Of a stretch of 20,000 bases of DNA, positions 1-20,000 are shown one piece after another. The stretch lies in the IMG/VR virus record IMGVR_UViG_3300028832_000124; one strand, given 5' to 3'. The position numbers and the translations under genes were made by a program. Below the pieces are notes generated by a model. That model did not search any database, was not told the DNA's origin, and saw only the letters and a list, made by a program, of their open reading frames with translations. This DNA comes from an uncultured virus (IMG/VR IMGVR_UViG_3300028832_000124) (Duplodnaviria > Heunggongvirae > Uroviricota > Caudoviricetes). The stretch's first letter is position 1. The number at the start of each line of letters is the position of its first letter.

Positions 1-654
1 CTTCTTACAGGACTCTTCCAGACGGTTGCAATCCTTGTTAGCTGCCTCAAGGTCCTTATCAGCCAGCTCCTTGGCATGCTGAACGTCCTCTAACTTCTTG
101 GAAAGATTCTTCTCGCAGATAAGGGTCTGACGATGGGCCTCCTTGAGATTCTTCAACTCCTTGGCCAGCTTCTCGTTGCAGCCCTTCACGTCCTCAAGAT
201 GCTCAGCCAACTCCTTTTTCTCCTTGACATGGGTGTTGATAACCTCGTCAAGCATCGAAACCTTGCTCTCCAAGATGCGAATCTGAGAGAGAGTAGGACG
301 GACGCGCTTCTTTACCACCTTGAACGGCATTGCCTCGCCATTATAGCGGTTTACGGTGTAGTTTTCTGTATCTTCCGGGGTATATTCTTCGCCAGCCTTA
401 ACGGTACACGTCTTGGCATCGTACTTGAGGCCGTTGGCCTCTAACACTTGGAAGAAACGCTTCTTCTCACGCTTGGTAGCATGACGCGCATAGCGCATAT
501 CGGTGCCAGCAGGGCAATCGGACTCACAATAGGGAGCAAGAGCCTTATAACACACATCACTACCAGTATAACACTCGCCAGTAAATACACGGACATTGCC
601 CAGACCACTGACAATCACATCACCACGCTTAAAAATTCTGTCTTTCGAAATCAT
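1..654 (-). CDS. Hypothetical protein with C-terminal coiled coil (partial, runs off the left edge; not in the ORF track)
   Basis: Manual translation from ATG at 654: MISKDRIFKRGDVIVSGLGNVRVFTG...LAKELKNLKEAHRQ...LEESCKK, open for 218 codons. ATGA overlap with the stop of 651..881. Confidence 0.8.
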   Translation of the reverse strand, partial: MISKDRIFKRGDVIVSGLGNVRVFTGECYTGSDVCYKALAPYCESDCPAGTDMRYARHATKREKKRFFQVLEANGLKYDAKTCTVKAGEEYTPEDTENYTVNRYNGEAMPFKVVKKRVRPTLSQIRILESKVSMLDEVINTHVKEKKELAEHLEDVKGCNEKLAKELKNLKEAHRQTLICEKNLSKKLEDVQHAKELADKDLEAANKDCNRLEESCKK

Positions 655-881
655 AATTCTGCTTTCCAAATCATGTTCATCACTTCTTCGTAACTCTCCA
701 CTACTTCAAGGCAGTGGCCACTATAGAATATTTCAGTATGCGCAGGCTTCACCGCACCATACTCGCCCTTCTCTTCCTTATACGACTCTACGCTCTCTAT
801 ACAATCGGAACGTATAGCGCACACGCACCCGTCAATGAGAGCATGGACCTCGATAAACTCCTTATTCAGCTCGCCCATCAC
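651..881 (-). CDS. Small hypothetical protein (weak FlbD-like pattern)
   Basis: 76-aa ORF with ATGA overlaps on both sides; 'FIEV...IESVE...VVESYEEVMNMI' pattern. Confidence 0.7.
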   Translation of the reverse strand: MMGELNKEFIEVHALIDGCVCAIRSDCIESVESYKEEKGEYGAVKPAHTEIFYSGHCLEVVESYEEVMNMIWKAEL

Positions 882-1108
882 AGCACTTCGTCTTTGTCAA
901 CGGTCAATAGCGTAGGCTGGAAAGGCTGGCCAAACGTCAGCGTAGCCAACCATATCTTACCTTCCTTCATCACCTGCTGTTTCTCTTCATCAGACAACTC
1001 CCAGCAAGTAACCACCTTATCACCGATAACGGCAGCAGGCAACGGCATGTACTCAGGCTGATTCTCGCCCAAAGTAACATTCACTTCGTCAAACTTCAAC
1101 GGCTTCAT
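878..1108 (-). CDS. Conserved phage-type hypothetical protein
   Basis: 76 aa; NQPEYMPLPA...VVTCWELSDEE...IWL..LTFGQPFQP resembles a recurring small phage protein; ATGA-coupled to its neighbours. Confidence 0.75.
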   Translation of the reverse strand: MKPLKFDEVNVTLGENQPEYMPLPAAVIGDKVVTCWELSDEEKQQVMKEGKIWLATLTFGQPFQPTLLTVDKDEVL

Positions 1109-1869
1109 GACTTCTCGGATAAAAGTTCAATGGCACGCTCCAGAGCTTCATCGACAACGCTATCACGCAGACAACGCTCGAACTTACGGCCCTTCTTCAC
1201 CTTCTCACGCTCGGCACGATACGACTGCAGCAGCTTCACACATCTGTCTTTCGACATCTTGCCCTCACCATCAGCAGGAACCAGACGGTCTGTACGATGT
1301 ACGTTATCCATCCGTGCAAACTCACGAATCTTACTCAGCGTCTTTTCGCTGGGCTGGAAATCAATGTGACTACGAATCATATCCTTCTCGTTCGGACCCA
1401 AAGGACGTTTCGCCAAGTCAATACCGATATAGTATCTGAGTGGACGGGTATTCTCCCACTTCTTCAATACATCGGCAAACTCAGCGGCAACATCAATGCT
1501 CTTCTTCTCGCATGGGCCACAACCACACTCAAGAAAGCTACGAATCCAAGAATCTGGATCAGGATTGAAAGTAGGAATGACACGCTTGACAAATTCGTCA
1601 AACTTCACATCTAAGTGCTCTTTCTCACTTTGAATCTGGCTCTCCAAAGCAGTCAACTTCAACACAACATCAGAGACACCAGCAAAAGTACCATCAGGCA
1701 ACTTCACCTCTACATAGTACTTCGTCTCTTCACCAGTAGTCTCAACACTACCTGTTATCTTGCCTACCAGCTTGTCAGTACCAATCTTAACAGTACCTCC
1801 AGCACCAGCAGACACCAATAACTCAGATGCCTTGAAACGTACTAATTCGCCAGTACCATACTTGGCCAT
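1105..1869 (-). CDS. Hypothetical protein, first gene of the leftward operon
   Basis: 254-aa ORF; stop overlaps the next start (ATGA); candidate promoter upstream. Confidence 0.75.
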   Translation of the reverse strand: MAKYGTGELVRFKASELLVSAGAGGTVKIGTDKLVGKITGSVETTGEETKYYVEVKLPDGTFAGVSDVVLKLTALESQIQSEKEHLDVKFDEFVKRVIPTFNPDPDSWIRSFLECGCGPCEKKSIDVAAEFADVLKKWENTRPLRYYIGIDLAKRPLGPNEKDMIRSHIDFQPSEKTLSKIREFARMDNVHRTDRLVPADGEGKMSKDRCVKLLQSYRAEREKVKKGRKFERCLRDSVVDEALERAIELLSEKS

Positions 1870-1992
1870 TACACAAGTAGATACAGAACAACAAGATAAC
1901 CCATTATGAACGATAAGGACGATTTGAAGGATTTTGCCCGGAACTAAGCCCCTCGCTCTATAATACCTATCTTAAGATAACAGAACCCGATG

Positions 1993-2000
1993 CAAAGATA
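1993..2000 (-). promoter_or_regulatory. Bacteroidetes sigma-A -7 box (TATCTTTG) for the leftward operon
   Basis: + strand caaagata = TATCTTTG(CA) on the - strand, matching TAnnTTTG, about 125 bp upstream of ATG 1869. Confidence 0.6.
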
Positions 2001-2854
2001 CACAAAATCATTCATATCATACATATTTATGCAAAAATACCCGTAAATATTAAGGATTTTTAATGAACGATAATATCTGACACCATATTTTACCCTCATT
2101 TTTATGAACGAAATCGTGACATCATCAAAAATGTCAAAATTTCGGTATCGTACATACACGGAATTGTTAAAAAGCTCCGAAAAAATTGGGAAAAAATATT
2201 TTTGAGGTGACAGGGGCGCAAATCTCGTGCCAAAATAGGGGGTGTAGGGGTATTAAAGACTCTTTAACATTATATCTTAATATTCATTAAAATTAAGTGT
2301 CCTGCCTTTTTGTTAGGCTTATTTAACACTATTTCCGATATTATACCTAATAATATAGGATATTATCTTAACACTTTTTAACTTAATATATTTGGTTTAA
2401 CATATTTTTGCATTTCGCGCCACCTTGTCACTTTGAAAAATCTTGACGCCATTTTGTCACTACACCTTTTCTTGACAATATTTTTGCATACCTATTCATT
2501 ACAATATTGCATATATATTCATGCGCTTGTAACTTACTATATATCAGCACTTTACACGCTTTCACGCTTTTCTGAAATATTGACAAAATCACGCAACGAA
2601 GTAAAGAAGTTTTACACGAAATCCGGCTATCATATTATAGTATATTAACACTATTAACAGATCCCAGGTATTTGTTAACACTCTGACCGGATGCTGCCTG
2701 ATTTGTAAACACTATTTAAGTAATATATTAAAACATTTAACAAATATGCTGCTGTGTGCGGCTACATGTTAAAACGTAACCTATTGAATATCAGCACGTT
2801 ACGCAATATATTTTGTAAAGAAAAAAGACACTTGATAATATCATTTTTTTTTCG

Positions 2855-2862
2855 TAACTTTG
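2855..2862 (+). promoter_or_regulatory. Bacteroidetes sigma-A -7 box (TAACTTTG) for the rightward transcript
   Basis: Matches TAnnTTTG about 85 bp upstream of ATG 2945. Confidence 0.6.
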
Positions 2863-2944
2863 TAGTACAAAAGATGAATATTTATAATTTACTAACCGCC
2901 TACGCTATATGGCACAATAAGTCCGCAGGGCAGCGGCAAAGATT

Positions 2945-3457
2945 ATGAAGAAAGACGAGATTAAGAACGTAGTCGAGAACACGGAGAGCGTAAAGAACGC
3001 AATCGAGAGCGGAAACGAGCTCACGCAGTCCGAAATCCTCAACGCCTACCTGGCAAATCATGCAGTCGAGCACTTTTGCGCTGCACTGAACGAGAACGAA
3101 GACGAAGTGAACGAAGTACTTGCAGCCTGCAAGAAGGAAGAAGGTATCTATTGGCTCTACACTCAGCCCGCAATCGACGGCAAGAAGGCCGACGGCACAC
3201 CACTGCCCACACGCGAAGAGTGGGAGCGCCTGAACACTGAGGCCGTGAGGGTTGACAATCTCGCAGGAAAGCAGTGGTACAAGCGCCCGTTCGTTATCGG
3301 TGACGCTCGCGGTGTCAAGTCAGTCGTTAACGCTTACGACCGCTATCAGTCCGCAATTGACGGAGCCGCCAAGAAGGTAGACAACACGCTCGCCGCTGCT
3401 GCTGCTATCTTAGGCGTTAGCGTTGAGGACTTGAAGGCAATGAAGGGCATCAAGTAA
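2945..3457 (+). CDS. Hypothetical protein, first rightward gene
   Basis: 170-aa ORF between a promoter box and a terminator; C-terminal 'AAAAILGVSVEDLK' helix pair. Confidence 0.8.
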   Translation: MKKDEIKNVVENTESVKNAIESGNELTQSEILNAYLANHAVEHFCAALNENEDEVNEVLAACKKEEGIYWLYTQPAIDGKKADGTPLPTREEWERLNTEAVRVDNLAGKQWYKRPFVIGDARGVKSVVNAYDRYQSAIDGAAKKVDNTLAAAAAILGVSVEDLKAMKGIK

Positions 3458-3478
3458 CGCAGAGCACACCACACCACG

Positions 3479-3517
3479 AAAGACGGGACCGGAAGAAATT
3501 CCGGCCCTATCTTTTTT
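3479..3517 (+). terminator. Rho-independent terminator
   Basis: GGGACCGGAA-gaaa-TTCCGGCCC stem followed by TATCTTTTTT, just after the stop at 3457. Confidence 0.75.
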
Positions 3518-3610
3518 CATGCCAAATCTTTCCGGTAATGCAGCCAGGGGATCTGATTCCCTGATGGTCACAAGCCCACAAATGCAGAGTGACGGAGAAA
3601 CGGGCGAGCC

Positions 3611-3671
3611 GAACGAACAGCCCGAACGAACGAAACGAACGAACGATTTATGAGAACGAACGAACAAACGA
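3611..3671 (+). repeat. Imperfect (GAAC)n tetranucleotide tract
   Basis: gaacgaacagcccgaacgaacgaaacgaacgaacgatttatgagaacgaacgaacaaacga. Confidence 0.8.
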
Positions 3672-3952
3672 TGCAGCCGAGCGATCTGGTTGTCATCAGC
3701 ACGGAAACGTTCAAGGACAGAAAGATTGAGGTTTTCCCCGATTTCTTTGTCTACGATTCCAGGACGAGAGCAGAACTCACCAATGCAGGCAGGATTTATC
3801 TCCGTGCATTATGTGATGACTACATGAACGAGAAAGTAACTGTTGAAGAATTGCTCTGCAATCTCGACACGATTTCCAAGGAATTTCCTTGTGACTCTGA
3901 TTTGGTTTATGACAAGATGTTTTTCGAGTTGACCAAAATGATGGAGAGTTAA
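3650..3952 (+). CDS. Hypothetical protein (true start may be ATG 3671)
   Basis: 100-aa ORF, co-oriented; 3-bp gap to the next ORF. Confidence 0.65.
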   Translation: MRTNEQTMQPSDLVVISTETFKDRKIEVFPDFFVYDSRTRAELTNAGRIYLRALCDDYMNEKVTVEELLCNLDTISKEFPCDSDLVYDKMFFELTKMMES

Positions 3953-3955
3953 ATC

Positions 3956-4318
3956 ATGTACGAACGAGAATATAAGGCGAGCGAGGTTGTCAGACAGCTT
4001 CGCCGCCATCAAGCAAAGCGCAATAATGACGAGCGCAGAGAATTGTGTGACGAGATAGAGAGTACGATTCCCTGTCAGCCCCGACTGATAGAGTTCAAGA
4101 GTACGATAACAGTACGAACGGAGCACGAATCAGAGACATTCCGCGCCAAGTATCTGCGAACGAGTACGCATTTCCCCGGAATAGTGCCAGAGCTGGTGAG
4201 CGAGGACGGGCAGGAGTACATGCTGATAACGTGGCTGACCTACGGAAGTCTGCTGAGATTACTCACGGAAGTACGACGAGGTGAACGGATAAAGAACTAC
4301 CGTTTCTTCGTATCATAA
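3956..4318 (+). CDS. Hypothetical protein
   Basis: 120-aa ORF; contains four AGTACGA copies in two reading frames. Confidence 0.6.
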   Translation: MYEREYKASEVVRQLRRHQAKRNNDERRELCDEIESTIPCQPRLIEFKSTITVRTEHESETFRAKYLRTSTHFPGIVPELVSEDGQEYMLITWLTYGSLLRLLTEVRRGERIKNYRFFVS

Positions 4319-4319
4319 C

Positions 4320-5090
4320 ACAGAGCAGTGAGCGAGTACGATTCTCGCTCATTAATGTGGCCATCCTTCGGGGTGAGAGTTGCAAGCCTCTAACACATAG
4401 CACGGGCAAGGGCCTGTATAAAGACATATCTGCGGAAACCTCCTGAGAACGGAGTACGACATGGATTCGTTGCACGATGAAATGTCGTGGGATATGACAC
4501 TGATGCAGGAAAATGCGGAGAGTTTAGAGCCGCTGCCTGAGCGAACAACGCGACACTCACGCAGTAGGGAGTTGAACCTGCTGAAATGGTCGAATAACGA
4601 GTAGGCCTGGAGCGATCAGATAAAAATCATATTCATTATTACGATTGATTCTCGCAGATGATTGCGAGTACGATATAGAGTTGGCTACCTATCTCGAGTA
4701 CGACTGTAGAAATGCAGTACGATTTATCAGAGGGTAATTCGTGGTGGTTCCCGTCGAAAGGTACGATAACACATTTAATCACTTTAGGATGAATCGGGCC
4801 GTGTGCTCATGGAGTACGATGACCCCACCGCCACAGACGAATTAGATGTTTGTCTGGACGGCAGGGAGAATCTTGCTGCAGAGTACGATGAACGGCTGCA
4901 ATGAAAGATATTACGAGGTGCGAGACCTCAGCATAAAGAATGGCCTGGCATATGACCAAATATGCCATTATCCCTCGGTTGGGGCAACGACGGCCTGCTT
5001 GTCAGGAAAGTCCCAGGTGAACGAAAGACGATAATGAACGAAGAGGGAGAGACTACGGGAGAGAGTGGAATTACCTCCGCTCTCTCTTAC
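4320..5090 (+). ncRNA. Candidate large structured ncRNA or structured leader
   Basis: No convincing ORF. At least 8 hairpins, with cUUCGg and GAAA loops and G-U pairs that work only on the + strand. Seven AGTACGA copies. Confidence 0.45.
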
Positions 5091-5114
5091 TATTTAACCA
5101 ATAAAAGTGCGATT

Positions 5115-5312
5115 ATGAAGAAATTCCTGCAAATCTCGAGAACTATCTTGAGTCTGAGTATTATTACTCTGATTAGTATTGCCATCTGTGCAGTTGTATC
5201 GCTGCTTGTCTTGTACGTTTTCGGCATCAACGATGACACTATCAGATGGTGTGCCAGCATCATGCTTTTTGGCACCATCCTCGTTGCTCTTCTTTTGGGA
5301 GCATTCGATTAA
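5115..5312 (+). CDS. Small membrane protein with two predicted TM helices
   Basis: MKKFLQISRTILSLSIITLISIAICAVVSLLVLYVFG...; start reassigned to ATG 5115 after the motif and A-rich leader. Confidence 0.65.
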   Translation: MKKFLQISRTILSLSIITLISIAICAVVSLLVLYVFGINDDTIRWCASIMLFGTILVALLLGAFD

Positions 5313-5375
5313 CAAAGTCTCACGGATATTTTCGGCAGAAATGTTGAAAATATCGCTCATGTTTCACCAAACAAG

Positions 5376-5663
5376 ATGAATGATATGGATAAGTTAAAGA
5401 AATTGCAGATGGTAGCCAAAGTTCTGAGAGAACACCACGGCTACAAAGGTAACAAGGAGTCAGACCATTCTAATCGGTTTAACTTCAAGTTTGACAAGAG
5501 CGAGGGCATTGCCAGTCCGTGTATCGACGTGTACAATGCAGAGAAAGGAGCAAACCTCTTCTTGTGGCCAGAAATCATAGAGTTGTGTCACGGCTTCGGG
5601 CTGTCGCACTACATACACTATGACAAATATGACCTCGAAGAGGTGGTGCTGCACATCTACTAA
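5376..5663 (+). CDS. Hypothetical protein
   Basis: 95-aa ORF bracketed by two hairpin motifs. Confidence 0.75.
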   Translation: MNDMDKLKKLQMVAKVLREHHGYKGNKESDHSNRFNFKFDKSEGIASPCIDVYNAEKGANLFLWPEIIELCHGFGLSHYIHYDKYDLEEVVLHIY

Positions 5664-5714
5664 GTCTCACGGCTCCATCAGGAGCCACTATTATTCACCA
5701 AATAACGAACGAGT

Positions 5715-5978
5715 ATGAAACAGAAAGTAATCAAAACGACTGCAATCTTCCGTTGCATCGTAACATTCAAGGATGGTGCACACAAAATCATCCGCATGAC
5801 CATTGACAAGGTAGCGCATTTCGTGTATCTTTTCAGACAGCAGGAGAGAAATATCTTCGTGGATGAAACATGTCTCTTCGAGATGTGCGAAAACGAATGG
5901 TTATGTATGTCATCAGTTGCCGGTGCCAAATTCATCAATGACCGCACCGACCAGGAATTTCTCAGTATCAGTCTTTAA
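5715..5978 (+). CDS. Hypothetical protein
   Basis: 87-aa ORF bracketed by hairpin motifs. Confidence 0.75.
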   Translation: MKQKVIKTTAIFRCIVTFKDGAHKIIRMTIDKVAHFVYLFRQQERNIFVDETCLFEMCENEWLCMSSVAGAKFINDRTDQEFLSISL

Positions 5979-6030
5979 AGGGTGGGTACATTTTGTACCC
6001 CTCCCACAACAAACCAATAATTATTGAACG

Positions 6031-6198
6031 ATGGTAGTAAACAAGATTCTCCGCAATAAGTGCGGTTTTTGGTATGTGGGCCGTCTTCTGACTGTTGATC
6101 CCGATGGTGTTCCCGTCTATCAGAAGTTGTCAGATGATTACGTCTACAAAGGATGGGCATTGAACTTTGCCCGTCGTATGTGTATCAAGCTATCGTAG
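6031..6198 (+). CDS. Small hypothetical protein, 55 aa (not in the ORF track)
   Basis: MVVNKILRNKCGFWYVGRLLTVDPDGVPVYQKLSDDYVYKGWALNFARRMCIKLS*; fills the gap between two motifs, and its TAG overlaps the GCCT motif. Confidence 0.65.
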   Translation: MVVNKILRNKCGFWYVGRLLTVDPDGVPVYQKLSDDYVYKGWALNFARRMCIKLS

Positions 6199-6271
6199 CC
6201 TTTTTGGCATGGGTGGGTTTTATTTCGTTCGTTCGCCTGCCTGTGCTGCTATTCACCAATACTATACGAAT

Positions 6272-6730
6272 ATGTTACCATCAGAATTTTATGACAGGAC
6301 GCATATCAAGCTCTCAGGAGATGAATATGCAGACGTAGAGAACATCTACAACAATGTGGAGATGCAAAAGGATGACTTCTGCCAGCATTGGGTTGAAGAA
6401 AAGGAAAATCCGTTGTTCAAGGAGTTAGCCAAAGCATTCTGCAAGCAGACGAAAGAGCTGCTGCAGGCTCAGAGTGACCTCGGCACCATCGAGCACAAAT
6501 ACAAGAGCGAGATTGAGGCCATCAAAAAGGAGAATGAGCGCATCCTTGCTGACAAGGAAGAGGCTCACAAATCTCTGGGTCGTAAGATTATTGAGAATAT
6601 CGACGACGAAGTACGATTGCACGATATTCTTGAGGAAGAGTTCACGATAGACTTTATCATCAAGGTCAAGCTGTATAATGACATGGAGCTTGAGCGAAGT
6701 GAGCGAGACTATCTAATCGGAAAGCTTTAG
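6272..6730 (+). CDS. Hypothetical protein with central coiled coil
   Basis: Start reassigned to ATG 6272 (MLPSEFYDRT...) downstream of the motif; in frame with track ORF 6167..6730. Confidence 0.75.
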   Translation: MLPSEFYDRTHIKLSGDEYADVENIYNNVEMQKDDFCQHWVEEKENPLFKELAKAFCKQTKELLQAQSDLGTIEHKYKSEIEAIKKENERILADKEEAHKSLGRKIIENIDDEVRLHDILEEEFTIDFIIKVKLYNDMELERSERDYLIGKL

Positions 6731-6778
6731 TCTTTAGGAGCCATGAACGGCTCCACTATTCACCAAAAATGTAAGAAT

Positions 6779-7015
6779 ATGGAAAAACTATTGAGAAATC
6801 AGCTTCATCTTGTCGGCTCTGCTGGCACGTTGGAGAATCTTTGTGAGTTCGCTAAGCAGCGTCTTTATTGGGCGCAGCTCGAAACCTCTGAGAGTACACG
6901 CTACGAGTCCCGTATGGGTAAGGTGTACGATGTGAGTAATCGTAACGGCCTCGTTCCTAACATGGTAATCATTCAGAGCAAGGTACGCTGTTCTCTCTAT
7001 CGGATAAAAGAGTGA
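6779..7015 (+). CDS. Hypothetical protein
   Basis: Start reassigned to ATG 6779 (MEKLLRNQ...), because the upstream ATG 6743 lies in the hairpin loop. Confidence 0.7.
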   Translation: MEKLLRNQLHLVGSAGTLENLCEFAKQRLYWAQLETSESTRYESRMGKVYDVSNRNGLVPNMVIIQSKVRCSLYRIKE

Positions 7016-7018
7016 GTC

Positions 7019-7195
7019 ATGAGCAAGTATCATCAGGAAAAGGATCGTGCGCGTCAGATAGCAAAGGACTGGCAGCAGGAAGAATCTCAAATCTCCCTGT
7101 CATGGGAAGGTGTGATGATTGCCGCTGCCTACCTGCAACGACTTGCGCGACGCTACGGACTCATTCGTGAGTTTCGTGAGAATGCCATCATCTAA
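7019..7195 (+). CDS. Small conserved-looking hypothetical protein, 58 aa (not in the ORF track)
   Basis: MSKYHQEKDRARQIAKDWQQEESQISLSWEGVMIAAAYLQRLARRYGLIREFRENAII*; the RYGL.REFREN ending resembles a recurring gut mobile-element protein. Confidence 0.7.
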   Translation: MSKYHQEKDRARQIAKDWQQEESQISLSWEGVMIAAAYLQRLARRYGLIREFRENAII

Positions 7196-7206
7196 ATGCT
7201 ACAGCT

Positions 7207-7365
7207 ATGCCAAAGGGTAAAGTAAGGTGGCTCACGTTCACTGACAATCCCCGTTGGGGCAGATATTTCATCGGTGAGAGTGAGTCCAGACAGGAAGCCA
7301 TCGACAAAGGTAAGGCAGCAAACAAAGGCAGATTCGTAGTTGAACGGAGAGTAAAGTTCAAGTAG
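7207..7365 (+). CDS. Small basic hypothetical protein, 52 aa (not in the ORF track)
   Basis: MPKGKVRWLTFTDNPRWGRYFIGESESRQEAIDKGKAANKGRFVVERRVKFK*; TAG overlaps the GTCT motif. Confidence 0.65.
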   Translation: MPKGKVRWLTFTDNPRWGRYFIGESESRQEAIDKGKAANKGRFVVERRVKFK

Positions 7366-7417
7366 TCTTTTGCGGCTCTTGCATGGGCCGCACAATTATT
7401 CACCAAATCTTAAGAGT

Positions 7418-7666
7418 ATGATAGAAGTAAAGAAGACCACCTATTTGGTGGACGGCATTCAAGAGCCTTGCTACGAGGTTTCTGACGGCTACGCTATGGT
7501 GCGAATTGCCAAGTGTTACCACATGGTAGGACGTGACACGCTCTATTTGACAGAGTATCTTGATGGAGAGTGGAACGGCTCAGACGAATGGGATGGAGAT
7601 TTCGATGCTCTGCACGATTTCGACGCGAAACGCCTGGCCAAACAATTCTCAGTTTATCTGAACTAA
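7418..7666 (+). CDS. Acidic hypothetical protein
   Basis: Start at ATG 7418 (MIEVKKTTYLVDG...); D/E-rich C-terminal half. Confidence 0.7.
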   Translation: MIEVKKTTYLVDGIQEPCYEVSDGYAMVRIAKCYHMVGRDTLYLTEYLDGEWNGSDEWDGDFDALHDFDAKRLAKQFSVYLN

Positions 7667-7679
7667 TCTCTGATGCGCT

Positions 7680-7850
7680 ATGGTAAAGTACAAAGGTTAT
7701 TCCATTTGGAACGAGCCAACGACGTTTGGCCGTCCTAACTGGCATGTTGGCACAGTCCAAAATGACGGGAAAATGTTGGTCCATGCCTCCGGCTATGGCA
7801 GTTGTCTGTCTGCTAAGCGTGCTGCTGATGCACATTTTGGCAGGCTGTAG
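7680..7850 (+). CDS. Small hypothetical protein, 56 aa (not in the ORF track)
   Basis: MVKYKGYSIWNEPTTFGRPNWHVGTVQNDGKMLVHASGYGSCLSAKRAADAHFGRL*; TAG overlaps the GTCT motif. Confidence 0.65.
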   Translation: MVKYKGYSIWNEPTTFGRPNWHVGTVQNDGKMLVHASGYGSCLSAKRAADAHFGRL

Positions 7851-7895
7851 TCTTTCGCTCCTTCGGGAGCACTATTCACCATATTTATTCAGCTT

Positions 7896-8249
7896 ATGAT
7901 TATCACAGACGAAACAAAGCAAAGATTCCTGCGGATGCTCAATGAGCGTCAGATTATTGTCATCCAATGTGACCACGGAAAGTCTCACAAGACCTACGAT
8001 TTCAAGTTCATTGGTGCCAATAGTGAAGGAAAGTGGGATTTCACTCCCATGATGGTAGAAATGAGCAGATACCCATCCAACAAGAGCACAAACGTAAAAT
8101 ACCTGTCAGTCCGTGCTCTGGATGCTGTGTCTGTCATCTGCGAGGTTATTGAGAAGATGAAGGAAGAGGGTATCTTGAACTTCGAGTACGCTTTCGGTTA
8201 CGAATTGTATCAGATAGTACGAGATAAAATCTGCACCTTCTATGTCTGA
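7896..8249 (+). CDS. Hypothetical protein
   Basis: 117-aa ORF bracketed by motifs. Confidence 0.75.
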   Translation: MIITDETKQRFLRMLNERQIIVIQCDHGKSHKTYDFKFIGANSEGKWDFTPMMVEMSRYPSNKSTNVKYLSVRALDAVSVICEVIEKMKEEGILNFEYAFGYELYQIVRDKICTFYV

Positions 8250-8295
8250 GTCTCTTGGGGCCGAACGGCCCACTATAAACCAAACGTTATGAATT

Positions 8296-8625
8296 ATGAA
8301 AGCATTGTGTATCTCAACTTGTCATCTGATTGCTAACGGACATGGCTCTATCTTTGAGCCAGTACGCGAAATCAGCGGTAAGAAGTTCTATTGCAAAGGA
8401 GATTTCTCCATTGCAAAATCTTGTGAGAGGGCTTATGTGGTTCTTTGGAAGAATGTGATTGTTGGGGAGTTTGTTGGAGCGAACAAAGAGCTTGTTGACT
8501 TACTACACTCCAAGACTGCACCGGACTCAAAGAAGGTCATGCAGAGTTACAACTACAGGACCGCATTGGCTGATATTGAGGAAGCTCAGAAATGGGCAGA
8601 ACGTTACAATTTCAAAATTTGCTAA
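8296..8625 (+). CDS. Hypothetical protein
   Basis: 109-aa ORF bracketed by motifs. Confidence 0.75.
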   Translation: MKALCISTCHLIANGHGSIFEPVREISGKKFYCKGDFSIAKSCERAYVVLWKNVIVGEFVGANKELVDLLHSKTAPDSKKVMQSYNYRTALADIEEAQKWAERYNFKIC

Positions 8626-8683
8626 ACGTCTCTTGTGTGGCTATAATGTAGCCACAGCTATTAACCCCTAAACTTATAGGAAT

Positions 8684-9019
8684 ATGGAAAATAATGCAGT
8701 AAAGAATGATGCTCTACGCATCCATGAAGTGACAGGCCGACCAATGGCTGAATGTGAAGAGCAGGCACAGCAGATTGCTGATTGTGTACGCGAAATGTGC
8801 AATCGAGTGGTTGAGTTCTTTTATCTCAAGAAGGATGGCACCACACGCCAAGCATTCGGTACGCTCCAGCAGGAAGTTGTGATTGCTCATGTGACAGCTG
8901 ACTCCATGAGAGAGCCAAAGCCTGACCTCGTAACGTATTTCGACACTGAGGCGCAGGCATGGCGTTCCTTCAAGAAAGTCAACTTCAAGAGCTTTGTAAA
9001 GATGGAGCCACAAGCATGA
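8684..9019 (+). CDS. WYL_2/DUF2693-like Sm/SH3 beta-barrel protein
   Basis: VVEFFYLKKDGTTRQAFGTL...LVTYFDTEAQAWRSFKKVN is the characteristic signature of this family. Confidence 0.75.
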   Translation: MENNAVKNDALRIHEVTGRPMAECEEQAQQIADCVREMCNRVVEFFYLKKDGTTRQAFGTLQQEVVIAHVTADSMREPKPDLVTYFDTEAQAWRSFKKVNFKSFVKMEPQA

Positions 9020-9153
9020 CGAATATCGCGAAATATGCTTGGTGTCTCTTCCTTGCAGCCCTGACGTTTGGCATCTGGACGTTCCCAATCCTAATCGTCT
9101 TGGTCCTCGTCAATCTCTATCTTATCAAAAAGCATCCCGAATGGTACAAATGA
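9016..9153 (+). CDS. Small hydrophobic membrane peptide, 45 aa
   Basis: MTNIAKYAWCLFLAALTFGIWTFPILIVLVLVNLYLIKKHPEWYK; ATGA overlap with the previous gene; followed by a motif. Confidence 0.6.
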   Translation: MTNIAKYAWCLFLAALTFGIWTFPILIVLVLVNLYLIKKHPEWYK

Positions 9154-9212
9154 AGTCTCAAGCCGTGCAAAGGACACGGCACCATTTATTAACCCCTAAA
9201 ATGTAGTGAATT

Positions 9213-10127
9213 ATGAAAAAAGAAAAGAACATTTGCGTAGAAGAAGTTGCCAAAGTTCCTGTTGTTAAGTACTACTTTTACAGGAAAGACACGAATGGCT
9301 ATCTGAAAACGGATGGTGGGCTTGTTTATGTGACTGTCTCTGCTATCAGCATTGACTTCAAGAAACAGCTCTTAGTAACGACGCTCACAGACAAGAGCGG
9401 CAAGGAGTATCTGAAAGAAGGTAAATTCTCTCTTTATGCAAGTCCAGAGGCGTACGAAGCTGACGATCCAATGAGAATGATTGTGTATCAGACGTGGGAA
9501 CTTCTTAAGTTTGCCGATTGGGGCCGACTGACTGATTGCGCTGTTGGTATTGTTGACGAGGAAGAAGGCAAGCAATCCTGTTATATCAAGGTATGGATAT
9601 TCGAGGATGGTGGTGCAAAAGAAATTCCCGTTGTCATCAACTCCATTGCCTGCGACACGTACGAGAAATGGCACTTGACCGACGGCAACATTCCTGTGAA
9701 GATGTGGGAAACCAGAGCTGACGCATACGCCTTCAACGAATATCAGATTACTGATAGTGACGGCGAGGTGTTCACTGAGGAAGGATTTCAGAAAAGACTT
9801 GGCCTGACCCCTGCACAATGGGTTATCCTCAAGCAGATGAAGGTACTCTTCGACAAAGCAACGGATGCAGGCATCAAGTTCATTTGGGACCGAGAGTATG
9901 CCGGAAACATCAAGGCTGTGAATCTTCTGAACGTCCACGACTACGGCTACGACCAACAGGCATTCCAAGGTGGTGACAACATTCAGTTCAAGCAGGTTGT
10001 TTTCGCTGACACTGGCATCAACTTCTACGATTACAACTCCGACGATGCTGACAGGGAAACGTTCGCCCTCAATCCAACAGCACGTCAGCAAAAGGAATGG
10101 CTCAAAGCCACTCAAGGTAACGAGTAG
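9213..10127 (+). CDS. Hypothetical protein
   Basis: 304-aa ORF bracketed by motifs; no family recognised. Confidence 0.8.
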   Translation: MKKEKNICVEEVAKVPVVKYYFYRKDTNGYLKTDGGLVYVTVSAISIDFKKQLLVTTLTDKSGKEYLKEGKFSLYASPEAYEADDPMRMIVYQTWELLKFADWGRLTDCAVGIVDEEEGKQSCYIKVWIFEDGGAKEIPVVINSIACDTYEKWHLTDGNIPVKMWETRADAYAFNEYQITDSDGEVFTEEGFQKRLGLTPAQWVILKQMKVLFDKATDAGIKFIWDREYAGNIKAVNLLNVHDYGYDQQAFQGGDNIQFKQVVFADTGINFYDYNSDDADRETFALNPTARQQKEWLKATQGNE

Positions 10128-10177
10128 TCTTTCTCCCTGCTTGCATGCAGGGAACAACAAACCAACTACACAAGATT

Positions 10178-10696
10178 ATGGCAAAGTTAAACGTCTATTC
10201 ATTTGCCGACTATAACTCTGTCCGTTTCCTCGCCCATCAAGTGAAGGATGGTAATGACAGTAGTATCAGTCGTGCAGCTCGTTACATGGCGCATCTTGTG
10301 TCGTGTATCGCTGACGAGCGATGTGTTATCATTCCTGTGCCTGGTCGTACAGGTGTCGCTCTCTACACAAAGGTTCTTGCCGAGCGTATCTCTGAGCTAA
10401 CGGGTGTACGTGTCGTGGACTGCCTAAAGTGCAAGCCACACATGACTCAGTATCTCCGCAAGATACGCTATGGACTTGACAGCATGCGTCCGATGGATTT
10501 CTCCATCACTCAGGACATTCCCTCAGACGTTATCCCTATTCTCATTGATAACGTTCTTGACACGGGAACTACTATTGTGTCAGCCATGCAGGCATTAAAC
10601 CGAACACTCTACGCTGTTGTGCTGGGCAATACGCACAACTTCCAGCATTTCAATTATCCTATCAACCTCTACGAACAGTCTCTTGCTCTCCAGTAA
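10178..10696 (+). CDS. Type I phosphoribosyltransferase-fold protein (ComF-like)
   Basis: IIPVPG and the PRPP-binding loop ILIDNVLDTGTTIVSA; start reassigned to ATG 10178. Confidence 0.75.
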   Translation: MAKLNVYSFADYNSVRFLAHQVKDGNDSSISRAARYMAHLVSCIADERCVIIPVPGRTGVALYTKVLAERISELTGVRVVDCLKCKPHMTQYLRKIRYGLDSMRPMDFSITQDIPSDVIPILIDNVLDTGTTIVSAMQALNRTLYAVVLGNTHNFQHFNYPINLYEQSLALQ

Positions 10697-10734
10697 TATG
10701 GAGAGTGCTATTAACCCATAAAATTATCAAGAAT

Positions 10735-11061
10735 ATGACAAAGATTACCTACAATGAGCAAGAACTTCGCCTTGTGCAGTCTCGCTATCAGAACAACAAT
10801 GCGCTCTACGTTGGACTCGTTGACAATGATGGAGAGTTTTATGCAGATGTGACGGTCAACATGCCCATCAGCAGCACTATGCCGACTGACTGCGCTTTCG
10901 TTGACACAAACAATCTCTCTTGGAAAATCATCGAAGTGTTGACGGATGCAGGTGTTGTGACACCTATCCATCAGACATGCAGAAGTGGTTTCTATCAGTA
11001 TCATGCTTTCCGCTTTCAGAATCTCTGGGATATTGATGACATCACAGCAGCGATCAACTAA
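10735..11061 (+). CDS. DUF4313-like protein
   Basis: YQNNNALYVGL...YADVTVN...AFVDTNN...SGFYQY pattern; start at ATG 10735. Confidence 0.65.
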   Translation: MTKITYNEQELRLVQSRYQNNNALYVGLVDNDGEFYADVTVNMPISSTMPTDCAFVDTNNLSWKIIEVLTDAGVVTPIHQTCRSGFYQYHAFRFQNLWDIDDITAAIN

Positions 11062-11263
11062 GTACGAAGCCGTCTGCGAGTCAGGGAATACGGATGCTGA
11101 CACCATCATGAAGTTTCCTGACCGTGAATCAGCAGAAATGTTCTGTCAGATTTGGCGTGCCTCGCATCCTGGCACCCATGCTTGGGTACGAGAGACACAG
11201 CACCGCCACATGGAGCACAACACGCTTGGCAGTTCCGTAATGACGGTAGACCTCTACGATTAG
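11036..11263 (+). CDS. Small hypothetical protein (start uncertain)
   Basis: In frame with track ORF 10985..11263; TAG overlaps a degenerate GCCT motif. Confidence 0.5.
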   Translation: MTSQQRSTKYEAVCESGNTDADTIMKFPDRESAEMFCQIWRASHPGTHAWVRETQHRHMEHNTLGSSVMTVDLYD

Positions 11264-11324
11264 CCTCAGTGTGCAGCGTGATTTTTGTCACGCTGTTCCC
11301 AATAACCCCTAAATACATCAGAAT

Positions 11325-11861
11325 ATGAATGAATACAAACCAATCTTCACCTGCTATGAAGAAATCAAGCAGCGTGAAATCAGAGAATTGAAGGATGCGG
11401 TACGAGCAGCGAGAGGGCAGTATGTCTTCCAAAAGGATAAGCATCCGTATGTGATGTGCAACCTCGACTCTGGCCCGTGTGACCTACGTGTTGACAGCGT
11501 AGAGATACAGAACATTTCAGATGTAGATGTACTGGTCATCTTTGGCTACGACGAGCAGGCAGGGCAGGCGGTTGAAATCTCTCTTGAGGATATTGCTTAC
11601 AGCCATATCTCGTTTATCACTGAGGCTATTCCTGTCCGCAAGTTCACACAATCTTCATTCTCTATCTCTCGCCTCAGCCGTGAGGACCTCGAAGAGAAAG
11701 GCTTCGACACGTCAGACGTGGATGACAAGACGATGGAAAAACTGGCTTCTAAGCTGGGTGATGACTATTGCGAACAGCTCTTTTGGGAATCTCTTGAAAT
11801 CATTGCCGAATCTATGGGTATTCCTCGCAAAGAGGACTACGAAGAGGATGATGACGAATAG
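11325..11861 (+). CDS. Acidic hypothetical protein
   Basis: 178 aa; C-terminal SREDLEEKGFD...LASKLGDDYCEQLFWESL segment and acidic tail. Confidence 0.8.
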   Translation: MNEYKPIFTCYEEIKQREIRELKDAVRAARGQYVFQKDKHPYVMCNLDSGPCDLRVDSVEIQNISDVDVLVIFGYDEQAGQAVEISLEDIAYSHISFITEAIPVRKFTQSSFSISRLSREDLEEKGFDTSDVDDKTMEKLASKLGDDYCEQLFWESLEIIAESMGIPRKEDYEEDDDE

Positions 11862-11863
11862 CT

Positions 11864-12073
11864 ATGTCCACCATCCGCTTGCAGCTCATTAAGGGCTTCT
11901 TCTATCCGACGGATGCAGACAGCCGTAAGATTCTCGAAGAGAGTGTGCGACTTGACCGCATCCCACTTGAACGAATAGACGTGGTATCTCCCAAACTTGT
12001 GAAAGCTGGTCATGCTCTGGCTATCACAGGCTGGGACCCACCGCCTGTTCCCGTGCGCTTTTCGTCTCTTTAG
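11864..12073 (+). CDS. Small hypothetical protein
   Basis: 69-aa ORF starting 2 bp after the previous stop and ending inside a motif. Confidence 0.6.
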   Translation: MSTIRLQLIKGFFYPTDADSRKILEESVRLDRIPLERIDVVSPKLVKAGHALAITGWDPPPVPVRFSSL

Positions 12074-12123
12074 CCGTAAGAAATTTACGGCACTACTTAA
12101 CCCCTTAAAAGAAAGGATTGAAT

Positions 12124-13035
12124 ATGAGTCAAAACAATGTTTATCAGATGGTAACTGACCGCATCGTGGCACAGCTGGAGCAGGGTCTTATCCCTTGGCA
12201 TAAGCCGTGGACGGGCGTAGGTATTGAAGATGGTGGAGCTGTCAACTATGTCAGCCGAAAACCCTACAGCATGCTGAATCAGATGCTTCTTGGACGCGAG
12301 GGAGAATATCTCACCTTCAAGCAGATCAAGGAGCGTGGAGGTAGTATCAAGAAGGGAGCAAAAGCTGGTGTCGTTGTATTCTTCACCACTACGACCTACA
12401 CCAAGCGCGAGGAAGTGCAGGAAGATGGCTCTACTGAGACTGTCAGTGTCATGAAAGAACACCTCATGCCTGTACTCAAGTACTACAACGTCTTTCACAT
12501 AGACGATTGTGAGGGTATCGAGAGTAAGATTAAGGTTGAAGAGGATGCTGGACCGAAGATTTCTACCATCGAGTCAGCCGAGAAGGTTCTGAACGGCTAC
12601 GTCGAACGAGAGAAAGAACTGCAGTTCCGCAACAATATACCGACTGACCGGGCCTACTATTCTCCGACGCTCGACCTTATCTCAGTTCCTATGCTCTCTC
12701 AGTACGAGATTGCGGAAGAGTATTACTCGACCACGTTCCACGAAGCGATTCACTCTACCATGCCAGAGAATCGTTGCAACCGCAAATCTGAGCAGAAACT
12801 TGCTGCCTTTGGTAGCGAGGATTATTCTCGCGAGGAACTTGTGGCCGAGATTGGCTCTGCCATGCTCTGCAACAATGTTGGCATCGACTGCGAGAAAGCT
12901 TTCAAGAACTCTGTAGCCTATATCCAGGGATGGCTTAAGAAGCTCAAGAACGACAACCGAATGATTGTCTGGGCTGCATCCCGTGCTGAGAAGGCTGCAA
13001 AGTACATTCTTGGTGAGCCAATCACTACTGAGTAG
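12124..13035 (+). CDS. ardC: ArdC-family antirestriction/ssDNA-binding protein with zincin-like metallopeptidase domain
   Basis: N-terminal VYQMVTDRIVAQLEQGLIPWHKPW; YYSTTFHEAIHST (HExxH) and YSREELVAEIGSA. Confidence 0.9.
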   Translation: MSQNNVYQMVTDRIVAQLEQGLIPWHKPWTGVGIEDGGAVNYVSRKPYSMLNQMLLGREGEYLTFKQIKERGGSIKKGAKAGVVVFFTTTTYTKREEVQEDGSTETVSVMKEHLMPVLKYYNVFHIDDCEGIESKIKVEEDAGPKISTIESAEKVLNGYVEREKELQFRNNIPTDRAYYSPTLDLISVPMLSQYEIAEEYYSTTFHEAIHSTMPENRCNRKSEQKLAAFGSEDYSREELVAEIGSAMLCNNVGIDCEKAFKNSVAYIQGWLKKLKNDNRMIVWAASRAEKAAKYILGEPITTE

Positions 13036-13091
13036 TCTATCTTTCCCAATGTGTAAGGCATTGGGAACTATAAACCAAACAATATCAGAAT

Positions 13092-13790
13092 ATGGAAAGA
13101 ACATTTTTACCCGTAAACTGTTGGGCAGCGGAAGATATTCCGTCCAACAAACTGATTGAGGGCAACCCTCAGAACATGAGTAATGCGGAATTGCTCTCTA
13201 TCATCATTGGCACTGGCTCCGATAAGGAGAATAGTGTAGAACTTGCACGTCGCATCCTTCTGACCTGTGACAACAAGCTTTCAGAACTGGCTAAGAAGTG
13301 CAACAATCCCAACAATCTCACCTACATGCGTGGCGTGGGCAAGCAGAAAACGGCTAAGATTATAGCAGCTCTCGAGCTTGGCAAGCGTCGCCAGCATGAG
13401 CAGGCCACCGAACGGCCCGAACTCAAAACGGCAGTACGAGTCTATAACATGATGGCTCCTATCATGCAGGATTTGGAAAAGGAAGAGTTTTGGGTGCTTC
13501 TCATGGGGCAGCACTTCAAGCTGATAAAGAAGTTCCGGCTGTCACAGGGTGGTATCTCTGAGGTGTCCGTGGATATTCGCATCATCATGAAGGAAGCGGT
13601 TCTGAATAACGCCACCGTCTTGGCTGTCTGTCATAACCATCCCTCTGGCTCACTGAGTCCGAGCAAATGTGATGACGATATAACGTTCAGCCTCAAGAAA
13701 GCCTGTGACGTTATGCGCATCTATCTCAGCGATCATGTCATCATAACTGATGGCGCATACTACAGCTATCGCGAGCAGGGAAGAATCTGA
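13092..13790 (+). CDS. radC: RadC-family JAB/MPN domain protein
   Basis: ELLSIIIGTG, HhH-like GVGKQK, EEFWVLL, JAB motif HNHPSG...S..D, DHVII. Confidence 0.9.
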   Translation: MERTFLPVNCWAAEDIPSNKLIEGNPQNMSNAELLSIIIGTGSDKENSVELARRILLTCDNKLSELAKKCNNPNNLTYMRGVGKQKTAKIIAALELGKRRQHEQATERPELKTAVRVYNMMAPIMQDLEKEEFWVLLMGQHFKLIKKFRLSQGGISEVSVDIRIIMKEAVLNNATVLAVCHNHPSGSLSPSKCDDDITFSLKKACDVMRIYLSDHVIITDGAYYSYREQGRI

Positions 13791-13810
13791 CCAACAAATG
13801 ACCAACAATT

Positions 13811-14026
13811 ATGTTATACACCGACGTTCAAGCTCAGGAACTCGTAGGGCAGGTTCTCGAATCTCTCAACGAGGATGGCCGTTATCCTCTCCATGAGGGA
13901 GATATGGGCTACTACAAGAATGCCAATGGAATCTGGACGGCTTGGGATAATTCTACAGGCGACTGCTGGGTAGAGGATTTCAAGACCCGAAAGGAGGCCA
14001 TTGAATGGTTAGGAAATGTTAATTAG
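13811..14026 (+). CDS. Small conserved phage-type hypothetical protein
   Basis: 71 aa; WTAWDNSTGDCWVEDFKTRKEAIEWL; TAG overlaps the last GTCT motif. Confidence 0.7.
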   Translation: MLYTDVQAQELVGQVLESLNEDGRYPLHEGDMGYYKNANGIWTAWDNSTGDCWVEDFKTRKEAIEWLGNVN

Positions 14027-14062
14027 TCTTTTTATCCTGCATGACATTTGCCGTGCAGGATG

Positions 14063-14190
14063 CAACTCACACAGCAACTCACACACTGATTCACACAGTA
14101 ATTCACACACTTAACGCATTGTGTATCAGATAGTTAATGTAAAACCTCACACACCAATTCACACAGCGATTCACACACCAACTCACACAA
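14063..14190 (+). repeat. Eight 12-bp direct repeats (core TCACACA) in two blocks of four
   Basis: CAACTCACACAG CAACTCACACAC TGATTCACACAG TAATTCACACAC, 32-bp spacer, AACCTCACACAC CAATTCACACAG CGATTCACACAC CAACTCACACAA. Confidence 0.9.
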
Positions 14191-14351
14191 TCGCGCGTGT
14201 GTATATAAAGGTACGTGCGCGTTTATAGTTATTATATAAATATATATATTCTACCAGTATATATATAACTGTGCAAAAATGGCTTTTTGTCTCTGATGTT
14301 AAAAATTCAGAAAACATCCTATATTATAAACCAAATTATTAATTTTGCAAT

Positions 14352-15299
14352 ATGAAAGAATTAAGAGGTCTCAGTTTAGACCAAAACAAGAAGTTCAAGT
14401 TCGCTATAGAATGCGGATATTTGGACGATTGGGAAACTGACCCACGAAAATGGAAACATACTTTCGTAGGTGCTTTCCTATGGAAATATCCCTCAAGGGT
14501 TAAAATCCTGAATATCCTCAAGGATATTATAGGTAACATACCTACGTGGGGTGACTTGAATGACGAGACATTACGCGACCTCGTAGATGAACTGATAGAG
14601 CAGGGCCTTGCCACGTCATCCATCAGAACGATGTGTGCAGAGCTGAAAGTGGTGCTCAATGAGAATGTGAAGAAAGTACCATGCGACAGCTTCCAGAAGA
14701 TATTGTCTGTGAAAGGGTCTGCAACAAAGCCAGTCTATCTGACGAGCAGCGAAATGGAACTCCTTCTTGCTTTCAAGCCTCGTACAGAGACAGAACACTA
14801 CGTACACCGTAACTTCTGCGTCTCTATGCTCACCGGAGCAAGGCTTGTAGACACATTGAAGCTAACCATCAGTAATTGTGACATTGAAACAAACATGCTG
14901 TCATACATTCCTCAGAAGACTCCTGGCATTGTCGTACACGTTCCCGTCGATGAACGGCACCACCTGCGAACGTTCCTTGCAGATATACCAAAGAACGACA
15001 GGTGCCTTGATACGTACAACGAGGTCATACGACGCATCTGTGAGCTTGTTGGCATTGACACGGTATGTAATGCCGTCAAGGCAGGAAAGGACGTGACAGC
15101 ACCAAAGTATCAGCTTGTCAGCTCGCATACAGCACGTCGCTCCTTTGCGACGAATCTCTATATAGCTGGCGTGTCGCTTGAGGACATATCCATGATGATG
15201 GGCCACGGCAAGAATATCGAGACAACAAAACGATATATCTGTGCAGAGCGTGCGCTGAATCCAAATGTCATGTCATACTTCCAGCAGCCAGCCGAATAG
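14352..15299 (+). CDS. Tyrosine recombinase lacking a recognisable arm-binding domain
   Basis: Catalytic set present: TGARLVD (R), SSHTARRSFATNLY (HxxR), MMGH, TTKRY (Y). Confidence 0.9.
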   Translation: MKELRGLSLDQNKKFKFAIECGYLDDWETDPRKWKHTFVGAFLWKYPSRVKILNILKDIIGNIPTWGDLNDETLRDLVDELIEQGLATSSIRTMCAELKVVLNENVKKVPCDSFQKILSVKGSATKPVYLTSSEMELLLAFKPRTETEHYVHRNFCVSMLTGARLVDTLKLTISNCDIETNMLSYIPQKTPGIVVHVPVDERHHLRTFLADIPKNDRCLDTYNEVIRRICELVGIDTVCNAVKAGKDVTAPKYQLVSSHTARRSFATNLYIAGVSLEDISMMMGHGKNIETTKRYICAERALNPNVMSYFQQPAE

Positions 15300-15346
15300 T
15301 TTCCTGCATTTCTTTCCTATTTGCGGTGTAGGAAACAATTTATTTT
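15299..15346. terminator. Probable terminator between the convergent recombinase genes
   Basis: GTTTCCTGCAT...GTGTAGGAAAC stem (with G-U pairs) followed by a T-rich tract. Confidence 0.45.
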
Positions 15347-15358
15347 CCTATTTCGGTC

Positions 15359-16591
15359 TCAAGGCAGGGCTTTCCCTGCCACAAAATCAACCACTCTTCT
15401 CACAGCATTGTCTATCTTACGCTGGTCATGGGCGATATAACGTGCCGTAACGCGCTTACTCCAAGAATGCCCGAGACACTGGCCGATAGTCTGCTCACTG
15501 ATGTCAAGGTCGTTGGCAGCTATTGATCCGAACGAGTAGCGTGCTGAATAGAGTGTGATGTCAGGACAGAGTGGGGCATACTCCATCTTTCGGAGCTTGC
15601 CTACTTTGTCCTTCACCTTCCAGCTTGGACCAACCTTCTGCAGAGCTTCGTTGGCTTGCTTTGCGAACGAGTGATAGTCGCTCCTGCAGTCCATGAAACT
15701 TGTCAGCCATCCTTCACGCGAAGGGTAGCGGTCAATGATTTCCTGCGCCTTTGGCAATACTGGCAGGGTGATGACACGAATCTTTGTCACACCTTCCTTA
15801 TTCGTTTTCTTTCTGATAAACGAGAGGTGGCCATCCTTGATGCAGTCAGCCTTGAGCGATAGCAGGTCAACAGGATTGATGCCTGCAAGGTAGAACGAGA
15901 GGAAAAAGAAGTCAACGTATGGCCGTTGCCACGACTCACACGGATAATCTCTGAGCCGTCTCAGGTCCTCAGCTGAAAGATTGTTGGGAACTGTCTCTTC
16001 CTCTCTGATGTGATAGTCCAGGAAAGGATAGTTTGTGGTCATTCCCTTGCGTCTGGCCCAATTAAACACGGCACGGATATTCCTCAGTTCCTTTGCCACG
16101 CCATTTATCTTCATGCCCTGTCTGATACAATGGTCATAGAACGAGTCCAGCCAGTCTTTTTCGATTGAAAAATCAGCGTTTCGATCGAACGATTCCACCT
16201 TTCGGGCTGTTATCCGATAGAGTACAGCCGTTTGTTCCCTTTTTGTGGCGGCGAACGATTGGATAGCATCTGACAGGGCGAACGGCTTGGCCTTCTTCTG
16301 AATGCCGAAAACCTCATTTAGAATGCGCTCCTTGAGTTCTTGGTTGCTCAGCCCTGCAATATCTCGTTCGAGACATAACGAGGTCACAGAGGCGAAATAT
16401 TTGCCCAATAGGATAGTCTTACGTTTCCAATCCCTATCAGACTTTGGAAACGACATTTCAACCAGCTTCTCACATGTGGTGATGCCAGTATTCACAAAAA
16501 ACCTGCCCTGCTTCGTACTGATGATGAAGTACACAGGGAAAGAGCCATCTTTGTTCGCTCTTGTTGTGTTTACATAAGGATAAATCTTCAT
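15359..16591 (-). CDS. int: Bacteroidetes-type site-specific integrase (arm-binding, SAM-like and catalytic domains)
   Basis: N-terminal RANKDGSFPVYF...TGI arm domain; LRNIRAVFNWA; GINPVDL, YSAR, LGH...VTARY; adjacent to the tRNA. Confidence 0.9.
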   Translation of the reverse strand: MKIYPYVNTTRANKDGSFPVYFIISTKQGRFFVNTGITTCEKLVEMSFPKSDRDWKRKTILLGKYFASVTSLCLERDIAGLSNQELKERILNEVFGIQKKAKPFALSDAIQSFAATKREQTAVLYRITARKVESFDRNADFSIEKDWLDSFYDHCIRQGMKINGVAKELRNIRAVFNWARRKGMTTNYPFLDYHIREEETVPNNLSAEDLRRLRDYPCESWQRPYVDFFFLSFYLAGINPVDLLSLKADCIKDGHLSFIRKKTNKEGVTKIRVITLPVLPKAQEIIDRYPSREGWLTSFMDCRSDYHSFAKQANEALQKVGPSWKVKDKVGKLRKMEYAPLCPDITLYSARYSFGSIAANDLDISEQTIGQCLGHSWSKRVTARYIAHDQRKIDNAVRRVVDFVAGKALP

Positions 16592-16593
16592 AC

Positions 16594-16745
16594 TATTCTG
16601 AGTTTAATTGGTTTGCTACACTATTTGCTGCACCAAATTAACCCTCAAAAGCCTGCAAAAGCCGCGATTTCTCTTAATCGTTTGGAGATTTACCTCAACT
16701 CAGAATAATTATCAAAAAGCCTAATTTGCTGATTATCAGCATTGA
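16594..16745. other. Putative att junction: arm-type repeats and palindrome next to the tRNA 3' end
   Basis: Direct repeats TTTGCTACAC (16612) and TTTGCTGCAC (16624); inverted repeat TATTCTGAGTT (16594) / AACTCAGAATA (16697); palindrome TGCTGAT-T-ATCAGCA (16727-16741). Confidence 0.6.
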
Positions 16746-16817
16746 GCGGAATACGGGACTCGAACCCGCGACCCTCGGCTTGGGAAGCCAATGCTCTACC
16801 AACTGAGCTAATTCCGC
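16745..16817 (-). tRNA. tRNA-Gly (anticodon CCC)
   Basis: GCGGAAT acceptor stem, D arm GCTC-AGTTGGTA-GAGC, anticodon loop TTCCCAA, T loop TTCGAGT; CCA not encoded. Confidence 0.97.
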
Positions 16818-16915
16818 TTGACTACGTTAATCGGATTTTCGGCTTGCGCGAAAATTCCGCAAAAAAGAGCCAGAACTTGCATCTTAATGCTGATTCTGAC
16901 TCCTGAACGTGAGAG

Positions 16916-16988
<73 letters not shown>

Positions 16989-17031
16989 AACATTTCACAG
17001 ATCTCTTTGCTCTTCTTTTCGAAAGCGGATG

Positions 17032-17039
17032 CAAAGGTA
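17032..17039 (-). promoter_or_regulatory. -7 box TACCTTTG of the tRNA promoter
   Basis: Matches TAnnTTTG(CA) about 44 bp upstream of tRNA-Thr. Confidence 0.75.
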
Positions 17040-17073
17040 AGGAATTTTTTCGAAACCACAAAATATTTTTGCC

Positions 17074-19899
17074 TTAAAGTTTCGATTTTAAATATTTTCC
17101 TGTAATGCTACGCTCTATTTTCACGATTTCCTCAGGTGTTCCGCATGCTACAAGCTCACCACCACGGTCTCCACCGTCTGGACCTATGTCTATGATATGG
17201 TCGGCCATTTTGATGATTTCCATGTTGTGCTCGATGATGAGAATGGTGTGTCCGCGTTCTATCAGTGCGTTGAAGGCTTGCAGCAGTCGCTCGATGTCGT
17301 GGAAGTGAAGTCCTGTGGTAGGCTCGTCGAAGATGAAGAGCGTAGGCTCCTGGCGTTCCTGTCCGATGTAGTAGGCCAGTTTGACACGCTGGTTTTCGCC
17401 ACCCGAAAGTGTGCTTGAGTTCTGCCCCAGTTTGATATAGCCCAGACCTACGTCCTCCAGTGTCTTCAAACGCTTGACGATGGTTTGCGCCTTCTTGTCG
17501 GCACTGAAGAACTGGATGGCCTCCGTGATGGTCATGTTCAGCACGTCGTCAATGTTCTTGCCATTATAGCGCACGTCCAGAATGTCGTGCTTGAAGCGGT
17601 GGCCGTGACAGGCTTCGCACTCCAAGACAAGGTCGGCCATAAACTGCATCTCCACCGTTATCACACCTGCACCCTTACACTCGTCGCAACGGCCACCGTC
17701 AGCGTTAAACGAGAAGTACTGGCTTGTAAATCCCATCTGTTTCGACAGGGGTTGGTCGGCATAAAGGTCGCGAATGGCGTCGTAGGCTTTCACATAGGTG
17801 GCAGGATTCGAACGTGTCGATTTACCGATAGGATTCTGATCCACCATTTCCACGTGTTTCAGTGCCAGATAGTCGCCCTGCAAACCCATGTATTCGCCTG
17901 GTGCATCGCATACCTCGCCCAAATGGCGTTTCAGGGCAGGGTAGATGATACCCTTTACCAGACTCGACTTGCCTGAGCCGGACACGCCTGTTACTACCGT
18001 CATCACGTTCAGCGGTATATCGACATCAATGCCTTTCAGATTGTTCATCCTCGCCCCCTTGATGGACATCTTGCGATTCCATGGACGTCGCGACATGGGC
18101 ACAGGTATTTCGTCCTGATGGTGCAGATAGCGCAGGGTGTAGCTTTTCTCGGCGTCACTGCTCTCGGCAGTTTTGCCGTCGAGCACAGGGCCGGCATACA
18201 TGATTTCGCCACCCAGGCGTCCTGCATCGGGGCCTACGTCTATCAGGTAGTCGGCAGCACGCATAATCTCCTCGTCATGCTCCACAATGACCACTGTATT
18301 GCCAATGTCGCGCAGTTCTTTCAACACCTTAATCAGTCGGTTGGTGTCGCGTGAGTGCAGGCCAATACTGGGCTCGTCCAAAATGTATAGCGAACCTACC
18401 AGCGACGAGCCTAAAGCGGTGGTCAAATTGATGCGCTGGCTTTCGCCGCCCGACAGCGTGTTCGACATGCGGTTTAGTGTCAGGTAACCCAGTCCTACAT
18501 CGAGCAGGAATTGCAGTCTTGAGTTGATTTCTGTCATCAGCCGACGACCTATCTGCGTCTCCTGTTCCGTCAGTTCCAGCTGGTCGAACCACTCCTTCAG
18601 CCTCTTGATGGGCATCTGTACAAGGTCGGTAATGCTGCGTCCGCCAATCTTCACGTAGTCGGCTTCGGGCTTCAATCGCGTACCGTGACATTTCGGACAC
18701 GTCGTCTTACCACGATAGCGTGCCAGCATCACGCGATACTGAATCTTGTATTGATTCTCCTTTACCATATCGAAGAAGGCGTCAATCGATACCTGTTCGT
18801 CCTTTGGACGCTTGCGGTCACTGGGCAGTCCGTGCCACAGCATGTCTTTCTGGCGTTGTGTCAGCGACATGTAGGGTTCGAAGATGGGGAAATCGTCCAG
18901 GGCAGCACGTCGGCAGAATTCGTCCTTCCAGTTCTTCATCTTCTCGCCGTGCCAGCATACCACGCAGCCGTCATATACCGACAGCGTTGAATTGGGAATT
19001 ACCAGATGTTCGTCGATGCCTATAATCTTGCCGAAGCCCTGACATTCAGGACAGGCACCTGCTGGCGAGTTGAATGAAAACATCTGGTCGTTGGGCTCCT
19101 CGAACGTCATGCCGTCAGCCTCGAAGCGCATCGAGTAGTCGTAGCAGATGCCTGAAGGCTGGAACATCAGTCGCAGTTCCCCATGACCCTCATAAAAGGC
19201 CGTCTCGGCAGAGTCCACCAGTCGCGATATGGCATCCTTGGCATCGTCGACGCTCAGACGGTCAATGACCAAATAGAGGTCTGATGTCGGAGGGTTGATG
19301 TCTGAGAGCTGGTTGCTGTTGTCTGCCAGATAATCGTCTATTCTTACGATATCGTTACCCACTGCCATACGCGCATAACCGTTCTGCACGTACATCTGCA
19401 GTTGTCGTTCCAGCGTGCGACCTTCAACAGGATGGATGGGTGCCATGACCACGAAGCGCGTGCCAGGCTGATATTGGCGCGTACATTCGATGATGTCTTC
19501 CGTCGAATGCTTCTTTACCTCCTGTCCGCTGATGGGCGAATAGGTGCGACCAATGCGGGCAAACAGCAATCGCAGGTATTCGTAGATTTCTGTCGTCGTA
19601 CCTACCGTCGAACGCGGATTCCTTGAAATCACTTTCTGTTCGATGGCAATGGCAGGGGGCAAACCCTTGATGAAGTCGCATTCGGGCTTGTTCATACGTC
19701 CTAAGAACTGACGCGCATAGCTCGACAGACTCTCCACATAACGGCGCTGTCCCTCGGCATATAGCGTGTCGAAAGCCAAACTCGACTTGCCGCTACCGCT
19801 CACACCGGCTATTACCACCAGTTTGTCGCGTGGAATCTTTACGTTTACATTCTTGAGGTTATTGACCCTCGCACCCTTTATCTCGATATAGTCACTCAT
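17074..19899 (-). CDS. uvrA: Excinuclease ABC subunit A
   Basis: 941 aa; two ABC modules (GVSGSGKSS twice, LSGGE twice, LDEPSIGLH and FDEPTTGLH) and CxxC zinc fingers. Confidence 0.98.
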   Translation of the reverse strand: MSDYIEIKGARVNNLKNVNVKIPRDKLVVIAGVSGSGKSSLAFDTLYAEGQRRYVESLSSYARQFLGRMNKPECDFIKGLPPAIAIEQKVISRNPRSTVGTTTEIYEYLRLLFARIGRTYSPISGQEVKKHSTEDIIECTRQYQPGTRFVVMAPIHPVEGRTLERQLQMYVQNGYARMAVGNDIVRIDDYLADNSNQLSDINPPTSDLYLVIDRLSVDDAKDAISRLVDSAETAFYEGHGELRLMFQPSGICYDYSMRFEADGMTFEEPNDQMFSFNSPAGACPECQGFGKIIGIDEHLVIPNSTLSVYDGCVVCWHGEKMKNWKDEFCRRAALDDFPIFEPYMSLTQRQKDMLWHGLPSDRKRPKDEQVSIDAFFDMVKENQYKIQYRVMLARYRGKTTCPKCHGTRLKPEADYVKIGGRSITDLVQMPIKRLKEWFDQLELTEQETQIGRRLMTEINSRLQFLLDVGLGYLTLNRMSNTLSGGESQRINLTTALGSSLVGSLYILDEPSIGLHSRDTNRLIKVLKELRDIGNTVVIVEHDEEIMRAADYLIDVGPDAGRLGGEIMYAGPVLDGKTAESSDAEKSYTLRYLHHQDEIPVPMSRRPWNRKMSIKGARMNNLKGIDVDIPLNVMTVVTGVSGSGKSSLVKGIIYPALKRHLGEVCDAPGEYMGLQGDYLALKHVEMVDQNPIGKSTRSNPATYVKAYDAIRDLYADQPLSKQMGFTSQYFSFNADGGRCDECKGAGVITVEMQFMADLVLECEACHGHRFKHDILDVRYNGKNIDDVLNMTITEAIQFFSADKKAQTIVKRLKTLEDVGLGYIKLGQNSSTLSGGENQRVKLAYYIGQERQEPTLFIFDEPTTGLHFHDIERLLQAFNALIERGHTILIIEHNMEIIKMADHIIDIGPDGGDRGGELVACGTPEEIVKIERSITGKYLKSKL

Positions 19900-19921
19900 T
19901 TCCGATTATTATATTAAAATG

Positions 19922-19929
19922 CAAAGGTA
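19922..19929 (-). promoter_or_regulatory. -7 box TACCTTTG of the uvrA promoter
   Basis: Matches TAnnTTTG(CA) 22 bp upstream of the uvrA ATG. Confidence 0.7.
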
Positions 19930-20000
19930 GTATAAAATTTCGATTAAGCGAAAAGATTATTGATAATTTTTCTCTATTGAGCATGAGAAAGTTAATAGAT

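Follow-up and report, generated by a model that had tools for sequence, protein, structure and literature searches.

Introduction

How Bacteroidota and their phages regulate genes after transcription is poorly understood. In T4-type phages, one report describes PeSL cassettes, in which stem-loops and short signals punctuate regions of small non-essential genes with modular swapping, and in which a strong sigma-70-like promoter and a terminator are present (PMC2839356). The STAXI and radC RNA motifs are tandem structured motifs found by anti-restriction, RadC, integrase, and DNA-handling genes, and their action as RNA or as single-stranded DNA is debated (PMC2864571).

Here, we analyze 20,000 nucleotides of DNA from an uncultured virus of the Caudoviricetes (IMG/VR IMGVR_UViG_3300028832_000124), the whole of which is hereafter called the window. 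A preliminary description, made from the letters alone, had singled out a cluster of the heptamer AGTACGA and proposed a multivalent protein-binding array, composed of either RNA sites or oriented DNA sites. The word looks like an undescribed RNA signal of a single lineage of siphovirus-type temperate phages that infect Prevotella-type Bacteroidales of the rumen and gut.

Results

The array lies in the accessory operon of a prophage

The window corresponds to the right arm of a prophage that is of the temperate siphovirus type, is integrated at tRNA-Gly, and resides in a rumen Prevotella-type bacterium. The attachment end falls inside a tRNA-Gly(ccc) gene (16744-16817, - strand; tRNA search and homology to the circular relative G001), with homology to G001 ending at 16786, and the neighboring integrase gene is also on the - strand (15359-16591; PHROGs). 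G001 carries a separate replication module. The array itself belongs to an accessory operon on the + strand and has Bacteroidota-type promoters 5' of it: a regex scan found a promoter zone (2197..2862, + strand) with TAnnTTTG boxes starting at 2197, 2387, 2403, 2479, and 2855, no further box on the + strand from 2863 to 8348, and the next at 8349. TAnnTTTG is the Bacteroidota consensus of the promoter literature. The distal operon genes form a + strand block (12118..15299) that, by Pfam and PHROGs, encodes an ArdC-N and zincin-like peptidase protein (12118-13035), a RadC-like protein (13092-13790), and a second tyrosine recombinase (14352-15299) with homologs in L130 and L132.

Closer to the promoters, a two-gene cassette (ORFs 3650-3952 and 3956-4318; 3650..4318, + strand) is situated between two predicted ribozymes described below. 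Neither cassette ORF matched a Pfam or PHROG family, and in the relatives L150, L152, and L153 the cassette has no nucleotide homolog, the sequences flanking it being homologous. ORF 3956-4318, which holds four exact heptamers (4061, 4100, 4111, and 4270), is a real, fast-evolving gene, given that its mismatches to G001 number 18, 25, and 41 by codon position (each out of 120) and that its frame is intact there. Further downstream, an open translation (5115..5312, + strand) encodes a 65-aa hydrophobic protein, whose probable true start at 5115 was chosen from its ATTATGA context. In G001, an exact AGTACGA stands two bases 5' of the ATG of this gene, at which place the window has AGTGCGA.

The heptamer is strand-specific and selected at the nucleotide level

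By exact word count, 11 copies of AGTACGA occur within 828 bp (4061..4888), starting at 4061, 4100, 4111, 4270, 4335, 4453, 4667, 4697, 4716, 4813, and 4882. All are on the + strand and at the coordinates first reported, as are five scattered copies in the remainder of the operon (6610, 8216, 11061, 12701, and 13433; 6610..13439), mostly within ORFs. Two copies on the - strand (419 and 16513) had been overlooked, and the window holds 16 copies on the + strand and two on the - strand. This count of 18 on both strands compares with a mean of 1.83 and a maximum of six in 200 dinucleotide-preserving shuffles of the window, none of which reached 18. All copies in the 2400-14300 region are co-oriented with the genes. 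As previously claimed, the array is strand-specific, and strictly so; its orientation is that of transcription.

Four one-mismatch variants reported earlier (3957, 4122, 4163, and 4760) are real, and three more are present on the + strand (4638, 4910, and 5106). Between 3950 and 5120, there are 11 exact copies against seven one-mismatch copies, despite there being 21 one-mismatch words per exact word. The proposal that selection acts at the nucleotide level holds, since the array copies span two reading frames as well as non-coding sequence; within ORF 3956-4318, the copies at 4061 and 4100 are in frame 0 and those at 4111 and 4270 in frame 2, as described. The sequences flanking the array copies contain no longer shared repeat.

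Such densities were not found elsewhere. Outside the operon, ~63 kb of G001 has one copy on the + strand and five on the - strand, and in a comparator Prevotella genome (G007), which is not that of the window's own host, the two strands together contain 164 copies over 2.6 Mb, 77 of them forward and 87 reverse, with 362 for a control word. AGTACGA is not a host-genome-wide word, as it is not enriched in a Prevotella genome.

Relatives keep the word and its copy number

The preliminary description had named loss of the heptamer in close homologs as evidence against its proposal. Instead, six relatives, both close and more distant, retain it in eight to 17 copies. The homologous stretch has 11 in the window and likewise in L140, L141, L152, and G001, the last with one further copy just downstream; L153 has 17 and L150 eight. 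The copy number is kept while individual copies are gained and lost, and the word itself is unchanged. These gains and losses fall within the fast-evolving ORF. A four-module unit (4640..4790) is tandemly duplicated in L153, and the counterpart of the rest of the operon in G001 has seven scattered copies compared to the five of the window.

Predicted twister ribozymes border the cassette

The array copy at 4335 was correctly placed in a hairpin loop, and the hairpin proves to be a stem of a Twister-P5 ribozyme (4319..4391, + strand). A narrow covariance-model search (Rfam) gave this element 38.7 bits (E = 3.5e-07), above the gathering score of 37.6, which places it among the twister ribozymes (Rfam clan CL00120). 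All three more distant relatives scanned (L150, L152, and L153) likewise have a Twister-P5 match above the gathering score, at 43.0-45.3 bits. The hairpin loop is the 7-nt UACGAUU, and AGTACGA occupies it in six of seven lineages, with the stem sequence varying. Cleavage is predicted to fall at the conserved UA step (4353/4354), in keeping with the position within the UAA given in the twister literature.

A probable second twister ribozyme (type P1; 3532..3595, + strand) lies between ORF 2945-3457 and ORF 3650-3952, with a score of 53.4 bits (E = 1.8e-10) that is below the twister-P1 gathering score of 67.2. Its homologs in L152 and L141 scored 53.6 and 50.0 bits, respectively. One RNA-library contig ends at 3533 and another begins at 3554, which hints weakly at a break there. 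A literature search on twister ribozymes in prophages returned nothing relevant.

Hairpins of the non-coding stretch covary

The stretch 3' of the predicted ribozyme cut (4354..5114, + strand) is non-coding and contains six exact copies (4453, 4667, 4697, 4716, 4813, and 4882) and near copies at 4638, 4760, 4910, and 5106. Compared with G001, 26 of 640 positions in it are changed, as against 84 of 360 in the preceding ORF, and indels of 46 and 31 nt in G001 disrupt the small ORF 4461-4604. Its core unit (4640..4790, + strand) comprises the copies at 4667, 4697, and 4716 and the variant GGTACGA at 4760, with small hairpins between them. In the eight-row alignment of this unit (A4), RNAalifold found eight pairs with both sides changed; 98.2% of cells were paired, compared to 89.1% in shuffles (0/500 as high) and 26-50% when partners were slid. 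Because the alignment rests on two clades, this covariation reflects few independent events.

Hairpins directly 5' of the copies at 4667, 4716, and 4813 had been proposed. Compensatory changes support the first two; the third is invariant among relatives and hence uninformative for covariation. By folding energy, the window copies are not preceded by unusually strong hairpins, with one of 16 below the 5th percentile. In predicted ensembles, the copies are if anything more paired than the rest (unpaired probability 0.24 vs 0.41). The consensus fold joins the GUAC segments of copies 1 and 4 and pairs the ACGA of copy 3 to a UCGU farther downstream.

Two RNA-library contigs from one sheep-gut sample cover 4571-5052 and 4622-5049, a weak hint of a transcript, the one that ends at 5052 doing so with loose adapter-like letters. 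Assembled contigs of this kind carry no strand, level, or true ends, and DNA may be present in such libraries; their depth is no basis for ranking parts of the operon, nor are uncovered parts evidence of absence. A candidate hairpin just past the contig ends of 5049-5052 (5045..5100, + strand) was traced by a chance-level match to a miRNA model, and covariance models matched no ribozyme at the 3' end near 5049.

Distant relatives carry the word at gene junctions

In distant relatives, AGTACGA ends 27-30-nt hairpins between genes. The order of these modules, seen in L129, L130, L131, and L158, is regular: stop codon, hairpin, word, start codon. In the larger relatives, the word is the 3' foot of a uniform post-stop hairpin, 17-29 nt 5' of the next start codon. 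Across L129, L130, and L131, 48 copies are on the operon strand and one on the opposite strand. The hairpins of 30 junction modules contain 275 Watson-Crick, 40 G.T, and nine A.C pairs, and the excess of G.T over A.C indicates that they fold on one strand only; as G.T is also tolerated in DNA hairpins, these counts speak for one-strand folding and not by themselves for RNA. Of 28 modules, 23 have an A immediately 5' of the hairpin and 24 have a C-G closing pair; only four have G as the next base out on the 5' side.

The relatives with junction modules belong to the same lineage as the prophage of the window, with which they have a D5-like helicase and the same PHROG set in common. The two forms share the invariant heptamer, its location on the coding strand of an accessory operon, and its position at the 3' foot of hairpins. 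The window differs from the junction form in its dense array, its exclusively short hairpins, and its ribozyme-bordered non-coding stretch, which belongs to a 75-kb relative of the junction-bearing phages; moreover, most gene junctions of its prophage do not use AGTACGA. Profile comparison with Pfam and PHROGs yielded no word-binding candidate among the operon proteins of the window. Likewise, blastp, Pfam, and PHROGs detected no reader protein shared between this operon and those of L129, L130, and L131, which have only RadC and a tyrosine recombinase in common with it.

Searches for related elements and other roles of the word

BLAST of 3500-6500 against public phage records, in near and distant modes, gave no match. 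Scans of viral contigs by protein (ORF 4962-5312 and ORF 3650-3952) found only G001 and one spurious 14-residue match, and an exact 32-mer scan found only G001. A scan for triple-word patterns returned more than 119 stretches, mostly tandem or in-frame coding repeats; among the matches listed, only L041, L059, L013, and L056 resemble the window. The one iteron-like locus (L087/L133), which mixes orientations and lacks the helicase, was set aside, and an enriched CTACGAG in L135 reflects Tyr-Glu coding.

Several other roles were considered and dropped. A tie of the word to ArdC is contradicted by ArdC loci of Prevotella, Alistipes, and Acutalibacteraceae, which have zero or one copy per strand, and a chi-like host signal found no support in the Prevotella genome counts. 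A promoter for a virion RNA polymerase, as in crAss-like phages, does not fit either, since G003 is a temperate siphovirus and no such polymerase was found among ORFs of at least 250 aa. In Prevotella genomes, AGTACGA is often within TCGTACTTTTGCA, a -7 box on the other strand, and TCG before TACTTTTG may mark a promoter subclass there; none of the 11 array copies continues in this way, and their flanks form no TAnnTTTG box on the - strand, so that an antisense promoter was rejected.

The phage literature on AGTACGA consists mostly of primer strings, and that on AGUACGA mostly of the sarcin-ricin loop or s2m, among the matches listed in each case. A literature search on intergenic stem-loop cassettes of Prevotella phages returned nothing relevant, and the main text of a Prevotella intermedia methylome paper mentions no GTAC or TACGA motif.

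Discussion

The copy in a ribozyme loop, the covarying hairpins, and the ratio of G.T to A.C pairs point to RNA over duplex DNA. From the preliminary interpretation, nucleotide-level selection and strand specificity have stood, and of its two suggestions the RNA one is favored; an oriented DNA translocation signal is disfavored by the Prevotella genome, in which the word is neither over-represented nor skewed (77/87, with 362 for the control). We give about even odds (a probability of roughly 0.5) to the reading in which AGUACGA acts at the RNA level, as a signal that a single trans-acting factor reads, and in which the array serves as a multivalent platform.

In the mechanism that we propose, the host RNA polymerase would start the + strand accessory operon at the promoter boxes at ~2.2-2.9 kb, and its transcript would be cleaved by the two predicted twister ribozymes, by the first near 3536 and by the second at 4353/4354. 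The latter cleavage would release an untranslated RNA of ~0.7 kb, from 4354 to about 5050, in which small hairpins separate the AGUACGA words, as on a string of beads. The upstream messenger piece would retain four more copies and end in a hairpin with the word in its loop. A trans-acting factor, most likely a protein from the host or from a core phage gene, would bind or cut at the single-stranded word beside a helix, and the array may be a high-avidity platform for this factor, be it a sponge, a loader, or a decoy. Selection would then act on the copy number rather than on exact positions. A narrower version, in which the twister-released array RNA of ~0.7 kb is a phage-made sponge that titrates a factor reading AGUACGA as junction punctuation, is a tentative possibility.

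A DNA-level variant deserves weight because every true case adjoins a D5-like helicase gene. The satellite phage P4 helicase-primase binds short repeated octamers, and the words could likewise be sites for the neighboring D5-like SF3 helicase, either as iterons of an origin or cis replication region or as hairpin-plus-word signals for single-strand initiation. This helicase matches D5_N, DUF5906, and, weakly, Pox_D5; a homolog is encoded 3-8 kb away, divergently oriented, at all nine informative true-array loci, down to ~30% protein identity, and G.T pairs would be tolerated in DNA hairpins too. However, the strand bias of the word is complete, whereas iteron sets are usually of mixed orientation, as is the helicase-free iteron-like match L133. 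The words are also found in an operon that is transcribed, in the loop of a ribozyme, and at a constant spacing from start codons; they are restricted to the accessory operon instead of running along the lagging-strand template, and G001 has its separate replication module. We consider such sites unlikely. There is a similarly small chance that the word builds tertiary structure or self-association in an RNA-architecture module that has no dedicated protein reader. The GUAC core is self-complementary, and UACGA beside a helix may be likened to a T-loop or to the bulged strand in a kink-turn. The GUAC-GUAC and ACGA-UCGU pairs of the consensus fold, the greater predicted pairing of the copies, the preference for A (23/28) and a C-G closing pair (24/28) at the junctions, and the UACGAUU ribozyme loop all accord with this. 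Yet the pairs involving the word are invariant and uninformative either way, the tandem G.A of a standard kink-turn is not seen (G as second 5' base in only 4/28), and such a module leaves unexplained the single copies inside ORFs and the turnover of positions at a kept copy number.

The absence of the cassette from L150, L152, and L153 while its flanks match, together with the tandem duplication of the four-module unit in L153, could suggest that the repeated word and hairpin are recombination joints, as put forward for the promoter/stem-loop cassettes of T4-type phages, mainly providing microhomology for accessory-gene swaps with no regulatory reader involved. This appears improbable: seven bases are short for homology-driven exchange, a dense array with no genes between its copies leaves nothing to shuffle, and the retention of the exact word across helicase divergence to ~30% identity, with 11 exact against seven near copies, argues for sequence-specific reading. 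Scarcely credible is an artefact of chance, codon usage, or recent duplication. TACGA alone is biased ~2:1 to the coding strand owing to Tyr-Asp/Glu codon pairs, and L153 has a duplicated unit within its array; nevertheless, none of the 200 shuffles reached the observed count, the copies span two frames and non-coding DNA, their flanks share no longer repeat, and six relatives keep the array.

For the reading of AGUACGA as an RNA-level signal, the retention of the word while the helicase diverged to ~30% identity and its use both as a junction mark and in a ribozyme-flanked array point to a specific reader, for whose capture the array could serve as bait. If this reading is true, bacterial twister ribozymes would gain a concrete job, namely separating, within one operon transcript, a two-gene message from a non-coding array RNA. 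Among the operon genes are some of anti-restriction type (ArdC-like and RadC-like), and the signal may thus bear on prophage establishment in gut and rumen Prevotella. Should the sponge version be true, self-cleaving RNA and a multivalent decoy would form a global post-transcriptional circuit in Bacteroidota, which could determine when or how strongly anti-defence genes are expressed.

Comparison with known systems

Among known elements with the same letters, AGUACGA begins the universal sarcin-ricin loop sequence of 23S rRNA, and GAGUACGAU lies in the s2m of coronaviruses and astroviruses. Only seven to nine letters are common to these and the window, in which the rest of either element is absent and no Rfam match to them was obtained. 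Chi- or KOPS-like signals are over-represented and skewed in the host chromosome, neither of which applies to the word in G007. Iterons and helicase sites are repeats next to a helicase gene, as is the case here at nine of nine informative loci, but they occur in either orientation and need no strand-favoring hairpins, in contrast to the 16 vs two and 48 vs one copies by strand and the 40 G.T vs nine A.C pairs found here.

The PeSL cassettes resemble the window in having short repeated signals with stem-loops amid small non-essential genes (PMC2839356). They differ from it in that the window has no Bacteroidota promoter box at or near the copies, and so no host-type promoter per unit, and in that its hairpins, which covary, are followed by the word and not by a T run. 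The STAXI and radC motifs share with the array a tandem, structured arrangement near genes of anti-restriction type, but were assigned to Enterobacteriales and Proteobacteria (PMC2864571); their models (RF01728 and RF01754) gave no match, with E values up to 5 in the window, to 0.1 in L041, L059, and L013, and to 1 in L150, L152, L153, and L141.

The array is also comparable to sponge RNAs of the CsrB/RsmZ type. No CsrA-like partner was found among the operon proteins, and for the discrete, abundant RNA expected of a sponge, there are the contigs covering 4571-5052, one of which ends in adapter-like letters, and which give no level, strand, or true ends. The word is AGUACGA and not GGA, and the array RNA is apparently released by a ribozyme instead of being made from its own promoter. 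In line with the sponge RNAs, the array would be an untranslated RNA with many short words beside hairpins, and the same word is near the translation starts of its putative targets.

Results

The window contains 18 exact copies of AGTACGA, 16 on the + strand and 2 on the − strand, compared with 1.83 on average and at most 6 in 200 dinucleotide-preserving shuffles. Exact word searching returned, each at its precise coordinate, all 11 + strand copies that the preliminary description had placed at 4061-4888 (hereafter the array). The four one-mismatch variants it listed (3957, 4122, 4163, and 4760) were also found, together with three others (4638, 4910, and 5106). Exact copies in this stretch outnumber near ones by 11 to 7, even though 21 near words are possible for each exact word. 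The flanks of the copies have no longer repeat in common; the fixed part is the seven letters only.

Four exact copies lie within an ORF (3956-4318, +) and, as had been proposed, they fall in two frames. The ORF is intact in G001, a circular viral relative of 75.6 kb, and mismatches between the two sequences number 18/120, 25/120, and 41/120 at codon positions 1, 2, and 3; together, these observations indicate a genuine gene that evolves fast. The remaining seven copies occupy a non-coding stretch (4319-5114, +), whose sole small ORF is disrupted in G001 by insertions of 46 and 31 nt. This stretch is much better conserved than the ORF, with 26 of 640 positions differing from G001 compared to 84 of 360. 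The next gene (+), encoding a 65-aa hydrophobic protein, probably starts at 5115.

Loss of the word in close homologs was looked for; instead, six relatives retain 8 to 17 copies. The homologous stretch holds 11 copies in both L140 and L141 (~80% identity), and G001 has 11 plus one further at the start of the next gene, two bases ahead of the ATG matching window position 5115. Three relatives found by searching with an alignment of the neighboring helicase-type protein carry 11 (L152), 17 (L153), and 8 (L150) operon-strand copies in homologous non-coding sequence; in L153, a ~94-nt unit with four words is present in tandem duplicate (original coordinates 2359-2545), giving the array of 17. Copies within the ORF have been gained and lost between relatives, with three or four retained in each. 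This pattern fits a model in which selection would favor how many exact words are present more than where they lie.

Ribozyme searches of Rfam gave a probable twister at 3532-3595 (+; 53.4 bits, E 1.8e-10), short of the twister-P1 gathering threshold (67.2), and a narrow search gave a Twister-P5 at 4319-4391 (+; 38.7 bits), above its gathering score of 37.6. Homologous Twister-P5 matches in L150, L152, and L153 score 43.0-45.3 bits. The copy at 4335, previously described as lying in a hairpin loop, proved to be in the loop of the Twister-P5 hairpin. The stem of this hairpin varies across lineages (GAGCGAG, CAUGCAG, CACGGAG, CAGGCAG), and despite these changes AG-UACGA is kept at the loop in six of seven lineages; the exception, L150, has GCAA in the loop and the word just upstream. 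Cleavage, which we take to occur at the conserved UA step of twister ribozymes, is predicted at 4353/4354. Given the predicted cuts, the operon transcript would be expected in three parts: an upstream piece, a ~0.8-kb two-gene message whose 3′ end is the hairpin bearing the word, and an untranslated RNA starting at 4354. Within 3532-4391, the two predicted self-cleaving ribozymes flank a small gene cassette whose gene content varies by clade and whose flanks are homologous (window, L152, L153, and L150). At the upstream ribozyme position, L153 and L150 have weak, subthreshold matches of the hammerhead type (28.8 and 29.3 bits) rather than twister-P1.

The best-conserved part of the array stretch, 4640-4790, contains the copies at 4667, 4697, and 4716 and the variant at 4760, with spacing fixed across all relatives. 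RNAalifold predicted small hairpins between these copies, with eight pairs changed on both sides, from an alignment of eight rows in two clades that therefore holds few independent changes. Two inter-copy hairpins have GNRA-type tetraloops, such as CUGUA-GAAA-UGCAG in the window versus CUUGA-GCAA-UCAAG in L152. Overall, 98.2% of consensus structure cells were paired, compared to 89.1% in shuffles (0/500) and 26-50% with partners slid. Pairs involving the word never vary in the alignment and are thus uninformative. By folding energy, an unusually stable hairpin ends at only one of the 16 window copies, and the words are predicted to be less exposed than the remaining sequence (unpaired probability 0.24 vs. 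0.41); both results count against the simple view that each word is displayed unpaired beside a strong hairpin.

Searching viral contigs for three AGTACGA copies within short gaps yielded, among the matches listed, mostly tandem or coding repeats, and irregular one-strand arrays at four loci. In the distant relatives L129, L130, L131, and L158 (GC 38-41%), the word is the end of a uniform hairpin that begins 2-4 nt past a stop codon, and after it come an A/T-rich leader of 17-29 nt and a start of the ATTATGA type. Of 28 strong junction modules, 22 have a stem and loop that together cover 27 nt, and in 4 they cover 28 nt; a C-G pair closes the hairpin in 24, and an A directly precedes it in 23. 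The remaining hairpin positions hold 40 G.T and 9 A.C (30 modules picked by Watson-Crick pairs alone), a bias indicating that these hairpins fold only on the strand of the word, whether in RNA or in that one strand of DNA. Each junction-type operon opens with a dense, hairpin-poor word cluster resembling the array of the window. L129 (4960-5060) and L130 (reverse-complement 2530-2610) have in common a conserved ~70-90-nt element, GGTTTTTAGTTATT ... CCGTGAGGNCTATTACTTTC, which lies after the dense cluster and before the first junction hairpin; it has no match in Rfam.

Parts of the window, 2984-3533 and 4571-5052 among them, are covered by contigs from an RNA library of sheep gut. One contig of 783 nt has its right end at 5052, with extra terminal letters that are presumably Illumina adapter, and its left end, as calculated from its pieces, at about 4318-4364. 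A contig from another run of this sample ends at 5049. A hairpin (5045-5100, +) with no ribozyme match in Rfam begins where these contigs end. Being assembled, the contigs carry no strand, level, or true ends, and such libraries may include DNA; they provide a weak hint that the array stretch is transcribed with a discrete end near 5050.

Enrichment and strand bias were also compared with the host background. A 2.6 Mb Prevotella genome contains AGTACGA 77 times forward and 87 times in reverse, compared to 362 for a control word without CG, and the one-strand density of the array is several hundred times that of a Prevotella genome. Many AAAGTACGA occurrences in Prevotella genomes are part of the 13-mer TGCAAAAGTACGA, which is present in 75 of 81 genomes (G007-G088; loci L167-L196) and occurs ~377 times, compared to twice for the control. 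The opposite strand of this 13-mer reads TCGTACTTTTGCA, a −7 promoter box for a divergently oriented gene. TCG precedes TACTTTTGCA 90 times compared to a mean of 13 per triplet (~7-fold commoner; 21 genomes) and may mark a promoter subclass. In the window, no copy runs on into such a box; this context accounts for part of the host background and not for the array. One genome, G060, has the 13-mer 23 times forward and once in reverse, far above any other genome searched, which could reflect a resident array or prophage.

Window 138-16786 aligns to G001 with 72-98% identity, and the match stops within a tRNA-Gly(ccc) gene (16744-16817). G001 encodes tape measure, major head, terminase, portal, and anti-repressor proteins, as well as RecT-like and exonuclease proteins, replication proteins, and a 'primase' family protein. 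This gene content and the match end indicate that the window is the right arm of a temperate siphovirus-type prophage; an integrase gene (15359-16591, −) adjoins the attachment site. At 16744-16988, the prophage end within tRNA-Gly(ccc) is followed by tRNA-Thr(cgt); by our own reasoning, UACGA would be complementary to positions 33-37 of a CGU anticodon loop. The host is a member of the Bacteroidales, probably Prevotella: boxes of TAnnTTTG, which we take to be the Bacteroidota promoter consensus, cluster at 2197-2862 (+) and were counted toward a Bacteroidales host, the ArdC-like gene has its closest genomic homolog in an uncultured Prevotella genome (68% identity), and sequencing runs containing window sequence come from sheep and bovine gut samples.

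Almost all genes at ~2.4-15.3 kb are on the + strand, including those for an ArdC-N plus zincin-peptidase protein, a RadC-like protein, and a second tyrosine recombinase. In blastp, Pfam, and PHROG comparisons, the window operon had no protein family in common with those of L129-L131 other than RadC and this recombinase. The recombinase (14352-15299) is at the end of the accessory operon at three loci (33-39% identity), with homologs in L130 (reverse-complement 16410-17411), where an FtsK/SpoIIIE-type gene precedes it, and L132 (reverse-complement 14769-16367); the same operon in G005, the source of L132, carries a reverse transcriptase gene (RVT_1; reverse-complement 12775-14040).

A homolog of one helicase-type protein lies 3-8 kb from the array, divergently oriented, in all nine informative loci (G001, L150, L152, L153, G003, L158, G002, G004, and G005); six other loci with <3.8 kb on the helicase side stand outside this count. 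Its D5_N and DUF5906 domains and weak Pox_D5 match point to an SF3 helicase type. The 105-kb record G003 was considered as crAss-like, and this was rejected; its PHROG family set is the same as that of G001, and together with the shared helicase this assigns the phages to a single lineage. Locus L133 of G006 has the word between a helicase and a primase-like gene, and was set aside as an unrelated iteron set because the word occurs in both orientations and the D5-like protein is absent. In this integrative element, a gap at 6150-6400, flanked by an AAA_25/DnaB-like helicase gene and a DUF6371 plus zinc-ribbon gene, is filled by GTACGAG-type words in both orientations; it looks like a replication origin with iterons sharing the word by chance.

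Discussion

We favor AGUACGA being a signal read in RNA, since the word is co-oriented with transcription, its copies lack promoters, it is placed in a ribozyme loop, the hairpins covary, the G.T bias is one-stranded, and in relatives the word has a fixed place between stop and start codons. The most likely mechanism, with a probability of about 0.5, is that a putative trans-acting factor would bind, or cut at, AGUACGA next to a helix, and that the array would act as a multivalent platform for this factor. The constancy of the helicase gene as neighbor of the array speaks for the words acting in DNA, as origin-like or priming sites, which seems unlikely to us. We are similarly doubtful of an RNA module that structures or associates with itself. 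That the word is a mere recombination joint appears quite improbable.

No description of the word or array was found in Rfam or in the literature searched. AGUACGA opens the universal sarcin-ricin loop sequence of 23S rRNA, and GAGUACGAU is present in the s2m element of coronaviruses; GAGTACGAT accounts for 6 of the 11 array copies. We judge that the likeness of the word to the sarcin-ricin loop and s2m is probably coincidence.

Follow-up and report, generated by a model that had tools for sequence, protein, structure and literature searches.

Introduction

By analogy, the closest counterpart of the junction element described here is the PeSL of T4-type phages. PeSL and PmSL cassettes (PMC4122927) carry a stem-loop and a conserved motif before small orphan ORFs of a hyperplastic region; their stems vary, and where close relatives differ by an insertion, deletion or replacement, the change maps to the motifs. 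All these features are shared by our element. What a PeSL conserves is a promoter of the host sigma-70 type, and it forms a stem-loop that resembles a terminator. In contrast, our element has no host-type promoter, conserves a translation leader and two words, and holds a stop codon inside the motif, in an array that looks like one operon. The RNase III sites of the T7 early region are likewise intergenic hairpins on a long early phage transcript and lack a U-tract, whereas the stems here (5-13 bp) are shorter than an RNase III substrate. In integrons, too, each promoterless cassette is followed by an imperfect palindrome (attC) whose ends are conserved and whose centre varies, and one strand is favoured; here, however, there is no IntI, no R or L box and no single crossover point, and the element is much smaller. 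Twister ribozymes (RF03160, RF02684), for which processing of polycistronic mRNA has been proposed (PMC6765202), also sit at gene junctions, and in this same operon, but the hairpin element lacks a multi-helix core and fits none of the ribozyme models. Finally, the Bacteroidetes initiation region that lacks a Shine-Dalgarno site, as described by Baez et al. 2019 (PMC6847099), resembles ours in low structure and in having A at -3, at -6 and between -14 and -11, chiefly at -12 and -13, although the phage consensus is far stricter than the genome average and adds U at -1, G at -4 and an ACC that spans -17 to -15.

Results

The window, that is, the whole stretch of 20,000 nucleotides analysed, is a temperate phage (prophage) of rumen Prevotella with a tRNA-Gly gene as integration site; an earlier sequence-only reading had guessed a Bacteroidales phage or ICE, rightly, since the phage is a siphophage of Prevotella. 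One repeated type of joint separates the roughly two dozen small accessory genes of an array. We called 23 ORFs from 5117 to 14026, giving 22 internal junctions, and elements occupy 15 of these as well as the array entry and the array end (Table 1). The roughly 17 copies announced by the sequence-only reading for 5051-14065 are indeed 17, all on the + strand and none on the - strand; three are variants without GTCT, and one further copy lies outside the array region.

Table 1. Positions of the junction elements and of neighbouring signals in the window.
Feature	Coordinates	Strand	GTCT	Details
Promoter box, host-type -7	2855..2862	+		TAACTTTG; last of five TAnnTTTG boxes in control region 1870-2945
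Twister-P1-like ribozyme	3532..3595	+		53.4 bits (gathering score 67.2), E 1e-10
Weak second twister-like match	4349..4406	+		23.3 bits, E 0.048; after ORF 3956-4318
Junction element, no GTCT	5057..5116	+		hairpin 5057-5088, ACTATTTAACC, leader; ATG 5117
Junction element	5310..5375	+	5317	stop TAA 5310-5312, hairpin 5325-5354, leader; ATG 5376
Junction element	5661..5714	+	5664	TAA, hairpin 5671-5686, ACTATTATTCACC leader; ATG 5715
Junction element	5971..6030	+	5971	stop TAA 5976-5978, imperfect hairpin 5980-6005, ACAACAAACC leader; ATG 6031
Junction element, TAGCCT variant	6196..6271	+		long hairpin ~6206-6247, GCTATTCACC leader; ATG 6272
Junction element	6728..6778	+	6730	TAG-TCT, hairpin 6737-6754, ACTATTCACC leader; ATG 6779; 49.8 bits
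Junction element	7363..7417	+	7365	TAG-TCT, hairpin 7371-7392, TTGCAT loop, leader; ATG 7418
Junction element	7848..7895	+	7850	TAG-TCT, hairpin 7857-7870, cTTCGg loop, leader; ATG 7896
Junction element	8247..8295	+	8250	TGA, hairpin 8258-8271, ACTATAAACC leader; ATG 8296
Junction element	8623..8683	+	8628	TAA, hairpin 8636-8656, GCTATTAACCCC leader; ATG 8684
Junction element	9151..9212	+	9155	hairpin 9162-9180, CAAAGGA loop; ATG 9213
Junction element	10125..10168	+	10127	TAG-TCT, hairpin 10134-10153, TTGCAT loop, ACAACAAACCAA leader; ATG 10169
Junction element	10678..10734	+	10678	hairpin 10684-10707 with stop TAA in loop, leader; ATG 10735
Junction element, TAGCCT variant	11261..11324	+		hairpin ~11273-11296, AATAACCCC leader; ATG 11325
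Junction element	12064..12123	+	12064	stop TAG 12071-12073, hairpin 12073-12091, ACTACTTAACCCC leader; ATG 12124 (ArdC-like gene)
Junction element	13033..13091	+	13035	TAG-TCT, hairpin 13043-13067, CTATAAACC leader; ATG 13092 (RadC-like gene)
Terminal copy	14024..14062	+	14026	TAG-TCT, hairpin 14033-14062, 3' of last array gene; no RCTATT word, leader or downstream gene
Terminator, canonical hairpin and T-run	14192..14222	+		behind array; terminator scan
Extra copy	15356..15380	+	15356	hairpin 15363-15380, ACAAAATCAACC; between convergent recombinase genes; kept in relatives

Firstly, we asked how far the arrangement exceeds chance. A strict descriptor (GTCT, 2-7 nt, a perfect stem of at least 5 bp, a loop of 3-9, and TCACC or AACC within 12 nt) gave 14 matches on the + strand of the window, one of them false and intragenic (6861), and none on the - strand. 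It found 13 copies in the array region against a mean of 0.33 (maximum 2) in 200 dinucleotide shuffles, the shuffle mean for the window on both strands being 1.9. Of the copies returned from 17 loci by a search anchored on the 3' motif, 116 have the orientation of the array and 6 the reverse one. From 18 related loci 129 distinct copies were gathered; in 111, an ORF ends on one side and an ORF with an ATG start begins on the other.

Secondly, we examined the structure. Each of the 14 junction RNAs has the element's hairpin as its minimum-energy fold (z-scores between -0.8 and -3.7), and stems measure 5-13 bp, mostly 6-8. In a 32-sequence alignment each of the seven stem pairs varies in both partners, and pairing is kept in 97.6% of cells, a percentage inflated by the choice of some copies for their perfect stems; the covariation score of 0.647, compared with 0.186, was reached by none of 500 shuffles. 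Fifteen pairs of related hairpins display four compensatory double changes and five changes kept by wobble, and the swapped arms previously noticed between the stems at 5664 and 6730 are real. When both are permitted, G-T cells outnumber A-C cells (56 vs 25), which, together with the cTTCGg loops, supports the RNA-sense (+) strand as the acting form. The proposal of a dedicated, structure-conserved + strand signal is supported. In contrast, the helix that the same proposal closed by GT/AC pairing (UAGU/ACUA) around a one-sided bulge exhibits no covariation and is present in only one of the 14 minimum-energy folds. Intrinsic termination had been ruled out on the ground that no U-tract follows the stems, and we agree: among the 8 bases that follow the stem, only those at positions 2, 4 and 5 are most often T, and the claim holds overall, except that a loose terminator scan flags 5671 and 9162 (2 of the 17).

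Thirdly, we compared the words and loops that flank and cap these stems. TAGTCT is kept in 104 of 116 copies and RC.A is likewise strongly conserved. A stop codon lies within 5 nt of GTCT in 93 of the 111 junction copies, and in 74 of them the upstream stop is the TAG of TAGTCT itself; elsewhere, TAG is the stop codon of 11 of the 61 phage ORFs that lie outside the array, and of 42 of 221 ORFs in host loci. The loops TTGCAT (19 of 111), CAAAGGA (11) and GAAC (8) recur on many different stems: TTGCAT occurs on at least 15, and CAAAGGA on the covarying stems GCCGTG/CACGGC and GCGGAG/CTCCGC; in an independently found array (L263) CAAAGGA caps a covarying stem. As previously surmised, an Rfam model search of the window placed the element in no described family. 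In host genomes the pattern gave 7 single matches against 15 for a control pattern (401 genomes), and the covariance model matched none of 151. The absence of the motif from the host genomes searched makes a host factor evolved for host targets an unlikely reader.

Downstream of the hairpin, position frequencies anchored on the ATG revealed an A-rich leader without a Shine-Dalgarno site, with A at -14 to -12, -6 and -3 and U at -1 in 94%, and with the ACC-AAA block at a fixed position relative to the ATG. In F. johnsoniae, A at -12/-13, -3 and -6 were measured as positive determinants (PMC6847099). The suggestion of a translation element therefore stands for the 3' part, whose frequencies match that account of a Bacteroidetes-type leader.

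The array looks like a single + strand operon, a reading based on three observations. No TAnnTTTG box, the host-type promoter signal, was found by a box scan at any of the 17 junctions, the + strand boxes near the array lying at 2197-2855, at 8349 and 9506 (both intragenic) and at 14340; a terminator stands at 14192; and contigs from an RNA library span the elements at 8628, 10678 and 12064, although these are assembled contigs in which DNA carry-over is possible. The box at 2855 is likely to be the promoter for the entire operon. The control region also contains three TWAACACTATT words, which have ACTATT in common with the junctions.

Finally, we compared the arrays of relatives. Gene content varies between arrays that retain the element, and homology breaks within the element, in the 5' word, directly after the hairpin or after AACCAA; in relative G001 an additional gene is inserted after AACCAA at the junction 10125..10168. 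These breaks within conserved blocks indicate that the element doubles as a gene-exchange site, as its description as a cassette junction had implied.

Discussion

We tentatively favour an explanation in which the element serves a single long phage mRNA as a portable module between cistrons, acting as RNA to insulate and stabilise, and as a joint for exchange. Around the observed position, strand, selected structure, leader consensus, breakpoints and lack of promoter and terminator signals, we infer the two roles of insulation and stabilisation. The 3'-end half would run from the stop codon within UAGUCU over a few spacer pyrimidines to a stable hairpin selected for shape and free in sequence, which may shield the upstream cistron from 3' exonucleases. 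The 5'-end half would comprise the RCUAUU word and a leader free of G (except G at -4 in the consensus) that may load Bacteroidetes ribosomes without a Shine-Dalgarno site. The hairpin, 22-28 nt before the ATG, would sequester the RNA just 5' of the ribosome footprint, and by locking the upstream sequence it could let each small gene initiate independently of the gene before it. Since the three conserved blocks recur in every cassette, related phages could exchange genes at these joints by recombination. Insulation and stabilisation leave unexplained both the conservation of TAGTCT and RC.A and the recurrence of loops on many stems, the latter hinting at a specific reader.

The twisters at the first operon junctions make RNA processing a serious possibility, if on balance an unlikely one: an endoribonuclease of phage or host that reads UAGUCU/RCUAUU at the hairpin base, or self-cleavage, would cut the element, and elements and twisters together would divide the ~11-kb transcript into mRNAs of one gene each, capped by a hairpin. 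The Twister-P1-like ribozyme lies between ORF 2945-3457 and ORF 3650-3952 and is conserved in three relatives (L237, L238, L240), while two relatives have a Twister-P5 above the gathering score on the array strand, in the equivalent part of the operon, which suggests that the phage does cut this transcript. Other self-cleaving classes were discovered through proximity to twister and hammerhead, and processing of polycistronic or phage transcripts is a role proposed for such classes (both PMC6765202). Conserved words around a stem of free sequence fit a structure-plus-word nuclease site, and, as a weak hint, an RNA-library contig stops at 3533, the twister start, which a contig that is likely DNA crosses. 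However, RNA-library contigs bridge three elements, known ribozyme models gave no match to the element at E values up to 1, and ribozymes are usually larger than a single hairpin with ~12 fixed bases.

The recurrent loops and words would also suit a site bound by a phage factor, on RNA in the manner of nut boxA-boxB antitermination or a translational operator, or on DNA in the manner of the mycobacteriophage stoperators that silence prophage genes, but we regard this as improbable. The words are specific to the phage relative to the searched host genomes, the sites at gene junctions share one orientation, CAAAGGA and TTGCAT are conserved on covarying stems, ACTATT is shared with the control region, and the pyrimidine word GTCTCTTTA presumably resembles boxA. 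Yet no sigma, N-like or RNA-binding family, and no candidate reader, appeared among the 56+59 proteins of G001, the two conserved operon-head proteins gave no fold match, and a WYL_2 gene is missing from the independently found array. Moreover, the words are kept apart by a hairpin plus a variable-length spacer, unlike a rigid DNA site, and 17 copies per operon are not nut-like.

More doubtful still is a true PeSL-type cassette, in which the hairpin terminates, RCTATT...ACC is a promoter used with a phage-specific factor and each gene is its own transcription unit. The layout is identical to that in PMC4122927 (stem-loop, conserved motif, small ORF, hyperplastic region, indels at the motif), and numerous phage proteins are still unannotated; nevertheless, the junctions are devoid of the Bacteroidetes box and of a U-tract, neither a sigma nor an RNA polymerase family was found among the G001 proteins, RNA-library contigs cross three elements, and the ATG-anchored ACC-AAA block resembles a translation signal.

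An attC-like site, whose folded + strand hairpin would be the substrate of the small second tyrosine recombinase (315 aa, 14352-15299) in a phage-borne integron-like system, is highly improbable: promoterless cassettes in one orientation, each closed by an imperfect palindrome that is conserved at its flanks but free in its centre, their gain and loss among relatives and a recombinase gene adjoining the array speak for it, but this recombinase scores 31.8 bits against a cut-off of 265 for the integron-integrase model, the RYYYAAC/GTTRRRY core is absent, breakpoints occur in three blocks, one of them 5' of the hairpin, instead of at a single crossover point, and the constant distance to the ATG and built-in stop codon indicate expression rather than recombination.

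RNase III substrates are about two helical turns long. In 100 of 111 copies the stem has 5-9 bp, which is too short for this enzyme, and the element was rejected as one of its sites. Host tRNA genes do not encode CCA, which leaves the reading of RCUA as a cue for RNase P without support. The hairpin at 9162-9180 is identical across 15 metagenome stretches.

Copies of the element in the window and in its relatives

Between 2945 and 14026 of the window, short ORFs follow one another in series on the + strand. We searched for the junction element with a strict descriptor (GTCT, 2–7 nt, a perfect stem of at least 5 bp, a loop of 3–9 nt, and TCACC or AACC at most 12 nt further on) and obtained 14 matches on the + strand and none on the − strand, one of which, at 6861, is intragenic and false. 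The 13 copies observed in the region compare with a mean of 0.33 and a maximum of 2 in 200 dinucleotide shuffles. In total, 17 elements lie inside 5051–14065, a count that takes in a copy with an imperfect stem (5971), one with no leader behind it (14026) and three variants without GTCT (5057, 6206 and 11273); one more lies at 15356. The layout claimed by the sequence-only reading, about 17 copies at most gene junctions, was thus found, and on the + strand only. With 23 ORFs called from 5117 to 14026, 15 of the 22 internal junctions hold an element, and the seven junctions free of it are overlaps or gaps of 2–46 nt.

Using the CAAAGGA-loop hairpin, identical in all relatives, as a probe, we retrieved 3 viral and 15 metagenome stretches, and a motif-pattern search yielded one independent array, L263. 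An initial collection pattern (15 fixed bases) lacked specificity: almost all of the 120 matches were chance, though they included one related locus, L092. In the 18 loci there are 129–131 distinct copies, and every one lies on the array strand. With the 3' motif alone as anchor, we found 116 copies versus 6 on the opposite strand; GTCT stands 2–6 nt ahead of the stem in 104 of the 116, and TAGCCT or a comparable pyrimidine word takes its place in several of the remaining 12. The element is confined to close relatives; where ArdC relatives are 69% identical or less, the junctions bear other hairpins. Among 401 Prevotellaceae genomes there were 7 single pattern matches versus 15 for a reversed control pattern, and the covariance model described below matched none of 151 host genomes, part of the candidates being scored. 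Blastn of 5000–12900 gave no match in phage and plasmid collections, and a 304-aa protein had no relative in the genome contig collection. In Rfam 15, where the sequence-only reading had looked for a possible refutation, no family matched the elements at E up to 1, bar a Histone 3' stem-loop match at 5666–5711 that we rejected as chance level (22 bits against a gathering score of 34, touching 1 of 17 copies). That copy and the eukaryotic histone 3' UTR stem-loop are both a 6-bp hairpin with an AC-rich tail at an mRNA 3' end. A full-text search of the literature outside subscription journals found no description of the motif.

Anatomy of the element

Most distinct copies (111 of 129, in 18 loci) sit between an ORF stop and an ATG ORF. 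In these 111 junction copies, the stop codon is no more than 5 nt from GTCT in 93, and the TAG of TAGTCT is itself the stop codon in 74; TAG ends 11 of 61 other phage ORFs and 42 of 221 ORFs at host loci. GTCT is followed by a spacer of 2–6 bases, mostly pyrimidine, and then by a stem of 5–13 bp (6–8 bp in 82 copies; 5–9 bp in 100 and 10–13 bp in 11). Behind the stem, the bases R (106), C (107), T (66, with A in 25), A (92), T (73) and T (77) prevail, and the ATG follows the stem by 22–28 nt in 84 copies.

Certain loops recur: TTGCAT (19 copies), CAAAGGA (11), GAAC (8) and TTCG (7). In the relatives, the CAAAGGA hairpin (9162–9180 in the window) follows at least 8 different upstream genes without a single letter changed. 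This loop is carried by GCCGTG/CACGGC and by GCGGAG/CTCCGC stems, the stem at 13573 of L263 being fully different and complementary, so that the loop itself seems to be under selection in its own right.

Three ideas were rejected, the first being that the 5' word or bulge pairs with the pre-ATG region: the mean duplex energy was −2.31 kcal/mol, equal to that of permuted partners (−2.31; reversed controls, −2.4 to −2.5). Readthrough fusing adjacent ORFs is at odds with stop-to-ATG frames split evenly (36/35/40). A guide RNA pairing with both words would carry a conserved AATAGY..AGACTA, which is absent from the window, G001 (a related 75.6-kb IMG/VR phage record), L263 and L238.

The hairpin is selected and probably folds as sense-strand RNA

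The hairpin, which is G+C-rich, forms the minimum-energy fold of all 14 junction RNAs folded (z −0.8 to −3.7), and in a near-gapless alignment of 32 copies both sides vary in 7 of 7 stem pairs while 97.6% of cells are paired; copies were chosen partly for perfect stems, which bears on these structure and pairing figures. A covariation test of the kind proposed in the sequence-only reading came out in its favour, with a covariation score of 0.647 versus 0.186 in shuffles (0 of 500 attained 0.647) and at most 0.176 for slid partners. Its GT/AC closing helix did not hold up: UAGU/ACUA shows no covariation, changing in the alignment only from A to G with wobble kept, and 1 of 14 minimum-energy folds contains it. 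In 15 pairs of related hairpins taken from different phages, we found 4 compensatory double changes, such as TCCCTGC/GCAGGGA against TCCCCAC/GTGGGGA, and 5 single changes keeping a wobble. With both mismatch types allowed, G-T cells outnumber A-C cells (56 versus 25), and cTTCGg loops occur among the copies. Both observations point to folding of the sense strand, most simply as mRNA, and agree with the + strand transcript that had been put forward as the functional form. A covariance model of the 32 copies recovered 9 window copies at E up to 0.0015, 4 of them outside the training set, and none on the − strand.

The leader resembles a Bacteroidetes initiation region

In 109 leaders anchored on the ATG, ACC stands at −17 to −15, and A predominates at −14, −13 and −12 (64, 91 and 83%), at −6 (64%) and at −3 (85%). 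G is scarce from −23 to −10 (0–6%), and reaches 61% at −4; U occupies −1 in 94%. Leaders are mostly unpaired in minimum-energy folds. For Flavobacterium johnsoniae, PMC6847099 gives A at −12/−13, −3 and −6 as measured positive determinants of initiation. The element leader shares these positions and the lack of structure with the initiation region of Bacteroidetes, which dispenses with Shine–Dalgarno (SD) sites (PMC6847099). By this likeness, the A-rich 3' part is a predicted strong Bacteroidetes SD-less leader, and the translation element suggested earlier survives for this part of the junction.

A probable single operon in a predicted prophage

The window matches G001 at 91–98% up to 16786. 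G001 encodes structural and packaging proteins (tape measure, major head protein, large terminase, portal) together with primase, a CI-like repressor, Ant, RecT, exonuclease, helicase, SSB, NinB and a methyltransferase. Since homology ends within a tRNA-Gly gene, the likely attachment site, the window is, on this comparison, a predicted prophage integrated at tRNA-Gly. The UvrA encoded beyond the element reaches no more than 83% identity with rumen Prevotella MAGs and 80% with Xylanibacter ruminicola. In G001, elements are clustered at 48094–58949 on a single strand, and a further one, at 68996, separates the exonuclease gene from the helicase gene.

The 17 junctions lack host-type −7 boxes (TAnnTTTG), which occur only at 2197–2855, 8349, 9506 and 14340; among G001 proteins we detected no sigma or RNA polymerase family. 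Together with the terminator behind the array, this suggests that the array reads as one operon of about 11 kb. Three TWAACACTATT words (2328, 2650 and 2711) stand in the control region, and ACTATT is common to the junction elements. The array cargo, mostly orphans besides the genes tabulated, fits an anti-defence or host-takeover early region. The two operon-head proteins (2945–3457 and 3650–3952) had no Pfam, PHROG, NCBIfam or Atlas match and, despite good models (pLDDT 83 and 81), no PDB fold match at E up to 0.001. A phosphoribosyltransferase-like protein (10169–10696, +), present in only some arrays, shows faint similarity (E 6e-4, far under the cut-off) to PyrR, an RNA-binding attenuation protein.

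Features of the window and of related loci
Feature	Coordinates	Strand	Location or remark
Control region, long, AT-rich	1870–2945		window; between divergent operons; five TAnnTTTG boxes
Second twister match	4349–4406	+	window
WYL_2 protein	8684–9019		array cargo
DUF4313 protein	10735–11061		array cargo
ArdC-like (ArdcN + zincin peptidase)	12124–13035		array cargo
RadC-like JAB	13092–13790		array cargo
Canonical hairpin + T-run terminator, host-type	14192–14222		behind array
Tyrosine recombinase genes (two, convergent)	14352–15299; 15359–16591	+; −	prophage end
tRNA-Gly(CCC) gene	16744–16817	−	G001 homology ends within, at 16786
Twister matches, L238	13308–13371; 12665–12733	−	array strand
Twister match, L252	9244–9307	−	array strand
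Twister match, L237	3937–4000		
Twister match, L240	3325–3390		

Genes are exchanged at the element

Gene content varies between arrays that retain the element. Where upstream gene and hairpin agree but the downstream gene differs (9 pairs), identity stops 2, 3, 5, 6 or 12 nt past the stem; where the downstream gene agrees but the upstream gene differs (14 pairs), it begins in the 5' word, past the stem or past AACCAA. An extra gene in G001 is inserted exactly after AAACCAA, at the place of window copy 10127. The cassette junction offered as one option by the earlier reading is borne out by these breaks inside the element. Breakpoints fall in any conserved block, at three or more different positions, which fits homologous recombination on common junction sequence, perhaps with the phage's RecT and exonuclease, and not one site-specific crossover.

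Twister ribozymes in the same operon

A Twister-P1 match (3532–3595, +; 53.4 bits, under the gathering score of 67.2; E 1e-10) sits between the first two operon genes. It recurs in L237, L238 and L240, where P1 scores (50–54 bits) are likewise under the gathering score; Twister-P5 matches on the array strand of L252 and L238 (43–44.5 bits) exceed theirs, 37.6. Twisters thus occupy the first junctions of the operon that bears the hairpin elements. In 3958–4883 (+), a stretch of 930 nt, there are 13 copies of GTACGA, mostly as GAGTACGA, versus 7 on the whole − strand; they stand in mixed frames inside a putative ORF (3956–4318) and beside small hairpins at 4336 and 4668.

RNA evidence consisted of assembled contigs only. 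Contigs of one sheep-rumen RNA library span a large part of the operon and run across elements 8628, 10678 and 12064; one stops at 3533, where the twister match begins and a probable DNA contig continues. Because DNA contigs too break at elements, through cassette variation, contig ends and uncovered bins are uninformative on processing or expression level.

Discussion

Our leading reading, held tentatively, is that the element is an RNA-level junction module that closes one cistron, loads the next and lets phages exchange genes. The stop-hairpin unit would close the upstream cistron, block 3' exonucleases and lock up sequence beside the ribosome footprint; the G-free leader would load ribosomes for the downstream cistron; and the blocks common to all cassettes would let phages swap genes. 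This junction module does not account for why TAGTCT and RC.A are so strictly conserved, nor for the loops that recur on covarying stems. The closest analogue is PeSL of T4-type phages (PMC4122927), in whose description a stem-loop lies between small ORFs of a variable region and the motif is where relatives differ by indels or replaced genes; layout and modular shuffling are shared, but the host-type promoter that defines PeSL is absent from the element (TAnnTTTG at 0 of 17 junctions). If the junction module holds, the element would be a natural plug-and-play operon design in a phylum not using Shine–Dalgarno sites, each cassette carrying a standard stop-hairpin unit and a standard leader. 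The near-consensus leader is a candidate expression part, and the element marks gene-exchange points, including those of ArdC- and RadC-like anti-defence cargo, among rumen Prevotella phages.

Active processing of the element is rather unlikely, but is kept alive by the twisters in the operon and by precedent: PMC6765202 describes how further ribozyme classes turned up in the vicinity of twister and hammerhead, and treats the processing of polycistronic and phage transcripts as a proposed, still unproven role. Mimicry of a tRNA acceptor (G1-C72, RCNA) for RNase P was unsupported, position 75 being U in 66 of 111 copies and host tRNA genes encoding no CCA. A T7-type RNase III site is a long irregular duplex of about 20 bp, longer than the stems of 5–13 bp seen here. 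In a more specific and speculative version, which we think unlikely, element and twisters would form an mRNA punctuation system of the phage: UAGUCU-hairpin-RCUAUU would be a dedicated cleavage signal, either a new minimal self-cleaving motif or an unknown-nuclease site, cutting the 11-kb early transcript into hairpin-capped monocistronic mRNAs with a standard leader. These bacterial twisters stand at a defined operon position beside a second, unexplained junction signal, which makes the long-open question of the role of phage ribozymes directly testable.

A protein-bound site is improbable. Lambda nut sites (boxA + boxB) number one or two per early operon near the promoter and have an N-like reader, against 17 copies over 9 kb here; no N-like family was found among G001 proteins, such proteins being hard to detect. 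The single orientation and junction position of the element would fit a mycobacteriophage stoperator, a contiguous, highly conserved, asymmetric, intergenic repressor site, but a hairpin and spacer that vary come between its conserved words. The WYL_2 protein was rejected as reader: it is absent from the independently found L263, and its presence in 13 of 14 loci is an ascertainment effect, those loci having been found via the neighbouring CAAAGGA hairpin.

A true terminator-promoter cassette is very doubtful. The element shares a G+C-rich hairpin with Rho-independent terminators but lacks the U-tract, as had been claimed from sequence: the post-stem consensus is RCTATTMA and 2 of 17 copies pass a loose 5-T-in-8 scan, unlike the T-run at 14192. 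Sigma-70, sigma-54 and Bacteroidetes promoters were rejected, since spacing tracks stem length and boxes are absent.

An attC-like site is highly improbable: despite the gene cassettes and neighbouring recombinases, the R''/L''-L'/R' boxes, GTTRRRY core and single crossover of attC are absent, the flanks being TAGTCT and RCTATT, and the smaller recombinase, at 31.8 bits against a cut-off of 265 for the integron-integrase model TIGR02249, is not an integron integrase of the IntI type by this score. Between the last array gene and the gene of this 315-aa recombinase (14040–14200), about 8 copies of (A/T)TCACACA run up to the terminator hairpin; they may be iterons, or else sites of a recombinase or repressor.

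Follow-up and report, generated by a model that had tools for sequence, protein, structure and literature searches.

A large structured non-coding RNA, probably cut free by a twister ribozyme, in a temperate Prevotella siphophage

The 20,000-nt stretch of DNA analysed here (the window; IMG/VR record IMGVR_UViG_3300028832_000124) comes from a temperate ~75-kb Prevotella siphophage, and the interval 4320-5090 raises the question of what this phage keeps in a long gap between its genes. An earlier note, made from the sequence alone, had described the interval as dense in hairpins, not AT-rich and without a convincing ORF, and had proposed that it encodes a new large structured RNA. The gap is real: it is flanked by ORF 3956-4318 and by a small membrane ORF with its ATG at 5116, the largest + strand reading frames that it contains run to 47 and 62 aa, and its GC content of 0.46-0.51 means that it is indeed not AT-rich. 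The + strand of 4319-5095 folds at -258.9 kcal/mol, compared with -225.5 +/- 5.7 for dinucleotide shuffles (n=20; z -5.92), and the z score of the - strand is -2.61. Covariation, strand-specific folding, contigs from RNA libraries and a lack of any Rfam family beyond twister all bear the proposal out. Our reading as a whole, to which we assign a probability of roughly 60%, is that the phage encodes a ~700-nt non-coding RNA cut by a twister ribozyme.

Thirteen non-redundant loci of rumen phages or prophages, 58-98% identical, carry the RNA; loci that pattern scans had matched by chance were dropped (9/12, 7/8 and 3/16, the last three being L038, L039 and L050). The 47- and 62-aa ORFs of the window could be taken as relics of a decayed protein-coding gene, which the earlier note had named among the findings that would overturn its proposal. 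However, no ORF is common to the 13 loci, the longest ones (47-101 aa) lie in differing frames and strands, indels are not multiples of three, and the invariant blocks are conserved at all three codon positions in a region whose stems covary; we regard the chance of a decayed gene as negligible. An ORF from 4888 meets a stop after 8 codons in L043, L044 and L036. Two further coding candidates were rejected: a conserved micro-ORF, MNGCNERY, has no ATG in L033 and L032, and for an N-terminal extension of the membrane protein from 5035 most relatives have no ATG there and the intervening stem, S9, varies in length.

The structure of the RNA is conserved across the loci, and it belongs to the + strand. 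Its parts are as follows, beginning with its probable extent.
4354-5056, + strand: mature non-coding RNA of ~700 nt, its 5′ end placed by the twister site and its 3′ end by RNA contigs
4392-4620, + strand: variable domain, which differs between subfamilies and has indels of 30-48 nt
4621-5049, + strand: conserved core with invariant blocks AAAUCAUAUUC, UCGUGGUGGUUCCCGUCGAAA, CAUUUAAUCACUUUAG, GUACGAUGAACGGCUGCAAUGAAAGAUAUUA, AUAAAGAA and AACGAAG (13 sequences)
4651-4668, + strand: hairpin S1, in 13/13 loci with 5 stem variants, 96.6% paired
4678-4695, + strand: hairpin S2 with conserved loop UGGCUACY, 76.8% paired, a value affected by an alignment register problem
4703-4718, + strand: hairpin S3 with a GNRA loop, 98.8% paired, 3/5 pairs changed on both sides
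4719-4742, + strand: helix S4, 96.3% paired, 3/9 pairs changed on both sides
4764-4796, + strand: helix S5, whose CGAU/AUCG pairing encloses invariant loop CAUUUAAUCACUUUAG, 1 compensatory pair
4797-4808 with 4881-4897, + strand: long-range helix, 98.9% paired, 4/9 pairs changed on both sides
4915-4929, + strand: hairpin S6 with a G-N-R-A-G pentaloop, in 13/13 loci with 5 stem variants
4946-4967, + strand: hairpin S7, in 13/13 loci with at least 6 stem variants
4974-5045, + strand: domain S8, with closing helix 4974-4976/5043-5045 and helices 4979-4985/5010-5016 and 4994-4997/5003-5006, 95.5-100% paired

Compensatory changes across the 13 loci support at least 11 helices, and every hairpin that was checked individually is retained in 13/13. 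For the set of helices that includes S1-S4, 94.1% of cells are paired compared with 81.0 +/- 1.2 in shuffles (0/500 reach this value), and 10/24 pairs have changed on both sides (3/500 shuffles); for the set that includes the long-range helix, S8 and S9, the corresponding values are 97.1% compared with 86.9 +/- 1.0 (0/500) and 14/34 pairs (0/500). Slid controls yielded 25-45% for the first set and 42-53% for the second. Helix S5 reads CGAC with GUUG in L048 and L036, and the long-range helix 4797-4897 encloses a hairpin at 4834-4856, an inner domain that is absent in L048, L047 and L033. The picture is completed by G-U pairs that are invariant on the + strand, by numerous GNRA loops and by long single-stranded blocks that never vary, together with a candidate pseudoknot between loop UGGCUACY and GGUGGUU that shows consistent one-sided changes. 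Our covariance model, R1, is limited to 177 positions and gave 19 matches, either complete or truncated, that score 105.9-196.7 bits.

Seven of the nine hairpins listed in the earlier note (4329-4351, 4362-4375, 4651-4668, 4703-4718, 4915-4929, 4946-4967 and 5057-5088) are kept with changed stems in 13/13 relatives; the other two (4402-4417 and 4473-4489) fall in the variable domain, where only members of the window's subfamily retain them. The first two of the seven are genuine but turn out to be P1 and P3 of a twister ribozyme that the note had missed. The last, a 13-bp stem, is kept and covaries, yet seems to stand outside the mature RNA as the first copy of a recurring hairpin module. Also overlooked were a second ribozyme upstream and a repeated 9-mer.

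At its head the region carries the signature of a self-cleaving ribozyme.
4319-4391, + strand: type-P5 twister ribozyme (RF02684, 38.7 bits against a cut-off of 37.6, E 4.5e-7)
4319-4322/4357-4360, + strand: twister helix P2
4328-4352, + strand: twister helix P1
4363-4374, + strand: twister helix P3
4376-4391, + strand: twister helix P4, with loop GUUGCAAGCC

The window thus reaches the curated cut-off of RF02684 but barely exceeds it, and the match emerges from scans of a short stretch alone, a full-window Rfam run at gathering thresholds having returned no twister. Among 10 relatives scanned, 6 matched the same model at 41.5-46.9 bits (a separate scan gave 43.0 and 45.3) and no match was reported for L032, L040, L048 and L051. 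The invariant core of the ribozyme is nevertheless present in 13/13 loci, with 8 stem variants of P1, 8 of P3 and 4 of P4; P1, P2 and P4 occur in permuted order with covariation in all 13, alongside invariant CACAGAGCA, UAAUGUGGC and GUUGCAAGCC. Two pseudoknot pairings, whose partners we take to be T1 and T2 of the family structure, are possible, GGC 4359-4361 with GCC 4386-4388 and GCA 4325-4327 with UGC 4381-4383; because both are invariant, the 13-locus set holds no covariation for them. The twisters of RF02684 and RF03160 have the same helices in the same order and the same conserved core (a UAA at the cleavage site, GC and CAAGCC), and candidate partners for their two pseudoknots are present here. 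The P4 loop differs, being GUUGCAAGCC with a matching GAGCA here and GGUCCCAAGCC with GAGGG in the RF02684 consensus, and in 9/13 loci the P1 loop holds a copy of the repeated motif considered below. The setting near phage genes and beside a second ribozyme agrees with a description in passages of PMC6765202. What sets this twister apart is its position, which would fix where a large conserved RNA begins (5′ end) and where an mRNA stops (3′ end). The ribozyme directly follows the stop codon of ORF 3956-4318, and in most loci an ORF ends within ~3 nt of the twister start. We infer that self-cleavage takes place in vivo at the predicted site, U4353^A4354.

The RNA is present in RNA libraries. 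Contigs of gut metatranscriptomes, from three studies, together span 4366-5056 (individually 4366-5052, 4387-5049, 4622-5056 and 4366-5017); being contigs rather than reads, they give neither strand, exact ends nor levels. Those of two studies begin at 4366, 12 nt past the predicted twister site, and at the 3′ side contigs stop at 5049 (X16), at 5049-5052, where an Illumina adapter abuts the sequence (X15), and at 5056 (X17). These stops are weak hints only, since unitigs may also break at strain differences, and the exact ends of the RNA are inferred from them and from the twister site. Contig depth in X15 was 35.1 for the RNA and 4.2-9.2 upstream, depths being a poor measure of level. The intervals 4137-4337 and 5075-5400 were without contig cover in all four runs, which is not evidence either way. 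A circular RNA was considered and rejected, no back-joined contig having been reported. Beyond the contig ends lie two further features.
5057-5100, + strand: 13-bp stem S9 plus ACUAUUUAACCAA, 6/11 pairs changed on both sides
5116-5312, + strand: small two-helix membrane ORF of 65 aa, the next gene after the RNA in relatives too

With S9 begins a series of hairpin modules placed ahead of downstream genes, at 11/23 + strand gene starts, and the RNA contigs end before it; S9 probably belongs to the next mRNA, as its 5′ end, and not to the RNA.

Upstream, the region contains a probable operon start, the second ribozyme and two small genes.
2453-2486, + strand: candidate Bacteroidota-type promoter (TTTG..TAnnTTTG) in an AT-rich switch region, GC 0.29-0.34
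3532-3595, + strand: twister-like ribozyme, type P1 (RF03160, 53.4 bits against a cut-off of 67.2, E 1.2e-9)
3596-3670, + strand: GAAC/ACGA-rich leader that extends into the beginning of ORF 3650-3952
3650-3952, + strand: 100-aa ORF lying between the two ribozymes
3956-4318, + strand: 120-aa ORF, Arg-rich at its N-terminus, with 5 GTACGA copies

The candidate promoter is probably the start of the + strand operon. It was sought with what we take to be the Bacteroidota consensus, which matches twice in the window compared with 0.42 expected, a weak result because 12/200 shuffles reach 2; the same scan gave no internal match between 2486 and the RNA. The ribozyme at 3532-3595, with predicted cleavage at U3536^A3537, scores below the RF03160 cut-off and is therefore classed as twister-like rather than as a curated member. 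RF03160 matched at the corresponding place in 6/10 relatives (44.8-54.8 bits), a hammerhead takes its place in L036 and L047, and RNA contigs break around the site, at 3533 / 3547. Such exchange of one ribozyme class for another suggests that the cut itself is selected. Perreault and colleagues reportedly described, in 2011, ribozyme pairs flanking genes in prophages; here, similarly, two self-cleaving ribozyme candidates bracket one or two small ORFs and the class at one position varies among relatives, with the difference that the second ribozyme would also free a large structured RNA. ORF 3650-3952, with 9 ACGA in the 80 nt around its ATG at 3650, was recovered by tblastn in the loci of 6/12 relatives. 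ORF 3956-4318 is a real CDS, judging from its codon-position differences relative to L034 (18/25/41) and in-frame indels, and is present in only 4/13 loci. The flanking ORFs have no family in Pfam or PHROGs, and a protein atlas offered no usable match for ORF 2945 and ORF 3650. The pattern GTCTCACGG is not enriched after stop codons (5 matches; 55/200 shuffles reach 5).

These surroundings invite an explanation in which the ribozymes and a structured spacer form a cis-acting cassette that processes or insulates a polycistronic transcript, cutting it into pieces of differing stability, the upstream mRNA ending in P1, the downstream mRNA beginning with stem S9 and the excised RNA having no role of its own. 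The twister adjoins the upstream stop codon, a further ribozyme of exchangeable class (twister-P1 or hammerhead) sits one or two genes upstream, the hairpin module precedes 11/23 downstream genes, and processing of polycistronic transcripts is suggested as a role of bacterial twisters and hammerheads in passages of PMC6765202. However, a mere spacer needs no 430-nt core with invariant blocks and 11 covarying helices in loci that are otherwise 58-70% identical, and RNA-library contigs hold the excised piece; we therefore consider this explanation unlikely.

The RNA represents a new large structured family absent from Rfam 15. Rfam covariance models match twister ribozymes and no family for the large RNA: ROOL, GOLLD, OLE, raiA, HEARO and other large RNAs gave no match at E <= 10 in 3800-5300, none at E <= 1 in the whole window and none in relatives, and models of hatchet, pistol, twister-sister and HDV-like ribozymes gave no match near 5049-5100. 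A DNA similarity search of 50,697 phage records returned no match, and the literature that we searched on twister and other self-cleaving ribozymes, RAGATH, and structured RNAs in phages and Prevotella held no description of the RNA. Resemblance to known large RNAs is of a general kind. ROOL averages 581 nt according to passages of PMC5737381, and, as described in that paper and reportedly in PMC12286853, ROOL and GOLLD share with the present RNA large size, occurrence in the rumen, in prophages and near tRNAs (our locus also lies near one), and a complex conserved structure. They differ in that the RNA described here matches no covariance model of theirs, is headed by a ribozyme, bears a repeated 9-mer and, among 151 genomes sampled from the genus of Prevotella MAG G002 with few candidates scored per genome, was matched by model R1 in G002 only. 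One may postulate an ornate RNA with its own biochemistry, either a ribozyme, possibly one making its own 3′ end, or a self-assembling complex like ROOL or GOLLD. A size of ~700 nt, the abundance of GNRA loops, the unpaired blocks that do not vary and the candidate pseudoknots would fit, as would a rumen and prophage origin near a tRNA of the kind reported in passages of PMC5737381, and no known nuclease signal accounts for the 3′ end. Nevertheless, ROOL, GOLLD, OLE, raiA, hatchet, pistol and HDV-like families are all unmatched in Rfam at E <= 10 and none of the candidate tertiary pairs has changed on both sides, and we think such a role distinctly unlikely.

A second property of the RNA is a short repeated motif.
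3958-4888, + strand: 13 copies of GTACGA, all on this strand, with extended consensus R-A-G-U-A-C-G-A-Y-R-A

These copies start at 3958, 4062, 4101, 4112, 4271, 4336, 4454, 4668, 4698, 4717, 4761, 4814 and 4883. RAGUACGAY occurs on the + strand only, in 5-14 copies per RNA compared with about 0.3 in shuffles; GUACGA is found 5-14 times per RNA in 13/13 (shuffle means 0.2-0.5, maximum 4) and its reverse complement 0 times in any of the 13. Compared with an expectation of 1.8, the core AGTACGA of the 9-mer GAGTACGAT has 18 occurrences in the window, including 11 on the + strand at 4061-4888; downstream AGTACGA copies (6610-13433) were rejected as motif sites, lying in coding sequence, mostly followed by G or A, and looking like codon chance. 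In the fold the motif stands at helix junctions, where its AG closes one helix and its CGAY often opens the next: copies flank hairpin S3 on both sides, and helix S4 pairs the ACGA of one with an invariant UCGU. Contexts are mixed, including linkers, helix starts and full pairing at 4881-4887, and ~150 nt outside the motif are invariant, so that a complex fold fits better than a simple sponge. A longer repeat unit was rejected, nothing extending past ~11 nt.

Could the repeats act as DNA, as origin iterons, a centromere or packaging array or a Chi-like protection site, with RNA structure incidental? The 13 co-oriented copies of a 6-9-mer in 930 bp, an AT-rich region 1.3 kb away and copies within ORF 3956-4318 would suit such a role, which we nonetheless rate as very improbable, as the copies are locked to covarying RNA helices and are irregularly spaced. 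Units of 9-11 nt at spacings of 11-214 nt were found, compared with the 17-22 bp repeats of replication iterons, which are regularly spaced and stand next to an initiator gene and an AT-rich element. Across the 3.4 Mb of the host MAG, GAGTACGAT occurs only 16 times, with 5 copies in this locus, and hence gives no genome-wide signal, by which a Chi-like or uptake-signal reading was rejected. Type III toxin-antitoxin RNAs such as ToxI carry tandem repeats of ~36 nt ahead of their toxin gene, compared with the irregular 9-11 nt here, and no ToxN/AbiQ-type protein family was found nearby.

A phage operon headed by hairpins with GNRA-like loops and a linear motif also recalls the antitermination sites lambda nut and HK022 put, a possibility that the earlier note had raised. 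In an explanation of this kind, hairpins with GNRA-like loops and a linear motif would act on RNA polymerase in cis, and the Arg-rich small proteins upstream would possibly help it pass the hairpins interspersed in the operon downstream. The region does stand at the front of a long operon in which hairpins separate the genes, the 5-nt G-N-R-A-G loop of S6 on its 4-5 bp stem resembles boxB, and the ORFs directly upstream, of 3 different families, are Arg-rich at their N-termini. Yet those families are not conserved, and the Arg-rich stretches may be a by-product since they coincide with ACGA-rich nucleotides. Compared with nut and put, the RNA is also far larger, has many motif copies, lies far (~1.9 kb) from the candidate promoter and seems to be cut from the downstream transcript at ~5049-5056; we consider antitermination improbable.

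We thus return to the twister-cut RNA. It would be transcribed within a long + strand accessory or early operon, and the type-P5 twister, one base past the upstream stop codon, would cut at U4353^A4354, leaving the upstream mRNA with the stable P1 hairpin as its end. The released RNA would have its 5′-OH end held in the twister remnant and its 3′ end at ~5049-5056, just past its last covarying helix and before the first "hairpin + ACUAUUUAACC" module. As to function, for which the earlier note had also proposed a protein sponge, we tentatively prefer a trans-acting scaffold or sponge, in which the many ACGA-type motif copies would engage a putative reader that also recognises the ACGA-rich translation starts of neighbouring genes (3596-3670, 3956-3968). 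No reader protein was identified, and the flanking ORFs are without family. CsrB and RsmZ are multivalent sponge RNAs whose GGA motifs in hairpin loops bind CsrA, and Bacteroidota are not known to have CsrA, Hfq or ProQ. Like these sponges, our RNA carries one short motif in many copies among hairpins, and motif-rich sequence recurs at the translation starts of neighbouring genes; unlike them, it has RAGUACGAY at junctions or inside helices rather than GGA in loops, and long invariant blocks outside the motif. A bolder and doubtful extension is a Csr-like circuit of Bacteroidota, in which a putative RAGUACGAY/ACGA reader would control the translation or decay of phage, perhaps also host, messages and the twister-released RNA would titrate it; in an equally bold variant, the invariant core would be a candidate new ribozyme that makes its own 3′ end.

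The job of most bacterial self-cleaving ribozymes is described as still open in passages of PMC6765202. The twister described here offers a concrete and testable one: it would end one mRNA and start a large conserved RNA that gut RNA-library contigs cover, in phages of Prevotella, a dominant rumen genus. The architecture of the motif may point to some binding partner, and a Csr-like circuit, if true, would give bacterial twisters a job and Bacteroidota a new post-transcriptional regulator.

The long gap at 4320-5090, which an earlier note had put forward as a candidate large structured RNA, is a real interruption of the packed + strand gene run, from ORF 3956-4318 to a small membrane ORF, and is indeed not AT-rich (GC 0.46–0.51 throughout). 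ORF 3956-4318 itself is a real gene, as its third-position bias shows, and the longest + strand ORFs within the gap are 47 and 62 aa. When 4319-5095 was folded, the + strand RNA was more stable than its controls, as the proposal predicts (−258.9 kcal/mol vs −225.5 ± 5.7 in 20 dinucleotide shuffles, z −5.92); the − strand gave z −2.61 in the same kind of comparison.

5116 (ATG), + strand: small membrane ORF, 3′ border of the gap 4320-5090

Relatives were sought by pattern scans of viral, genome and metagenome collections followed by BLAST sorting, with chance matches discarded, which yielded 13 non-redundant related loci at 58–98% identity. Gene order is shared by all 13: the ORF 2945 family, a ribozyme, one or two small ORFs and a type-P5 twister, then a variable domain of 250–450 nt, a conserved core, stem S9, the small membrane ORF and the ORF 5376 family. 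No ORF is common to the interval across loci: the longest, of 47–101 aa, sit in different frames and on different strands. Nor do the indels keep to steps of three nucleotides; a decayed gene is an unlikely reading of 4320-5090.

Twenty matches (18 distinct) were re-aligned to R1, a covariance model built on 4622-4800, and in this alignment, which is fitted to the model and so biased towards the structure, 94.1% of cells were paired vs 81.0 ± 1.2 in shuffles (reached in 0/500) and 25–45% in slid controls, with 10 of 24 pairs changed on both sides (3/500 shuffles). When the 3′ half was simply aligned with MAFFT, its five helices gave 97.1% vs 86.9 ± 1.0 (0/500) and 42–53% in slid controls, and both partners had changed in 14 of 34 pairs (0/500). 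Covariation, which the earlier note had named as a check, exceeds shuffles in both regions. Per-sequence folds found every hairpin in 13/13 loci; seven of the nine hairpins originally drawn are kept there with differing stem sequences, and the other two fall in the variable part. Several pairs of the MAFFT alignment are invariant G-U on the + strand, so it is this strand that folds. GNRA loops are many, and long unpaired blocks are invariant. The core of one relative (L036) carries an internal duplication of ~92 nt, of the S2-S3-S4 block, that adds copies of the motif described below (14 in its RNA). Comparison with Rfam, also proposed earlier, recovered a twister in the region and no family for the large RNA; scans of the window and relatives gave no family except twister, the large RNA is absent from Rfam 15, and a literature search found no description of it.

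The twister lies at the 5′ border. Scanned as a short stretch, 4319-4391 matched the type-P5 family RF02684 at 38.7 bits (E 4.5e-7; cut-off 37.6 bits); the Rfam run on the full window at gathering thresholds did not report it. The earlier note included neither this element nor the upstream ribozyme and repeated word treated below. Its CACAGAGCA, UAAUGUGGC and GUUGCAAGCC are kept in 13/13 loci, among which the stems vary (8 variants of P1, 8 of P3, 4 of P4). Among ten relatives scanned together, six scored 41.5–46.9 bits and four were not reported as type P5; two further scans of the same contigs gave 43.0 and 45.3 bits. It begins within ~3 nt of the upstream ORF's stop codon, whichever ORF that is, and the family's known cleavage site puts the predicted cut at U4353/A4354. 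Three unrelated small ORF families occupy the preceding slot (3956-4318 in the window) across the 13 loci, several with Arg-rich N-termini (RQLRRHQAKRNNDERRE; SRRGRTAESQRIDWLRNLRAER; KRTNKRNERT) that may serve as arms for binding RNA, or may simply follow from the ACGA-rich DNA. The 5′ strand, UAACACAGAGCA (4316-4327), recurs as UAACACAUAGCA directly after P4 (4391-4402), a repeat seen only in the window's subfamily; this copy could replace P2 and one pseudoknot in the RNA released by cleavage. This twister adds a new member to an established family, and its setting, too, is of a known kind: PMC6765202 places twisters near phage genes and adjoining another ribozyme, and the window's likewise lies near phage genes and beside a second one.

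That second ribozyme is exchangeable. At 3532-3595 the window has a type-P1 twister (53.4 bits, E 1.2e-9, under the family cut-off of 67.2), as do the nearest related phage record (G001) and 6/10 relatives scanned together. Two other relatives, L036 and L047, have a hammerhead in its place. Its Rfam scores are weak (28.8 and 21.9 bits), yet the core is complete (CUGAYGA ... GAAA ... GUC), and in stem III CAC/GUG has given way to CGC/GCG.

L036:2701-2789, − strand: complete hammerhead core, where others have the P1-type twister
L047:2670-2721, − strand: complete hammerhead core, same position

Because ribozyme class is swapped at one position, the cut itself would seem to be what is selected. 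From twister-P1 to the first codons of ORF 3650 runs a GAAC/ACGA-rich leader (3596-3670; 9 ACGA in 80 nt), which is probably conserved at the nucleotide level, since its spurious translation (..GEPNEQPE.LKRTNE) is kept in relatives L043 and L048.

Part of the stretch is present in six RNA runs, and contigs of four of these, from three studies, were compared with the region; such contigs document that the sequence is present but do not give its strand, level or precise ends.

4366-5052: contig of RNA run X15
4387-4624 and 4622-5049: contigs of run X16
4622-5056: contig of run X17
4366-4522 and 4530-5017: contigs of run X18

The X15 contig passes directly into Illumina adapter letters and, because the adapter itself begins AGA, its insert ends at 5049, where an X16 contig also stops. 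Contigs of two studies begin at 4366, 12 nt past the predicted cut, without a loose end. Further upstream, contigs break off at 3533 and resume at 3547 and 3554, flanking the predicted twister-P1 cut 3536/3537. As marks of RNA ends and cuts, these contig ends are weak hints.

Covariation is also strong in stem 5057-5088 of the MAFFT alignment, yet this stem is apparently not part of the RNA but lies beyond its 3′ end. With ACUAUUUAACCAA it forms the first copy of a recurring downstream module (hairpin, ACUAU(W)AACC(M)(M), 10–19 nt, ATG) that precedes 11 of 23 + strand gene starts examined and might direct the processing or expression of individual cistrons. The RNA's last covarying helix pairs 4974-4976 with 5043-5045, and because stem 5057-5088 belongs to the module, the 3′ end is placed just past that helix.

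5086-5100, 5687, 7871, 8272, 8657, 9184, 10707, 11301, 12092, 13067, 14318, + strand: intergenic module

The module is what the earlier note had called a hairpin-punctuated array, and a weak Rfam 'Histone3 stem-loop' hit at 5666-5711 (22 bits, E 0.045) was dismissed as its hairpin GGCUCC-AUCA-GGAGCC.

Contig G001 (75,595 bp), the nearest record, carries a 127-bp terminal repeat, matches window 1834-16786 at 90–98% and encodes a 2,088-aa tape-measure protein, large terminase, D5-type primase-helicase, RecT, KilA/ANT and cytosine methylase. Given this gene set and a match that stops at 16786, inside a tRNA gene adjoining a tyrosine integrase, the element is a siphophage of temperate type that has integrated at a tRNA, the first tRNA being the likely attachment site.

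14352-15299, + strand, and 15359-16591, − strand: tyrosine integrase genes, adjoining two tRNA genes
16745-16817 and 16916-16988, − strand: tRNA genes, the first containing the end of G001 similarity
17074-19899: UvrA-like gene, after the tRNA genes

The + strand operon with the RNA also encodes ArdC, RadC, DUF4313 and WYL_2; these genes, at 8684-13790 (ArdC with a zincin peptidase domain), are typical of conjugative-element leading regions. Relative L022 sits in a Prevotella MAG from roe-deer abomasum.

A recurring word further marks the locus. The window has 18 copies of AGTACGA vs 1.8 expected, 11 of them on the + strand at 4061-4888; GTACGA has 13 copies between 3958 and 4888, all +, and ACGA is dense across 3500-5050. 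Each of the 13 RNAs holds 5–14 GUACGA (shuffle means 0.2–0.5, maximum 4) and none holds its reverse complement. The consensus over 82 distinct contexts is R-A-G-U-A-C-G-A-Y-R-A; extension showed that the word stands alone, and a longer repeat unit was rejected. Upstream of the cut, copies lie in the twister P1 loop in 9/13 loci and, in the window's subfamily, also within ORF 3956-4318. A genome-wide signal was rejected because the 3.4-Mb host MAG has only 16 GAGTACGAT, 5 inside this locus, and DNA-level readings are unlikely. In the fold, one regularity emerged: AG ends a 3′ arm and CGAY often starts the next helix.

S4, a helix of the RNA: motif ACGA pairs UCGU
S5, likewise: motif CGAU pairs AUCG
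4881-4887: whole motif word, paired with 4802-4808

There is good support for a stable, structured RNA that is processed by ribozyme, whereas its function is inferred. A simple sponge would match the copy number of the motif and the ACGA-rich gene starts, but fits poorly with its mixed structural contexts and with the invariant blocks. Further candidates are a complex fold that is active in its own right, a cassette that does nothing but processing, and a leader of the nut/put type.
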